Below, piece after piece: positions 1 through 64,000 of a stretch of 64,000 nt of DNA. Position numbers and translations under genes: made by a program. This DNA comes from Obrimoposthia wandeli (taxonomy: Eukaryota), in contig CDROCS010002469.1 in NCBI GenBank assembly GCA_977020255.1, forward strand, positions 62,001 to 126,000. The letters run 5' to 3'. How positions within the stretch are numbered: position 1 is the stretch's first letter; each line of letters starts with the position of its first letter. The notes beneath the pieces are model-generated. The model ran no database searches and was not told the DNA's origin. It saw nothing but the letters and a program-made list of their open reading frames with translations.

Positions 1-1
1 T

Positions 2-424
2 GAAACGTTCACAGCTCTTCAACAAGGTGTTGTAGATGGTCAAGACACGCCATACACAACTATCTATGCAATGAAATTTGGTGAAGTACAGAAGTACATT
101 TCTGACCTTCATTACCTATTCTTGTTAGAGCCATTAGTTGTTTCTGAAGCTTTATTCCAAGCTCAAGACAAAGCGACTCAAGATGCAATGCTTGCAGCCG
201 GCGTAGAAGCGTCTAAGTACAGCCTTCAATGGCTAAAAGACCAAGAATCTATCATCAAGAAAGAATTGGTTGAAAAGTACAACATGGAAATCAACACTAT
301 CGAAGATGAAGCAGAATGGGCTAGCAAAGCACAAAAAGCTGTTTGGCCTAAATTCTACGAAAGCGTTGGTGGTAAAGACAAAGTTAACGCACTACTTCGC
401 TCACTGGGCCGTGCTGAAATCTAA
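2..424 (+). CDS. dctP: TRAP transporter substrate-binding protein DctP (5'-truncated by window edge)
   Basis: The frame is open from position 2: ETFTALQQGVVDGQDTPYTTIYAMKFGEVQKY, a typical DctP C-terminal motif. It is followed by dctQ and dctM. Confidence 0.9.
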   Translation, partial: ETFTALQQGVVDGQDTPYTTIYAMKFGEVQKYISDLHYLFLLEPLVVSEALFQAQDKATQDAMLAAGVEASKYSLQWLKDQESIIKKELVEKYNMEINTIEDEAEWASKAQKAVWPKFYESVGGKDKVNALLRSLGRAEI

Positions 425-484
425 AACTTAATCCTTTTGTAAGTCTATTTTACAAAGAGAATTATTTTTATTAGATTCATCACC

Positions 485-516
485 CAACTAACACACTTTA
501 TTAAGTGTGTTAGTTG
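485..516. other. Perfect 14-bp stem-loop between dctP and dctQ (likely mRNA-stabilising/attenuating hairpin)
   Basis: CAACTAACACACTT-tatt-AAGTGTGTTAGTTG. Confidence 0.6.
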
Positions 517-534
517 TTAAGCGGAGTACACGTT

Positions 535-1089
535 ATGGGAAAAAAACTCCTATTTATTTTAGACAATATAGAAAGCTATATTTGTCGCACTTTATTAGCT
601 ATTTTTGTCTGCTTATTATTTTTACAAATTCTATCTAGACAATTCTTCAGTTACTCATTTTCTTGGAATGAAGAACTTTCAGTTTACTTATTTGTATGGT
701 TTGTATTCTTTGGTGCCAGTTATGCTGCCAAACTAGCTGCTCACAACCGAGTCACCTTCCAGTTCAAAATTTTACCTAGCTTTATGCGCCCAATCCTTGA
801 GTTCATCTCGGATTTAGTTTGGATTGCTTTTAACCTTTACTTTGTTTACCTCTCCATTGACTTCATTTTCAACAAAATGTTGCCTTTTAACAAATCTCAA
901 ACCCTTGGCATTCATATGAAATACTTTTATATGGTACTGCCCATTGCGTTTACATTAATGACTATCCGCATTATTCAAGTGAACTACTACAAACTTGTTT
1001 TAGGCATTGATGTTCGTGACCCGGATACAAAAGAATTAGACGAGATAAAAGAATTAGAACTAGATCTTTCCGAAGACGATAAAAAATAA
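535..1089 (+). CDS. dctQ: TRAP transporter small permease DctQ
   Basis: Four TM segments and a WxEEL..YLFVW..FFGAS motif. GGAG RBS at 523-526 favours ATG 535 over the track start at 514. Confidence 0.9.
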   Translation: MGKKLLFILDNIESYICRTLLAIFVCLLFLQILSRQFFSYSFSWNEELSVYLFVWFVFFGASYAAKLAAHNRVTFQFKILPSFMRPILEFISDLVWIAFNLYFVYLSIDFIFNKMLPFNKSQTLGIHMKYFYMVLPIAFTLMTIRIIQVNYYKLVLGIDVRDPDTKELDEIKELELDLSEDDKK

Positions 1090-1122
1090 CAAGTAAAGCG
1101 GATTTAGCTTTAGGAGCTTTTC

Positions 1123-2466
1123 ATGGCAGAATCATCCATAGTACTTGTGCTGTTTGGAACATTCTTGTTCCTACTATTTATAGGCGCCCCCGTGACTGTG
1201 TCACTCGGCGCTGCAGCATTAGCCACTTATTTCTCTTTAGACAAAACCCCTATTGTTATGGTGCAAATGGCATTCAGATCAGTAGGTAATTTTCCATTAA
1301 TGGCACTCCCCGCTTTTATTTTAGCAGGGGCATTAATGGAAGCCGCAGGCATATCAAAGCGACTGGTCGCTGTCGCTGAAAGTTTTGCAGGCCCGTTCAC
1401 GGGCGGTATTTCTGCAGCTACCGTTCTAGCGTGTATGTTTTTTGGTGCTATTTCAGGATCGGGCCCAGCAACAACCGCCGCTGTCGGCATGTTAATGATC
1501 CCAGCAATGGTCAAACGTGGTTACGATAAAGGTTATGCTTCTGCTATTACGGCTTCTGCCGGTGGCTTAGGTATCATTATCCCGCCTTCAATCCCTATGG
1601 TAATTTACGGCATATCAGCCATAGGTTTAAGTGTACCTTTAGAAGCTGTCGCCAAATATGGTACTTTCCAAAGCGTATCTATCACTAAGATGTTTGTTGC
1701 AGGGGTAATACCTGGATTAGTCATCTCGTTAAGTTTATTAATACTTAACTATTTCCGCTGTCGTGCCTACGGCTATAAAGGTAGCGGAGCAGATTGGGAC
1801 ATGTGTGTTGTTGCTAAAGCAGTGCGCAGTGGGTTTTGGTCAATATTGGCACCCGTGGTTATTTTAGGCGGAATTTATTCAGGTTGGTTCACACCAACTG
1901 AATCAGCCATCATTGCCATTTTCTATACCTTATTTGTCGGTATCGTTATCCATAGAGAGCTCAAGCTAAAAGATATTTTCCGCTCTTTAGAAACGACTAC
2001 ATGGCTATCGGGAAGGGTGTTATTGATCCTTTTCACGGCAACAGTATTTGGCAGAATTTTGGTTCAATATCAAATTCCGGCTATCGTCGCTGAGTCCATG
2101 CTAAGTGTAACCAATAATATTTATGTTATTTGGTTCTTAATCATCGCCTTCTTGCTCTTTGTTGGTATGTTTATGGAAACACTTGCGGCAATCATGATCC
2201 TAACGCCTGTACTACTTCCTGTGACTTATAACTTAGGCATAGATCCAGTACACTTCGGTATCGTCATGATCTGCTGTTTATCAATTGGTTTTGCGACCCC
2301 CCCCTTGGGAGAAAACCTATTTGTGGCATCCGGAATATCCAATATTTCCTTGGAGGAAGTTACCGCCAAAGCATTACCTTTTGCCGGAGTCTCAGCTGTC
2401 GCTGTATTTGTCATCGCCTTTTTTCCAGAAATATCGCTCTTTCTGCCAAGGCTAGTCGGATACTGA
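1123..2466 (+). CDS. dctM: TRAP transporter large permease DctM
   Basis: ACMFFGAISGSGPAT, IIIPPSIPMVIYG and GWFTPTESA motifs; AGGAG RBS. Confidence 0.95.
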   Translation: MAESSIVLVLFGTFLFLLFIGAPVTVSLGAAALATYFSLDKTPIVMVQMAFRSVGNFPLMALPAFILAGALMEAAGISKRLVAVAESFAGPFTGGISAATVLACMFFGAISGSGPATTAAVGMLMIPAMVKRGYDKGYASAITASAGGLGIIIPPSIPMVIYGISAIGLSVPLEAVAKYGTFQSVSITKMFVAGVIPGLVISLSLLILNYFRCRAYGYKGSGADWDMCVVAKAVRSGFWSILAPVVILGGIYSGWFTPTESAIIAIFYTLFVGIVIHRELKLKDIFRSLETTTWLSGRVLLILFTATVFGRILVQYQIPAIVAESMLSVTNNIYVIWFLIIAFLLFVGMFMETLAAIMILTPVLLPVTYNLGIDPVHFGIVMICCLSIGFATPPLGENLFVASGISNISLEEVTAKALPFAGVSAVAVFVIAFFPEISLFLPRLVGY

Positions 2467-2496
2467 GGTAACTAACAGGCTAATCTAAATCTATTT

Positions 2497-2524
2497 AAAG
2501 CCAGCGTTTACGCTGGCTTTTTTG
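2497..2524 (+). terminator. Rho-independent terminator of the TRAP operon
   Basis: AAAGCCAGCGT-tt-ACGCTGGCTTT followed by a T run. Confidence 0.85.
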
Positions 2525-2534
2525 TGCCTCAGGT

Positions 2535-2685
2535 CATAGCTCTCCGATTAAAAAGTGTAAGCTCTCTAACTCATTGATTTGCGGTCTTCTAGCATAATTA
2601 ATTGGATTTTTCAGCCGAATAATACTTGTCGCTAACGTAAAATCAATGAGTTAAAGAACAACAAAAATTAAACTGGACACTAATG
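2535..2685. mobile_element. MITE-like element, copy 1 (151 bp)
   Basis: About 89% identical by hand alignment to 54249-54400. Imperfect terminal inverted repeats (CATAGCTCTCCGATTAA / AAACTGGACACTAATG), an internal perfect 14-bp IR (TAACTCATTGATTT 2567-2580 / AAATCAATGAGTTA 2640-2653), and no ORF. Confidence 0.75.
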
Positions 2686-2744
2686 AACTCAAGTATTAAC
2701 CCATTTATGTATTAAAAGCAGATACTTTTCATACACTCTAAAAG

Positions 2745-3128
2745 CTAACTGGCAGGGCGCCAAGCAGACACACCAAAATATGCAGCGACAATTGAAGTTA
2801 AAAATCCTTCAATCCAAGTAATTAAAGATTCATTGGCTTTTATCGATTCTAAGATCCCAGTGCAAGCTCCAGCTTTAGCACAAGTATTAGTGCCGTCCAT
2901 AAACGCCGCTATGAACAATAAAAACAACGATGCAACGATCGTTAGAAGCGCAATGTAAGCCATACGCCGTCTGTTATTAAACTTCTTTTGCGCATAGGCA
3001 ATTAAAGTCGCTTTATCTTCTGCAGATAAATCTGGATCTTTCGCAATTTCTATCATTTTACTTAAAGGATCTTTAGAAGATTCTGGGGCAACCGGCTCGC
3101 TATTAGGGACAACTGAATTAGTGCTCAT
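2745..3128 (-). CDS. Hypothetical 2-TM membrane protein (127 aa)
   Basis: GAGG RBS before ATG 3128 (MSTNSVV). Basic NNRRRMAY motif followed by two hydrophobic helices. Confidence 0.7.
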   Translation of the reverse strand: MSTNSVVPNSEPVAPESSKDPLSKMIEIAKDPDLSAEDKATLIAYAQKKFNNRRRMAYIALLTIVASLFLLFIAAFMDGTNTCAKAGACTGILESIKANESLITWIEGFLTSIVAAYFGVSAWRPAS

Positions 3129-3386
3129 ATGCTGATCCTCATCTATTTCTGGTATTAAAAGCAACGATTTATTATTTAGCGCATACTTATACCGCCTTAA
3201 ATTCCTAGCACTTATCATTGTACAATATATAAACAAATGAGACCAATAATGGCATTGTGCGCATAGAGAATGGCTTTAAGAAGGTAACTACACTAAATTG
3301 AAGCTATAAAAGCCATATACAGGAAGCAGAGATGTCAATTAAGGAAATAGAGGATAATTAATGGGAAAGGGTAAAACTAAGAAAGC

Positions 3387-3414
3387 AGCAATTTAAAAAT
3401 AGTTTTAAATTGCT
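3387..3414 (-). terminator. AT-rich 12-bp hairpin downstream of the small ORF at 3427-3570
   Basis: AGCAATTTAAAA-atag-TTTTAAATTGCT. Confidence 0.45.
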
Positions 3415-3426
3415 ACTTGGTGCAAA

Positions 3427-3570
3427 TTATTTAGCTTGAGTCGCTACCGCATCTTTTTGCATTTGCTGACGAATAAAACGGATACCTAATCCAGTCATGA
3501 TCACCATAGCAGCAACAATGACTAATGAGGGAGCTATCGAATAAAAATTGTATATATCAAAACCGAACAT
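3427..3570 (-). CDS. Unannotated 47-aa single-TM microprotein
   Basis: MFGFDIYNFYSIAPSLVIVAAMVIMTGLGIRFIRQQMQKDAVATQAK*. AGGAAAATAT-ATG RBS, one clean TM helix, a basic tail and a downstream hairpin. Confidence 0.65.
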   Translation of the reverse strand: MFGFDIYNFYSIAPSLVIVAAMVIMTGLGIRFIRQQMQKDAVATQAK

Positions 3571-3808
3571 ATATTTTCCTAAATAATTAAAGCTGAATAA
3601 GAAACCACCAAAATAACCAATATTTTAGATACTTTATTGATTTAGACATTAAAATTGTTCTTTAAAATACTTTTTGGCATGCTATTTTTGCGCGATACAA
3701 TAACATACTGAATATTCTTTTTCTCTAAATATCGCTTATTTGACTGCGCTTAATGCAATCACCGCTATAAACGCTTATAGTCCTTTTTCATCTTCAGGAG
3801 CCAGCACT

Positions 3809-4435
3809 TTGCAGCAGATACTTATCGATAAACACGCTTTCAAACCCAGCAAAATTATTTGTGTGGGCCGTAATTATTTAGAGCACATAAATGAGCTAAA
3901 TAATGAGATCCCTGAAAACATGGTGCTATTTTTTAAACCCAATTCTGCTATCTCACAAGAGCTTCAAGCTGAACACAGTATTAAAAATGAAGCAGAAGCG
4001 ATTCACTATGAAGCTGAAATTTGTTTTGTCTATCAAGATCAATGTTTGGGCGCAGTCGGTATCGGCTTAGATCTTACCAAACGCGGACTACAATCCAAAC
4101 TAAAAGACAAAGGCTTACCTTGGGAACGCGCCAAAGCTTTTGATGGCGCCGCCCTCTTTAGTGACTTTGTAAATATTGATGAAATCAGTGAGCAATTAGA
4201 GCTCACTTTACATATAGATGGTGAACTAACACAACATGCACATATATCACATATGATGTATAGCCCGTCACAAATTTTACAAGAAATTAAGCAGTTTGTT
4301 ACCTTAGAAGATGGGGACATTGTGATGACAGGAACACCAGCCGGCGTTGGGCAAATTAAGCGCGGCAGCCGTTTTAATTGTGAATTGAAAAATGGCGATC
4401 AATCATTAATAACGCAGCAATGGATCGCTGTTTAA
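3809..4435 (+). CDS. Fumarylacetoacetate hydrolase family protein (YcgM/FAHD1-like)
   Basis: SKIICVGRNY, HYEAEI, WERAKAFDG and GDIVMTGTPAGVG motifs. AGGAG RBS before TTG 3809. Confidence 0.9.
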   Translation: MQQILIDKHAFKPSKIICVGRNYLEHINELNNEIPENMVLFFKPNSAISQELQAEHSIKNEAEAIHYEAEICFVYQDQCLGAVGIGLDLTKRGLQSKLKDKGLPWERAKAFDGAALFSDFVNIDEISEQLELTLHIDGELTQHAHISHMMYSPSQILQEIKQFVTLEDGDIVMTGTPAGVGQIKRGSRFNCELKNGDQSLITQQWIAV

Positions 4436-4447
4436 AACCGTTTCGCA

Positions 4448-4475
4448 AGCAGCTCTATTAATTTATAGAGCTGCT
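4448..4475. terminator. Bidirectional terminator between the FAH gene and cinA
   Basis: AGCAGCTCTAT-taattt-ATAGAGCTGCT between convergent genes. Confidence 0.65.
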
Positions 4476-4561
4476 ATAATATACTCCTCTGCTTTGATCA
4501 AAGCATTTGACTAATCACATAATAAGTCTTTTTTGATCACCAAATTCAAGCAAACACATCC

Positions 4562-5881
4562 TTATAAATCAAAAACCTGTTGTTCAACTGACTTTATATA
4601 ATCATATTTCGCTATGGGTTCCTGATTCAAAATAGCTCTGCGTAACATATCCAACGCAACTGCCGCAGCTAGATCTCTGATATAAGTGCGAGAGCGATTC
4701 GCTGAAATTACTATTTTTTGAGTGTAAACCTGTTCATGTGCTTTCACAGCCAGTACTACTGTACCTACTGGAATCGCATCAGTACCGCCACTTGGCCCTG
4801 CTACTCCACTGGTTGCTAATGCATACTCACAGCTTGTGTTCGCACTTTCAGCGTCATTAGTAACCATTAAGCGAGCTGCCCCTATCGCCATTCGCGCGAC
4901 GCATTCTAATGAAACTTCAGTATGCTGTTCTATGACGGTTGAAGGCACATTCAGTATCTGCATTTTAGCTTCATTGCAATACGAGACTACCCCATGTTTT
5001 AAATAAGCTGAACTACCAGCAAAAGCAACTAATTGCGCACAAATATCGCCACCTGTTAACGATTCAGCCACCGCCAAACTATGCTTTGATTGCATCAGCA
5101 TTTCGTGAACTTGTGCCGCTAATGTATTTTTATTTTGCGCGACAACCGTATCCCCTAACAGCTTTTTGGCCTGCGTGACTGCTAACTGCATCGCCTGCTC
5201 TGTCACAGAGCGCGCAATCAGCTTTAATTCTAAATAAGGCGTATAAGAGCGATATCCCAATGTGATGCCTGCTGGCCAACTTTCACGCTCCAGCAATTCA
5301 GCCATTGGCGACTCACCCATACCTAACGTAAGTAACTTAGCCACCGCTACAGATTCTGTTTGTTCACTATGCTGCTTTACAAATGGCATAAACTGCTCTA
5401 TCACCATTTGTTCAAATTCGTGAGGGACTCCTGGCGTAAAAAACAGCCATGCTCGATTAAACTTCACTCTAAAACCGCAAGCCGTGCCTACTGGGTTATC
5501 AACAACTACAGCGCCTTGTGGTAGCAGAGCTTGCTTTAGGTTGCTTTGAGTGAGTGCTATGTTACGTTTTTCGAACCACTGCTCTAAAGTATTACGCCAT
5601 TGTTTATTTTCCTGCAACTGGACCGACATCGCTTTAGCCATCGCAAAGGAAGACAAATCATCTGCTGTTGGCCCCAAACCACCATTGACTAAAATTATGT
5701 CAGCACATAAGCTTCGCTCTTGAAAGACTTCAATAAGATCGGTCAATCGATCTCCAACAGTAGTACGACGCTGCATCTCAAACCCAGCGTCCATTAATTG
5801 ATTACCTAACCATGCGGCGTTCGTATCAACTATTTGTCCTGCGAGTACTTCCTCACCTGTACATATCATTTCAAGTATCAT
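4562..5881 (-). CDS. cinA: CinA family protein (molybdopterin-binding N-domain + PncC NMN deamidase domain)
   Basis: ICTGEEVLAGQIVDTNA, GGLGPTADD, AVAESLTGG and SGVAGP motifs. Confidence 0.9.
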   Translation of the reverse strand: MILEMICTGEEVLAGQIVDTNAAWLGNQLMDAGFEMQRRTTVGDRLTDLIEVFQERSLCADIILVNGGLGPTADDLSSFAMAKAMSVQLQENKQWRNTLEQWFEKRNIALTQSNLKQALLPQGAVVVDNPVGTACGFRVKFNRAWLFFTPGVPHEFEQMVIEQFMPFVKQHSEQTESVAVAKLLTLGMGESPMAELLERESWPAGITLGYRSYTPYLELKLIARSVTEQAMQLAVTQAKKLLGDTVVAQNKNTLAAQVHEMLMQSKHSLAVAESLTGGDICAQLVAFAGSSAYLKHGVVSYCNEAKMQILNVPSTVIEQHTEVSLECVARMAIGAARLMVTNDAESANTSCEYALATSGVAGPSGGTDAIPVGTVVLAVKAHEQVYTQKIVISANRSRTYIRDLAAAVALDMLRRAILNQEPIAKYDYIKSVEQQVFDL

Positions 5882-6256
5882 TGCGAACCTCTAAACTGTA
5901 AATTTTATGCAAGTCTAGTAGATCTATATACTCCCCGATAGCCTAATCATAGATTTTCTAAAAATTAGCTAAGTAAAGTTTTGTAAATTCAATAGCCTAC
6001 TCTCAATAATCCTCTAATATAGCTGCTTTAAAATTAATTAATACTTAGATCAATTAACCAGTATTTTGCTAAACTGGATTATCTGTACATGCAATGAAAT
6101 ATGCTCGGCTTTGATAACTATTAAAACGGCTTAAAAAAAGCCTTTCAGCCATGATAAATTTTCACAAAGCGCCTTTAGAATTGAGCACATTATTTAAACA
6201 CACAAATAGTGCAGCCTGTATTGCTTCTACTATAATTAATAAGAATTGGGCAAATA

Positions 6257-7747
6257 ATGCTAACTAAAAAGATATTATTTAAAACAAAATTGCTTAACAC
6301 CTTGTTACTTAGTCATTTCGTTTTATTGACTGCTTGCAGTAACTTAGCGCAAAACACATCGCCATCTATAGATAAAATTAGCGCGCAAACAAAAATAGCT
6401 ACCGAATTTAGTAGTACTAAAACCAATTCAAATTTAGCCGTTAATACAGAACAAAAAACCCAACTTCCTGAAAGAAAACCTAATAAAAACTATCAAGCAT
6501 TAATCAAAGATGGTTTAGGTCAGTTTTCAAACCCTGCATTAACCACTGTCATTGCACAAGCGCTACTTGAAAACTATAAGATTAAAGAACAGCAATCTAT
6601 TTTGACACAAGCAATACAACAACAAATTATTACGCAGGCTGATCAAGGTTTTAATCTTAGTTTGGCAAGCACTAATTCAGCACGCGGCATTGATAAAACT
6701 TCAACAGTAACTAAAAATTATGATCTTGCACTACAAGCTAGCTTTAATCCCGATTTATGGGGCGGTTTGAGTGCACAAACTAAAGCTGCACATTTACAAG
6801 TGGCTCAAGCCCAGGCCAATTTAGAACGCGCTAAGCAGCAACTAATTGCTGATATTACCAGCGCCTGGTACCAATTAATTTACAATCAAAAGCTCTATGC
6901 TTTAACCTTTGCGCAACAAAAAAACACACAAGAGCAACTAGCCGCTATTGAATCTGCTTATAATCAAGGTTTGATTCAATCTTTAGATGTGTATTTAGCG
7001 CGCACTAATTTAAATAATGCTCATAGTAATACAACAACAAGTCAGCAAGCATTAAGTGCAGCTTCACGTAAGCTTGAGTTATTGTTTGCAGCCTACCCTA
7101 GTGGTAAGTTGGTGCTTGATGGAGAACTTGCAAAATTAACTGATAATTTCTCGTTAGGTATTCCCACTGATTTATTACAAAACAGGTTTGATCTAAATAG
7201 CAGCTGGCTAGCTCTATTAGCGCAAAACGCCGGCGTAGCGAATCGTTATGCTGCACAATTTCCGCAATTTACTTTAACGGGAAATCTATCGCTTACCTCA
7301 ATACGCCTTGCCGATTTGTTTAAGCAAAACCTAGCATGGTCTTTATTGGCTAGTGTTAACCAAAGCATCTTTGATAACGGCAAGAACAAAGCACTTTACA
7401 AGCAGGCGCAAGCTAAATTAATTGAACGTGAACAACAATACCTACAAGCACTTCAAAGTGCATTCAGCGAAGTTGAGAATTTATTAGATGAGCAAAAATC
7501 TTTTAACAAGCAATGGTTATTAAATCAACAAGCACTTAAAAACACTGAACTTTCTTATGAACGAGTTAAAGTACAATACCGCAATGGTATCGCTAATTAC
7601 CAACAAGTATTGAGCATTCAACAACAGCTGTTTGAAAAACAAAAATCACAGTTAGGTTTTAGAATAAAGCTCATTGATAACCGTATAAATCTACTACTGG
7701 CTCTTGGTAAAAAAGAGCCACACAAAACTAAAACAGAGTCTAAATAA
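6257..7747 (+). CDS. RND efflux outer-membrane factor lipoprotein (NodT/TolC family)
   Basis: Lipobox LLTAC, PDLWG, R.DL..A and FP.FTL motifs; first gene of the OMF-MFP-RND triad. Confidence 0.85.
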   Translation: MLTKKILFKTKLLNTLLLSHFVLLTACSNLAQNTSPSIDKISAQTKIATEFSSTKTNSNLAVNTEQKTQLPERKPNKNYQALIKDGLGQFSNPALTTVIAQALLENYKIKEQQSILTQAIQQQIITQADQGFNLSLASTNSARGIDKTSTVTKNYDLALQASFNPDLWGGLSAQTKAAHLQVAQAQANLERAKQQLIADITSAWYQLIYNQKLYALTFAQQKNTQEQLAAIESAYNQGLIQSLDVYLARTNLNNAHSNTTTSQQALSAASRKLELLFAAYPSGKLVLDGELAKLTDNFSLGIPTDLLQNRFDLNSSWLALLAQNAGVANRYAAQFPQFTLTGNLSLTSIRLADLFKQNLAWSLLASVNQSIFDNGKNKALYKQAQAKLIEREQQYLQALQSAFSEVENLLDEQKSFNKQWLLNQQALKNTELSYERVKVQYRNGIANYQQVLSIQQQLFEKQKSQLGFRIKLIDNRINLLLALGKKEPHKTKTESK

Positions 7748-7750
7748 ACC

Positions 7751-8956
7751 ATGCGCTATATACTACCCATTATCATCATTTGTTTAGCTGCTGTATCAGT
7801 TTGGTATGTTAAGGGCAATGCACCCCAGCCGAAAAAGCGCCCGCCGTCTGTAGCTGCTAGCTTGAAAGTGTCAATCCACACGATTAAGGCATCTCAAGTG
7901 CAGCTCAACTTGCAAAGCTTTGGCCAAGTCAGTGCAAAAACCACCAGCATCCTCACCTCACAAGTCAGCGGTTTAGTTACATCTGTCAGTGAAGCTTTTG
8001 AAGAAGGCGCCTTTTTTAATAAAGATGATTTATTGCTGACTCTGGATAACAGAGATTTTCAAAGTGCAATAAACACTGCAAAAGCTAATTTAACACAAGC
8101 ACAGCAAGATTTAGCTTTAGAAAAAGCACAAGCCACGCAAGCAAAAGCAGACTGGAGACGCTTAAATAAAAACAAAGCTATTCCCACTCTTGTTTCTCGT
8201 ACTCCACAAGTGTTGAAAGCGAAAGCCCAAGTGTCGGCAGCTCATGCACAGTACAACCAAGCTATCTTAAACTTCAGACGCAGCAAAATCACCGCTCCCT
8301 TTACCGGCAGAATTTTAACAAAACAAGTTAGCGTTGGTGACTTTATTAATGCGAATTCTGCCCTTGCTGAGCTTATGACAACCGATGTTTTACAAGTGCG
8401 CTTAAGTCTAAAAAATAGTGATTTAGCGTTTATTAACTTACCTGAAATAAATAATCAAAAGACAATATCTTTTCCTACTGTCTCTTTTAAAGCCAATTTA
8501 ATCTCTCCACAAACTTGGACAGGTAAAATTGTAAGAACAGAAGCCAGCATCGATAGCGCTTCACAGCAACTGTTTGTTATCGGTGAAATAGAGCAACCTT
8601 TTGCGACGATTAACGCTGATAAGCATCCTTTAAAAATAGGTCAGTATGTCACGGCGAAAATCCAAGGCAAAACCCTACAAAATGCCATCAGTATCGACAT
8701 TAATAGCATTTATCAAGGTGAGTTTGTGTTTCTATTAAAGGAAAACATCATTGTGCGTCAAGACATTGATATTCTTTGGCAAGACGATAAAACAGCATTA
8801 ATCGGCAAAGGCTTAGCTGATAAAGATAAACTGATTATCAGTATATTATCGTTAGATGCACAAGGTAGCCCTGCGGTTGATATTAAAGATGCGGCCAACA
8901 AAAAAATGACTAGTATTGATAGGTCTAAAAACAACAAAGAAGCTAAGCCTGAATAA
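7751..8956 (+). CDS. RND efflux periplasmic adaptor (MFP)
   Basis: N-terminal TM, SQVSGLV, ITAPFTGRI, RTEASID and GQYVTAKI motifs. Confidence 0.9.
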   Translation: MRYILPIIIICLAAVSVWYVKGNAPQPKKRPPSVAASLKVSIHTIKASQVQLNLQSFGQVSAKTTSILTSQVSGLVTSVSEAFEEGAFFNKDDLLLTLDNRDFQSAINTAKANLTQAQQDLALEKAQATQAKADWRRLNKNKAIPTLVSRTPQVLKAKAQVSAAHAQYNQAILNFRRSKITAPFTGRILTKQVSVGDFINANSALAELMTTDVLQVRLSLKNSDLAFINLPEINNQKTISFPTVSFKANLISPQTWTGKIVRTEASIDSASQQLFVIGEIEQPFATINADKHPLKIGQYVTAKIQGKTLQNAISIDINSIYQGEFVFLLKENIIVRQDIDILWQDDKTALIGKGLADKDKLIISILSLDAQGSPAVDIKDAANKKMTSIDRSKNNKEAKPE

Positions 8957-9040
8957 ATACTATTTACTTTTACCTTTGCTTCAACTTTTATCTTAGTCGT
9001 TTAAGTATCACATTTATAATTTTAATAGTCTGGATTTACA

Positions 9041-12000
9041 ATGATTGAATGGTTCACCAAAAATCATGTTGCTGCTAACCTACTCATGTTAGCTATCATC
9101 ATCCTCGGTATCTTTAGTTTAAAAGCGCGAATTCCGTTTGAGGTCTTTCCAAGCTTTGAATCAAATATCATCAAGACGAGTGTCAACTTATCCGGTGCTA
9201 CTGCACAAGATATTGAACAGAGCGTGACCTTACTGATAGAAGAAGCAATCGCCGACTTAGAAGGCATTGAAACAATCACTAGCTACTCGACAGAGGGTAG
9301 AACAGTCGTCAACATGAAGGTAGATGGGGCATATGATAAAAGAAACATCTTGGCGGATGTTAAAAGTCGTATCGATGCCATTAATGATTTTCCAGATGAT
9401 GCAAAGCAACCCATCACTCAATTAAGCCAACGTAAACGTGAAGTGATTAGCATCAGTGTCTTTGGTGATTTTAGTGAGCAACGAATACGTCGTTGGGGAG
9501 AAAAAACCCGAGATGACTTACTACACATCTCGGGTATCACACAAGTAGAGCTAGACAGAGTCCGTGATTATCAATTAAGCATTGATGTATCACAACAGCA
9601 ACTGCGTCGACACCAATTATCTTTAGCTGATATCAGTACTAGTGTCGCCAATAGCTCCATCGATTCATCTGCAGGTAACTTACGTACGGTTGCTGGAGAT
9701 ATTTTAATTAGCACTAAAGGTCAAGCTTTCGACAGCCAAGCGTATGGCAACATTGTGGTAAAAACAGCCGAAAACGGCGCTAAGGTTCACCTATCTGATA
9801 TCGCTGTGATTAGTAATAGCTTTGAAGAAACACCTTTAAGAACCCGCTTTAATGGGCAAAATGCTGCTTTAATTGAAGTGTATCGAGTAGGAGCACAAAA
9901 TGCTCTAACGATTGCCCAAGATGTTAAAGACTACATTGCGAAGCAACAACCATTAATGCCAACAGGCATAAGCTTAAACTATTGGAGTGACAGGTCTAAA
10001 ATACTTAAAAGCCGTTTAAAAACACTGACAGATAATGCCTTACAAGGCGGTTTACTGGTTATTATAATGTTATCTTTGTTTTTGCGCCCGTCTATCGCTT
10101 TCTTTGTCTTTTTAGGCATTCCTATTAGTTTTATGGGTGCCTTTATTATTATGCCTTTCCTTGGAATTACTCTTAACATCATCAGCTTATTCGGTTTTAT
10201 ACTAGTGCTAGGCATTGTAGTGGATGATGCTATTGTTACCGGAGAAAACATTTATCGGCATATGCAAACAGCAGATAGTGGTATGCAAGCGGCTATTTTC
10301 GGTACGAAAGAAGTCGCGGTTGCTGTAACTTTTGGGGTATTAACTACCGTTGCAGCTTTTATGCCTTTTGCTTTTATAGAAGGGGTTAGAGGTGCTATTT
10401 TTGCGCAAATCCCTGCGGTAGTTGTGCCGGTATTACTCTTTTCCCTTATTGAATCAAAATTTATTTTACCCGCTCACTTAAAATATTTACGCTTGCGTCA
10501 TGCTGATTACACGCCAAATATTTTTAGCCGATGGCAACAACGTTTTGCCGATGGCTTTGAAAACCTTATTATTGCGCAATATCTACCGGTATTAAAAAAA
10601 GCGCTGCATTATCGCTACAGTGTCTTTATTGGGTTTGTTTGCTTCTTATTAGTGATCATAACCTTTGTCTCAAGCGGTTGGATGCGTTTTACCTTTTTCC
10701 CAAGAGTACCTAGTGAAACGGCAAGAGTAACTCTTAACATGCCCACTGGCACCAACTTTGATGTAACCGATAAACACGTACAGCGCATTGTTAATGCCGC
10801 GTTACAATTACAAAAAAAATACACTAACGAAACAACTGGTCAGAGCATTATTTTAAATATCCTTTCCACGACTGGATCAGGCGGTGGAGCTAGTCATCAA
10901 GGGCGTGTTCGCTTTGAAACAATAGCACCTGAAGATAGAGCTGATGTAACCCAAACCCCGGTAGAGATGAAACAGTTAGTTAAAGAGTGGCGACAATTAA
11001 TAGGCCCTATTATTGGCGCACAATCTATGACCTTTCGTGCTGAAATTGGCCGTGGCGGCGATCCTATCGATGTGCAATTAAGTGGTGATTCAATTTCCGA
11101 ACTACGTTTAGCTGCCGCAGAAATTAGAAAGCAGTTAAAACAATACCCTGGCGTGTTTGATATCAGTGATAATTTATCAGACGGTAAAGAAGAGCTGCAG
11201 ATATCATTAAAGCCATTGGGAGACGTATTGGGAATTAGCCGAGCAGCTGTCATCAATCAAATTCGTCAATCGATGTTAGGGCTTGAGGTGCAACGTTTTC
11301 AGCGCGGTCGAGAAGATGTGCCCGTTGTCGTGCGCTTGCCATTATCTGAACGTGATTCAATTGCGGATTTAAATAGTCTTGAAATTTCATTTGCAGATCA
11401 CCGCAAAATCCCATTATCTCAAATTGCCGACATTAGTATTATTGCAGGACCTTCTGCGATGTATCGCACTGATCGCCTTAGAACGGCGAATGTCATTGCT
11501 GACATAAACAAAAAAGAGGTCAATGCCACTGTCTTAAATAATGATATCTCAGCCTTTCTAACGCAATTAAAAACTCAATACCCAGAGCTAAACTTTAGTT
11601 TAAAAGGTGAAGCTGAAGAGCAGAGTGATTCTTTTGGCTCCTTACAATGGGGTTTGGTTTTTGTCTTTTTTGCTATTTATGCATTATTAGCGATTCCTTT
11701 TAAATCGTTTTTTCAACCACTGATCGTGATGTCTGTTATCCCCTTTGGTGCCATTGGTGCTATTTTTGGCCACTGGCTGATGGGGATGGATTTAACCATT
11801 ATGAGCCTTTTAGGTTTACTCGCTTTAATTGGTGTTGTAGTGAACGATTCCTTAGTATTAGTATCATTCATTAATCAGCAAGTTAGTGATGGCCATAGTA
11901 TCCAAAATGCGGTTTTTAAAGCGGGTGTTGCTAGATTTAGGCCAGTGATTTTGACCTCTATCACCACCTTTGCAGGTTTATTACCCTTGCTGTTCGAACA

Positions 12001-12223
12001 AGCAACTCAAGCACAGTTTTTGATACCAATGGCGGTTTCTCTGAGCTTTGGTATTGTTTTCTCTACGGTTATTACCTTACTGCTGATTCCTGTTAATTAT
12101 CTGATTATTGAAGATATCAGAAGCATTTTTGATAAGCGCCCTCAAAAGCCAGAACTAGATACCGAAAAACCTATTATATCTGAGGTTACTCTTTCGTCAA
12201 AAAACCAACAGATATCAGATTGA
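9041..12223 (+). CDS. RND efflux permease (AcrB/AcrD/AcrF family)
   Basis: 1060 aa; GIVVDDAIVTGENI, VVNDSLVLV and RFRPVILTSITT motifs. Confidence 0.95.
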   Translation: MIEWFTKNHVAANLLMLAIIILGIFSLKARIPFEVFPSFESNIIKTSVNLSGATAQDIEQSVTLLIEEAIADLEGIETITSYSTEGRTVVNMKVDGAYDKRNILADVKSRIDAINDFPDDAKQPITQLSQRKREVISISVFGDFSEQRIRRWGEKTRDDLLHISGITQVELDRVRDYQLSIDVSQQQLRRHQLSLADISTSVANSSIDSSAGNLRTVAGDILISTKGQAFDSQAYGNIVVKTAENGAKVHLSDIAVISNSFEETPLRTRFNGQNAALIEVYRVGAQNALTIAQDVKDYIAKQQPLMPTGISLNYWSDRSKILKSRLKTLTDNALQGGLLVIIMLSLFLRPSIAFFVFLGIPISFMGAFIIMPFLGITLNIISLFGFILVLGIVVDDAIVTGENIYRHMQTADSGMQAAIFGTKEVAVAVTFGVLTTVAAFMPFAFIEGVRGAIFAQIPAVVVPVLLFSLIESKFILPAHLKYLRLRHADYTPNIFSRWQQRFADGFENLIIAQYLPVLKKALHYRYSVFIGFVCFLLVIITFVSSGWMRFTFFPRVPSETARVTLNMPTGTNFDVTDKHVQRIVNAALQLQKKYTNETTGQSIILNILSTTGSGGGASHQGRVRFETIAPEDRADVTQTPVEMKQLVKEWRQLIGPIIGAQSMTFRAEIGRGGDPIDVQLSGDSISELRLAAAEIRKQLKQYPGVFDISDNLSDGKEELQISLKPLGDVLGISRAAVINQIRQSMLGLEVQRFQRGREDVPVVVRLPLSERDSIADLNSLEISFADHRKIPLSQIADISIIAGPSAMYRTDRLRTANVIADINKKEVNATVLNNDISAFLTQLKTQYPELNFSLKGEAEEQSDSFGSLQWGLVFVFFAIYALLAIPFKSFFQPLIVMSVIPFGAIGAIFGHWLMGMDLTIMSLLGLLALIGVVVNDSLVLVSFINQQVSDGHSIQNAVFKAGVARFRPVILTSITTFAGLLPLLFEQATQAQFLIPMAVSLSFGIVFSTVITLLLIPVNYLIIEDIRSIFDKRPQKPELDTEKPIISEVTLSSKNQQISD

Positions 12224-12479
12224 GCACAATGCGGTGAGGCTGCTCATCGCACTAAAAACCATGTGGGATCTAATCTAAAAACCTCTTAGCGACGAAACTT
12301 AATATCGTTTCGTTTTTAAGTTGAAATTGAAGTTGAGCCGCCATTTTTATTTTGAATGCAGTCACGGCCAATTCGATGCTAAAACTTACGGGCTAAATAA
12401 GTCCTTTTTACGCACAAAACCTCGCCAAAATTCTATATCATGGGTAGAATGCGCAAATTTACTTAAATGAGAAAAAGCG

Positions 12480-13913
12480 TTGTTAAAGCGAGCCCCACTC
12501 AATTACCAAACACCTTGCACTCAATATCTACAACAAGTGCGCCACTTAGGACAAGCTGTTTTATTAGATAGCGGCTTTCCAAGCTGTAAGCGTGGCCGTT
12601 ACGATATTATTAGTGCAGCACCTATTGCTACCATTGCTAGTGATAAAGGAGTGCTCTCGGGTAAGAATCTACCTTTTTCTTTAGATGATATTCACGACCC
12701 TTTTGAGGCTGTTTCACTGCTTCAAGACAGCGCAAAAAAACAACTTAAAAACCTAAATTTCTCCTTTGATTCCAGTCATATCACAGATACTGCTGCGGAT
12801 GACGATTTAGCTTCACCCTTTTGTGGCGGATTACTGGGCCACTTTAGCTATGATCTAGGTCGCTGTATTGAACAACTTCCGCAAATTGCGGTTGATGACA
12901 GCAATTTGCCTGAAATGCATTTAGGTTTATACGCTTGGGCTATTATCATTGACCACAAACTAAAGCTTTGTTATTTAGCTGGCAGTGATTTAATTAGCGA
13001 CGCAGAGTTTTTTGCACTTGAATCGCTCATAAACGCACCCTCAGCCGCTATTTCAGAGCCATTTAAACTATCATCTGCATTTAGGAGCAACTTAGATCGT
13101 GAAGATTACACACGCGCATTAGAAAAAATTGATGAATACATATTAAGTGGAGATTGCTATCAAGTTAACTTTGCTCAACGCTTTAGTGCTACTTGTGAAG
13201 GCGACCCCTTAAGCGCTTATATCAAGTTGCGCGATGCAGCCCCTACGCACTTCTCTGCATTTATAGATACGCCCCAAGGCGCTATTCTATCGCTCTCCCC
13301 TGAGCGGTTCCTAAGTGTGGATGTTACAGGTAAGGTGGTTACTCAACCGATAAAAGGCACACAACCAAGATCAAGCGATCCAGTAGTTGATCAAGCTAAT
13401 ATTGAGTATTTGCATAATTCTGAAAAAGATAAAGCTGAAAACTTGATGATCGTTGACTTGATGCGCAATGACATTTCAAAAAGCTGTGCGCTACACAGTG
13501 TCAAAGTACCTGCTTTATTTGCAGTTGAAAGCTATCAAAATGTGCATCATTTAGTCAGCACTGTCACCGGGCAATTAGACCAACAAGCCAACCCAATAAG
13601 CTTATTACGCCATTGTTTTCCGGGAGGCTCTATTACCGGCGCACCTAAAATTCGTGCTATGGAAATCATTGATGAATTAGAACCGCATCGCAGGAGTATT
13701 TATTGCGGCAGCATCGGCTATATTAGTTTATGTGGACGCATGGATAGTAGTATTACCATTCGTACTTTATTAGTAGAAGATAACCGCATACTCTGTTGGG
13801 CAGGCGGTGGTATTGTTGCCGATTCTGAAATAGCCGCTGAGTATCAAGAAACGTTTGATAAAGTGAATAATTTATTAAATGCCCTGCAAACTGAAGATGG
13901 AACTGTAAACTAA
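12480..13913 (+). CDS. pabB: Aminodeoxychorismate synthase component I
   Basis: GDCYQVNFAQRF, SPERF, PIKGT, KDKAENLMIVDLMRND, GSITGAPKIRAMEII motifs. Confidence 0.93.
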   Translation: MLKRAPLNYQTPCTQYLQQVRHLGQAVLLDSGFPSCKRGRYDIISAAPIATIASDKGVLSGKNLPFSLDDIHDPFEAVSLLQDSAKKQLKNLNFSFDSSHITDTAADDDLASPFCGGLLGHFSYDLGRCIEQLPQIAVDDSNLPEMHLGLYAWAIIIDHKLKLCYLAGSDLISDAEFFALESLINAPSAAISEPFKLSSAFRSNLDREDYTRALEKIDEYILSGDCYQVNFAQRFSATCEGDPLSAYIKLRDAAPTHFSAFIDTPQGAILSLSPERFLSVDVTGKVVTQPIKGTQPRSSDPVVDQANIEYLHNSEKDKAENLMIVDLMRNDISKSCALHSVKVPALFAVESYQNVHHLVSTVTGQLDQQANPISLLRHCFPGGSITGAPKIRAMEIIDELEPHRRSIYCGSIGYISLCGRMDSSITIRTLLVEDNRILCWAGGGIVADSEIAAEYQETFDKVNNLLNALQTEDGTVN

Positions 13914-13925
13914 AATGCATTTTAA

Positions 13926-13953
13926 AATAGCTGATTTAACTAAATCAGCTATT
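13926..13953. terminator. Bidirectional terminator pabB/udk
   Basis: AATAGCTGATTTA / TAAATCAGCTATT inverted repeat between convergent genes. Confidence 0.6.
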
Positions 13954-14003
13954 GATAGCCTTTCTCTTGAAGTACTTATATTAATAGCGCTTTTGCACCA
14001 AAG

Positions 14004-14636
14004 CTATTTTGACAATAGTTTATTCACATAAGTTGATAACACATCAATCGCGACTTGGTTTTCACCGCCACCAGGGATAATCACATCTGCATGCTTCTTA
14101 CTAGGCTCAATAAACTTGTAAAACGACGGGCGTACCGTGTCTTCATATTGATTAATAACTGAATCCATAGTACGGCCACGCTCACCGACATCACGCTTTA
14201 AACGTCGAATAAAACAAAAATCTAAGGCGGTATCAACATAAATTTTGGCATCTAAAAGCTTACGTAAGCGACGGTGGGTAAAAAGCAAGATTCCCTCGAT
14301 GATAATGACTTTCTTAGGCTGTAATTCTACCTTTTGCACAAAGCGGGTGTGGTTAACAAAATCATATTGAGGTATCTGTACGGTTTCGCCAGCAATTAAT
14401 GCTTCTATATGATCACAAAGTAAATCAAACTCTTTAGATTTAGGGCTATCGTAATTAACTTGAATGCGTTCATCCATCGAAAGCTCATCTTGGTTATGAT
14501 AATAAGAGTCTTCACAGATTAAGCCAATATTATCATTCCCTGTGGCACTCACCCGCTCAATTAAGGTATTAGCTAACAGTGTTTTACCTGAGGCTGAAGC
14601 GCCAGCAATGCCAATGATAATAGTGTTGTTCGTCAT
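14004..14636 (-). CDS. udk: Uridine kinase
   Basis: GIAGASASGKT P-loop, DSYY, IIIEGILLF, RRLKRDV.ERGR and ADVIIP motifs. Confidence 0.93.
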   Translation of the reverse strand: MTNNTIIIGIAGASASGKTLLANTLIERVSATGNDNIGLICEDSYYHNQDELSMDERIQVNYDSPKSKEFDLLCDHIEALIAGETVQIPQYDFVNHTRFVQKVELQPKKVIIIEGILLFTHRRLRKLLDAKIYVDTALDFCFIRRLKRDVGERGRTMDSVINQYEDTVRPSFYKFIEPSKKHADVIIPGGGENQVAIDVLSTYVNKLLSK

Positions 14637-14741
14637 TTAGATTCCAGTATTTAAAAGTAATGTATGCTATAAAGCTGCTATTTTATCACAAGCGATAATA
14701 GATACCGGAATCTAAATTCTATTTTTAGAACTTAATTGATG

Positions 14742-15899
14742 CTATTCAAAAGTGCCTTTTACCAGCATCTCCCCCGCTCTTTTATGCCATTTACCCATCA
14801 CTAACACATCACTAATTGAAGTTTGTTGATCCAATACAACCAGGTCTGCATCAAAGCCTACCTGCACTTGCCCTTTATCATGCAAGCGTAAAAGCTGTGC
14901 AACATTTCGGGTTAGCATCGGTAAAATTTGCTCGAGTTCTACTTTAATTTTTTTCGCAGCTTGTATGGTTTCTATTAGCGTTTGTGAGCGGCCAAAATCC
15001 ATACTCAACAAGTTACCGCCACGATCAAAATTGGGTAGGCAGCCTCCTCCATCAGAACTAATGGTTATTCGTTCTAAAGGCAAATCTTTCTCTATCGCAA
15101 TCGCCACCGCTTGTGCAGCTTCCCAGCCTTGATCTGAACTGCCTTCAGGAAAAGCAGTAATATCGATATAGCAGCCTTGTTTAACTAACTCACAAGCGCT
15201 TGCAAATAGCCCTTTATTACGATTAACATGCGTTGGATTAAAAGTACGCGCGGGTATTTCTGTTTGCGCGATCGCTTGTTCTATTAGTTCTAACTTACGG
15301 TCTCCATCGCCTAAATGGAAATGAATGATGCCTGCTTTTTTCGTCATTAAACCGGCAACGTGTGCTTCGCTTGCCAAGCGAATAACTTCATCAAAAGTGG
15401 GTTGACTAGAGCGATGATCACTAATGGCAAATTCACCGATACCAATCACTGGATCTAAAAATACAATATCCTTTTTGGCGCTGCCTATTAAAGTCGTCAG
15501 TGGATAATGATAGCCACCTGTCCAGCAATAGGCTGTCATCCCCTCTTCTCGCAAGGCATAAGTACGGGCAACTAAGCTTTCTATACTTCTAGTCGTATCA
15601 TCGGTACCTAATAAACCAACAACCGTGGTAACACCCGCACCGGTAAACTGACTAATAGGCACAGGTGGCACTTGGGTAGCGAAACCGACTTCACCTCCGC
15701 CTCCTGTTACGTGTGCGTGGGCATCGATAAAGCCTGGGATTACTCGAGTGCCTTTAAGGTCTATTTCTTCTACTGCAACGTTACTAGGTAGCTCTATCGC
15801 GGTTTCTTCTATCGCGATAATTTTATTCGCGGCGATTAAAATGTTTCTCAAACCTAGGTGCTGTGGATCATACACATCAGCATTTTTTAAATAGATCAC
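14742..15899 (-). CDS. iadA: Isoaspartyl dipeptidase (beta-aspartyl peptidase)
   Basis: PGFIDAHAHVTGGGGE, GVTTVVGLLGTD, AISDHRSSQPT, HFHLGDG, PTHVNR and SSDGGG motifs. Confidence 0.93.
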   Translation of the reverse strand: MIYLKNADVYDPQHLGLRNILIAANKIIAIEETAIELPSNVAVEEIDLKGTRVIPGFIDAHAHVTGGGGEVGFATQVPPVPISQFTGAGVTTVVGLLGTDDTTRSIESLVARTYALREEGMTAYCWTGGYHYPLTTLIGSAKKDIVFLDPVIGIGEFAISDHRSSQPTFDEVIRLASEAHVAGLMTKKAGIIHFHLGDGDRKLELIEQAIAQTEIPARTFNPTHVNRNKGLFASACELVKQGCYIDITAFPEGSSDQGWEAAQAVAIAIEKDLPLERITISSDGGGCLPNFDRGGNLLSMDFGRSQTLIETIQAAKKIKVELEQILPMLTRNVAQLLRLHDKGQVQVGFDADLVVLDQQTSISDVLVMGKWHKRAGEMLVKGTFE

Positions 15900-16016
15900 C
15901 GGTTTTCCTTTTAGTAATGGGCTTTGAATAATGGACTTTTAATAATGAGCTTTATAATTTTATACAAAATAATAACAATAAAATTTTAGAATAAAGCACG
16001 TTCACGTAAACAACAA

Positions 16017-16652
16017 CTAATAGCCTCTAGCGATTTGCTGCTCACTTATCGGCGCTTGCTTTTGAATGTGCGTATTAAGCAGTTGAGTATCTAAATCTTT
16101 TTGCACTCTAGGATATCGCGGATTGCGCCTATCGTTGAGCATTGCATGTTTCCAACCTTGGGTAAGCTGCATAAAGTCATCACAAAACTGCGGTGAATAT
16201 TCAAGACAACCAGCGATAATCACATCTAAATAACTGAAGACTACCGGATGATTTTCACAAGGATTCACCACTTCTTGAGATTGATACAGCCAAACTTTAA
16301 CCTGTGTATTAGCTTGCGACTTTAAATCCATCGTCTGGCTATAAGATTCAACTTGAGAAGCGTCCACCAACACTCTTTGATAACCACGCTCTCTTAAATC
16401 AAAGCTTGGTAGCTCTCTCTCAGGCACTTCTACTAACACACCATTACAAGCTTGGCCTTGTTCAGGCACTACCACCACGGAACTCATTCCAAAATCTTCA
16501 GAAATACGTGACCAGTAACGCGCAAAACCTGAAATTTTAACCGCCACAGCAGCTCCCGTTTCACCGGTTACGGTACGTGAGACACTATTAATAAGACTGC
16601 CGTAGCCAAAAATATAATGGCGAGTTTGAGATGCCTGTGAATGCTGTTGCAA
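16017..16652 (-). CDS. Gamma-glutamylcyclotransferase (GGCT/AIG2-like/ChaC-like) family protein
   Basis: YIFGYGSLIN, CNGVLVEV and FDLRERGY motifs. Confidence 0.8.
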   Translation of the reverse strand: MQQHSQASQTRHYIFGYGSLINSVSRTVTGETGAAVAVKISGFARYWSRISEDFGMSSVVVVPEQGQACNGVLVEVPERELPSFDLRERGYQRVLVDASQVESYSQTMDLKSQANTQVKVWLYQSQEVVNPCENHPVVFSYLDVIIAGCLEYSPQFCDDFMQLTQGWKHAMLNDRRNPRYPRVQKDLDTQLLNTHIQKQAPISEQQIARGY

Positions 16653-16741
16653 AGTATTTCCTCTTACTGATTGAAAGGCTAGAATTTTTTAATGCGCTAC
16701 TTGATGAACCCTATTTAATCAATTTTTAGTGTTAACGTTAC

Positions 16742-17524
16742 TTAAGCAAACCAAGCTTTATATAAACCAAGCACGCTTATCAGCATTAATACAGAGCCCA
16801 TAAAACGATAAAATACAGGGGTACTGGCATTCACTAATTTGTTATGTAGCTTTTGCCCTAAAATATGCCCAATTGTCACTAATGGCAGTAACCACAGATG
16901 ATGAACCCACTGGAAATCGATACCCGCTAGGGCAAATGCAGCTACTTTGATGAGCACTAACATAAACCAGAGAACAAATAAGGTATCTCGTAGTTGATGT
17001 TTTGCAACATGGCTTGCAAAAACCGCCACTATTAAGGGCGCTCCTATTAAAGACGCGCCGCTTATATAGCCGCCTAGCATTAAGAAAACAGAGTCTAATA
17101 CTTTGTTATTGCTTTTAAAAGGGCGATTAATAACATAGCCAACTGCGTACACCAACACCACTACAAAAATAATGCTGGTCATCAATTTTGGTGGCATCGT
17201 TAACAGCCCAAAAACGCCGATCAACTTGGGGACAATCATAATCAACATGGCATATTTGAGATACTGCCAGTCAATGGTTGAAACGTTATTTTGCTTTTCT
17301 AAGCCTTTATTAACATTGCGGTAATTGGTGATGGCCATCCACGCTGAGAATATCAATAAATGGATGGCGATTAAAGGCAAAAACAGTAGCGGATCATTAT
17401 GGATTAACAGCAAAAAAGGCAGCGCTAAAACCGCACCACCAAACCCTAGCCCCGAGCGTACAAAACCGCTCCAGATAAAAACTAAACCTACCAGCGCTAG
17501 TTGTATTGGGGCTAGCTGCTCCAT
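16742..17524 (-). CDS. TSUP (TauE/SafE) family membrane transporter
   Basis: SGFVRSGLGFGGAVL N-terminal motif, a repeated G..SG.S..GAPL half and ~8 TMs. Confidence 0.85.
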   Translation of the reverse strand: MEQLAPIQLALVGLVFIWSGFVRSGLGFGGAVLALPFLLLIHNDPLLFLPLIAIHLLIFSAWMAITNYRNVNKGLEKQNNVSTIDWQYLKYAMLIMIVPKLIGVFGLLTMPPKLMTSIIFVVVLVYAVGYVINRPFKSNNKVLDSVFLMLGGYISGASLIGAPLIVAVFASHVAKHQLRDTLFVLWFMLVLIKVAAFALAGIDFQWVHHLWLLPLVTIGHILGQKLHNKLVNASTPVFYRFMGSVLMLISVLGLYKAWFA

Positions 17525-17622
17525 CTACTTTCTCCAAAGGGTAATATGAAAACCAATGTTTTACTTTATGCCTTGGTCTGTCTCTTAATTCAGCTCCTTA
17601 ATTCAGCCCTTTGATTCAAAGC

Positions 17623-20600
17623 TCAAAGCTGATCTTGTAACTGCTTAATAATCGCCTGCAAAGGGTGATTAATTATTTTTTGATCAATTCGTTTTACTTG
17701 GCTTCGACAGGAATAACCAGTGGCTAAAAGTGCAGAGCTTTGATTATCAGCCACTACTTTTTTCCAGCTCATATTATAGAGTTCTTTTGAATTTTCAATG
17801 TTTTGCGTTTCATGCCCATAGGTACCTGCCATGCCACAACACCCCAGCGCTTCAACTGTTAATTGCTGACCTAATAACTGAAATATTTGCTGCCACTGCT
17901 TGTTCGATGCCGCTGCAGAAGTTTTTTCCGTGCAGTGCGCCATCAACTTGTATTCTTTAGCGGTTAACTTAGCGCCTAATTGTTCCAATTGGCTGGTTTT
18001 ACCTACTAGCCATTCTTGTAGCAACATTACATCAGGAGCATCAATTTGGGCCGCTTTATATTCTTGTCGATAAGTAAGCGTCATCGATGGGTCTATTCCT
18101 ATTAAAGGTATATTCGCTTGTGAAAAGCCTGTTAGCATTGCTGCATTTTTAGTTGCACTTCGCGTAAAAGCTCCTAAGAAACCATGCACGTGCAAAGGTT
18201 TACCATTCGCTTTGAAAGGCGCTACAAACACATGAAAGCCTAAAGCTTTTAGAAAATCGCAAACATCTAATACTAATTGCGTTTCAAAGTAGCTGGTAAA
18301 AGCGTCTTGCACTAACACCACACTTTTCTCACGCATTTGTGGTGACAAGCTATTAAGGCGTCGATTACTGGCGAACTCTAGCTGCCTTTGCTGCATCCCT
18401 TTGATTAAACTATGAGTACAGATACTTGGCGAATCTTGTACCCCTATTTTAGTTAATAGCTTAACGCCTAATTTTGAGGTAGTTAAGAGATTATATACAC
18501 TAGGTACTTTACTCCATAACGGTACTAAATATTCTAAACTAGCTATCAAGTAATCCTTAACTGGTCTTTGATAGCGTTGGTAATAGTGTGATAAAAATTT
18601 AGATCTAAAATCAGGAACATTAACTTTAATTGGGCACTGAGCCACACAAGATTTACAGGCTAAACAGCCCATCATTGCATCATGCACTTCGTGCGAATAA
18701 TCATACTCGCCCTTGCTTTTTGCCCGTGTATTGAACGCTTTTTTCAACAGCACTTGTGGTGTATTGATCACGGTTTGCAACGTGCTACTTGGGCCGCTAT
18801 CAAAGCGTTCGCCTTGCTTTTCCAGCATTAACAACCATTGACGAATTAGCGAAGCACGCCCTTTAGGACTGTGTTTGCGCTCTCTAGTGACTTTCCATGA
18901 AGGGCACATCGCATCATTAGGATCATAGTTATAACAAGCACCATTACCATTGCAGAACATCGCTTGAGAAAACTCTTCTCGCGCACTGATACCAATTTGA
19001 CGATCGTATTCGCCCCTTGTCGGTACTTCATCTATTTTTAACAGCTGTATTACATTTTCTTCGATGTTAAAAGAAGCTGTTTTTTCAGAAGACGCATTTA
19101 TCAAAGGCGTAGCTATTGTTGCTATTAAAGGTGTAGGTATTAAAGGCGTGGCAATTTTTCCTGGATTGAGTTGATTGTGCGGATCAAGACACCCTTTGAT
19201 AAATTGTAGCTGCACATACAGCTCTCCAAAAAAAGCAGGAGAATATTCAGAGCGCACTCCTTTGCCATGCTCGCCCCACAGCAAGCCATTATATTTTTGC
19301 GTAAGCTTAACAACGCCATCTGTAATAGGTCTGATTAGCGCAGCTTGCTGTGGATCTTTCATATCAATAGCTGGGCGTACGTGTAATACCCCAGCATCTA
19401 CGTGGCCAAACATGCCATAAGGTAAATCATAGCTATCTAATAATGCTCTAAATTCCATAATGAAATCGGCTAGGTTTTCAGGTGGTACGGCAGTATCTTC
19501 CACGAAAGGAATTGGCCTTTCTTGGCCAGCACCATTACCTAATAAGCCTACTGCTTTTTTACGCATTGCCCATATTTTGTTTATATTTTGGCTGCCTTTA
19601 ACGATGGTGTAACCAAAGCATTTTCCGGTTTTACCCGATACATCCTGCAAATGTTTTTCAAGTTTAGCGATTTTTGCATCGAGTTCAGCTTCATCATCAG
19701 AGGTGTATTCAACCAAGTTAATGCCTTGTATTTGCGGCTCTCCTGTTACATGTTCAAAAAAATCGGTTACCGATTCCCAAACAATGTCATTCATCGCTAA
19801 ATTTAAAACTTTTGAATCAATAGTCTCTATAGAAGTAGGCTGCCACTGCATCAGCTCTTTTGCATCACGCATAGATGATTCAAAACTTGCGTATTTAAGA
19901 TTAACTAACGCCGCAAACTTTGGAATCGGTAATACGTTCAGCTTTGCTTCTGCAATAAATCCAAGAGAGCCTTCACTGCCACACAGCACTGAGTTCAAAT
20001 CAAGCTCACCTTTTTCATTGCGAATATGTGCTAAATCATATCCGGTAAGACAGCGGTTAAGCTTTGGAAATTTTTCAGTAATTAAAGCGCCTTGCTCACG
20101 TGCAATTTTATCAAGCAAGCGGTGAATGCCACCGATTCGATCGTCTCGCTGACACACAACTTGTAATTGCTGATCATTTAACGGGCTTGACTGCCATGTT
20201 TCGCCGTCGAGAAATACCGTTTTTAATGAGAGCACATGATCGCGGGTTTTACCGTACATACAACTGCCTTGACCACTCGCATCAGTATTTATCATACCTC
20301 CAATGGTCGCTCTATTACTGGTTGAAAGCTCTGGGGCGAAAAACAAACCGTAAGGTTTGAGTGCTGCATTCAATTGATCTTTAACAACCCCTGTTTGAAC
20401 CTTAACCCAGCACTGCTCGCTGTTTATTTCCAAAATATTATTCATATATTTTGAAATATCAACCACGATACCATCTGTTAAGGATTGGCCGTTGGTGCCT
20501 GTACCGCCCCCGCGTGGGCTCAATACTATTTGCGAAAAAGCACTTTGATTAGCCAAACCAGTAACAATGGCTAAATCTTCAACACTGCGCGGGTAAACCA

Positions 20601-20763
20601 CCCCCTGTGGTAGTATTTGATAGATGCTGTTATCGGTTGCCAGCACTACTCGCTCAGCATAATCACTACTCACATCACCGCTAAATGCAGATTCTCTTAA
20701 GCGGTCTAAAAACTCTAAATATTGTGTAGGTGGTGTATGGGGGTCAGCCAGTTTAGGTATCAT
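17623..20763 (-). CDS. ydiJ: FAD-binding/(Fe-S)-binding oxidoreductase, YdiJ-like (D-2-hydroxyglutarate dehydrogenase family)
   Basis: PRGGGTGTNGQ, WGEHGKG, CNGNGAC, CLACKSC..QCP and CCGMAGTYG motifs; 1046 aa. Confidence 0.88.
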   Translation of the reverse strand: MIPKLADPHTPPTQYLEFLDRLRESAFSGDVSSDYAERVVLATDNSIYQILPQGVVYPRSVEDLAIVTGLANQSAFSQIVLSPRGGGTGTNGQSLTDGIVVDISKYMNNILEINSEQCWVKVQTGVVKDQLNAALKPYGLFFAPELSTSNRATIGGMINTDASGQGSCMYGKTRDHVLSLKTVFLDGETWQSSPLNDQQLQVVCQRDDRIGGIHRLLDKIAREQGALITEKFPKLNRCLTGYDLAHIRNEKGELDLNSVLCGSEGSLGFIAEAKLNVLPIPKFAALVNLKYASFESSMRDAKELMQWQPTSIETIDSKVLNLAMNDIVWESVTDFFEHVTGEPQIQGINLVEYTSDDEAELDAKIAKLEKHLQDVSGKTGKCFGYTIVKGSQNINKIWAMRKKAVGLLGNGAGQERPIPFVEDTAVPPENLADFIMEFRALLDSYDLPYGMFGHVDAGVLHVRPAIDMKDPQQAALIRPITDGVVKLTQKYNGLLWGEHGKGVRSEYSPAFFGELYVQLQFIKGCLDPHNQLNPGKIATPLIPTPLIATIATPLINASSEKTASFNIEENVIQLLKIDEVPTRGEYDRQIGISAREEFSQAMFCNGNGACYNYDPNDAMCPSWKVTRERKHSPKGRASLIRQWLLMLEKQGERFDSGPSSTLQTVINTPQVLLKKAFNTRAKSKGEYDYSHEVHDAMMGCLACKSCVAQCPIKVNVPDFRSKFLSHYYQRYQRPVKDYLIASLEYLVPLWSKVPSVYNLLTTSKLGVKLLTKIGVQDSPSICTHSLIKGMQQRQLEFASNRRLNSLSPQMREKSVVLVQDAFTSYFETQLVLDVCDFLKALGFHVFVAPFKANGKPLHVHGFLGAFTRSATKNAAMLTGFSQANIPLIGIDPSMTLTYRQEYKAAQIDAPDVMLLQEWLVGKTSQLEQLGAKLTAKEYKLMAHCTEKTSAAASNKQWQQIFQLLGQQLTVEALGCCGMAGTYGHETQNIENSKELYNMSWKKVVADNQSSALLATGYSCRSQVKRIDQKIINHPLQAIIKQLQDQL

Positions 20764-20988
20764 ATTCTTCTCAAAAATTTAGTAGTTTAAAGGCTTACTA
20801 TTTTCAGCAAAAGTAAGCAGTAATCTTGTTAATCAAATCAGCACTGCATTGGCTAGCTTTTATACAAGTGCATATACAAGTTCTTATACAGCCACAAGCC
20901 TATTAATAAACTAGACGTTAACGTGCTTATCATGCAAAATTAACACTTATCAATCAAACAATAAAATTCAATCGATTAATCGAAAAAT

Positions 20989-21957
20989 ATGAATAATAGC
21001 AATAATTCAACTAACATCTCTATTAAGCACCTCACCGCTTTTGTCGAAATCGCCAATGTAGCGAGTTTCACACGTGCCTCTGCACAGCTAAATGTAACTC
21101 AATCAACCTTAACAGCCAGCATCAAACAGCTAGAACAACAAGCTGGCTTAACGCTATTTGATAGAACCACTCGCCAAGTAACTTTGACAAAAGAAGGCAT
21201 GCGGTTTTTACCTGTGGCCAGGCGATTAATCACCGATTTTCGACTTGCCATAGATGATTTAAAAGCAGGTTCCGAGCAACAGCGTGGGCATATTACAATA
21301 TCAACCTCGCCTACCGGTAATAGTTTTCTAATCCCTGAATTAGTTAAAGCTTATCATCATGATTATCCCAAGATAGAATTATCGATATACGAAGCTGGCG
21401 CTAGTGAAATAGAGCAACAAGTTTTATCAAAATTTGCGGATTTCGGCTTAGGCAGTAACCATAGCCAGCATCCCGATTTACAATATCAACTTATTTTACA
21501 AGATCGCTACGGCGTGGTTATGAATAAAGATCATCCCTTAGCCAGTTATAAACAGCTTAACTGGGCGCAATTACAAACACATAAAATGCTCCACCTCTCA
21601 TTAGATAACGGTATAAGATCAGAATTAGAGTGGCTAAACAAACAAGACATTATTCAATACCCGAATAGCCCACCAATAATTGAAGCTTCTAACCCCAATG
21701 GCTTAGTAGCGCTTATCAAAAGCAAAATCGGGGTAGCCGTATTACCGGCACTTAGCGCTCAAGAAATGCGCTTTTCTCAATTATGTTTTATCCCTTTAAC
21801 TAATCCTGCGCGTTCGCGTTCACTGTATATAGTCAAACGAAAAGATTATACTTTACCGCCTGCTGCCTTAAATATGTTGGAAATTTTACAGTGCATATTG
21901 CAACAACCCGCTTTACAAACATTTCCATTAGTGGAAATAAATACTGAAAATTATTAA
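20989..21957 (+). CDS. LysR family transcriptional regulator divergent from ydiJ
   Basis: SFTRASAQLNVTQSTLTASIKQLE..G..LFDRTTR HTH. Confidence 0.93.
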   Translation: MNNSNNSTNISIKHLTAFVEIANVASFTRASAQLNVTQSTLTASIKQLEQQAGLTLFDRTTRQVTLTKEGMRFLPVARRLITDFRLAIDDLKAGSEQQRGHITISTSPTGNSFLIPELVKAYHHDYPKIELSIYEAGASEIEQQVLSKFADFGLGSNHSQHPDLQYQLILQDRYGVVMNKDHPLASYKQLNWAQLQTHKMLHLSLDNGIRSELEWLNKQDIIQYPNSPPIIEASNPNGLVALIKSKIGVAVLPALSAQEMRFSQLCFIPLTNPARSRSLYIVKRKDYTLPPAALNMLEILQCILQQPALQTFPLVEINTENY

Positions 21958-22154
21958 GCGCTCTTTATAGTGCATCTAGCGATAACAAAATAAGAGATAA
22001 ATCGGCTAAATATCACAGTCAGTGCCTAAACCATAAGGATATAGGCTAAAAAAAAGCGTTATTTACTAACTCCTAACCCTGTATTATTGAGCGCTACGTC
22101 ATACCCTTTGGTAAGCGATCCTTAAATATCAGACACTTAAACCGCGAGACCCCA

Positions 22155-22406
22155 ATGGCGAAACCTAACTCTAAAGGCCCCTCTAAAACGATTAACATTT
22201 TTTGCAATCAATGCAAGGCTCCCTTATTTAAATATAAAAAAAGTGGCAAAGGAGCACTCATAAAGTGCTTTAAAGAGAGAATCGTTAGAGATTTCACCAT
22301 AGATCAAATTTCATGCCCAAGCTGTCAGCAGCAATTTGCCAGAGACACTTTAATAAGAGGAGTACCTGCTCTTAAATTCATAGGTACTAAAGTTGGCTTT
22401 AAATAG
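22155..22406 (+). CDS. Small zinc-ribbon hypothetical protein
   Basis: Two CxxC pairs (CNQC, CPSC); basic; 83 aa. Confidence 0.75.
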   Translation: MAKPNSKGPSKTINIFCNQCKAPLFKYKKSGKGALIKCFKERIVRDFTIDQISCPSCQQQFARDTLIRGVPALKFIGTKVGFK

Positions 22407-22706
22407 CGATACGCCAAATTTTTATCAAGAGCACTATCCAAACACTTTAATTTTTTACCTTCCAAGAGCTACATTATTACGGATTTCTACCAAAAGCTTA
22501 CTAAGCGCAACAAGATAAATAGCAAAAGGCTGTTTTAATTATTTCTTTAAATTTATGCACTGTTAATTCAAATCACCCAACGAAATGTCGGCACTGATGC
22601 AATGTTATTAATCAAATTTAGACAAGCATGACATTCGTTCATATTTCAGTCATAAACAGGTAAAACGCCCAGCACATCAGGGCTAGATAAATGTGCCCAC
22701 ATCTAC

Positions 22707-22715
22707 TGTGGATAA
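22707..22715 (-). promoter_or_regulatory. Single perfect DnaA box (TTATCCACA)
   Basis: Exact 9-mer in a 780-bp gene-free region. It is isolated, so it may be a chance match. Confidence 0.25.
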
Positions 22716-23184
22716 CTCTGTTAGTAGTGTCATGAGATTGCCTTGTAGCCCATTTATTACAGTACATTCATCGAATTGTATGTTTTTTAATCATATATCC
22801 ATACTGTTAAAAAACATACAGTTATGGGTTCTTTCAAGCTTTATTTCGCTAATTACTCGCAGCGCCCATCGTTTCTAGCATCTTTTATGTCAATAGTTTT
22901 TTTATATAAAAAAATGTTATTTTAAAGGTTTTATATAAGCAATAAGTACAATTTTTTACTTGATTTTTCAATTTTCCTCTCTAGTAGCCGAAACTTACTT
23001 TCATTCATTTTTCTGGATACATTTCGCCTTCATTTTGCAAAATTTATGTTTACTTTATTAAACGCCTTTACTTTAATCATGTTATTTGGCATATAGATAC
23101 TCCCATCTTCTTATCAATAAGTTAGACTGACACTCTTTCAATTACCCTTTCATTTTCATTACTAAATTAAATACAATAAATTAT

Positions 23185-23805
23185 ATGAGCTACGAGCGTC
23201 CTAAAGAAAAAGTAGAAGTATCTCAAGTCATTAAAAAAAGCCAATTTATCGGCAACCTTGCAATAGTCAGTGATTCTGCACAAGCTCTGGAGTTTGTTCA
23301 ACAGATAAAGTCATTACACAATTCTGCTAACCATAGTTGTCACTGTTTCATTGCCGGCACTCCTGAGCAATCTTCTCTGTGGGGCTATAGTGACGACGGA
23401 GAGCCCAAAGGAACCGCAGGACTGCCTATGTTTCAAGTTTTAAGATATAGTGCCTTAGGCAATGTCTGCGTTGTTGTCACGCGTTATTTTGGCGGTATTA
23501 AGTTAGGTACGGGGGGCATAGCAAGGGCTTATAGTTCAACAGTCAAGCTAACGTTAGACGGCTGCTCTAGAGAGATCATTGAACTCACCTGTGAAAAATC
23601 TCTAATTGCTCCTTTTCATTTAACAGGGGCACTTGAGCACATTATTAAGCAAACAAAGGGTATTACGGTTATTCAACGAGAATGGCTGGCTAATGGCCAA
23701 AAATTGAAACTTTGTATTGAAGAGCCTAGTTTAGGTATTTATAACTTGGCTTTATCACCTTACCTTCATGAATTACAAATATTAGAAAATACTGAGCGCG
23801 AATAG
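23185..23805 (+). CDS. yigZ: YigZ/IMPACT family protein
   Basis: IKKSQFI, ANHSC, SDDGEPKGTAGLPM and VVTRYFGGIKLGTGGIARAY motifs. Confidence 0.92.
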   Translation: MSYERPKEKVEVSQVIKKSQFIGNLAIVSDSAQALEFVQQIKSLHNSANHSCHCFIAGTPEQSSLWGYSDDGEPKGTAGLPMFQVLRYSALGNVCVVVTRYFGGIKLGTGGIARAYSSTVKLTLDGCSREIIELTCEKSLIAPFHLTGALEHIIKQTKGITVIQREWLANGQKLKLCIEEPSLGIYNLALSPYLHELQILENTERE

Positions 23806-24252
23806 TTAGTGTAAATAATTGAGCAAAGGTAAGTGTTTAATTTTATGGTAGCGCAAAGCCATCGATAGACATACACTAAGCTCTGCAATTGGAAACGCTG
23901 CTAAAGAATCTGACTTTGTATTGTCACACGGCTGTTGATTCAGCGAAAAAGCTATTTCTCGATTACCTACAAATTGAAAAGTATCAGGGAATATTTCTTT
24001 AAAAGTACTCACTAATTTCGAACCGCAGTTAAAATACACACAAAATTGGTGATCGACATTTATGTTGTAAGCTAAACGGATAGGGCTGCCAAACTTAGTT
24101 TTAAAGCTAGGTTCACCCCACTTTAAAGTTTCCTCAACCTCCCCTAATTGCTCTTGCAGCACTATATTGAAAATAATTTCTCGTATCATTAATAACTGTT
24201 TGGCAATACTTTCAGGGTAAGTTGAAAACTTATCTAGCACGCAATTATTCAC
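23806..24252 (-). CDS. DUF1801 (YdhG-like) domain protein
   Basis: EETLKWGEPSF, GSPIRL and YFNCGSKLVSTFKEIF motifs. Confidence 0.8.
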   Translation of the reverse strand: MNNCVLDKFSTYPESIAKQLLMIREIIFNIVLQEQLGEVEETLKWGEPSFKTKFGSPIRLAYNINVDHQFCVYFNCGSKLVSTFKEIFPDTFQFVGNREIAFSLNQQPCDNTKSDSLAAFPIAELSVCLSMALRYHKIKHLPLLNYLH

Positions 24253-24663
24253 TTATTCCTCTTGGCTTTTCAAGCCTATAATAGATACACAGGTAATATT
24301 TTCATCTACCACTCATTCAGTTAATTCTATCGCAATTAAATTATTAATCATAACTGAAAGAGCAAAGATTATTATCCTTAGATGAATCAGCTTTCCCATA
24401 CAATAATCAATCGCTAAAAACGCGTATTCTTTGCGAATCAGTCCTCTAAAAACAGTTCGATTTCAATCACACCTTTGCCTATAACAATAGATGAACGAGT
24501 TTCCATTCAAACTTTGATTACTCAAAATAGCCATTTTGGAAACACACAAACAGACATTTACAGTATGAACCGACTCTATTTGAGAGGATTCTTAAAACCA
24601 CAACACTTAACTATTGGATGGTAGCGCTTCACTTACTGCTATATTTAGACTCAAGGTGTTCAT

Positions 24664-25065
24664 ATGCTAAAAAAGTTAAAGGAATATAAAGAATTGATTT
24701 CTATTATTCTTTTTTTCTTAGCTGGCTTTAGCTGGTTTAATAATCAATTCCCTACCAAGAGTGACTTAAGTAATGAAATAAAAGTCGTTAATTGCTTATT
24801 GCAAAATTATATGGAACTAACGCAATTACAAATAGAATATCAGAATAACTTACCTATTATTAACACACTCACAAAAGAAATTAATAGACTAAAAAGTGAT
24901 AGCTTATCCTTAGAGCTGTCACCACCACTTCGCTCAGAACTTATTTTTAATTTGGACCAAAGTGAGAATAATTTTAGGCATGTAGTGGATAAACAGCGCA
25001 ATATTATTGCAAACATAGAAGAGATAATGAAACGCCTCGCCAGCCATGTTTGTAAAAAAGAATAA
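24664..25065 (+). CDS. Hypothetical protein, N-terminal TM anchor + coiled coil
   Basis: AGG-type RBS, hydrophobic residues 11-25, heptad-rich remainder, Cys near both ends of the soluble part. Confidence 0.7.
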   Translation: MLKKLKEYKELISIILFFLAGFSWFNNQFPTKSDLSNEIKVVNCLLQNYMELTQLQIEYQNNLPIINTLTKEINRLKSDSLSLELSPPLRSELIFNLDQSENNFRHVVDKQRNIIANIEEIMKRLASHVCKKE

Positions 25066-25302
25066 CTTGAATCTTTGCCCAGAAACGTTACATAACTTAA
25101 AAACAAGATCCAGTAAAGAATATGACAGTGCAGTTAGGATTTAGTCAGTGTATTTTTTAGAGATAATTGACAGGAAAGCAGCATGCTTAAGTTTAATTTT
25201 TTCAAACTCAGATCTATTAACACATCAGCTTTCCTACCTTTTCATGGCGATTCTTCGGTCACCAATAGGCATAGACACCTAAGTCAATTATACGTAATAA
25301 AA

Positions 25303-25770
25303 ATGACTCTTCTACTGATTCTCACTAACCTTTTACTCGTAAATGAAAGCAATGCTGGGCTTTCTGAATCCCTCCAGAACAACCTGCTCAATTATAATCA
25401 ATCTTATGAGCGAGTAACCAAGCCCAAAATCATCAAGGATACTCCTGCAAGATTATGGATCCATATGAGAAACGATGACCAATCAACCTTGGCAGAAGAT
25501 ATTTATCAGCTAACCTCTACTATCAAGCTAAACGGCTTATCTATTGAGCAACAATCTTTACAAATAGTAAAAACAGGACCTGACAACAGTCAATTACGTT
25601 TTTTTAAGAGCACTGATAAAAGCAACGCCCAATACTTAATAAACCAGCTTAGAAAGCTTATTCCTTCAATAGAAATTATCGATCTATCCGAAAAATATAA
25701 CAGTGTTAGTTGGATCAAAAATGGCCACTTTGAAATCTGGCTATCCACAAAAGCTAATAACCTAAATTAA
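25303..25770 (+). CDS. Hypothetical exported protein with a LytR_C-like C-terminal domain
   Basis: A signal-peptide-like MTLLLILTNLLLVNESNA starts at 25303 (the track starts at 25183). The C-terminal RLWIH...QLRFFK..D...A..L...DLS..Y......HFEIWL pattern is recalled from accessory domains. Confidence 0.6.
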   Translation: MTLLLILTNLLLVNESNAGLSESLQNNLLNYNQSYERVTKPKIIKDTPARLWIHMRNDDQSTLAEDIYQLTSTIKLNGLSIEQQSLQIVKTGPDNSQLRFFKSTDKSNAQYLINQLRKLIPSIEIIDLSEKYNSVSWIKNGHFEIWLSTKANNLN

Positions 25771-25773
25771 ACA

Positions 25774-26772
25774 CTACAGATCTCCTCTACATTGCGCATC
25801 CCATTGCGTAAGCAAGGCCATAATCGCTTTTGAATCATCAATATTGGGATATGGCAAAAGCTGATTTTTTCCTTTTTCGGCGATCAAAGATAGGAATTGC
25901 TGTGTTTGATAATAAAATGCATCACCTTCAGATTTGATAACAACTTCTTCATTTTCTTCTTTATCATCCATAACGCTGATTTTGAATTTATTTTCTTTAG
26001 CATCAGGCATCCAAACGTTGTTAATTAACTCAATACGCACTTTGCTAGTCTCGATTACAAACAGTGGCTGTTCGTCATAAGCTTCTGCACAATGAATATT
26101 AGCCACTACTGAGTTTGCAAAGGTGAGCTTCACACTGGCATCAATAATTTTTTGCTTAAGAATATCAAACTCACCGCGTGCCTTCAAAACAGCACTACCA
26201 GCAACATCTTGGCCATATATTGATTGCATAATGCATTGTACAGATGACATTGGATAACAGCCTAGATCAAAGATAACTCCGCCACCTTGTGCATTAACAA
26301 ACTGCGCGATATCAACACAGTAGCTGGCACATATCTGAGTAATCTCGCCTAATTCGCCGCTTTTCAAACGGTTGATCAATGCTTTAAAATACGGGTGATG
26401 TACGTACATCAGCCCTTCAATAAAACTGTTAGCACTGTCTTTTACAGCAGTCACTATTTCGTCAGTTTTAAGCATATCGACACTTAAAGACTTTTCACAC
26501 AGTACATCTTTATTGGCTGCTAGTGCTAATTTTGTGTATTGGTGGTGTAAATGATTCGGCAATCCAATGTAAACGATATCAATATTGTCATCGTTTATTA
26601 ACTGCTCGTAATCTGTATACGTGGTCCCTATTTTATATTGTTGAGCAAATTTTAATACTGCACTTTTTCGACGCCCTGCCACCGCTTGCAAATGACATTC
26701 AGGATGATCGACAATAGTTTGCGCGACAGTATCTGATATAAAGCTGGTACCTAATATTCCCCAACGTTGCAT
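25774..26772 (-). CDS. Gfo/Idh/MocA family oxidoreductase
   Basis: RWGILGT, IDIVYIGLPNHLH, VLCEK and GG..FDLGCY motifs. AGGAAG RBS before ATG 26772. Confidence 0.9.
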   Translation of the reverse strand: MQRWGILGTSFISDTVAQTIVDHPECHLQAVAGRRKSAVLKFAQQYKIGTTYTDYEQLINDDNIDIVYIGLPNHLHHQYTKLALAANKDVLCEKSLSVDMLKTDEIVTAVKDSANSFIEGLMYVHHPYFKALINRLKSGELGEITQICASYCVDIAQFVNAQGGGVIFDLGCYPMSSVQCIMQSIYGQDVAGSAVLKARGEFDILKQKIIDASVKLTFANSVVANIHCAEAYDEQPLFVIETSKVRIELINNVWMPDAKENKFKISVMDDKEENEEVVIKSEGDAFYYQTQQFLSLIAEKGKNQLLPYPNIDDSKAIMALLTQWDAQCRGDL

Positions 26773-27057
26773 AACACTTCCTAATGCTTCTAACATTTAT
26801 TTGTGTTTTACATCATAACACTGCCTGTAATTAAGATATCGAGTAAACTTGTGATAAATGGGCAGCATCTGCTGCTTTCATATCATTTAATTGCACTGTT
26901 TAATAAATTAAAGAATCTAAGCTAACTAAATCATTGCAATAGCACTTATGCTCAAGCTTTACTCTTAAAGAAAGGGGTCATTAACAATAATAGCTTTTGA
27001 TACCTACTACCTAGAATGATATCACTTACATATATTCAACTGAGGGAGCGACATATT

Positions 27058-27486
27058 ATGAATGAACTTATGGAATTACAAACTGGCCAAGTCGCTTTTA
27101 TTAGCAGCTTAATGGCGGGATTTTCCTTATCGATTGCAGTTCAAATCATTCGCTTGAGAAGATCCGATGTACTCAGTAACTGTAGCTTTTTACTTTTCAC
27201 TGTGAGCGCATTATTATTTTTAGTGGCTCTTTATATCGATGTTGCGCTGAGTTTGCGTACTGCTGGCCTTTCTAGTTTAAGCGAAGAAACACTACAAAAT
27301 ATTGCAAAAATACGTAATTTTGGCACATCAGCGGCAACCTCTGCATACTTTCTGTTTGTTATGTCCATTGCTTTAGTCGGTTGGTTACAATCAAAAACCA
27401 CTGGTATTATAACCACACTAGTTGCTGTTCTAACATTAGCAGTACTTATCTATGCACGTGCTACCATTTTTAGTTTAGTACTATAA
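27058..27486 (+). CDS. Hypothetical 4-TM membrane protein
   Basis: GGGAG RBS before ATG 27058; four hydrophobic segments. Confidence 0.7.
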   Translation: MNELMELQTGQVAFISSLMAGFSLSIAVQIIRLRRSDVLSNCSFLLFTVSALLFLVALYIDVALSLRTAGLSSLSEETLQNIAKIRNFGTSAATSAYFLFVMSIALVGWLQSKTTGIITTLVAVLTLAVLIYARATIFSLVL

Positions 27487-27584
27487 TTCTTGCACTTTCA
27501 AAATACACAACTTATCGAACAGCATCGCCAACCAAGCGCTTAACTGAAGCGCTTAGTTCGTAAAACGTTATAATCTAATAACAT

Positions 27585-28031
27585 TTAAGATGCTTTAGAT
27601 AATTGCTTATTATATAGATAACCAATGCCCGCAATGATGACAGCACCTAATAGCACAGGCGTTATTAAGAAACCCCAGCCTGGATTTAACAGCATAACCA
27701 GAATAGGGTTCGCGCCAGCAGGGGGGTGAGTGGTTTTTGTCAACAGCATCAAGCTTACTGCAACCCCTGTTGCCAACCCTAATGACCAAGGATAAACACC
27801 GACAAATTGCACAAAAAGCAGCCCAACTGTGGCTGTCAACAAGTGGCCTAAAATGACATTTTTAGGCTGTGCAAGTGGGCTCTGCGGCAAACCAAAAACT
27901 AATACTGTTGTCGCACCAAACGGCGCCATTAACCACATACTTCCCTCAATATATTGATCCAAATAGGCAAGCACTGCTATCGCAATTGTTGCGCCTAGAC
28001 CGGCTAATAAAGGTGTTAAATATTTTTGCAT
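27585..28031 (-). CDS. HPP family membrane protein
   Basis: MAPFGATTVLVF, SPLAQP.NV..GH and THPPAGANP motifs. True start is MQKYL at 28031. Confidence 0.9.
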   Translation of the reverse strand: MQKYLTPLLAGLGATIAIAVLAYLDQYIEGSMWLMAPFGATTVLVFGLPQSPLAQPKNVILGHLLTATVGLLFVQFVGVYPWSLGLATGVAVSLMLLTKTTHPPAGANPILVMLLNPGWGFLITPVLLGAVIIAGIGYLYNKQLSKAS

Positions 28032-28048
28032 TGTGAATCCTTTTAACT

Positions 28049-28088
28049 GTAGACTGATTTGTCTACCACTATAGACAAATCGGTCTAC
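28049..28088. promoter_or_regulatory. Two tandem palindromic TetR-type operators
   Basis: GTAGAC-tgattt-GTCTAC (28049-28066) and ATAGAC-aaatcg-GTCTAC (28071-28088) in the divergent HPP/TetR gap. Confidence 0.75.
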
Positions 28089-28128
28089 CTCTGTCAATAT
28101 TCTCTTATTAAATACACTTGGAATGACC

Positions 28129-28713
28129 ATGTCAGATAAGAAACACGCCATTATTGTCGCGGCGCTACAACTTTTTATTAGAAAAGGTATACACGGCGTG
28201 GGGATAAATGAGGTGATAAAAGAAGCGAAAGTAGCCAAAAAGACCTTATACCATTATTTCTCTTCTAAAGAAGCACTTATTGTTGCCACTTTAGAGCATA
28301 GAGACGTAATCTTTATGAATTGGATGAAATGTAGTATGCAACAAGAAAACTCAGCTAAGGAAGCACTTGAAGCTTTGTTTTTGCGATTAAATGAATGGTT
28401 TAACAATGAGGCTGCAGCACTTGGCAACTTTCACGGCTGTTTTTTTATTAACGCGGCAGCGGAATATAAAGAGCAAAGTTCCGTTATCAATCAATGCTGT
28501 CATCAGCATAAAAGTAATGTAAAAAAATTAGTTGCGTTTTACGTAGAGAAATTTGAAGCTAGCCCAACGCGAGCACTGTTTATTACTGACAGTATTTGTA
28601 TTTTAAAGGAGGGAGCGATTACTTCAGCGTTAGTGCAGCATGATTTATCAGCGGCATTAAAAGTTCTGCCATTGGTAAAATTATTGCTAAGTGACAGGTC
28701 ATCAAATGTATGA
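28129..28713 (+). CDS. TetR/AcrR family regulator
   Basis: GIHGVGINEVIKEAKVAKKTLYHYFSSKEALI HTH; GCFFINAAAE motif. Confidence 0.93.
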   Translation: MSDKKHAIIVAALQLFIRKGIHGVGINEVIKEAKVAKKTLYHYFSSKEALIVATLEHRDVIFMNWMKCSMQQENSAKEALEALFLRLNEWFNNEAAALGNFHGCFFINAAAEYKEQSSVINQCCHQHKSNVKKLVAFYVEKFEASPTRALFITDSICILKEGAITSALVQHDLSAALKVLPLVKLLLSDRSSNV

Positions 28714-28835
28714 GTTACAAATTAGTACGAAGCTAGAATAAATAAAAAGTAAAGCCTGAACGGGAGCTCATTTTTAAATATATATCACCGAAACTAACAC
28801 GCGATGGCTAGCGCGCTAGTTTTAAATAAAACTGG

Positions 28836-29117
28836 TTAGTCTTGACGATCAGTCGTTTCTAATAAATGGTAACCAAACTGAGTTTTAACAGGTCCATGTA
28901 CTACATTAATAGCTTCTTCGAAAACAACTTTATCGAATTCCGGAACCATTTGCCCTTTACTAAAATTACCTAGATCACCACCACTACGACCTGAAGGGCA
29001 TGAAGAATGCTCTTTAGCCATATCGGCAAAACTAGCGCCAGCTTCTATCTGTTCTTTAATTTCTACACATTGTTCTTCGGTTGCAACTAATAAATGACGA
29101 GCGCTTGCAGTAGGCAT
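28836..29117 (-). CDS. ppiC: Parvulin peptidyl-prolyl isomerase PpiC
   Basis: ASARHLLV, HSSCPSGRSGGDLG.F..GQMVPEFD and GPVKTQFGYHL motifs. Start MPTASA at 29117. Confidence 0.95.
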   Translation of the reverse strand: MPTASARHLLVATEEQCVEIKEQIEAGASFADMAKEHSSCPSGRSGGDLGNFSKGQMVPEFDKVVFEEAINVVHGPVKTQFGYHLLETTDRQD

Positions 29118-29351
29118 AATATTTATCCTTGATAAAGTTATTTGAAATTTGTTTACATAAAAGATAAAGGCAAAGCAATAAGTCGACTTAGTATTGCCAT
29201 TGTATTTACACAAAAAAATGGATGCAAATGATAACTATCAACCATATAAAAAGCTAGTAATTTTCACAGTGACATTCTAACTAAGTGAAACATTTGTTTT
29301 ATTTTTGTGCAATATTTAATTTATAGCATATCTATATTTAAGGAAAATCAG

Positions 29352-31403
29352 CTAAAAAACTACATTCACCAATGGAATAAGCACCGCCAAAAACAGCAGA
29401 GTCATAATGCCGCCAGCCTTAATAAAGTCAAACACTTTGTAACCCCCGGGGCCCATAATTAATGCATTAACTTGATGCGTAGGAATTAAAAAAGCATTGG
29501 AAGTTGCAAGCGCAACTATCAATGCAAAAACCGCCGGGTCACCGCCTGCACCAATCGCTATATTTATTGCAAGGGGCACCAATAGTACGGTAGCACCTAC
29601 ATTAGACATCACTAGTGAAAATAATGTCGCCAGCACTGCCACAGCGAGTTGTAGCCCCCAAATAGGCACACCGTCTAAAATTTCTAGGGTATTATTAGCG
29701 ATCCAAGCGGCTGTTCCACTATTTTGCACCGCCATGCCCAAAGGAATTAAACTAGCTAACAGAAAAACGGTTTTCCAACTTACCGCTTTATATGCTTCAT
29801 CAATACTAATAACGTTACTTATAACCATGCCTAAAGCACCGGTTAATAAGGCAATAGATAAACGTACATCCGTAAATAACACCATGCTGATCGCGATTGT
29901 AAAGAAAGTCAAAGCCCAACCTACCTTATGAGGGCGTAACTCTTCTATTGGGTAATCTTTATTGACAACCACATAATCTCTGTTCCCCTCTAAACGTGAC
30001 AATGCATCCCAAGTAGTATGACAAATCATCGTATCGCCCGCTTGAAAAGGTATTGCTCTAACATTATCTCCAGCTTGAGTGGTTTTCCCTGCTCTGTGTA
30101 ACCCCATTAAAGACATGCCTGTTGAGTTACGCAAACGCAGATCAATCGCTGATTTACCAATTAGCTTAGATCCAGGCGGTATAACTATTTCTGCAATGCC
30201 CGCTTTTTGCGCACTCAATGTATCCGCGAATGAATCCATTTCAGGTCTAAGTTGCAGTGTATATTTATTACAGAAAGCACCAAGTTGTACAGGTGTTCCC
30301 ATAACGCCCAATACTGTATTTGCATCAATGCCAACTGTTCGATCTAAGCCACCTGGGCCAATACGTAGACTTCCATTTGGAAATTGTGCAGCAATAACTC
30401 TGACACCATTTGGAGATTCCAACGACTCTAAGCTATTGCCAATTAAATCGCTGTCAAAGGGTACGAGTATTTCTACCAAACCGTAATCTAAGCCATACGT
30501 TTCTTTAAAATATGCCATAGGTGAAGAAGAATCTGCTTCATCTTGCATTTCAGCTTTAGGTAATACAAAACGTCCTAAGACCACGAAATAGATTATCCCT
30601 ACTAATATCAAACAAATCCCGATTGGCGTGACTGAAAATAGCCCCCATTGCTCCATTTGTTGATCAGCAGGTAAGGTTTGATTAGACGCTATCATCAAAT
30701 CGTTAAGCAAAATTAAAGGGCTAGAACCTATCATGGTCATAGTACCCCCTAATATCGCGCAAAAACCCATCGGCATTAATAACCGGCTCATTGGTATGTT
30801 TGCTCGCGCACTAATACGACCAACAACAGGAATAAAGAGTGCCGCCGCACCTACGTTTTGCATGAAGCTTGAAATAAAGGCTACGGTAGAGGAGATGATT
30901 GGAATGATGCGCTGTTCAGAAGTCCCTCCCACTTTTAGAATGACTTGAGCAACTTTTCCCATTAATCCAGTTTTATCTAGACCTGCACCGATAATCATTA
31001 CTGCAATAATTGAGATAACTGCGTTTGAAGAAAACCCGACAAACAGCTTTTCAGGATTAACAAGGCCCTCTTCTAATCCAATATACGGCGCTAGTAATGA
31101 AGTTAACCCAAGAAAAACCATTACACATATTGCAGCGATATCAATGCGCACCACTTCAAAGGCGAACAAATAGATGGTCATTAATAAAACACCTACCACC
31201 CAGGCAATTTGAATAGTAGGGACGAAAGCACTCACGGTTATGGCTAATAGTATGAAGACGACCGCACCTATTCCCTCCTTGATGGGCAAACTCGAGATTT
31301 CTTCAAAATATGTTTTGGAATTCGATACTGCAAACATATCTTTTTTTTCTACTGGCTGGCCTTCATTTGAAACTGGAGAGTTTACGCTTTTCGCTTCCGA
31401 CAT
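29352..31403 (-). CDS. SLC13/DASS-family permease with TrkA-C domains
   Basis: SSFMQNVGA, GGTMTMIGSSPLIL, SNVGATVLL and PTHQVNALIMGPGGY motifs, with a central soluble RCK_C region. Confidence 0.88.
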   Translation of the reverse strand: MSEAKSVNSPVSNEGQPVEKKDMFAVSNSKTYFEEISSLPIKEGIGAVVFILLAITVSAFVPTIQIAWVVGVLLMTIYLFAFEVVRIDIAAICVMVFLGLTSLLAPYIGLEEGLVNPEKLFVGFSSNAVISIIAVMIIGAGLDKTGLMGKVAQVILKVGGTSEQRIIPIISSTVAFISSFMQNVGAAALFIPVVGRISARANIPMSRLLMPMGFCAILGGTMTMIGSSPLILLNDLMIASNQTLPADQQMEQWGLFSVTPIGICLILVGIIYFVVLGRFVLPKAEMQDEADSSSPMAYFKETYGLDYGLVEILVPFDSDLIGNSLESLESPNGVRVIAAQFPNGSLRIGPGGLDRTVGIDANTVLGVMGTPVQLGAFCNKYTLQLRPEMDSFADTLSAQKAGIAEIVIPPGSKLIGKSAIDLRLRNSTGMSLMGLHRAGKTTQAGDNVRAIPFQAGDTMICHTTWDALSRLEGNRDYVVVNKDYPIEELRPHKVGWALTFFTIAISMVLFTDVRLSIALLTGALGMVISNVISIDEAYKAVSWKTVFLLASLIPLGMAVQNSGTAAWIANNTLEILDGVPIWGLQLAVAVLATLFSLVMSNVGATVLLVPLAINIAIGAGGDPAVFALIVALATSNAFLIPTHQVNALIMGPGGYKVFDFIKAGGIMTLLFLAVLIPLVNVVF

Positions 31404-31564
31404 CAGTTAATCACCTTTGAGACAAATTTTTAAATGTTTCTTAACATCAATATATAGTTATTAAAACAATAGCTTCAACACATAAGCATACGCCTGAAAG
31501 CCCATACTAAACTATTCTAGGTAATTTGTGATATTCTTTAAAACGAAATTAACTGTTCTTCAGA

Positions 31565-31579
31565 TTCGATTTATTCGAA
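31565..31579. promoter_or_regulatory. Putative LysR recognition site (T-N11-A dyad)
   Basis: TTCGA-tttat-TCGAA between the divergent transporter and LysR genes. Confidence 0.45.
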
Positions 31580-31768
31580 CATGGTTTATTTTCTTATATT
31601 TACTTAAATTCAATAGGTAAACGCATGACTAATAATCTCCAATACAATCGCTATTTTTATGAGTTCCACAGCAACTTTAAACATAACGAAGAGAATAATA
31701 ACTTAAGCTAAAAAACTCATTACTAATAATTTAGGCCAAGCCTAACCCACACTAAAGAAGCTCAATAT

Positions 31769-32602
31769 ATGGATACATTACTATTAAAAACATTTCTAGA
31801 GGTTACCCGCACGAGGCACTTTGCAAAAGCAGCTGAGAATTTACATGTCGCACCTTCAACTGTTAGTACTCGAATCCGCCAACTCGAACAATCTTTAGGG
31901 CTTAACCTGTTAGTACGCAACCATCAAAAAGTGATAGTCACACCAGCCGGGGAGCGTTTAATTAAACACGCTCGGTTAATACTCAATGCCTGGGATAGAG
32001 CTTACGAAGATGTAGCCTTATCTGAGCAACTCAAAAAGCGCTTAGTTGTGGCCGGCCCTTCTAGTTTATGGGACATTTTTCTACAGTCTTGGTTAAATTC
32101 TTTATATCAAAATAATACTAAAATCGGCATAAGAGCGGAAGAAAGCACCCCGCAGCGTGTTATTGAAAAGCTCGATAGAAGGTTAATCGACATTGGTTTT
32201 CTTTATGAGCAACCTAAAATACAAGATATGGTGGTTACGCAGGTAAAAGATATAACTTTGATTCTCGTTTCTAATCTTAGTAAGCAAACAGCGCATTCAG
32301 CCATGTCTGAAGGTTATATTCGGGTGGAATGGGGAACAACCTTCAATGTTTTGCATGAAGCGCATTTTATTGACAGGCCTTTAGCCGCCGTAAGAGTCAA
32401 CAGCGCGCGTATCGCATTGAATTTAATATTAAATGCGGCAGGTGCAGCTTATTTACCGAATGTGATGGTGAGTCAGTATTTAGAAAACGGGCAATTGTTT
32501 GAAGTGATTGACGCGCCAAAAATACCGTTAAAAGCCTTCGCCGCATATTCGTTACACGGCGAAAACACAGAGCTAATAAAAGAACTTTTGAAAATTATTT
32601 AA
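31769..32602 (+). CDS. LysR family regulator (HdfR-like)
   Basis: MDTLLLKTFLEVTRTRHFAKAAENLHVAPSTVSTRIRQLE HTH. Confidence 0.92.
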   Translation: MDTLLLKTFLEVTRTRHFAKAAENLHVAPSTVSTRIRQLEQSLGLNLLVRNHQKVIVTPAGERLIKHARLILNAWDRAYEDVALSEQLKKRLVVAGPSSLWDIFLQSWLNSLYQNNTKIGIRAEESTPQRVIEKLDRRLIDIGFLYEQPKIQDMVVTQVKDITLILVSNLSKQTAHSAMSEGYIRVEWGTTFNVLHEAHFIDRPLAAVRVNSARIALNLILNAAGAAYLPNVMVSQYLENGQLFEVIDAPKIPLKAFAAYSLHGENTELIKELLKII

Positions 32603-33965
32603 ATATTCTGCTAGCCCATAAAGTTAATCCGCTGGTAACACTACCAAAGTGATCGCCATTCACAATTTCGATGTCGCCAATTTGCTCAGCAATCGCTTGT
32701 CTAATCACTGGTGATTTAGCAGATCCACCGGTTATGTAGATCACATCTGGCTTTATGCCCGCCTGTTCAATGGTTTCACTCATTAGTGAAATCATTTTCT
32801 TAAGCGGTCTTCGAACTGCATCTTGTAATTGATCAAAAGCCACTTGGCTAGTTAAGCTCTCTTCAATAAAACTTAAGTCTACACTTGTATCGCTCATGTC
32901 AGACAAATTAATTTTAGTTTGCTCAGCACTTCTAACCAATTGTTGGTTAAGCTTGTTTTTTCTTAAGTGATGAAAGCGCTGCATTAGTTGCGGCTCAGTG
33001 GTATCTCTTAATAGTTGTTCAAGTAACAAACTGGTTTCCAACTTATTAAACTCAGCTTGCGCGCCTAAATCGTTAGTACTCACTGCGTTCCAATAAGCTT
33101 GAGTTGGCATTGGTAATCCACTTTTTAGCACACTATTCATGCCTAATAATGGCATCAAGGCTCGAGCGGCAACCTGTATATCAAAATCGTTGCCTCCTAC
33201 TCGCTCACCGACGTGTCCTAGAAAATCTGCTTTTCTATCGATTTTATTTATATGCTTAGGTCCCATTTGAACCATAGCGCAATCACTTGTTCCGCCTCCA
33301 ATATCAACCACTAACACATTTTTTTGACAAGATAGTTCGCGCTCAAAATCAAAGCCCGCGGCAATAGGTTCATACAAAAATTCTACTTCTTTAAACCCTG
33401 CTCTTTTAGCTGCGGTTTCCAAGATGCCCAGTGCTTGTATATTACTGGTTTCAGAATTTACCCCTTGAAAGTTCACTGGGCGTCCAATAACGGTATGCGA
33501 TAAATCTGACTCACTATGCATCTGCGCTTGCTGTTTAATATGCAGCATCATTACTGTAACGATATCTTCAAAAAACTGAATATAATTATCACGCACGCCT
33601 TTTGCGCCTAAGAAGGATTTTGCCGATTTAACGAAATACCCCTCTCCTGCATAGGCAAAGTATTGATCAAAAGCTGCACGTCCGAAAAACAAGCTTTGCT
33701 CATCTTCCCTAATACTTTCTTCTAGCCGAAAGCGGCTGGCAAGGTTTAAGCCCCCTTGCCGAGCTTGCATGTATTGCTGTTGCATATTCTCATCAACGAT
33801 GTTTTTTGCAACTTGTTCGCATATCAACTCTCGCCCCAAAGCATATACCGTAGAGGGTAAGAACGCGTGACCATTTTCTAAAGGAAGCAGCACTGGCTGT
33901 TGATTATCTGGGCTCATTACGCCAATAGCGCAGTTAGATGTACCGTAGTCAAAACCTGATATCAT
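32595..33965 (-). CDS. yegD: Hsp70-family chaperone YegD
   Basis: GFDYGTSNC, VIGRPVNF, LYEPIAA, VVDIGGGTSDC and TGGSAKSP motifs. Start MISGFD at 33965. Confidence 0.92.
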   Translation of the reverse strand: MISGFDYGTSNCAIGVMSPDNQQPVLLPLENGHAFLPSTVYALGRELICEQVAKNIVDENMQQQYMQARQGGLNLASRFRLEESIREDEQSLFFGRAAFDQYFAYAGEGYFVKSAKSFLGAKGVRDNYIQFFEDIVTVMMLHIKQQAQMHSESDLSHTVIGRPVNFQGVNSETSNIQALGILETAAKRAGFKEVEFLYEPIAAGFDFERELSCQKNVLVVDIGGGTSDCAMVQMGPKHINKIDRKADFLGHVGERVGGNDFDIQVAARALMPLLGMNSVLKSGLPMPTQAYWNAVSTNDLGAQAEFNKLETSLLLEQLLRDTTEPQLMQRFHHLRKNKLNQQLVRSAEQTKINLSDMSDTSVDLSFIEESLTSQVAFDQLQDAVRRPLKKMISLMSETIEQAGIKPDVIYITGGSAKSPVIRQAIAEQIGDIEIVNGDHFGSVTSGLTLWASRIFK

Positions 33966-34236
33966 AAAAAATCTCAATACTGTTAAAAAAGCGCTGCAAA
34001 ATAGCATAGCTGACAAGCCCTTTCCTAGCTATTTTTGACTTAGAGTTTCAGCTCACGGCAATAACCGCTTTTTACACGTTAAACCCTAAGCTAATTATAG
34101 TATTTATTAAATAATCTATTAATAAGTGTAAATTTCAACCCATCTTCAAATGTACATAAATACCACTCGACCTCAGCTTGATTCCAAGGTAGTTTATCCC
34201 TCCTTATTTCCCTTTGATGACTATTTTGGAGCATAA

Positions 34237-35517
34237 ATGCAAAGCTTAACACTACAGCCTATTACTAAGGTTGAAGGAACTGTCCAGATCCCAGGATCTA
34301 AAAGCTTATCCAATCGAATTTTGCTACTTGCAGCTTTAGCAGAAGGCGAAACTATTATCACTAATTTGCTAGATAGCGATGATATTCGCAGAATGTTGGA
34401 ATCACTGACTAAGTTAGGCGTAAGTTATCAACTGAATGCAGATAAAACAGTTTGTACTGTACAAGGCCTTGGCAAAAAATTTAACACAGCAGATACGAAG
34501 CTGTTTTTAGGTAATGCTGGCACCGCTATGCGCCCCATCACTGCCATGCTTTGTGCTAGCGATGGTGACTATGAACTAACAGGCGATCCGCGCATGTACG
34601 AGCGCCCAATTGGTGATTTAGTTGATGCATTACGCCAACTCGGCGCACAGGTTGAATATTTAAAAGACGAAAACTATCCCCCTTTAAAAATAATCGGCAC
34701 CGGCCTAAAAGGCGGAGATGTATCGATAAAAGGCAGTATCTCTAGTCAATTTTTAACGGCTTTGTTAATGGCAGCCCCCTTTGCTGAAGATGATCTAAAC
34801 ATTGTGATTGAAGGGGATTTAGTTTCAAAGCCATATATTGATATCACACTGGATGTTATGCAATCGTTTGGTATTCAAGTGGCGAATGACAATTATCAGC
34901 GCTTCACTATTAAAGCTGGTCAAAGTTACCGCTCACCTGGAAGCATTATGGTTGAAGGTGATGCGTCTTCAGCATCATATTTTCTGGCAGCAGCAGCCAT
35001 CAAAGGCGGAACCGTAAGAGTCGATGGCGTAGGCGAACTTAGTGTACAAGGCGACAGACTCTTCGCTGACGTTCTAAAGGCTATGGGAGCTAAAGTTTTT
35101 TATGGGCCTAATTACATTGAAGTAAGTTATGATAAGCCGCTTAATGGCGTAGATTTAGATTTAAATCATATTCCCGATGCAGCAATGACTATCGCAACGA
35201 CGGCCCTTTTTGCCAAAGGCGTTACTAAAATCCGTAACATCTATAACTGGCGCGTAAAAGAAACAGATCGCCTTAGCGCAATGGCCACTGAATTGCGCAA
35301 AGTGGGTGCCTTAGTGATAGAAGGAGATGATTTTATCGAGATCACCCCGCCAGAGCAGCTAATACACGCTGCTATTGATACTTATGATGATCATCGTATG
35401 GCAATGTGCTTCGCTTTAGTGGCGTTAAGTGACACTGCTGTGACTATCAATGACCCAGGTTGCACCGCAAAAACGCTACCGAAATTTTTCGAGCTATTTA
35501 AAAGTATTAGTCGTTAA
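34237..35517 (+). CDS. aroA: 3-phosphoshikimate 1-carboxyvinyltransferase
   Basis: [35 protein letters not shown] and DDHRMAM motifs. Confidence 0.97.
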
Positions 35518-35602
35518 CAGTAATTGTTGTCAGAAGCACCAATAAATAATGCTGTGCTATAGTTTTATTCTTGTGAATTATAATTAGCGACGATTTTTTT
35601 GC

Positions 35603-35631
35603 AAAAAAAAGGGTAACCCAATGGGTTACCC
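35603..35631 (-). terminator. Rho-independent terminator of the putative sRNA
   Basis: Minus strand GGGTAACCC-att-GGGTTACCC-TTTTTTTT. Confidence 0.85.
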
Positions 35632-35729
35632 GAAAATGACAAGAACCGTGTATTCACATTTAACTTGATAGACAAATGAAATATGAAAAGTGAAGCTAAC
35701 TTATTAATCTAACAAGTTACCTTGCGAGC
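35603..35729 (-). ncRNA. Putative Fur-regulated small RNA (PrrF/RyhB functional class), ~127 nt
   Basis: A sigma70 promoter overlapped by a Fur box lies upstream and a strong terminator downstream. There is no ORF. The pre-terminator segment ATCAAG...CACGGTTCTTG resembles the PrrF 3' core (ATCAGG...CACGGTTTTTG). Confidence 0.72.
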
Positions 35730-35735
35730 AAAAGA

Positions 35736-35764
35736 ATAATACCGATAATGAGAACGATTTACAA
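35736..35764 (-). promoter_or_regulatory. sigma70 promoter (TTGTAA-N17-TATTAT) overlapped by a Fur box
   Basis: -35 at 35764-35759 and -10 at 35741-35736. Fur box GATAATGAGAACGATTTAC (35744-35762) matches 14/19 of GATAATGATAATCATTATC. Confidence 0.75.
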
Positions 35765-36306
35765 TAGCATTACCGATTTATTTCGATATTTCCTGATACC
35801 TCATCCAACAAGTTATACAACTTTAATACCTTCAGTATTAACTCAACAAGCTTACCGTTAAATTTCTGACTCTTTGAAAGCACTGAAGCACTGAAGCACT
35901 GAAAGCAATCTACTATTCCTTAATTCTTAGATTTGTAATAAAATTTTTCAAAGAGCAGTTACACATCAATAGCACCAATATTTTCGATTAGCCTTTATCA
36001 ATAGATAGCTAAAAGTTAGAAATACATCAACTTTATAATCATCATAAAGGATATTCTATTTGAGGCGCACACTGGGTCTGCGAAAGTAATAACGCATGAT
36101 TACTTCAAAACTATGCTATTAATTGAATCCATAGCATTGAGGCTAAAGAAGAGCTTTTATCGGAAGGTAACTATAAGGTTTTTATTTAGAGGTTTTTATC
36201 AACACTCGATGAGACTAATCATCATTGCTTAGAGTACCTTGATCTTGATAAACAGTTTAAATGCACAATCCATTTTTACTATAATACTGCTTTTAAAACT
36301 TAAGTA

Positions 36307-36332
36307 TTAGCCTGTTATTACTAACAGGCTAA
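36307..36332 (-). terminator. Hairpin downstream of ppiD
   Basis: TTAGCCTGTTA-ttac-TAACAGGCTAA. Confidence 0.6.
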
Positions 36333-36345
36333 CTTGAGCTGCTAT

Positions 36346-38232
36346 TTATAAGCGCTCTATCTCAGCAGCCGTTTGTGTTTGCGTCACAAAGGTTTGGTAA
36401 GCTTGATTACCTAAACGTGCTGCTAATGCACTATTAATTGCTTTTAACTCTTCTTCAGAAAGAGCGGATAAGTCTGCATCATTAACACTATCAACGATAA
36501 CAATTGCTAAACTTTTATCAGCTAAAACAACTGAATCAACAGATACTTTACCTTCTTTAGGGTGTGGTAAAGAGAAAGCTTTGTTAATCACTTGAGCAGG
36601 AGCTTCATCTGAAATGCGAGTAGCTTTTAGCTGTGTTTTTAATTCAAAATCCGCAGCAGAGGCAGTTGCATCACCTGTTTTCTTAATCTCTTGAATGGCA
36701 CTTGCTGCTCGCTCTTCTAACTGTAAGGAAGCTTTTGTTGTGAGTAGCTCATCCTTTAACTGCACAGCAACTTCATCAAACGCTTGTGCTCTAACCGGTA
36801 AGTGCTCTTTAACACGTATTACCACTGCATTTTGTTGATCGATTTCAAGAGGAGCACTGTTTAAGCTATCTTTTAAAACTTCATCGCTGAAGGCCGCTCT
36901 AATAACTTTTGAATTTTGTGATAATAACTCACTACCACCTGCTTTAGTAAAAGCAGGTAATAACTTTATTTCTAACGTTAGCTCGGCTGCGATTTCACTT
37001 AAATCACTACTAATAAAAGCTAAATCTGTTAGTTTCTCTAACTGTTCAAGATACAACTGTTCTGCTTTGCTACTTTTTAAGCTAGTGACAATCTTGGCTT
37101 TAGAATCAGTTAAAGATGGCGCTTCACTTGAAATTACTTTCAGCACTTTAATCAGGTGATAACCGCTTTCTGATTTAATTGGCTGTGAAATCTCACTTTG
37201 TGCTAAAGAAAAAAGGCTTTGCTCAAAATCTGCTTCAAAAGTTCCCTTTACAACAATACCTAGATCACCACCATTTTCTGCACTACCAAAATCATTCGAG
37301 ACTTCTTTAGCAATACTTGAAAAATCTTCTCCGGCATCTAATCGAGCTTTAACAGCCGTTATTTTTTCTAATGCTGCAGCATCATTTAGAGAGTCATCAA
37401 CTTCTATTAAGATATGCGCAGCTTGGCGTTGCTCTTGTGATTCAAAATTAGCCACTATCTGCTGGTATTCGCTATCTATTTCAGCATCGGTTAATACTAT
37501 TGAGGCTAACAGTGTTTGCTGGTCAAGTTGAACATATTCTATTGCTACTTGCTCAGTCGTATTAAGGCTGTTTTTACGCGCCTCAAATTCAGCCTTAACC
37601 TCTTCATCAGAAACAGAAGTTAATTCACGTACTTTTTCAATTGGCATAGAAAAATAACGAATATCTCTTTCTTGTCTATCTAGGTTTACAATGCGTTTTA
37701 CTGTGGATGGCATCACATAGCTTGAAAGCGCAAACCCGGCACGCTGTTGGCGAATTAACTGATCTTTACGCACTGATTCACGATAAGTTGAACGGGTAAA
37801 TCCAGCATTGCGAATGGCTGCATCAAATTGCGCCGGATTAAAAGCGCCCGCTACTTGAAATTCAGGGGTGTTGACAATGATATCGTCAATTGTTTTATCT
37901 GCTATGCGCATATCATTATCAGCGGCTTCTACTAATAATGCTTTTTGTTGAATGAGCGAATCCAGCACCATAGACTGTAAAATATTATCATCAATGCTAC
38001 TAGGATCTGCTTGCTCTCCCATACCCGCGAGAATAGAGCGCCTTTGTAACTGTGTCGCCTGATAGAGATCTCTTTCAGTGATTTCTTCACCGTTGACGGT
38101 TGCCGGTGCATTAGAGCCTTGCGTTAAGCCAACTAATGAGTCAACTCCAAACATAGCAAAAGTTAACACAATGAATCCAACAATAACTTTGGCTACTATA
38201 CCTTTAGAACTATCTCTAATGCCTTGCAGCAT
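36346..38232 (-). CDS. ppiD: Peptidyl-prolyl cis-trans isomerase D (SurA N-domain + parvulin)
   Basis: MLQGIRD, N-terminal TM, ATVNGEEIT, AAHILI, SAENGGDLG and GYHLIKV motifs; located downstream of lon-hupB. Confidence 0.93.
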   Translation of the reverse strand: MLQGIRDSSKGIVAKVIVGFIVLTFAMFGVDSLVGLTQGSNAPATVNGEEITERDLYQATQLQRRSILAGMGEQADPSSIDDNILQSMVLDSLIQQKALLVEAADNDMRIADKTIDDIIVNTPEFQVAGAFNPAQFDAAIRNAGFTRSTYRESVRKDQLIRQQRAGFALSSYVMPSTVKRIVNLDRQERDIRYFSMPIEKVRELTSVSDEEVKAEFEARKNSLNTTEQVAIEYVQLDQQTLLASIVLTDAEIDSEYQQIVANFESQEQRQAAHILIEVDDSLNDAAALEKITAVKARLDAGEDFSSIAKEVSNDFGSAENGGDLGIVVKGTFEADFEQSLFSLAQSEISQPIKSESGYHLIKVLKVISSEAPSLTDSKAKIVTSLKSSKAEQLYLEQLEKLTDLAFISSDLSEIAAELTLEIKLLPAFTKAGGSELLSQNSKVIRAAFSDEVLKDSLNSAPLEIDQQNAVVIRVKEHLPVRAQAFDEVAVQLKDELLTTKASLQLEERAASAIQEIKKTGDATASAADFELKTQLKATRISDEAPAQVINKAFSLPHPKEGKVSVDSVVLADKSLAIVIVDSVNDADLSALSEEELKAINSALAARLGNQAYQTFVTQTQTAAEIERL

Positions 38233-38328
38233 AACTACACCTCAAAAATCTTAAAAATGACTATTTAATTAACCTAAATTTGGTTGTACAACGATTAATC
38301 AACTAGTAGCGAATTTTCCTGATCGTTT

Positions 38329-38360
38329 AAAAAAAAAGGCGTATTCAATTGAATACGCCT
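38329..38360 (-). terminator. Terminator downstream of tRNA-Asp
   Basis: Minus strand AGGCGTATTC-aatt-GAATACGCCT followed by a T run. Confidence 0.8.
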
Positions 38361-38413
38361 ATCTGATAAAAGTTTCCTAGCACTAAATAAGAGAAAAACT
38401 AGGAAATTCTATT

Positions 38414-38490
38414 TGGCGGAATGGACGGGACTCGAACCCGCGACCCCCTGCGTGACAGGCAGGTATTCTAACCAACTGAACTACCACTCC
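38414..38490 (-). tRNA. tRNA-Asp (GTC)
   Basis: GGAGTGGTAGTTCAGTTGGTTAGAATACCTGCCTGTCACGCAGGGGGTCGCGGGTTCGAGTCCCGTCCATTCCGCCA; 77 nt, T-loop GTTCGAG, CCA end. Confidence 0.97.
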
Positions 38491-38505
38491 TTAAACTAAT
38501 ATGTC

Positions 38506-38781
38506 TTACTTATTTACCGCATCTTTCAAAGCTTTACCAGGCTTGAACGTTGGTAGTGTTGCAGCATTAATTTGGATCGGTTCACCTGTTTGTGGATTAC
38601 GACCTGTACGTGCTGCACGCTCTTTAACAGAGAATGTACCAAAACCTACTAATGCAACAGATTCTCCTTTAGTTAAAGTTTCTGTTACCGCTGCCATTGT
38701 TGCGTCTAATGCACGTCCAGCTGCTGCTTTTGGAATATCAGCAGATGCTGCAATTGCGTCAATTAATTCAGACTTGTTCAC
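38506..38781 (-). CDS. hupB: DNA-binding protein HU-beta
   Basis: [25 protein letters not shown] and [13 protein letters not shown] motifs; canonical lon-hupB-ppiD synteny. Confidence 0.95.
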
Positions 38782-38856
38782 AGTTTTCCCCTTTGTATAA
38801 TCGAGTCAATTATTATGTTGTTCTGTTATTTGGGCTCAGTATAAATACCAAGACAC

Positions 38857-38886
38857 TTTATACCAACTGATTGAAAGGGGTGTCAA
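38857..38886 (-). promoter_or_regulatory. sigma70 promoter of hupB
   Basis: TTGACA-N18-TATAAA with an extended -10 TG. Confidence 0.6.
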
Positions 38887-38919
38887 GCTCTGAACCCCTT
38901 ATTCTATCTAGTTTTCAGC

Positions 38920-41346
38920 TCAATGCGTATTTATTTGCCCCGTTTGGGGTTTTGGTACTTCTTGTTCTGTTGCTAGTGTTTTTTTTGTGCTAGGAGCAGA
39001 TGGTTCGGGCGCATATGCTAAAGCAATATCTAATACCTCATCTATCCACTTCACTGGAATGATTTTTAAGTCAGCTTTAATGTTGTCTGGTATCTCTTTT
39101 AAATCCTTCTCATTTTCATGTGGAATGATAACGGTCTTAATTCCACCGCGATGCGCAGCCAGTAACTTTTCTTTTAAACCGCCAATGGGTAACACTTGTC
39201 CTCTTAGCGTAATCTCTCCTGTCATAGCAACATCTGCTACAACGGGAATCTCAGTTAATGCAGATACCAAAGCCGTACACATGCCTATACCGGCACTTGG
39301 CCCATCTTTTGGAGTAGCACCTTCTGGCACATGAATATGTACATCTTGTTTCTCGTAAAACTCACTTGCGATACCCAATCCATCTGCGCGAGAGCGTACT
39401 ACGGTAATTGCAGCTTGAATAGATTCCTTCATGACATCACCAAGGGATCCAGTGGTGACCTGACGGCCTTTTCCAGGAACAACTGAAGCTTCGATACTCA
39501 GCAACTCACCGCCTACAGAAGTCCAAGCTAAACCGGTTACCTGGCCGATTAGGTTCTGCTTTTCTGATAAACCGAAACTAAACTTGCGTACGCCACTATA
39601 GTTTTCAATATTACTTGAGTTAACCGAAAAGCCTGCTTTAATGTTCTTCAAGGATAAATCTTTAACTGATTTACGACAGATTTTGGCTATTTCACGCTCA
39701 AGGGACCTAACACCCGCTTCACGTGTATAGTAATGAATCAAATCCACCACTGCCTCTGATTCAATTGTCACTTCGCCTTTCTTCAAACCATGCTGTTTAA
39801 GCTGTTTGGGCAGTAAATACTTTGTCGCTATATTCAGTTTTTCATCTTCGGTATATCCTGGAATTCTAATTAACTCCATTCGATCTAATAAAGGACCGGG
39901 AATATTCATGGTATTTGCGGTACAAACGAACATTACATCCGATAAATCGTAGTCTACTTCGATATAATGATCGTTAAAATTAACATTTTGCTCTGGGTCA
40001 AGCACTTCCAAAAGCGCAGAAGCTGGGTCCCCGCGCGAATCCATGCCCATTTTATCTATCTCATCGAGCAAGAATAATGGATTTTTTACGCCCACTTTCG
40101 CCATTTTTTGGACAATTTTTCCAGGTAAAGAACCGATATATGTTCGACGGTGTCCTCTTACTTCGGCTTCATCTCTAACACCCCCTAACGCCATCCTCAC
40201 ATATTTACGATTAGTAGCACGCGCGATAGATTTTCCTAAAGAGGTTTTACCAACTCCTGGAGGCCCAACAAGACAAAGTATTGGCCCCTTTAATTTTTTA
40301 ACGCGCTGTTGTACGGCCAAATATTCTATAATGCGCTCTTTTACTTCTTCAAGACCAAAGTGATCTTGATCTAGTATTTCTTCAGCGCGTTTCATATCAT
40401 TACGCAGCTTCGAACGCTTAGCCCAAGGGATTTGTATCATCCAATCAATGTAGCTGCGAACGACTGTCGCTTCAGCTGACATAGGAGACATCATTTTAAG
40501 CTTATTAAATTCTGCTAAGGTTTTTTCATTTGCCTCTGTTGGCATTCCCGCTTTTGCAATTTTTTCTTTCAGGTCATCAATGTCGTTACTAGCATTGCCA
40601 TCTAAATCACCAAGCTCTTTTTGAATCGCCTTCATTTGCTCATTCAAATAATACTCGCGTTGACTCTTTTCCATCTGTTTCTTGACACGACCGCGAATAC
40701 GTTTTTCCACTTCAACGAGATCTATTTCCACTTCCATCAAGGACATTAAGTGCTCAAGGCGTTCATTTTCATCAAGCATTTCCAGAATTTTTTGCTTTTC
40801 TGGTAGTTTCAACGACATATGCGCAGCAATCGTATCTGCCAAGCGATCAATTTCATCGATATTTTGTAACGATGATGATACTTCTGCAGGTATTTTTTTA
40901 TTTACTTGTATGAAACGTTCAAACTGCTCAAGAGCTGTGCGTTTGTATATAGCACTTTCCTTACCTTTAGACGTTTGCACCTCTAACACTTCAATTTGTG
41001 CAGTAAAGTAACTCTCAACTTCAAATACTTCTGTAACTTTTGCTCTAAAGTCTCCTTCCACAAGCACTTTAACCGTGCCATCCGGTAACTTCAGCATTTG
41101 CAGAATACTAGCAACGGTTCCTATCGAGAATAAATCTTTACTATTTGGTTCATCATCAGACGCTTTGCGCTGGGCAAGCAATAATATCTCCTTTCCGCCT
41201 GCCATCGCCGCTTCTAACGCTTCAATTGACTTCTCTCTTCCCACAAATAAAGGTATAACCATATGTGGGTACACCACAACGTCTCGCAGAGGCAATACGG
41301 GCAATAGTGTGTTTTCTTGGTGGTTCGGCTCGACTAACTGATCCAT
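38920..41346 (-). CDS. lon: ATP-dependent Lon protease
   Basis: [19 protein letters not shown] and PKDGPSAG (catalytic Ser) motifs. GAGG RBS favours start MDQLVE at 41346. Confidence 0.97.
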
Positions 41347-41538
41347 GATAATTTCCTCATTGCAGGCACCTCGCAAAGATGAAGAGGTGCGGCGCATTTT
41401 TAATCAATAAAATATATTCAAACTACCTCCAGTGGTAACGACACCACTACAAACAGTTATGTTCTCTATGCTTTTAAAATTAACTAATTTATCAAATATG
41501 AAAATCGGATTTTGCAACATAAAGCTTGAATTTAATAA

Positions 41539-41566
41539 TTATGGGGGTGTTATTGTTGATTACAAC
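41539..41566 (-). promoter_or_regulatory. sigma32 (RpoH) heat-shock promoter of lon
   Basis: Minus strand GTTGTAA-N13-CCCCATAA vs consensus CTTGAAA-N13/14-CCCCATnT; lon is an established RpoH target. Confidence 0.7.
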
Positions 41567-41747
41567 GGCCAACAATGTATTTCTTAATCGAGTGAATCAA
41601 ATCTCTGATCACTTATAGATAGCTTGTATGATAGGTATGACAATCAATATTTGTCAGTAGTGATAGTAAAGCATTGTTACAAAAACAATCTATAGCCAAA
41701 AAAACACGGCACTCAAACAAGCACCGCATTATCGTCACTTTTATTGG

Positions 41748-42341
41748 CTATTGATAATAAGCATTAGCATTTACGCTATGGTCGGTTTCATCACGCACTG
41801 CCACTAATGGTCCTATTTTTTCAAGCAAGGTTTTCTCAACTCCATCTTTTAAAGTTAAGTCAACTGCACTACATCCTTGACAGCCACCGCCGAACTTAAG
41901 AACAGCAACATATCCTTGATCTTCTTCAACTAATTCAACTAAACTCACTTCACCGCCATGAGACGCCAAACCAGGATTGATTTCAGTATAAAGGATATAG
42001 TTAACCTGCTCTTCTAAAGGGCTATCAGCAGAAACCTTAGGTACTTTTGCATTAGGCGCTTTAATCGTAAGCTGGCCACCCATTCTGTCTTCAGCATAAT
42101 TTACCGTCGCCTCTTCTAAGTACGGCATACTATTCTTTTCGAAATAAAAGCGTAATTTTGTTAAATTTAGTACCACATCATCTGCTATGATTTCTTCCGG
42201 CTTGCAATAAGCTAAACATGTCTCTGCATAAGGCGTACCAGGCTGGGTAACGAACATGCGCACAGCGATACCTTCAACATCTTGCTTTTCGAGTAATTCA
42301 GCTAAATATCCTTCAGCACTTTCAGTAACTTCTATATTCAT
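41748..42341 (-). CDS. nfuA: Fe-S biogenesis protein NfuA
   Basis: [35 protein letters not shown] and FGGGCQGC motifs. Confidence 0.95.
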
Positions 42342-42443
42342 TTATACACCTTGTTTGATACGCAACAACATTTGAACTAAATTCTACTTCCGCTAGTTAT
42401 TTTGCAGAGACTATAAATTACAGATATAACTAATACGAACCTT

Positions 42444-42468
42444 ATACCTTAGTATATCACTCAGGTAT
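42444..42468 (-). promoter_or_regulatory. IscR type-1 binding site upstream of nfuA
   Basis: ATACCTGAGTGATATACTAAGGTAT matches 22/25 of ATASYYGACTRWWWYAGTCRRSTAT; nfuA is a known IscR target. Confidence 0.7.
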
Positions 42469-42822
42469 ATATTTTTAATAGCAGTAAATTCAGGATCTAT
42501 AGATTATTGCTAGCCTATAGCTTAAAGCTGTTCAAAAAAATCCTTTACCAAAACGACTCACTAAAATCATATCGGCAACTAAAACAGCGACTGGTATCTG
42601 TGTAATGGTCAATTTTTCATCATAAAATAGTATTTCAATTTTACTAATTTGATTAAAAACCATTAATGGAATGTTTTAATCAAAAATACAACAAGATGAT
42701 TAGTAAGTGCTTCTGGTATACTAGCCAGCTTCAATCTGTTTAAGGTAATTTTTTGCCCTGAATTTAACCGTTAGTCAGGCCTAGCAAAATTTTATTGCTA
42801 TCATCTAGGGAGCTTTTGTGTT

Positions 42823-43995
42823 TTGGCAGATCAATCTTTTGTATTTTCGCTTTTCCTAATCTTTACTGGAGCAGCAGTATTAGCTTCTTTTGCTCTTTAT
42901 ACAAAACAGCCACTTTTAGTGGCTTACATTGTACTGGGTGCACTACTTGGCCCCTATGGATACAGCTTAATCTCCGATACTAGCTTGCTGCAAGAGACCT
43001 CTCATATCGGCATTATCTTTTTACTATTCTTGCTAGGCCTTGATATGCAGCCTTCCCATCTGGTTGCTATGCTAAGAAAGGCGAGCTCTGTTGCGATAGG
43101 TAGTTCAATTGCATTTTTCAGCTTAGGCTTTGTTATTAGTTACTTATTTGGGCTTACTGAAGTTGAAGCAGCTGTAATTGGGCTATCTTTAATGTTCTCC
43201 AGCACAATAATAGGTATTAAACTACTCCCTACCACAGTGCTACATCACCGCCACGTTGGCGAACTAGTAGTCGGCCTACTTTTACTACAAGATATTATCG
43301 CTATTGTTGTTCTTATTATTATTTACGCTAACCAAGGATCTGCAGAGCCTGATACTCTAACAATGCTTAAGCCATTAATTGCGATGCCACTACTTACCTA
43401 CTTTGCATTCAAAGCTATTAAATTTATAATTCTACCTTTAATACAGCGTTTCGACCGATTCCACGAGTATATTTTTTTATTAGCCATTGGCTGGTGCTTA
43501 GGGATGGCAGAAGGCGCTCAATTAGTAGGCCTTTCTGGAGAAATGGGCGCATTTATAGCTGGGGTTTCTTTAGCATCGAGCCCTATATCACAGTATATAG
43601 CGACTCATTTAAAACCTTTGCGCGATTTTTTCTTGATTCTATTTTTCTTTTCTATTGGCGCCAGCTTTAACCTAGGGCTAGTTTCCCAAATAGCATTACC
43701 CGCCATAGCACTCGCATTAATAGTCGTGATCTTCAAACCTATAATTTTTCGATTTTTCTTACTTCGAATTAAAGAAGATAGCGCTATGGCCTGGGAAGTG
43801 GGTTTTAGATTGGGCCAAACAAGTGAATTTTCATTACTGATAGCTTATGTAGCAGCTAGCTCGTCTATGATAGGAGTTAATGCATCTCATATCATCCAAG
43901 CGACTGCTATTTTAACTTTCCTACTTTCCTCGTATATCGTACTACTCAACTTTCCATCGCCAATCGCTATTAAAGATAATCTGCGTCGAGATTAG
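42823..43995 (+). CDS. CPA2-family cation:proton antiporter (membrane domain only)
   Basis: GIIFLLFLLGL, FSSTIIGIKLL, LLLQDI, GAFIAG and GQTSEFSL motifs. Confidence 0.88.
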   Translation: MADQSFVFSLFLIFTGAAVLASFALYTKQPLLVAYIVLGALLGPYGYSLISDTSLLQETSHIGIIFLLFLLGLDMQPSHLVAMLRKASSVAIGSSIAFFSLGFVISYLFGLTEVEAAVIGLSLMFSSTIIGIKLLPTTVLHHRHVGELVVGLLLLQDIIAIVVLIIIYANQGSAEPDTLTMLKPLIAMPLLTYFAFKAIKFIILPLIQRFDRFHEYIFLLAIGWCLGMAEGAQLVGLSGEMGAFIAGVSLASSPISQYIATHLKPLRDFFLILFFFSIGASFNLGLVSQIALPAIALALIVVIFKPIIFRFFLLRIKEDSAMAWEVGFRLGQTSEFSLLIAYVAASSSMIGVNASHIIQATAILTFLLSSYIVLLNFPSPIAIKDNLRRD

Positions 43996-44107
43996 ATTTA
44001 CAAAAAAGCCACAAGTTTTCAAACAACTTAAGGTATGAAAGCTATTTAAAGACTGCAACCAGAAACAAAATTGATCGCCATTAACTACAGATTTGGATCC
44101 AGGAGTA

Positions 44108-44326
44108 TTAATGGCGATTGATAGATTGAAACTTACCTTTGTTATCAAAAATAATACAGAAACTGCCAGATATACCATTATGCAATAGGAATGGCTTCAA
44201 AATATTTGCAGGAAACTGAATAGTACGCCCATCTCTGGAACTTGTATTCACCATACAGTTTGGTAAGCGATATTGCTTTAAGTACTCCTCGTTTGAAATA
44301 CGCACATCAATAATAACTTTATTCAT
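44108..44326 (-). CDS. DUF2835 family protein
   Basis: RDGRTIQFPANILKPFL...GISGSF motif, 72 aa. Confidence 0.75.
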   Translation of the reverse strand: MNKVIIDVRISNEEYLKQYRLPNCMVNTSSRDGRTIQFPANILKPFLLHNGISGSFCIIFDNKGKFQSINRH

Positions 44327-44492
44327 TTACAACTTACGATCTCTTTCATTTATATTAATACATTTAACTTTCAGCTTAGGAAATAATTAATTATAAATGT
44401 CCTATAATTCCAGTAAACGCTTAATTAATTAACGATAAACAACATTCAATTGAATAAACTCTATTATTTACTCTCCTTAATTGCGCATCCAA

Positions 44493-45245
44493 TTAAAGTT
44501 TTGCTGCCAGCTTAACAATTATTGCTCTGACCATGTTAGCTGAATGCGTTGATGCTGTTACGATAAAATCTGCAAATGATAAGTTTGAAGACTTACCGGC
44601 TATATCTGAAAGCGCACGAACGACTATAAAAGGCACACCAAATAAATGACAGGTTTGAGCAATTGCCGCAGCTTCCATCTCAACAGCTTTGACATTTGAA
44701 AATGAATTTTTGATATGAGCCACTTTCACGGGATCACTTATAAAAGCATCACCAGTGGCTATTATTCCTCTTACTGCTTTTGCTTCTGAAACGGATTCTA
44801 TACAGTTCTTTGCAATTTCAGCTAACAACTCATCCGGCTTATAAGTCACAGGCATTCTCGCCATCTGGCCCAATTCATAACCAAATGCAGTAACATCCAC
44901 GTCATGATGAAGAAGTTCAGATGAAATAACAATATCACCTACTTCTAATGATTCATCACACCCTCCTGCCGAACCCGTGTTAATAATACAGTCCGGTGAA
45001 AACTGTTGTAGCATCAAAGCAGTACTGACAGATGAATTCACTTTACCTATCCCAGATTGCAACAAGACAACATCAACGTTTTCCAAACTTCCTGTATAAA
45101 TATCAAAACCCGCGAGCTTATGATCTTTACGATTAATTAAACTATCACGCAGTATTTCAATCTCTTGCTCCATAGCACCTATAATACCAACCTTAATCTG
45201 TTTCTTATCTTTTAATATGGCTGCTAAAGATTGTGTTGCTGACAT
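44493..45245 (-). CDS. mtnN: 5'-methylthioadenosine/S-adenosylhomocysteine nucleosidase
   Basis: GIIGAMEQE, SGIGKVN, INTGSAGG, VEMEAAAIAQ and RALSDIA motifs. Confidence 0.93.
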   Translation of the reverse strand: MSATQSLAAILKDKKQIKVGIIGAMEQEIEILRDSLINRKDHKLAGFDIYTGSLENVDVVLLQSGIGKVNSSVSTALMLQQFSPDCIINTGSAGGCDESLEVGDIVISSELLHHDVDVTAFGYELGQMARMPVTYKPDELLAEIAKNCIESVSEAKAVRGIIATGDAFISDPVKVAHIKNSFSNVKAVEMEAAAIAQTCHLFGVPFIVVRALSDIAGKSSNLSFADFIVTASTHSANMVRAIIVKLAAKL

Positions 45246-45413
45246 AGTTTTTATCTCTTACCCAAATGTTATAGAGTTTTAATGATTCATAATTTTACGC
45301 AAAGTTCTAGCGTATTAAAACTAAATTCACCTCTAAAATTCATGATTTTTACGGCTTTGCAATCCGCACACAACTTCCTCCAGTTTAGAACTGCTTCAAC
45401 AAATTAGGCAGAT

Positions 45414-46157
45414 TTAACTATAATCATTTTCCAACCACTTAAAGCGGGAAAACAACTCTAAAACCTGTGGTGAGAGAGGAGCCTTTATCATCATTTCTTT
45501 GCCACTGGTGGGATGTTTGAAACTCAATGATGTTGCCATTAGCAGTAACCGATTTACCTTAAAACTCTCTCTAAAAAGGTTATTATGGCGTCCTTCTCCA
45601 TAATTAGTATCACCTACTATAGGACAGAGAATATGTTTGAAGTGGCGGCGTAATTGATGCTTTCTACCCGTTAATGGAGTCGCTTTAACTAATGAATATC
45701 GCGCGGTAGGCCACTTACCAACGGCTATTGGCAGCTGCACAGTTGCAAGCCTCTCAAATGTAGTTATCGCTGCTTGAGGCTCATTGTTACTGGCTGCAAA
45801 AGGCTCCGCTTTTTTATCGTGTTGATATTTCAAAGGATGATCAATAGTAGCCGCTACTGGTGCATACCCTCGCACAACACATAAATAAGTTTTAACAACT
45901 TTATGATTGGCGAAATCTTCAGATAGCCGTTGAGCCGCTAATTTATTTTTGGCAACCATCAATGCGCCAGATGTCGCTCTGTCTAACCGATGAACTGTAA
46001 AAACCTTCGCACCTTGGAAATACTGTTTAAGCATTGAAGCAACATTTTCAGTACCTTTTTTGGTCAACCAACTTGGATGGGTCAATAACCCTTCTGGTTT
46101 GTTAATCACAATCAAGTCGTCATCTTCGTATAATATTTCTAACTGAAAGCTATCCAC
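45414..46157 (-). CDS. truC: tRNA pseudouridine(65) synthase TruC-like
   Basis: INKPEGLLTH, HRLDRATSG, PLTGRKHQLRRHF and PIVGDTNYG motifs. Confidence 0.85.
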   Translation of the reverse strand: MDSFQLEILYEDDDLIVINKPEGLLTHPSWLTKKGTENVASMLKQYFQGAKVFTVHRLDRATSGALMVAKNKLAAQRLSEDFANHKVVKTYLCVVRGYAPVAATIDHPLKYQHDKKAEPFAASNNEPQAAITTFERLATVQLPIAVGKWPTARYSLVKATPLTGRKHQLRRHFKHILCPIVGDTNYGEGRHNNLFRESFKVNRLLLMATSLSFKHPTSGKEMMIKAPLSPQVLELFSRFKWLENDYS

Positions 46158-46237
46158 GTATTTAAAAACCTTGAATTATTTATAAAAGTCGCCATTATAA
46201 CTACTATTAGGATGTTAATTACAAATCGAGGAAGTTT

Positions 46238-46921
46238 ATGAACAATCTAAATACTGCTATGACTCACTCTAAACAGTCAATACTGCAGACCAACAAGGTC
46301 ATTCGTAACACTTATATGCTGCTTTCAATGACACTCTTTTTTAGTGCTATTATGGCAACAGTATCACTGGCGATGCAAGTAACCAGCATCTGGGCTTATC
46401 TAGGCTGCATTCTTGCCGGTATGGGTGTGTTGTTTATTATTAGCAAAAAACAAAATAGTTCAGCAGCACTGCCACTTACTTTTCTTTTTACCGGTCTTTG
46501 GGGTTTTGCTTTAGGTCCCATTCTTAATCAATACTTAGCATTAAGTAATGGTGGCGAGATAGTTGTTACTGCACTGGGCATGACAGCACTGACTTTTGTT
46601 GGCTTGTCTGCTTACGTATTGACTAGCAAGAAAGACTTCAGCTTCATGGGTGGTTTCTTAGCTGCTGGCTCAATGATTTTAATCATTGCAATGCTTGCCA
46701 TGTTTATCCTTCCAATGTTTGGAATAGATGTCTCGGCTATGCATTTAGCATTCTCATCAGCAATTGTTCTATTAATGGCTGGGTTTATTTTGTATGACAC
46801 CAGTAACATTGTAAACGGTACTTACCAAAATTACATTATGGCCACGGTTAGCCTATACGTGAATATTTTTAATATGTTTATTCACATGCTTGTTTTGGTT
46901 GGGTTTTTAAGCGATGACTAG
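46238..46921 (+). CDS. yccA: Bax inhibitor-1/YccA family membrane protein
   Basis: NKVIRNTYMLLSMTL, KKDFSFMGGFL and ILYDTSNIV motifs. Confidence 0.93.
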   Translation: MNNLNTAMTHSKQSILQTNKVIRNTYMLLSMTLFFSAIMATVSLAMQVTSIWAYLGCILAGMGVLFIISKKQNSSAALPLTFLFTGLWGFALGPILNQYLALSNGGEIVVTALGMTALTFVGLSAYVLTSKKDFSFMGGFLAAGSMILIIAMLAMFILPMFGIDVSAMHLAFSSAIVLLMAGFILYDTSNIVNGTYQNYIMATVSLYVNIFNMFIHMLVLVGFLSDD

Positions 46922-47033
46922 CTTTAATTAGCTAAAACTAACGCCTCGCTATCATTGATAACGGGGCGTTGTTGTTTTACCTCGTTAAAAATCACTTTAA
47001 ACCATTATTACTCACCGTGGTCACCAACTAGAT

Positions 47034-47426
47034 ATGATTTTTTCCATCTTACTTTATGCCTCTCAAAGCTCTACGCAATCTGAACAGAGCGCAATTCGCT
47101 TTACGCGAAGCGCATTACAACAAGGCCATAAAATTCATCGTGTGTTTTTTTACGGAGAAAGTGTCAATGCTATCTCCAGTTTTAAAGTAACTCCTAGAGA
47201 TGAAATAGATATTACTGATCAGTGGCTGCAATTAGCGGATAGCACTGAAATAGATCTTGTCGTTTGCATCGCTGCTGCTGTTCGCCGCGGAATACTAGAT
47301 ATACAAGAAGCACAGCGCCATGAAAAGAACTCCGCTAATTTAAAGGAAGGATTTACTCTGTCAGGTTTGGGTCAACTGGCAGATGCAATCATCCAATCTG
47401 ATCGACTCATTACCTTTGGCAACTGA
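47034..47426 (+). CDS. tusD: Sulfurtransferase TusD/DsrE
   Basis: VFFYGESV, VVCIAAAVRRG and SGLGQL motifs. Confidence 0.9.
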   Translation: MIFSILLYASQSSTQSEQSAIRFTRSALQQGHKIHRVFFYGESVNAISSFKVTPRDEIDITDQWLQLADSTEIDLVVCIAAAVRRGILDIQEAQRHEKNSANLKEGFTLSGLGQLADAIIQSDRLITFGN

Positions 47427-47429
47427 TCT

Positions 47430-47795
47430 ATGAATACTCAAAAATCTTTGTTACTTATCTTACGTAACCCTCCCTTTGCTGGGAGTAGCAATAGAGATAC
47501 ACTTGATATTGCACTAGGTTGTTCTGCGTTTGATATCCCTGTTAGCTTATTGTTTTTGAACGATGCTGTATTTCAACTTTTAAACAACCAACAAAGTGCA
47601 ACCATTGAGCAAAAAGACTTATCTCCCACATTAAAAGTGCTCGAGATGTATGATATTCAAGATTACTATCTACTTAAGAATGATTTACAGCGATACCAAC
47701 TAGAAGATGAAGTGTTACTTTTAAACTGTAAAATTTTAATCGACTCTCAACTAGCACATTTCATTAGACAATTCGATATAGTGATTAACTTATAA
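47430..47795 (+). CDS. tusC: TusC/DsrF
   Basis: PPFAG, LFLNDAVFQL and LEMYDI motifs. Confidence 0.88.
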   Translation: MNTQKSLLLILRNPPFAGSSNRDTLDIALGCSAFDIPVSLLFLNDAVFQLLNNQQSATIEQKDLSPTLKVLEMYDIQDYYLLKNDLQRYQLEDEVLLLNCKILIDSQLAHFIRQFDIVINL

Positions 47796-48103
47796 TGCCT
47801 ACAACATCTAGAAGCACACTTCACATTATAAACAAGACAATGACTAACGCTCGGCTATATCAAGATTGTAGTAACAGCATGCTTAAAGGAGATGAGCTTC
47901 TACTAATTGAATCAGCCGTTTACTCAGGATGCGAGCAGGACTTGCACTCGCTGATCCCTACTGGCATTGCAATCTACGCACTCGAAGTTGATGTTGTCGC
48001 TAGAGGTTTATCTGAAAAGCTCAATAAGAAAATCCAATTGATCAATGATGACCAATTTGTCAGGCTATGCTGTCAGCATCAAAAATCTATTAGCTGGTTT
48101 TAA
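47795..48103 (+). CDS. tusB: TusB/DsrH
   Basis: LLLIESAVY, YALEVDVVARG and FVRLC motifs. Confidence 0.85.
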   Translation: MPTTSRSTLHIINKTMTNARLYQDCSNSMLKGDELLLIESAVYSGCEQDLHSLIPTGIAIYALEVDVVARGLSEKLNKKIQLINDDQFVRLCCQHQKSISWF

Positions 48104-48106
48104 CTG

Positions 48107-48433
48107 ATGCAAGTACATCAAGCTTTAGATTTATTAGATGACGAAGGATATCTCAAAGACTTATCTCTATGGACAAAAGAACTCGCATTAGCACTTGCTA
48201 AAGAAGATCATTTTGAGCTTTGTGCACTACATTGGGAAGTAATTGAGACAATTCGCGAATTTTATCATCAATATCAAATTTCTCCTGCCATGCGACCACT
48301 GGTTAAAGCAATGAAGCAAAAATATGGCGCAGAAAAAGGCAACAGCATTCATTTAATGAAGTTATTTCCACAAAGCCCACCCAAACAAGCAGCGCGCTAT
48401 GCGGGCCTTCCAAAGCCTTTAAATTGTTTATAA
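48107..48433 (+). CDS. tusE: TusE/DsrC sulfur relay protein
   Basis: LDDEGYL, HWEVI, LFP..P.KQA.RYAGLPKP..CL C-terminus. Confidence 0.92.
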   Translation: MQVHQALDLLDDEGYLKDLSLWTKELALALAKEDHFELCALHWEVIETIREFYHQYQISPAMRPLVKAMKQKYGAEKGNSIHLMKLFPQSPPKQAARYAGLPKPLNCL

Positions 48434-48678
48434 ACACTTCAGTGTGAAGTTACAATGTAAATAATTTAGTGTCTAGTAAAGCCTGAGAGACCCACTTCAT
48501 ATCACTCCACTATCTCATCTCCCTCATCTCCTCCAGTAATAAGTCATCAGCATATAAATAGCTGACCGCCTCTCTAACTTTACAATTTGTGCACTTATTA
48601 TATTAATTTAAGCAGCATATTCAGATCATTCCGCGATGTTAGCTACTATCGTGTGTATTAGATTTAGCTCTACAACTC

Positions 48679-48692
48679 TTGATACAAATCAA
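48679..48692 (+). promoter_or_regulatory. FNR/Anr box upstream of uspA copy 1
   Basis: TTGAT-ACAA-ATCAA, a perfect consensus match. Confidence 0.75.
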
Positions 48693-48830
48693 AAGTATTT
48701 TCTCACACTTAGTCTATAGTAAAAATCAACTATATTAACAAATATAGTTGCGCTTTTTAGTGCTTATGGGCATTCGAATATTTTAATATTGCGCCCTAAT
48801 GCTATTAAAATCTAATCTGAGGAGACTAGT

Positions 48831-49280
48831 ATGAAAAAGCTCTTATATATAGTAGGAATCGATGGTAGTGAGTGGTCGATTCGAGCGACTCAAAGAGCTG
48901 TCAGTATCGCTAAAGATACTGGAGCTTGTGTTAAATTAGTATATGTAATGAATTTTCAATCAAGTTATCAATCTGAAATAGTTGCATATGGTTATTCTAT
49001 GCCTGCATTCGACGCCAAAGAAAAAGAGAAACAAGAAAAGCAAGTCCAAAAAAATGATATAGCCCCGTTAATCGATAAATATAGCGATGAAGTTGAATTA
49101 AGTAGCGAGTTTATTTGGGGAGATCCAGTTGAAATTCTGCTTGAACAAGCGAAAGAAAAGCACGCCAATATGCTGTTTTTGGGCCGTAGAGGTAGATCTA
49201 GATTAACCGATTTACTGTTAGGTAGTACAGCTAACAAAGTAGCACACTGTGCAGGCATCCCAATAGTATTAGTGCCTTAA
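48831..49280 (+). CDS. uspA: Universal stress protein (Usp), copy 1
   Basis: IVGIDGSEWS, WGDP and GRRGRS..TDLLLGSTANKV motifs; GGAG RBS. Confidence 0.92.
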   Translation: MKKLLYIVGIDGSEWSIRATQRAVSIAKDTGACVKLVYVMNFQSSYQSEIVAYGYSMPAFDAKEKEKQEKQVQKNDIAPLIDKYSDEVELSSEFIWGDPVEILLEQAKEKHANMLFLGRRGRSRLTDLLLGSTANKVAHCAGIPIVLVP

Positions 49281-49389
49281 TACGCTAATGTCAAGTTAGT
49301 ATATAAGCTTGTAATACACGCGTGATATGTAATATTTTTTTATGCAACCAATATTCTAAAATGGTTCATGATAGGGTACCTATATAGAC

Positions 49390-50040
49390 CAAAACCCTCG
49401 GTTTCTCGCGAAGCCGGTGGTTCAGGCTACCCGATGAAACAAAACTGAAGATATTATATTCACTCATACATATATTCATAACCTGCCAACACTCTCTGGG
49501 TTCGCTGTCAATAGCACCGATAGATAAGCTAATAGATCACTACATCACTTTAAAATCTTTAATGGTCGCATAGACTTTTCCTCGATTTCAATCCTCATGG
49601 GGCTGATAATCTGCTTAAATGTACTATGGTTCTTTTCCACTCTAATGCAGAAATATTTTACCTGTCGGTGCTTGAAATTCTTAGGCTTCGTTCCTTCCTC
49701 TTTTTAAATGTCCTGGTCTTACCTTATATAGGTTTTTCTATATTTATAATCAGCAGTATTTTCCTCGCCTTAAAGCCTTGTATAAGTTTTACTCACAAAA
49801 GCTTAGCCGGCTATACAATACCTCTAGGTAGTAAGTAACAATCAATAGTTCTCACATGCCGGTAATTACTGGCGATGAATAGCTATAGAATCTACGTATT
49901 TCTCTCAATGGCATTTATGCTAGCTCTAGATACAAATACGGATACCCTACTTACAATTCCAACGCACTTGTAAAATGATAACCTTGTATTGGATATAAAA
50001 ATGCTTAAATGGCTCACAGGGGCTACTAAAAATATCTGAT
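49390..50040 (-). pseudogene. Possible heavily decayed IS200/IS605-like element
   Basis: Broken minus-strand frames VRWNCK* and PAKLL*VKLIQGFKAR resemble IS200 TnpA (RWNCKYH; PPKxSVSxxxGxLKG). An end hairpin ACCACCGGCTTCGC lies near 49400-49425. Many stops. Confidence 0.3.
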
Positions 50041-50201
50041 ACTTTCATGAGAAACAGTTATTTACAATGGAGCTTAGATATTCACTAAAGCGACTGGACT
50101 TTCGGCAGATATAGTTTAAGTATTAAGTAAATTTATAATTAACTTACATTCTATGTTAGCGATAATAAAAATCACGCTAACAAACCATATAGAGGATTGT
50201 T

Positions 50202-53200
50202 ATGAAAGAAACTAGTTTACCTCCTTATATCGCTCCGAGTCTGGGCTTACCCGTCGCGAACGCCCCCTTTGTCTTCAATAATTCAAAACTTTCAGTACTA
50301 GCGTTGGAATGTGAGAATGCAAAGGTTCAAGCGCAATTAGATAGATATATAAATAAACCCAGTAATGGCGAGAAAGATCTTAGAACGTTCAGCTTACTTG
50401 GCAAAAGTTATATTTTTCTAGTGATGGCTGACATGCAGTTTATGGCTGCAAATAATCAAAATGAGATCCTAGGGAATGTAAAATACCCTGAATGCTCCTT
50501 TTGGATTCCTACTTTGGATACAAAGAATGATGAAATATCCGTATTTTTACCACTACTCTTACTAGATAGCGGTACGGCGATAGCTACTGGTAGAGAAGTA
50601 TTTGGCTTTGAGAAGCAACAATCGACTTTCGACTTTTTCAATGCAGACAACACATTAAATGTAAAAAACCCAAATTATCAAGTAAACCCATATTCGTTTA
50701 AAACCTTTGGCTCAGATGTCGAAGGTAAATACAATCCATTGCTAAAAGTGAGTAAAAGTACCTCTAAAGTCACTCAAACTGCCGAAGCAGCGCTTAATTT
50801 TGCTGCGGATAAATTGGCAAACTCTATAGAGCAGCATTTCCTAAAAGAAGGCTTAACTGTTGAAGGTACAGATAAAAAAGTCAGCCTATCTGAACTATTC
50901 TCGACAAATATTGAAGTGCCAGTGTCTTTCTTGAAACAATTCCCCTCTATTTCAGATATTAATCTTAGTAGTTTTCAAGAAGTAACCAGTGCAAAATTCA
51001 AACTATCGACTGTACACAACGCTGCACCTTACTTAATTCCTTTTAAACATCAAGTAACCATTTTCCCATTAGAAAGCCATCCTATTATTGATGAGTTTGG
51101 TATTAAAGCAGATAAACAAAGTGATGGCAGCTATATCACTCAGGTATCAGGGTTATGGCTGGATGTTGATTTCTCTTTAGAGCTGCCACCAAAGCCAATA
51201 ATACCCGTCAAGCCAGTGAAGAAAAAAATAGCAGTATTAGGCTCTGGAATGGGATCATTATCAACCGTATTTGGTTTAACCAGTGAGCCTGATTGGCAAG
51301 ATAAGTACGATATAACTATCTACCAAGAGGGATGGCGTATGGGTGGAAAGTGCGCTAGTAGCCGTGACCCAGAGATAGCTAATCGTATAGAAGAACACGG
51401 ATTGCATATTTTCTTTGGTTTTTATGATAACGCCATAAAAATGATGCGTGAAGCTTATGATGAAATAGGACGCCCGCCCGAAGCCCCTCTCGCTGATTTC
51501 GATGCGGCATTCAAACCGCATAGTTTTATCGCAGTACAAGAAATGATTAAGGGTAATTGGGTGACATGGCCAATATTTTTCCCACCAAATGACCAAGTGC
51601 CTGGTAGTGATGATAACTACGAACGGGACTCTCATGATAGCCCACTAGGCATGATATTGTGGCTATTAAATAATACTAAGCAACACTTAAAAACCCATCA
51701 GCAACTTCGCTCATTCACGGCTAAAAAACATCATGGGATTATTGATCGCTTAAAAAGTATCACTGGCCCTTTTAAAGCGGAACATCATCATGTTGATGAT
51801 ATCATTGCCTTGATTGATCACGTCTTACAAAAAGCTATAACGGCGACAGAAAAAGATGTGAAAAAAGTTGAATCTTTCTTTGGTGAATTAGGAAACCTGC
51901 TCGACATAGCACTTGACATATTTGAACAAATCTTTGGCCCAACCGCTGGAACACCTCAGAGTATCCAGCAAATAATTTTAGCTATGCGTTTTGGTTTCTT
52001 CGTCATCAAAGGCATGATTGCAGACAAAGTCATATTCAAATGGACTGTCATTGATCAGTATGATTTTAGGCAGTGGCTAAGAAAAAACGGAGCGCCGGAA
52101 GAAGTTGTTTGCTCGGCAATCGTCCGTGCATTCTATGATCTTTATCTGGCATTCCCTAAAGGTGATACCAGTGAATCACTTTGCGGTGGAAACATTTCAG
52201 CTGGCACTTTATTACATGCCTATTTCTTAAGTTGTGGCCAATACAAAGGTGCCATTTTCTGGAAGATGCAAGCAGGTATGGGCGAAACGGTCATCGTTCC
52301 ATTATATCAAGCACTAATAAAACGTGGCGTTAAAGTTGAGTTTTTTAATCGTGTTCAAAACTTAGCGCTCAGTGCAGATAAAACTGAAATCGAAGCAATA
52401 GAAATCGATGTACAAGCAACGATTAAACAGACTGAATTTAATTACCAACCCTTGATAGACGTAAAAGGATTACCCTGCTGGCCTAAAAACCCAAACTATT
52501 CGCAACTCGTACAAGGCTCACAACTGGACTACGAAAAAGTAGACCTTGAATCTCCATGGAGCCCTTGGAATACTGGTATTAAAAAGAGCCTAGTTAAGGG
52601 CACTGATTTTGACATAGTGGTTTTAGGTATTTCAGTGGGCGCATTACAGTATATAACCCCTGAGCTTATGGCCCAAAGTACTCGCTGGAAAGATATGGTC
52701 AGCAATGTACAAAGCTCTCAAACACAAGCTATGCAAGTTTGGCTAAAATCCAACCTTGAACAAACAGGTTGGAAATTAGCAAGTCCTGTGATGGACGGCT
52801 ACGCAGACCCTTTCAACACTTGGGCCGACATGAGTCAAACATTAGATGTAGAAACATGGCCAGAGAATCATTTGCCGAAATCTGTTGCCTATTTTTGTAA
52901 CAATTTAGACCAACCCAAAGAGATTCCGCCTTTCACTGATCATGGTTTTCCCATGAGAGAGCATCTTCGAGTACGTGAACATGCCACTAAATGGCTAAGT
53001 CAGAATACAGGACATATTTGGCCGTACATTAGCAATGATAAAGGTGGGTTAAAATGGGAGCAATTGGTTGATGTCAATGATGATTCAGCAAGTCCACGTG
53101 TCGGTGTTGACCGATTCGACAGCCAATACTGGCATGCCGCAATCAATCCAAGTGAGCGCTATGTATTATCAGTAGCTGATACCAATCAATATAGGTTAAA

Positions 53201-53360
53201 ATCGAATGATTCTAAATTTAGTAATCTATTTTTAGCAGGCGATTGGACTGATAACGGCTTCTTAAATATTGGTTGCGTTGAATCAACAGTAGTCTCAGGT
53301 TTTAAAGCGTCGAGAGCTATTGGAGGTTTCCCGAAAAGAATTTTCTATATCGATAAATGA
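50202..53360 (+). CDS. Fusion protein: acetoacetate-decarboxylase-fold domain + phytoene-desaturase/amine-oxidase-like FAD oxidoreductase (1052 aa)
   Basis: N-terminus: Y.EC.F.IP, LDSGTAIATGREVFGFEK (ADC GRE..G.PK). C-terminus: IAVLGSGMGSL, WRMGGK, IEEHGLHIFFGFYDN, NLFLAGDW...GCVESTVVSG. GAGG RBS. Confidence 0.8.
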   Translation: MKETSLPPYIAPSLGLPVANAPFVFNNSKLSVLALECENAKVQAQLDRYINKPSNGEKDLRTFSLLGKSYIFLVMADMQFMAANNQNEILGNVKYPECSFWIPTLDTKNDEISVFLPLLLLDSGTAIATGREVFGFEKQQSTFDFFNADNTLNVKNPNYQVNPYSFKTFGSDVEGKYNPLLKVSKSTSKVTQTAEAALNFAADKLANSIEQHFLKEGLTVEGTDKKVSLSELFSTNIEVPVSFLKQFPSISDINLSSFQEVTSAKFKLSTVHNAAPYLIPFKHQVTIFPLESHPIIDEFGIKADKQSDGSYITQVSGLWLDVDFSLELPPKPIIPVKPVKKKIAVLGSGMGSLSTVFGLTSEPDWQDKYDITIYQEGWRMGGKCASSRDPEIANRIEEHGLHIFFGFYDNAIKMMREAYDEIGRPPEAPLADFDAAFKPHSFIAVQEMIKGNWVTWPIFFPPNDQVPGSDDNYERDSHDSPLGMILWLLNNTKQHLKTHQQLRSFTAKKHHGIIDRLKSITGPFKAEHHHVDDIIALIDHVLQKAITATEKDVKKVESFFGELGNLLDIALDIFEQIFGPTAGTPQSIQQIILAMRFGFFVIKGMIADKVIFKWTVIDQYDFRQWLRKNGAPEEVVCSAIVRAFYDLYLAFPKGDTSESLCGGNISAGTLLHAYFLSCGQYKGAIFWKMQAGMGETVIVPLYQALIKRGVKVEFFNRVQNLALSADKTEIEAIEIDVQATIKQTEFNYQPLIDVKGLPCWPKNPNYSQLVQGSQLDYEKVDLESPWSPWNTGIKKSLVKGTDFDIVVLGISVGALQYITPELMAQSTRWKDMVSNVQSSQTQAMQVWLKSNLEQTGWKLASPVMDGYADPFNTWADMSQTLDVETWPENHLPKSVAYFCNNLDQPKEIPPFTDHGFPMREHLRVREHATKWLSQNTGHIWPYISNDKGGLKWEQLVDVNDDSASPRVGVDRFDSQYWHAAINPSERYVLSVADTNQYRLKSNDSKFSNLFLAGDWTDNGFLNIGCVESTVVSGFKASRAIGGFPKRIFYIDK

Positions 53361-53413
53361 ACCTACAGGCAGTCCTTTATAAATAAAAGTAGTAAACCTA
53401 AATAGACGAAATG

Positions 53414-53443
53414 AGAGGGTACAAGAGATAACTTGTACTCTCT
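53414..53443. terminator. Hairpin between the fusion gene and uspA copy 2
   Basis: AGAGGGTACAAG-agataa-CTTGTACTCTCT. Confidence 0.6.
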
Positions 53444-53629
53444 AACTAGTATTCATCCTGAAACGGGGTCGTCGCGAGAGCGACTCAATGATTCAAGATA
53501 CGTACTACTAGATATGGGCGTTTGGTTATTCCAAACAACTATATCTAGTAGTTAGTAGATTGTGTTAGTGAGGCGTTCGTAGTAGACATCCATTTCTGGA
53601 TGGACACTAACTACTTTACTATTAGCATA

Positions 53630-54079
53630 TCAAGGCACCAATACTATTGGAATACTTGCAAAGTGTGCAACTTTGTTAGCAGTACTACCCAACAGTAAAT
53701 CGGTTAATCTAGATCTACCTCTACGGCCCAAAAACAACATATTGGCGTGCTTTTCTTTTGCTTGTTCAAGTAGAACTTCTTCTGGATCCCCCCAAATAAG
53801 CTCACTACTCAATTCTACTTCATCGTTGTATTTGTCGATTAAGGGTGCTATATGGTTTTCTTGGGCTTGCTTTTCCTGCTTCTCTTTTTCTTTGGCATCA
53901 AACACTGGCATAGAATAACCGGATGCAACGCTCATTAGTTGATAATTCGAGTGAAAACTCATCACATACACCAATCTAACACAGGCACCAGTATCTTTAG
54001 CCATACAAACAGCCCTATGAGTCGCTCGAACCGACCACTCACTACCATCGATTCCTACTATATATAAGAGCTTCTTCAT
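53630..54079 (-). CDS. uspA: Universal stress protein (Usp), copy 2 (inverted paralog)
   Basis: 127/149 residues identical to copy 1 by hand count; GAGGGG RBS before ATG 54079. Confidence 0.92.
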   Translation of the reverse strand: MKKLLYIVGIDGSEWSVRATHRAVCMAKDTGACVRLVYVMSFHSNYQLMSVASGYSMPVFDAKEKEKQEKQAQENHIAPLIDKYNDEVELSSELIWGDPEEVLLEQAKEKHANMLFLGRRGRSRLTDLLLGSTANKVAHFASIPIVLVP

Positions 54080-54175
54080 ACTCACCCCCTCAGCATAGAC
54101 TTTAATAATAATAGATTAATAAATTAAAAATAATCGTATATCCGTAAATATTAATCACACTACCCTTTTGTTAAG

Positions 54176-54248
54176 ATAGTTGAGTCAACTATAGATCAAG
54201 CGCGCGTATCCACTTTTGATTTGTATCAATAATTTTAGTAGTCAACCT
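54176..54248. repeat. 73-bp promoter repeat A (contains FNR box 54216-54229)
   Basis: Three mismatches vs 54422-54494. Contains TTGATTTGTATCAA and the palindrome ATAGTTGA-g-TCAACTAT. Confidence 0.9.
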
Positions 54249-54400
54249 CATTGCTGCCCGGTTAAAAAGTGTAAGCTCTCTAACTCATTGATTTGTGGCT
54301 TTCTAGCATAGTTAATTGGGATTTTTAAGTGAAATAACACTTGTGGTTAACGTAAAATCAATGAGTTAAAGAACAACAAAAATTAAACCGGACACTAATG
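54249..54400. mobile_element. MITE-like element, copy 2 (152 bp)
   Basis: TIRs CATTGCTGCCCGGTTAA / reverse complement of the right end CATTAGTGTCCGGTTTAA (13/16 match). Same internal 14-bp IR as 2535-2685. Confidence 0.8.
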
Positions 54401-54421
54401 AGTCCCTTGGTTAGTTTGAAA

Positions 54422-54494
54422 ATAGTTGAGTTAACTATAGATCAAGCGCGCGTATCCACTTTTGATTTGCATCAATAATTTTAATAGTCAACCT
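54422..54494. repeat. 73-bp promoter repeat A' (contains FNR box 54462-54475)
   Basis: Direct repeat of 54176-54248; TTGATTTGCATCAA. Confidence 0.9.
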
Positions 54495-54714
54495 ATGGTT
54501 ATGTTGCCTGATTTGAAGAGCTTATTGTTACACACTTCCTAATTCAACGCAACTGCGGATTGAGCTGATTTTTTTTATATTTAAGAAATACCAAGGACCA
54601 TCACTGGAAGCACAAGCGCGTTTATCATAGCTATCGAGTAAGATTCTTGGACCGTTAACAGCCCCTGAAAAGACTAATACATGCTGATTAATGGATTTTA
54701 TACATGATTAATTA

Positions 54715-54890
54715 TCTGATAGTAGGCGTTCTCGTTTATTTAGTGGCAATGATTATTTTTAACCTGAAAGGTGGGCGGCAAAGGCTGATTTATTCCTGCA
54801 GAGCGGATGATCTAATCACTTGGTAGTATTATTGAAGGGCGCAGTAAGCCGTTCTTAGCGTATATCAGCCTTAATAACGAGCAACTAGGG
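54715..54890 (+). pseudogene. RAYT-like (HUH Y1) transposase relic A
   Basis: Fragments SDSRRSRLFSGND (54715-54753) and GSIIEGRSKPFLAYISLNN (54822-54878) resemble WSD..V..RW..LF.G and GRFWEGRFKS...MAYVDLNP of the large RAYT-like family, as recalled. Confidence 0.45.
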
Positions 54891-54902
54891 TCGCCATTGT
54901 TG

Positions 54903-55529
54903 TTAAGTGATTGCATACTGAAGTTCCCGCATGTGTTTGATAGTGTGTAAACATGAAATTGAAGCATGTATGCCATTTGGATCATACAAAATTGGCCGCA
55001 TACCTGCTTCTTTTGCAGCTGTAATACCTACCGGGCTATCTTCAACTACTGCGCATTCATGAGGTTTAAAACCCATTTCCTTGGCTGCATGCAAAAATAT
55101 ACCAGGATCAGGTTTCCAAGAAGCAATTTCATACGAACTAAATATTTTTCCATTAAAGTACTCTAACAGCCCAGAGACAGTGAGAGCCTTATTAATTTTT
55201 TCCAGAGGACCGCTAGATGCAACACATTTTGGTAGTACTATTTTTTCCAGCGCCGCTGCCACTCCTTCACACGGTTCTAGTTCTTTCTCAAACAACTCAT
55301 CTACTAGCGTTCGATAAGATAAAACGAAATTCTCTTTTAATCTGATGTTATGTTCTGATTCTATAACTTGAAGGATGGAGGCTAATTTTCCACCTCGAAA
55401 CCGTTCCATCATCTCTAGTGCGGATGATGCTATCCCATAATCTTTGAGCTTTATTTCTAGCCCGAGATTACAAAGGTACTCGCTATCGACTAAAGTTCCG
55501 TCACAGTCGAATATGATGCACTTGATCAT
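54903..55529 (-). CDS. HAD-IA family hydrolase (YieH-like)
   Basis: IIFDCDGTLVDSE, VASSG, WKPDPG and VVEDSPVG motifs. The stop codon lies in ACTTAAC, a perfect attC inverse core. Confidence 0.92.
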   Translation of the reverse strand: MIKCIIFDCDGTLVDSEYLCNLGLEIKLKDYGIASSALEMMERFRGGKLASILQVIESEHNIRLKENFVLSYRTLVDELFEKELEPCEGVAAALEKIVLPKCVASSGPLEKINKALTVSGLLEYFNGKIFSSYEIASWKPDPGIFLHAAKEMGFKPHECAVVEDSPVGITAAKEAGMRPILYDPNGIHASISCLHTIKHMRELQYAIT

Positions 55530-55538
55530 GGTGTAGCA

Positions 55539-55629
55539 GGCTCCTACTTAAGCGAAAAATAGAGTGGATTATGTATTGAACCAAGTAACCCATTAACTGC
55601 ATGTTGTCCGTTTGAAGTTTTAGTTAATC
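55539..55629 (-). other. Degenerate attC-like site downstream of GNAT 55624-56157
   Basis: GATTAAC-TAAAA-CTT(C)AAAC...GCTTAAG-TAGGA-GCC. The L boxes pair with one extrahelical base; the R' GTT is eroded. Confidence 0.55.
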
Positions 55630-56157
55630 CTTTATTTGCAATAGGCACATATCATTTTCCCATACATAGAGCAAATCGTTCACTTTATTACTGCTACCAG
55701 ACTGTTGCCATAAGTTGGTTTCTTGATGCTCGGCACCCATTCGATGGTAAAAACGGCGAGCACTTAGATTTCCCTCTAAGACTTCAAGATATATGCCCTT
55801 ATGATCAAATAGCTGATCTGCCCATTTTGCAATTAAATGCATTAACTGTTTGCCGACACCTTTACCTTGAGCCGTTTTTGAAACATGTAAATTATCGACA
55901 AATGTACCCCATTTAGGACTTTCGTTGCCAAAAGCACAAATAAAACCATATATCTCATTATTCTCAGTCGCAATTATTATATGTTGATTATGTCTGGGCG
56001 AGGATAAACGCTTAGTCCAAGAACTTTGTCGCTCCTCCCTTACATCATTATCCAAAAAGTCGTCACTAAATATCCCCCTATAAGCCTCACGCCAACTCTG
56101 GGCATGTATCTTTGCTAAGTTTTCTAAATCATTAAAATCAGCAGGCCTGTAATGCAT
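55624..56157 (-). CDS. GNAT family acetyltransferase
   Basis: HAQSWREAYRG, FVDNLHV..TAQGKGVGKQL and N.SARRFYHRMG motifs. Confidence 0.9.
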   Translation of the reverse strand: MHYRPADFNDLENLAKIHAQSWREAYRGIFSDDFLDNDVREERQSSWTKRLSSPRHNQHIIIATENNEIYGFICAFGNESPKWGTFVDNLHVSKTAQGKGVGKQLMHLIAKWADQLFDHKGIYLEVLEGNLSARRFYHRMGAEHQETNLWQQSGSSNKVNDLLYVWENDMCLLQIKD

Positions 56158-56179
56158 ATATTAAAAAACTCCAATGACC

Positions 56180-56276
56180 ACTTACTCCCTGTCAAACAGC
56201 GATAAATATTGACTAAATCTACCAGGAGCGATTGCCACCCAGCTGTTTAACGCTCGTTCGAGTTGCTTTGTTGGTA
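56180..56276 (-). other. Degenerate attC-like site at the 3' end of GNAT 56219-56797
   Basis: TACCAAC-AAAGCA-ACTCGAAC(G)AGCGTTAAA...TTTATCGCTGTTTGAC-AGGGA-GTAAGT. Long imperfect palindrome; R' equals GTTAAGT minus one T. Confidence 0.6.
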
Positions 56277-56797
56277 TAAACCTCAATTTTATATACCTCT
56301 ACCTGACTCAACAAACCATGGCGATTGAGTTTTCTAATATCACGAATCTTCACCATACCAATTTTCGTCATAACTTTACCAGAAGCTGGGTTTGATGATA
56401 GATGCTCGGCAATAATGAGCGATATTGAGAACTTTTCAAATGCTTTATGCAATAGAGCTGATGCAGCTTGCGTACAATAACCTTTACCCCAAAACTCATG
56501 GCCAATCCAGTATCCTAGTTCAGCTTTATCACCTGAAATAGATACGAGGCTAACAGTCCCCACCAATTGAGAACAAGGTTTTAAAGTAACTGCGTAGGAA
56601 ACTCCTGTTCGATTCAACCAACAACTTTTTTGAGTAGATATCCACTCTTCAGCAATATCCTCACTATATGGATGTGGTATATTCAAGGTTGTTTCTGCAA
56701 TTCTTATATCACCAGCCAATCTCGTAACCATCGGTGAATCTGCCAATATGAATGGACGTAAAATTAGGTTTTCAGTTTCAATAATTGGTTGTTCCAT
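56219..56797 (-). CDS. RimJ/RimL-type GNAT acetyltransferase
   Basis: IETENLILRPF, IPHPY, AELGYWIG..FWGKGY..QA and NPASGKVM.KIGM motifs. Confidence 0.9.
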   Translation of the reverse strand: MEQPIIETENLILRPFILADSPMVTRLAGDIRIAETTLNIPHPYSEDIAEEWISTQKSCWLNRTGVSYAVTLKPCSQLVGTVSLVSISGDKAELGYWIGHEFWGKGYCTQAASALLHKAFEKFSISLIIAEHLSSNPASGKVMTKIGMVKIRDIRKLNRHGLLSQVEVYKIEVYTNKATRTSVKQLGGNRSW

Positions 56798-57252
56798 ATT
56801 TCACACTCCCATGCTGAATTATTCATGCATCTGGATATAATGAATCCCTCTAAATGTTAATCTCAAATTCGGGAGACCAACACGAGCCATAATATAGATT
56901 AGAACATATTGAGAAAATTGATCACGCAAAACATTAACATAATCTTTATTGATTTAGATACTCATAAAGTCAGCACTCTAATTGCTTAGAGTAAAAATAC
57001 TAACAGCGCAGAAACCTTTCATTTAGGTAAAATTAGCACCGACATACAATCGTTCATTTAGTTTGCCCGCAAACTTCAATCAAAATATTCAAAATTGCGT
57101 TTATGACTCTATCAACAATTAATAAAATCAGCCACCCTCTAAAACGTAGTTGTTACAGCCATTACTTGAGAAGTTATGTTACCTATAATCAAAGTTAACA
57201 ATGCTTTGCGATAATTCCTGCATGGTTATTCTGTTAATACATCAAGTATCAG

Positions 57253-57488
57253 ATGCCGCGAGCCAGACGGCTACAGAAAGTAATCAGTGTTCAATTGACA
57301 GAACCACGCACATACACTGAGGGTATACACCACGTTACAATAGATAAGGCAGGCTAATACATGAAAACTGACGGTCCACGCACACCAGCATGATAACCGA
57401 CGACATTGCCCGCTTCATATCTTTGCTGACTCGCCTTAAATCAAAAAAGATACTTGAAACGTGGGTAGGTGTTTACACGTTGTCGTAA
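57253..57488 (+). pseudogene. RAYT-like (HUH Y1) transposase relic B
   Basis: MPRARRLQKVIS...IHHVTIDKAG* then DDIARFISLL...TWVGVY. These resemble MPRPR..QVSL, NHxHVVLxVD, DISWFMR.L and FWEGRF, with internal deletions. Confidence 0.5.
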
Positions 57489-57517
57489 ACAGAAAATCTA
57501 ATATCAATTTCAGTATC

Positions 57518-57611
57518 TGAAGCAGCTAAAACAGAGCGAGGAAGGCATAATATGTAAACTTTCCAGGATGCGAACTTCATACTATTATGCTGCTGTTACA
57601 GCTTGTTAGCC
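57518..57611 (-). other. Weak degenerate attC-like site after the GFA gene
   Basis: GGCTAAC-AAGCT-GTAACAGCAGC...GCTGCTTCAG; the R' box is not recognisable. Confidence 0.35.
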
Positions 57612-57934
57612 CCATCAAAGTAGCGAACGGGCACATCCGTTATTATATTGCGGACAAGACCAAAGTTTACCGCGACTCGAGGATCAGAATGACCTTCTTT
57701 GGTTCGATAATGAGTCACACACCCACAGTTTTTGCAACGAATAAAATCTAGTTCATTGTCACCCCACGAATATGAATCAGTACCAAAACTTCCAATACTA
57801 ATTTTTGGCTCGTCGAACTGGTAGTAGCCCCATAAGCTCATGTAACGGCTACATATAGAACAATTACATTCGGTTATTTGCTTAGGTTTCTCCACTTCAA
57901 TAATAATATTACTACAATGACATGCTACTTTCAT
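57596..57934 (-). CDS. GFA/CENP-V family (glutathione-dependent formaldehyde-activating-like) protein
   Basis: CHC, CNCSIC and F.RC..CG..THY Zn motifs. Confidence 0.88.
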   Translation of the reverse strand: MKVACHCSNIIIEVEKPKQITECNCSICSRYMSLWGYYQFDEPKISIGSFGTDSYSWGDNELDFIRCKNCGCVTHYRTKEGHSDPRVAVNFGLVRNIITDVPVRYFDGANKL

Positions 57935-58456
57935 GGCGCCCTCTTAGTCTGCTGCACAAGCAACTTTACTGCTCATGCACGTTTGTAACAATAACCGGGT
58001 TTCTCGGCATTTACTTTTCTATTCACATATACCGATGATATTGCAACAGTTTCCATTTCATTGCCAGTGTAAACAAACACAGTTTCAGATCGTATTTTAA
58101 ACAACACTAATTATTTACACCGTCAATTAAGATACTGGTTATCATGCAAACATTTGAACTTTACAGCTAGCATAAAAAATCGATTTAAATCTATAATCAC
58201 AACAGTAATGACAAACAGATTCGATAGATGCTTCTAAGACACTTTAAACGTTAACGAGTTGTAAACCGTAAGATCAAAGCTAAACCTTGTAATAAAGCCA
58301 AAAGCAGTGGTTATTATTAGCCAGGTAAATATATTTTATATATAAAATTTGTTCACGCGAATCAACTCTTACCAACTAAAATTTGAGTGGATATATAACA
58401 ATACCGCTACCTTTCTTATAATAGTGTATTAACCACTCAGTGAGTTTGGCCTATAT

Positions 58457-58900
58457 TTATAAACGCTGCCACCAAGGAATTTTTTTACACATTGGAACTT
58501 TTTGACTAAATATTTCAAATAAGCGCTCCATATCTTTATAGTGCTCAATTTTAAAGCCTTTATCTTCACTCATGATAACAAACACTGCTACTTTTTTAGC
58601 GCGACGCTTGAACAGCAATATTTTAAAATCATGCATTGCATATACCTGCTCCGATGTGGCTGAACTGAGCGTAACCTTTTCTCCATCGATCGTCAGTTTT
58701 CGGCTACAAATTTCAGCGGCATCTTTAAAAACACTTCTACCACGGTAAATTAATACGATAGCAAACACAGCTACCGCCCACGGCCATTCTAGCCATTGTT
58801 CTGCCACTGCCACCCATAATATAATGGCAAAGCTAAAGGCCATTTCAAAATGTTTAAAAAGATAACTTCTTAAAGTATTACCTGTTGATTGATACTGCAT
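58457..58900 (-). CDS. Hypothetical 2-TM membrane protein with a C-terminal soluble domain
   Basis: GAGG RBS; two TM helices at about residues 18-53. Confidence 0.7.
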   Translation of the reverse strand: MQYQSTGNTLRSYLFKHFEMAFSFAIILWVAVAEQWLEWPWAVAVFAIVLIYRGRSVFKDAAEICSRKLTIDGEKVTLSSATSEQVYAMHDFKILLFKRRAKKVAVFVIMSEDKGFKIEHYKDMERLFEIFSQKVPMCKKIPWWQRL

Positions 58901-59090
58901 TCAAACCTCTCTGTTGGCCTATTAAAACCGATTCTTATTATGATAGCTACGTTAAAAAGGCACTGCTAAAAGCCTAATATTATAAATGATAAAGTGACTT
59001 GACTTATGATCCAGTTCGCAATTATTTACAGGCCAAAAATAAATCGACCCCACTATCCCATTAACTTCTAGCCTCCCCTCGTTAACACGT

Positions 59091-60038
59091 TCAGAGTAAA
59101 TGGTCACAATGTGGGCAACGCTTATAGTGTTTCATCAACTTACTATGATAGTTTTTAATCAGCATTTCTGCTTCCTGATCGCTAATCCCTAACTCTAATT
59201 GCAGCACTTTAAGCTCCATTTTTTCTGCATTTGTAAAGGCTCCATCATCATAAGCATTGGCAACTTTTGATGCATATAAAGATCTATTACGTTTTAGTTG
59301 CGCCGAAAAGCCGGAGGCTAAAATACCCGCGGGCAGTGCAACCATCCCCATGCCAATAATGGTAATTAACCCACCGAAGATTTTTCCTATCGGTGTGATG
59401 GGTGTTACATCACCATAGCCTACTGTTGTTAATGTTGCTGTTGCCCACCACATGGCAGCGGGAATACTACCAAAAGCATCCGGCTGAACCTCATGTTCTA
59501 ACAAGTAAATACCGCTAGAAGCAAGTACTAACACAATGGTTAGAATAAAGAATGCAGCAAAAAACGAGCTAGACTCATCTTTCAATACTTTAAGCAAAGT
59601 ATTCATTGCATTGGAATAACGGGTTAATTTGAAAATACGCAAAATGCGGAACACACGTAAAAAACGCAGATCTATCACTATAAAGAATGTTAAATAGAAA
59701 GGTAAAATAGCGATTAGATCAATCATCGCGGGGATAGATACCATATAGCGCAAACGCCCTTTAAAATCATCACTATAAAGCTGCTCTTTTAATTCTGGGC
59801 AAGACCACACACGAGCAATATACTCAAGGCTAAATATACTGATAGAGAAAATTTCAAAATAGTAAAATTCTGTTTTATAAGCGGCTGATAATGCATTCAC
59901 TGATTCTAAAATAATAGCTAGGACATTGGCCATTATTAACAATATTAATGAAATATCCACCCAACGTGCAAATGATCCTGCATTGGAGTTAAACTCGATG
60001 ACTTTGGATATTGTTGTTCTAATTTGTTGACTGTTCAT
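59091..60038 (-). CDS. Voltage-gated-type K+ channel / ion transporter
   Basis: S4-like LRFLRVFRILRIFKLTRY, pore filter TLTTVGYGD and C-terminal CPHC. Confidence 0.9.
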   Translation of the reverse strand: MNSQQIRTTISKVIEFNSNAGSFARWVDISLILLIMANVLAIILESVNALSAAYKTEFYYFEIFSISIFSLEYIARVWSCPELKEQLYSDDFKGRLRYMVSIPAMIDLIAILPFYLTFFIVIDLRFLRVFRILRIFKLTRYSNAMNTLLKVLKDESSSFFAAFFILTIVLVLASSGIYLLEHEVQPDAFGSIPAAMWWATATLTTVGYGDVTPITPIGKIFGGLITIIGMGMVALPAGILASGFSAQLKRNRSLYASKVANAYDDGAFTNAEKMELKVLQLELGISDQEAEMLIKNYHSKLMKHYKRCPHCDHLL

Positions 60039-60361
60039 CTTTTCCCTCCTGCTATGAGCCTCAATTATAAGCCAATTTATTTAGATACTGTTAGTTTTCA
60101 AAGAGAAACGGATTAACTACCCCTTATTTTAGCGATAACAAATACTCTATAAATGGCGCTTTGGGATACTAGAAAATGGCTTACAAAAGAATATTTTTAT
60201 AGGTAAAGCAAGCAATGAGTAAGATACAAATTCTACACACAACAGAGCTTAGGGAAGAGGTATTCTTTTAGACTATTAGATTATCGTTAAAGGCGAAATT
60301 AGGTAGCAGCTAGTTTTTATTCTCACTGCTACATAATCGTTATTGCGATACACTTTTGTGG

Positions 60362-61855
60362 TTATCTGATCACAAAAGGGTTACTCATTGGTTCTGAAGA
60401 AGTATTAATCCAAGTGGTTTTAGTACGAATATAATCTTGAATTCCCTGTAAACCTGCCTCACGACCGTAACCGGATTGGTTTATACCGCCAAAAGGAGCG
60501 ATAGGTGAAGTAACACGATAAGTATTTACCCAGCATATCCCCGCTTTAATCTTACTAGAAACACGATGTGCGCGTGCAATGTTCTGTGTAAACACACCTG
60601 AACCCAACCCGTAAATACTATCATTAGCCATAGCGAGTGCCTCTTCTTCAGTATCAAAGGCAACAATAGACATGATAGGACCAAACATTTCTTGCTTAAG
60701 TGTTGCTATATCGTGGTTAGGGCATTCAACCATAGTCGGCTCAAAATAGTTTTGTGAGCCACACTGTGGTGCTCGCTTGCCACCAAAACGAATAGTAGCA
60801 CCTTGCTCAATCGCTGTAGCTAAAGTGCGCTCAATGCATTCTACTTGAGCAAGTGTACACAACGGGCCTATATGCGTGGCACTATCTTGGGGATCACCCA
60901 TCACAATGTTTTTTGCTTTCTCGGCAATCATTGCCGTGAGCTTCTCCAGTATCGGGCGCTGAATAAACGCACGCGAGCCCGCTACACAAGATTGGCCAGA
61001 GGCGCCAAAATTACCCGCAATCAAACCATTCGCCGCACTTTCTAGATCGGCATCTTCAAACACGATAATAGGCGATTTTCCGCCTAATTCAAGTGAGGTG
61101 ACTGCAAAATTTTCTGCCGTGTTACGTACTACATGTTTAGCTGTTTCTGGACCACCGGTAAAAGCTAAGCGATCAATATCGGGGTGAGAGGTTAGCGGTA
61201 TAGCACAGTTTTGTGCATCGCCAGTAATAATAGAGACGACACCATCCGGGATACCCGCTTGCTGAATAAGCTTACCTAATTCAAACATTGGTGTGGGTGC
61301 TAATTCAGATGCTTTTAATACCACTGTGCAACCTGCAGCTAAGGCAGGCCCAAGCTTTGATGCCGTCAAAAACATCTGCGCATTCCAAGGTACAACCGCT
61401 GCAACAACACCGATAGGCACTGGTGTGGTAAATACATGCATATCAGGCTTATCAATCGGTAACGTTGCTCCTTCCACTTTATCTGCAAGCCCTGCATAGT
61501 AGCGATAGTAACTCGCAACATAGCGCGATTGACTCACGGTTTCAGCCGCTAGCTTACCACTATCAGTGGTCTCAATTGTGCCTAATGTTAATGCATTTTC
61601 TTCGATCAAATCAGCCAATTTATAAAGTAAAGCACCTCGCTCTGTCGCATTCATCTGCGCCCATGGCCCTTGATTTAAGTTACGTCTTGCCGCTTCAACG
61701 GCGCGATTGACATCTGATTTACTGGCACATGCAAAAGTGGCCCACTGCTCGCCATTAGCTGGGCTTTCACTGCCCATCACTTGATTTTCGCTACCTTCAA
61801 CCCATTGCCCATCAATCAATAATTGAAAGTGCGGTAATTTTTTATTGGTCATCAT
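60362..61855 (-). CDS. tgnC: Aldehyde dehydrogenase, TgnC-like
   Basis: PWN, FTGGPET, LELGGKSP, GQSCVAG and EMFGP motifs; operonic with tgnB/tgnA-like genes. Confidence 0.75.
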   Translation of the reverse strand: MMTNKKLPHFQLLIDGQWVEGSENQVMGSESPANGEQWATFACASKSDVNRAVEAARRNLNQGPWAQMNATERGALLYKLADLIEENALTLGTIETTDSGKLAAETVSQSRYVASYYRYYAGLADKVEGATLPIDKPDMHVFTTPVPIGVVAAVVPWNAQMFLTASKLGPALAAGCTVVLKASELAPTPMFELGKLIQQAGIPDGVVSIITGDAQNCAIPLTSHPDIDRLAFTGGPETAKHVVRNTAENFAVTSLELGGKSPIIVFEDADLESAANGLIAGNFGASGQSCVAGSRAFIQRPILEKLTAMIAEKAKNIVMGDPQDSATHIGPLCTLAQVECIERTLATAIEQGATIRFGGKRAPQCGSQNYFEPTMVECPNHDIATLKQEMFGPIMSIVAFDTEEEALAMANDSIYGLGSGVFTQNIARAHRVSSKIKAGICWVNTYRVTSPIAPFGGINQSGYGREAGLQGIQDYIRTKTTWINTSSEPMSNPFVIR

Positions 61856-61925
61856 TGGACTCTCTTGAGTGTTACTTCTAAATAAGTATTTTCTAGATAA
61901 ATACTTATTTTATTTAATTTACACG

Positions 61926-62960
61926 CTAGTTAAAAGCAGGCATCACTTCATCTATAAAACGTTTCAATGAGGTTTCTTTTTGCTCACGGCTCATACCTGA
62001 GTCACTCCAATAGGAAAATTCGTCATAGCCTAAATCCTGATAGTGTTTCAAGCGATCAATAATCTGCTTTGATGTTCCTATCATCAGATCTTTGCGGATT
62101 TTATCTGCACTATAAAATGGATGTGCGCTTATTTCTTCTGCACTCAATTGTTTGATTAAACCTTGATCTACCTCGCGCTCATTTTTAAACCAAGCGCCAA
62201 AGTAGCAGTAAAATGTATTTAACTGTTGAGCGGCTAAATCCAATTCCGCTTCATCTTTACCTATATAAGTATGTTGCAGAATCATAATTTTTGGTCGTTT
62301 TTTATGCGTATCGCAAGCTTGATTAAACTTATCAATCAAACTTTCTACTTCTTCTAACCCCTGCCAAAGGGGTGTTACTTGCACGTTACAATCGTTTTCA
62401 ACCGCAAATTCGTGACTATTGATATCCCGTGCAGCCACCCAAATTGGCGGTCCTTTCACAGTAGTCGGTTTAGGTGAGGAGCTTGTTTTAGGAAACTGAT
62501 AATACTTACTATCTTGCGCGTAATTACCCGCCCATAAGCCTTTAATGGCAGGGATCACTTCACGCAAACGCTCTCCCGCTTCCCATGCATCCATGCCACC
62601 TTGCATCATGCGTTCATATTCAAATGAATAAGCACCGCGTGCCACACCAAGCTCTAACCTGCCCTGTGTAAGTATATCGGTCATTGCCGCTTCACCGGCT
62701 AATTTGATAGGATTCCAAAAAGGCGCGACTATGGTGCCTGTTCCCAATCGCACATTTTTAGTACGATGCGCTAAATCTATCAAATTTAAAAAAGGATTAG
62801 GAGCAATAGTAAAATTCATACCGTGATGCTCGCCAGTCCAAATAGTGCACATCCCACCCTTATCGGCCATATCACATAGTGATAAAAACTCTTGATAAAG
62901 GTCGTTCTGAGTGTGTTCGTTGTCTACCCGCTCCATATGAGCAAAAAGAGAAAATTTCAT
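61926..62960 (-). CDS. tgnB: Luciferase-like flavin-dependent monooxygenase, TgnB-like (trigonelline/homarine oxygenase)
   Basis: MKFSLF.HMER, WTGEHHGMNFTIAPNPF, GAYSFEYERM and YFGAWFKNERE closely resemble Acinetobacter TgnB as recalled. Confidence 0.8.
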   Translation of the reverse strand: MKFSLFAHMERVDNEHTQNDLYQEFLSLCDMADKGGMCTIWTGEHHGMNFTIAPNPFLNLIDLAHRTKNVRLGTGTIVAPFWNPIKLAGEAAMTDILTQGRLELGVARGAYSFEYERMMQGGMDAWEAGERLREVIPAIKGLWAGNYAQDSKYYQFPKTSSSPKPTTVKGPPIWVAARDINSHEFAVENDCNVQVTPLWQGLEEVESLIDKFNQACDTHKKRPKIMILQHTYIGKDEAELDLAAQQLNTFYCYFGAWFKNEREVDQGLIKQLSAEEISAHPFYSADKIRKDLMIGTSKQIIDRLKHYQDLGYDEFSYWSDSGMSREQKETSLKRFIDEVMPAFN

Positions 62961-62971
62961 ACGTTTATGCC

Positions 62972-63877
62972 TCAGTGAATATCACCCGATTGGTTGTCAC
63001 CGACATATACGCGGAACACCCCATTATTTTTTTCCGTCACGTAGCGCTTCATCATGCTTTTAATATCACTTGTCGCATAATCCAAACCGGATAGTGCTTC
63101 AATGCTGACAAACTCACCTAATTGCGCTGTGTCTTCAGTACTTGCAAGCGCGTGGTAAAAAGTACTGAAACGTTTGTCTTGTAAGTTCTCATAGATAGAA
63201 AAAACTGAACCTAACTCCACTTCTAAACCTTTACCGCTTAAGTATTGGCGCACTGCCTCTAAAGAACCCTGACCTACTTTGCTTTGCACTTGCGGTAAGC
63301 TAAAACCTGCATCAGTTTGAGTGAGTAGCACTTTATCTTGATATTCGATAACAGCACCCACTATCCCCGCTTGCTTTTGGCTCAATTCCTCAGCGCGATG
63401 TTCCATGCCCAAACTAAAATAGCCACCTTTAGCGTAACCCAAGCCTAGTTGATCGCTAGTGCTAAAGACTCTCACTTCGCCGATCAAAACAATATGATCA
63501 CCCGCATCTACATTGTTATAAGTTGAGCAAGAAAAATGCGCCACCGCACCTTCAATCAGCGGAATACCATGCTCATCACTATGCCAAGGCACATTCGCAA
63601 AGCGATCGCCTTTACCACCGGCAAAAGTGTTTGATATCTGTTGTTGATCTTCAGCGAGAATATTGACTGCAAAGTATTTGCAGTTATTAAAAATATCAAA
63701 GCTAGATAAATTTTTAGCCGGGCAGATTAACAGTAGCGGCGGATCAACCGAAACCGAAGTAAATGAGTTTGCAGTAAAACCAACCTTCTCACCCGTCTCA
63801 CTTACTGCTGTCACTACTGTGACGCCCGTCATGAACGATCCGAAAGCATTACGTAGTTCTCTAATATCAATAGCCAT
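62972..63877 (-). CDS. tgnA: Flavin reductase, TgnA-like, with a C-terminal extension
   Basis: LRNAFGSFMTGVTVVT, GFTANSFTSVS.DPPL and AGDHIVLIGEV motifs. AGGAG RBS; the ATG overlaps the upstream TGA (TGATG). Confidence 0.8.
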   Translation of the reverse strand: MAIDIRELRNAFGSFMTGVTVVTAVSETGEKVGFTANSFTSVSVDPPLLLICPAKNLSSFDIFNNCKYFAVNILAEDQQQISNTFAGGKGDRFANVPWHSDEHGIPLIEGAVAHFSCSTYNNVDAGDHIVLIGEVRVFSTSDQLGLGYAKGGYFSLGMEHRAEELSQKQAGIVGAVIEYQDKVLLTQTDAGFSLPQVQSKVGQGSLEAVRQYLSGKGLEVELGSVFSIYENLQDKRFSTFYHALASTEDTAQLGEFVSIEALSGLDYATSDIKSMMKRYVTEKNNGVFRVYVGDNQSGDIH

Positions 63878-63999
63878 CACAAAACTCCTATCTGTTCTTG
63901 TTGGCATTGGCTAACGAAGTTCAATAATAACTGATTGATTTCCCTAGCATGCGTGAGCGGTACCATATGGCGCGCACCTTTTATCACATGTACACTACC
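63877..63999 (-). CDS. tgnD: Alpha/beta hydrolase C-terminus, TgnD-like (5' part outside window)
   Basis: GSVHVIKGARHMVPLTHAREINQLLLNFV...VL*, with a catalytic-His motif; translationally coupled to the flavin reductase. Confidence 0.65.
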   Translation of the reverse strand, partial: GSVHVIKGARHMVPLTHAREINQLLLNFVSQCQQEQIGVL

Positions 64000-64000
64000 C

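What the first reader, a model, noticed from the sequence alone, without database searches (positions are those of the whole stretch)
50202..53360. Stand-alone ADC-fold / phytoene-desaturase-like flavoenzyme fusion of unknown chemistry
Seen: one 1052-aa ORF joins two modules. The ~330-aa N-terminal module has the acetoacetate-decarboxylase signature (LD...IA.GREVFGFEK). The ~720-aa C-terminal FAD module has motifs (GSGMGS, WRMGGK, EEHGLHIFFGFYDN, LAGDW...GCVES) like PDS/ZDS/HpnE desaturases. Established: ADC-fold enzymes use the Lys of this motif for Schiff-base chemistry. That Lys is kept here, while the adjacent second Lys of classical ADC is Gln. Seen: no prenyltransferase, crtB or hpnCD genes lie nearby, so this is not a standard carotenoid or hopanoid locus. 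Inference: a self-contained two-step enzyme (aldol/decarboxylation plus FAD redox or isomerisation) acting on a lipid or small carbonyl, probably horizontally acquired. It is the best candidate here for an undescribed enzyme system.
Basis: partly seen in the sequence, partly recalled or inferred. Interest (0 to 1): 0.75.

Follow-up and report, generated by a model that had tools for sequence, protein, structure and literature searches.

The report
Orphan ADC-like/desaturase-like flavoenzyme fusion
This intact 1052-residue gene joins an acetoacetate-decarboxylase-fold domain to a phytoene-desaturase-like flavoprotein; the pair is widespread in bacteria but unstudied, usually sits beside giant sensor kinases and often beside terpenoid enzymes, and here it stands alone in a strain-specific block of an Oceanospirillaceae chromosome.

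Summary

- **N-terminal domain:** its model has the acetoacetate-decarboxylase (ADC) fold (Z 19.1; unrelated folds reach 4.7 at most). K138 aligns with the Schiff-base lysine of ADC.
- **C-terminal domain:** its model matches rice phytoene desaturase best (Z 27.6; next 22.4) and keeps the FAD motifs. It scores far below the PDS, ZDS and HpnE family cut-offs.
- **Not a one-off:** at least 890 relatives exist across many phyla. They are fused in either order, or encoded as adjacent genes, so the two modules work together.
- **No known function:** no member has a name beyond "NAD(P)-binding protein", a solved structure, or a paper that I could find.
- **New context:** the pair usually sits beside a Ser/Thr-kinase/AAA_16/GAF/histidine-kinase giant or a 7TMR-DISM sensor, with diguanylate cyclases. 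In 19 of 82 loci it sits beside terpenoid enzymes.
- **This copy:** it has none of these partners. It lies in a block of at least 15.5 kb that is missing at this site in two close relatives.

Most likely it is a two-step enzyme acting on a long hydrophobic, probably isoprenoid, substrate: a flavin step plus lysine-iminium chemistry. The reaction itself is unknown.

The parts
50202..53360 (+). Intact 1052-aa ORF (stop codon included): ADC-like domain fused to a PDS-like FAD domain
50202..51203 (+). N-terminal ADC-fold domain (aa 1-334)
   Evidence: AF2 pLDDT 85. The top 24 Foldseek hits are all ADC superfamily. VIA Z 16.7-19.1 for all 12 ADC-superfamily entries; next 4.7.
50589..50615 (+). GREVFGFEK motif. 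K138 (50613-50615) aligns with the Schiff-base Lys115 of C. acetobutylicum ADC.
   Evidence: K is kept in 56 of 61 aligned ADC-like domains from other loci.
51183..51224 (+). Short linker (about aa 328-341) between the domains. In Marinomonas sp. MED121 this spot holds a stop codon, 4 nt and a new start.
51225..53357 (+). C-terminal FAD domain (aa 342-1052), phytoene-desaturase-like
   Evidence: AF2 pLDDT 88.9. 5mog scores Foldseek 2e-17 and VIA Z 27.6, 448 aligned, rmsd 3.0. Pfam NAD_binding_8 and the Amino_oxidase tail.
51240..51257 (+). Dinucleotide-binding GSGMGS (GxGxxG/S) of the FAD Rossmann fold
51609..52193 (+). Helical insert of about 195 aa (aa ~470-664). About 270 of the domain's 718 residues, this insert among them, are left unaligned with PDS. 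Lower model confidence.
   Evidence: Only weak, non-significant similarity to helical-bundle and apolipoprotein chains.
53238..53246 (+). C-terminal GDW flavin-binding motif (LFLAGDW)
48831..49280 (+). usp paralogue 1 (flank, not part of the enzyme); a perfect FNR-type box lies at 48679-48692
53630..54085 (-). usp paralogue 2, an inverted copy of paralogue 1 (arms 82-86% alike); FNR-type boxes at 54216-54229 and 54462-54475
48434..64000 (.). Block that is not syntenic with two close relatives. Synteny ends exactly at the stop of the tusE/dsrC-like gene (48433).

Best explanation
The gene encodes a fused member of a widespread, uncharacterised two-module enzyme: an ADC-fold domain with a catalytic lysine, plus a phytoene-desaturase-like flavoprotein.

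Shown: both folds, retention of the Schiff-base lysine (K138) and of the FAD-binding motifs, obligate genomic coupling of the two modules, and frequent coupling of the pair to terpenoid enzymes, hydrophobic-compound importers and sensor kinases or nucleotide cyclases.

Inferred: the flavin domain dehydrogenates, oxidises or isomerises a long hydrophobic substrate, most likely an isoprenoid. This step creates or exposes a carbonyl or conjugated system. The ADC-like domain then binds the carbonyl as an iminium on K138 and carries out a C-C or C-H step, such as decarboxylation, hydration with retro-aldol cleavage, or aldol-dehydration. In relatives, the product, or removal of the substrate, probably feeds the neighbouring sensor. 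The copy in this window has lost that partner or never had it, and sits in a strain-specific block.
For: - **Folds:** (ADC fold, Z 19.1 against 4.7 for unrelated folds; PDS best at Z 27.6, next 22.4).
- **Catalytic lysine:** K138 aligns to K115 of 3bh2. It is invariant in 32 homologues and kept in 56 of 61 further domains; the exceptions are second repeats or extra copies.
- **FAD motifs:** invariant.
- **Coupling of the modules:** ADC-FAD fusions, reversed FAD-ADC fusions (L044, L045, L078, L083), adjacent genes upstream or downstream, and at least 5 independent changes of the fused state on the tree.
- **Isoprenoid link:** polyprenyl synthetase in 14 loci, squalene/phytoene synthase between the ADC and FAD genes in Microcoleus, Pyr4-like terpene cyclase between them in Chitinophagaceae, and a CrtC-like hydratase in Catenovulum.
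- **Import of hydrophobic compounds:** FadL in 4 loci and a TonB receptor in 7.
- **Signalling link:** a Pkinase-AAA_16 giant in 39 of 82 loci, 7TMR-DISM in 20 loci, REC-GGDEF in 8.
Against: - No reaction, substrate or cofactor has been measured for any member.
- The window copy and its nearest clade (Marinomonas, Deefgea) have no terpenoid gene beside them, so the isoprenoid link is carried over from relatives only about 35% identical.
- The order of the two steps is a guess.
- Amine and amino-acid oxidases also match the flavin domain well (Z 20-22).
- No full-length model was made, so it is not known whether the two active sites face each other.
- The Arg that binds the carboxylate in true ADC has no conserved counterpart that I could see. 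That comparison rests on my memory of the ADC sequence and was not tested.
Confidence: 0.55

Rival explanations
1. Amine or amino-acid oxidase plus keto-acid processing. The flavin domain oxidises a C-N bond, for example of an amino acid or a beta-amino acid. The ADC-like domain then decarboxylates, cyclises or condenses the resulting keto acid, as MppR and Sbi00515 do.
For: L-amino-acid oxidases, NicA2, MAO and LSD1 are strong structural matches. Pfam sees an Amino_oxidase tail. Characterised ADC-superfamily enzymes act on small keto acids, as the entry titles show.
Against: PDS stands 5 Z units above every amine oxidase and aligns more residues. Operon partners are terpenoid enzymes, FadL and TonB receptors, not amino-acid genes.
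Confidence: 0.15
2. A sensory accessory protein rather than a metabolic enzyme. The flavoprotein reports redox state, or binds a ligand, and controls the neighbouring kinase or 7TMR-DISM sensor directly.
For: Direct adjacency to large sensor kinases and cyclases across many phyla.
Against: The catalytic lysine and flavin motifs are strictly conserved. Biosynthetic terpenoid genes sit inside the same operons. Copies without any sensor nearby, such as this one, stay intact.
Confidence: 0.1
3. An ordinary carotenoid or hopanoid pathway enzyme, that is, an orthologue of PDS, ZDS, CrtI or HpnE.
For: The best NCBIfam hits are HpnE, ZDS and PDS, and PDS is the best structural match.
Against: Scores of 38.7, 31.4 and 26.5 bits against cut-offs of 283, 622 and 569. 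No PDB sequence match beyond the Rossmann start. About 270 of the domain's 718 residues stay unaligned with PDS. The ADC partner is obligate. No crtB or hpnCD gene lies nearby.
Confidence: 0.03
4. A decaying or artefactual fusion, for example two genes joined by an assembly or frame error.
For: The closest relative has the two modules as separate genes 4 nt apart.
Against: At least 17 independent genomes among the fetched loci carry the same ADC-FAD fusion. The window protein keeps every invariant residue and aligns end to end. The linker is in frame.
Confidence: 0.02

Closest known systems
Acetoacetate decarboxylase-like superfamily (true ADCs 3c8w, 3bgt, 3bh2; Sbi00515 aldolase-dehydratase; MppR; Swit_4259)
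   Same: The same double-barrel fold over about 220 residues (Z 16.7-19.1). The GRExxGxxK motif is shared, with the lysine in register with the Schiff-base lysine.
   Different: - Only 11-21% identity, and Pfam ADC scores below its cut-off (17.9 against 29.8 bits).
- About 80 extra residues, including a long helix (aa 192-216).
- The second lysine of the PKK motif is Gln here.
- The domain always comes with a flavoprotein partner.
- The family has its own invariant FLKQF motif (K245, Q246).
Plant/cyanobacterial-type phytoene desaturase (rice PDS, 5mog) and its kin ZDS and HpnE
   Same: Best structural match (448 aligned residues, rmsd 3.0, Z 27.6). The N-terminal GxGxxG with RxGGK and the C-terminal GD flavin motifs are shared.
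   Different: - 13-17% identity.
- Fails all three equivalog models by a factor of 7 to 20 in bits.
- About 270 of the domain's 718 residues stay unaligned with PDS; they include a helical insert of about 195 residues.
- An invariant Gln (Q375) lies just before the RxGGK motif, about where many FAD Rossmann folds carry an acidic residue. That comparison is from memory and was not tested.
- Not found in carotenoid or hopanoid gene clusters of the usual kind.
Flavin amine oxidase family (L-amino-acid oxidase, MAO, NicA2, protoporphyrinogen oxidase, P. acnes fatty-acid isomerase)
   Same: The same two-domain flavoprotein fold (Z 19-22).
   Different: Weaker matches than PDS. No sequence-level match outside the Rossmann region.

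Membership tests
ADC-like superfamily (fold level) | Double beta-barrel ADC fold | tested here: met
   Foldseek 8.5e-11 to 2e-7 for 24 ADC-superfamily chains. VIA Z 19.1, 221 of 250 residues aligned.
ADC-like superfamily (fold level) | Schiff-base lysine in the GRExxGxxK motif | tested here: met
   K138 aligns with the first K of PKK in 3c8w, 3bgt and 3bh2. It is invariant in A2.
True acetoacetate decarboxylase (Pfam PF06314, NCBIfam PRK02265) | Score above the curated cut-off | tested here: not met
   Pfam 17.9 bits against 29.8. NCBIfam 12.8 against 150.
True acetoacetate decarboxylase (Pfam PF06314, NCBIfam PRK02265) | Second lysine next to the Schiff-base lysine, and a carboxylate-binding Arg near the N-terminus | tested here: inconclusive
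   The second Lys is Gln139 here, and that column varies across the family. The Arg position could not be mapped with the tools. Only a comparison from memory suggests it is absent.
Phytoene desaturase / zeta-carotene desaturase / HpnE equivalogs | Score above the NCBIfam equivalog cut-off | tested here: not met
   HpnE 38.7 against 283; ZDS 31.4 against 622; PDS 26.5 against 569.
Phytoene desaturase / zeta-carotene desaturase / HpnE equivalogs | Genomic company of phytoene or squalene synthase genes | tested here: not met
   None within about 10 kb on either side of this gene. Present in only one of 82 related loci (Microcoleus).
FAD-dependent amine-oxidase/PDS-type flavoprotein superfamily | Rossmann GxGxxG with RxGGK, a C-terminal GD motif, and the two-domain fold | tested here: met
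   The motifs are invariant. The fold matches across residues 4-708 of the domain. Flavin binding itself was not measured.
Known anti-phage defence systems (considered because of the kinase/STAND neighbours) | Match to a PADLOC model | tested here: not met
   No hit for the fusion protein, the split ADC-like protein or the unknown 260-aa protein. The kinases match only through their generic kinase domain.

The most novel reading that the evidence does not exclude
The ADC-like/PDS-like pair is the synthase, or the degrading enzyme, of an undescribed terpenoid-derived carbonyl signal or chromophore, for example an apocarotenoid-like aldehyde or an isoprenoid ketone. Dedicated receptors read this signal: Ser/Thr-kinase/STAND/GAF hybrid histidine kinases in one lineage and 7TMR-DISM receptors in another. 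The output is c-di-GMP or cyclic-nucleotide synthesis. That would be a new lipid-signalling pathway spread over many bacterial phyla. The window carries a detached copy of the enzyme.
Probability: 0.2. Interest if true: 0.85.

Novelty: new variant of a known kind. Interest (0 to 1): 0.62.

Why it matters
Both domains belong to well-known superfamilies. Their obligate pairing has no described chemistry, no solved structure and no informative name, although at least 890 relatives were found, among them copies in Shewanella, Pseudoalteromonas, Janthinobacterium, Sorangium and cyanobacteria.

The survey turns an isolated odd ORF into a testable system in three ways:
- It gives a probable substrate class: isoprenoids or other long hydrophobic compounds.
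- It gives a catalytic residue to mutate: K138.
- It gives a probable physiological read-out: the neighbouring kinase, 7TMR-DISM sensor and diguanylate-cyclase genes in culturable strains.

If the product is a signal, it would also assign a ligand source to two large classes of orphan bacterial receptors.

Tried and rejected
- **PDB sequence searches.** A profile of the whole protein found nothing significant. A profile of the N-domain found only the 28-residue motif region of three ADCs, at E 0.06-0.5.
- **Literature.** Five searches found no paper on the family: the ADC-like superfamily; ADC with phytoene desaturase, 7TMR-DISM or AAA_16; COG3349; multi-kinase or HstK; Shewanella with ADC.
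- **Defence system.** This idea was rejected.
- **Fe-S cluster.** The JGI name implies one, but only two cysteines are at least 90% conserved and there is no cluster motif.
- **Upstream region.** Rfam found no RNA family at 48400-54700. The 920-nt upstream region has no convincing ORF. Promoter and terminator scans were at background level. The FNR-type boxes sit in front of the two usp genes only, not in front of this gene.
- **Iterated HMM search for ADC partners.** The third round leaked into the Rossmann start of the flavin domain. I discarded those short hits.
- **Not run.** I did not run the large representative protein search, because relatives were plentiful.
- **Base composition.** It gives no sign of foreign origin: 0.38-0.40 GC in the gene against 0.34-0.42 across the window.
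Full report

An ATG-started ORF of 1052 codons runs from 50202 to 53360 on the + strand.
- GREVFGFEKQ at 50589-50618
- KIAVLGSGMGS
- GWRMGGK and EEHGLHIFFGFYDN
- LFLAGDWTDNGFLNIGCVES

Pfam alone is weak on this protein. NAD_binding_8 matches at 3e-8 and the last 70 residues of Amino_oxidase at 1e-4. ADC scores 17.9 bits, under its cut-off of 29.8. NCBIfam ranks HpnE, ZDS and PDS first, but at 38.7, 31.4 and 26.5 bits against cut-offs of 283, 622 and 569.

**2. The two folds**

I split the protein at residue 334/335, guided by an alignment of 34 full-length homologues. I then aligned each half with relatives (A2, A3) and modelled each half.

*N-terminal half.* The model has pLDDT 85. Its top 24 Foldseek hits in the PDB are all members of the acetoacetate-decarboxylase-like superfamily: true ADCs, Sbi00515, MppR, Swit_4259 and the Methanoculleus protein, at E 8.5e-11 to 2e-7. 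With VIA-align, all 12 such entries score Z 16.7-19.1. The best is 3c8w, with 221 residues aligned at rmsd 3.1. The next fold scores 4.7.

A profile of the N-domain finds three true ADCs as its only near-significant PDB sequence matches. That alignment puts K138 on the first lysine of their PKK motif, which is residue 115 in chain 3bh2. From established knowledge, K115 is the Schiff-base lysine of the C. acetobutylicum enzyme.

The fold is there.

*C-terminal half.* The model has pLDDT 88.9 and pTM 0.92. Rice phytoene desaturase 5mog is the best match by Foldseek, at 2e-17, with amine oxidases near 1e-13. An exhaustive VIA search agrees: Z 27.6, 448 aligned, rmsd 3.0, with the next match at 22.4.

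The flavin motifs are invariant across the family. About 270 of the 718 residues have no counterpart in PDS. They include a helical insert at about aa 470-664 of the whole protein. A sequence profile of the whole protein finds no PDB entry at a significant level. The family is therefore far from anything solved.

**3. A large family in which the two modules always travel together**

The word search returned 890 proteins at E <= 0.001 among the 8000 candidates scored. Two size classes stand out: about 1020-1100 aa carrying ADC plus NAD_binding_8, and about 700-770 aa with the flavin part only. The only names on record are "NAD(P)-binding protein", the JGI/COG phrase [quoted passage not shown], and occasionally "acetoacetate decarboxylase".

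The closest flavin-only relative is Marinomonas sp. MED121, 64% identical. It has a 327-aa ADC-like gene that ends 4 nt before the flavin gene. At the junction the two genomes differ by a stop codon and a 14-nt indel.

I fetched 80 loci from one genome per species and searched them with HMMs of both halves. This gave:
- about 17 ADC-FAD fusions
- reversed FAD-ADC fusions in Rhodobacteraceae, Rhizobiaceae and Solirubrobacterales (L044, L045, L078, L083; Pfam)
- about 22 loci with the ADC gene directly upstream
- several loci with it downstream
- about 10 loci with it a few genes away
- 3 confirmed loci (L026, L035, L058) with a more canonical ADC gene upstream; L070 has a weaker hit of the same kind
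- about 20 loci, several on short contigs, where I found none

On a FastTree phylogeny of 93 flavin domains, the ADC-FAD state needs at least 5 changes and the reversed fusion at least 2. Repeated fusion in both orders is strong evidence that the two modules act together.

K138 is kept in 56 of 61 aligned ADC-like domains from these loci. The five exceptions are degenerate second repeats of tandem ADC-ADC proteins, or an extra copy. An acidic residue at position 97 (E or D in 54 of 60 aligned domains) and the FLKQF motif (K245, Q246) are also nearly invariant.

**4. What lies beside the pair elsewhere**

I clustered the flanking ORFs and named the clusters with Pfam. Three recurring layouts emerged.

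*(a) Kinase layout.* The pair sits with a protein carrying Pkinase and AAA_16, often followed by GAF, PAS, HisKA, HATPase_c and REC (1100-2400 aa). A REC-GGDEF gene frequently follows. The kinase is present in 39 of 82 loci and is usually directly adjacent. The taxa include Oceanospirillales, Neisseriales, Pseudomonas, Cyanobacteriota, Verrucomicrobiota, Myxococcota, Actinomycetota, Bacteroidota, Chloroflexota and Acidobacteriota. All of the window protein's nearest relatives have this layout.

*(b) 7TMR-DISM layout.* The order is ADC, FAD, TonB-dependent receptor, 7TMR-DISM hybrid histidine kinase, and sometimes REC-GGDEF. It occurs in Pseudoalteromonas, Catenovulum and Aliiglaciecola. In Shewanella and many Burkholderiales the fused gene instead lies next to a convergent 7TMR-DISM GGDEF or kinase gene. 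In Chitinophaga the neighbour is a 7TMR-DISM adenylate/guanylate cyclase.

*(c) Terpenoid layout.* The order is FAD, an unknown protein of about 260 aa, polyprenyl synthetase, sometimes a saccharopine-dehydrogenase-like gene, then ADC or ADC-ADC, with the kinase convergent. It is found in all 14 members of one well-supported clade.

Other terpenoid enzymes also occur inside these operons:
- a squalene/phytoene synthase between the ADC and FAD genes in Microcoleus
- a Pyr4-like transmembrane terpene cyclase between them in two Chitinophagaceae
- a CrtC-like hydratase in front of them in Catenovulum

In total, 19 of 82 loci carry a terpenoid enzyme within the cluster. FadL occurs in 4 loci and TonB receptors in 7. 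None of the enzyme proteins tested (the fusion protein, the split ADC-like protein and the unknown 260-aa protein) matches a known defence system.

**5. This copy and its setting**

The window comes from an Oceanospirillaceae bacterium. Its Lon protease is 96% identical to that of an Oceanospirillaceae MAG and 89% identical to that of an 'Osedax' symbiont Rs2.

In both relatives the gene order from Lon to the tusBCDE-like dsrEFH/dsrC genes is the same as in the window. Nucleotide similarity with the closer relative (86% over 11 kb) stops exactly at 48433, the end of the dsrC-like gene. The relatives' next genes have no counterpart in the rest of the window, up to 64000. Those genes are a NAD_binding_2 dehydrogenase, an AP_endonuc_2 protein, cheW and a gntR-type regulator.

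The fusion gene therefore lies in a strain-specific block of at least 15.5 kb. The database holds no orthologue above 68% identity, so the close relatives seem to lack the gene. Base composition is unremarkable. This fits acquisition or local rearrangement but does not prove horizontal transfer. The nearest homologue is from the same order.

Within the block the gene is bracketed by an inverted duplication of a usp gene with its promoter (arms 48781-49300 and 53610-54129, 82-86% alike). Perfect FNR-type boxes precede both usp genes but not the fusion gene.

No kinase giant, 7TMR-DISM gene, polyprenyl synthetase, FadL or TonB-receptor homologue of the kinds above occurs anywhere in the 64 kb. 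An earlier first-stage note (s1-241209) reports a 2225-aa kinase-like/STAND/GAF hybrid histidine kinase with a diguanylate cyclase on another piece of the same assembly. That could be the detached partner. I could not test it, and other notes on this assembly name several different organisms.

**6. How it most likely works**

Shown:
- both folds
- the catalytic lysine and the flavin motifs
- the obligate pairing of the two modules
- the company of terpenoid enzymes, hydrophobic-compound importers and sensors

Inferred: the PDS-like domain performs a flavin-dependent dehydrogenation, oxidation or isomerisation on a long hydrophobic substrate, probably an isoprenoid. The ADC-like domain uses K138 to form an iminium with a carbonyl on the same molecule, and carries out a decarboxylation, a hydration with retro-aldol cleavage, or an aldol-dehydration step. 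These are the chemistries known in this superfamily. In relatives the product, or the removal of the substrate, is probably what the adjacent receptor reads.

I put about 0.55 on this general scheme and much less on any specific reaction.

Rivals:
- an amine or amino-acid oxidase with keto-acid processing (0.15)
- a purely sensory flavoprotein (0.1)
- an ordinary PDS, ZDS or HpnE orthologue (0.03)
- an artefactual or decaying fusion (0.02)

**7. Novelty**

Each domain belongs to a known superfamily, so the finding is not categorically new. The fusion is also common, so this gene is not unique. The paired family is nevertheless undescribed in the papers and databases I could reach.

I rate it a new variant of known kinds, of above-average interest. 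The interest attaches to the family more than to this orphan copy.

**Limits**

- No expression data exist for this stretch.
- Gene calls in the fetched loci are my own greedy ORF calls, and may be wrong in detail in GC-rich genomes.
- The tree is a FastTree with local supports only.

Noticed in passing
window 48657-49300 and 53610-54251: Inverted duplication of a usp gene together with its promoter region (82-86% identity over about 520 nt, weaker further out). It brackets the fusion gene and its 920-nt upstream region. Perfect TTGAT-N4-ATCAA (FNR/ANR-type) boxes lie at 48679, 54216 and 54462, so both usp copies are probably oxygen-regulated.
   Followed up: partly
window 54173-54248 and 54419-54494: A 76-nt direct repeat (95% identical, 246 nt apart) upstream of the second usp gene. 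Each copy carries one FNR-type box.
   Followed up: no
window 48433/48434: Sharp end of synteny with two close Oceanospirillaceae relatives, right after the tusE/dsrC-like gene. Everything from here to the window end is absent at this site in the relatives: usp, the fusion gene, usp, a HAD hydrolase, two GNATs, a GFA-like gene, an ion channel, an aldehyde dehydrogenase and a luciferase-like monooxygenase.
   Followed up: partly
window 38920-41397 (-): The Lon ORF as listed is 825 aa. All close homologues are 807-809 aa and cover 98% of it, so the true start is probably about 16 codons downstream.
   Followed up: no
L052:14092-17061, L057:7359-9842, L071:14895-17369, L082:5688-7934: Proteins with two tandem ADC-like domains. 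The first keeps the GRExxGxxK lysine and the second has lost it, so it looks like a catalytic plus pseudo-catalytic pair.
   Followed up: partly
L063:4494-5276 and six relatives (alignment A4): A conserved protein of about 260 aa, with no Pfam or PADLOC match, always lies directly after the flavin gene and before the polyprenyl synthetase. Its N-terminal part is Arg/Pro-rich and poorly conserved; its C-terminal part of about 100 aa carries the conserved motif VPDxQPxGxYxGxIVD.
   Followed up: partly
L027, L030, L033, L041, L080, L076: Two or three tandem paralogues of the flavin gene, or a FAD-FAD fusion of 1388 aa. This recalls the sequential paralogous desaturases PDS and ZDS.
   Followed up: no
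L046:9998-13057: In a Bryobacteraceae MAG the flavin domain carries a C-terminal DUF2515 domain where other lineages carry the ADC-like domain.
   Followed up: no
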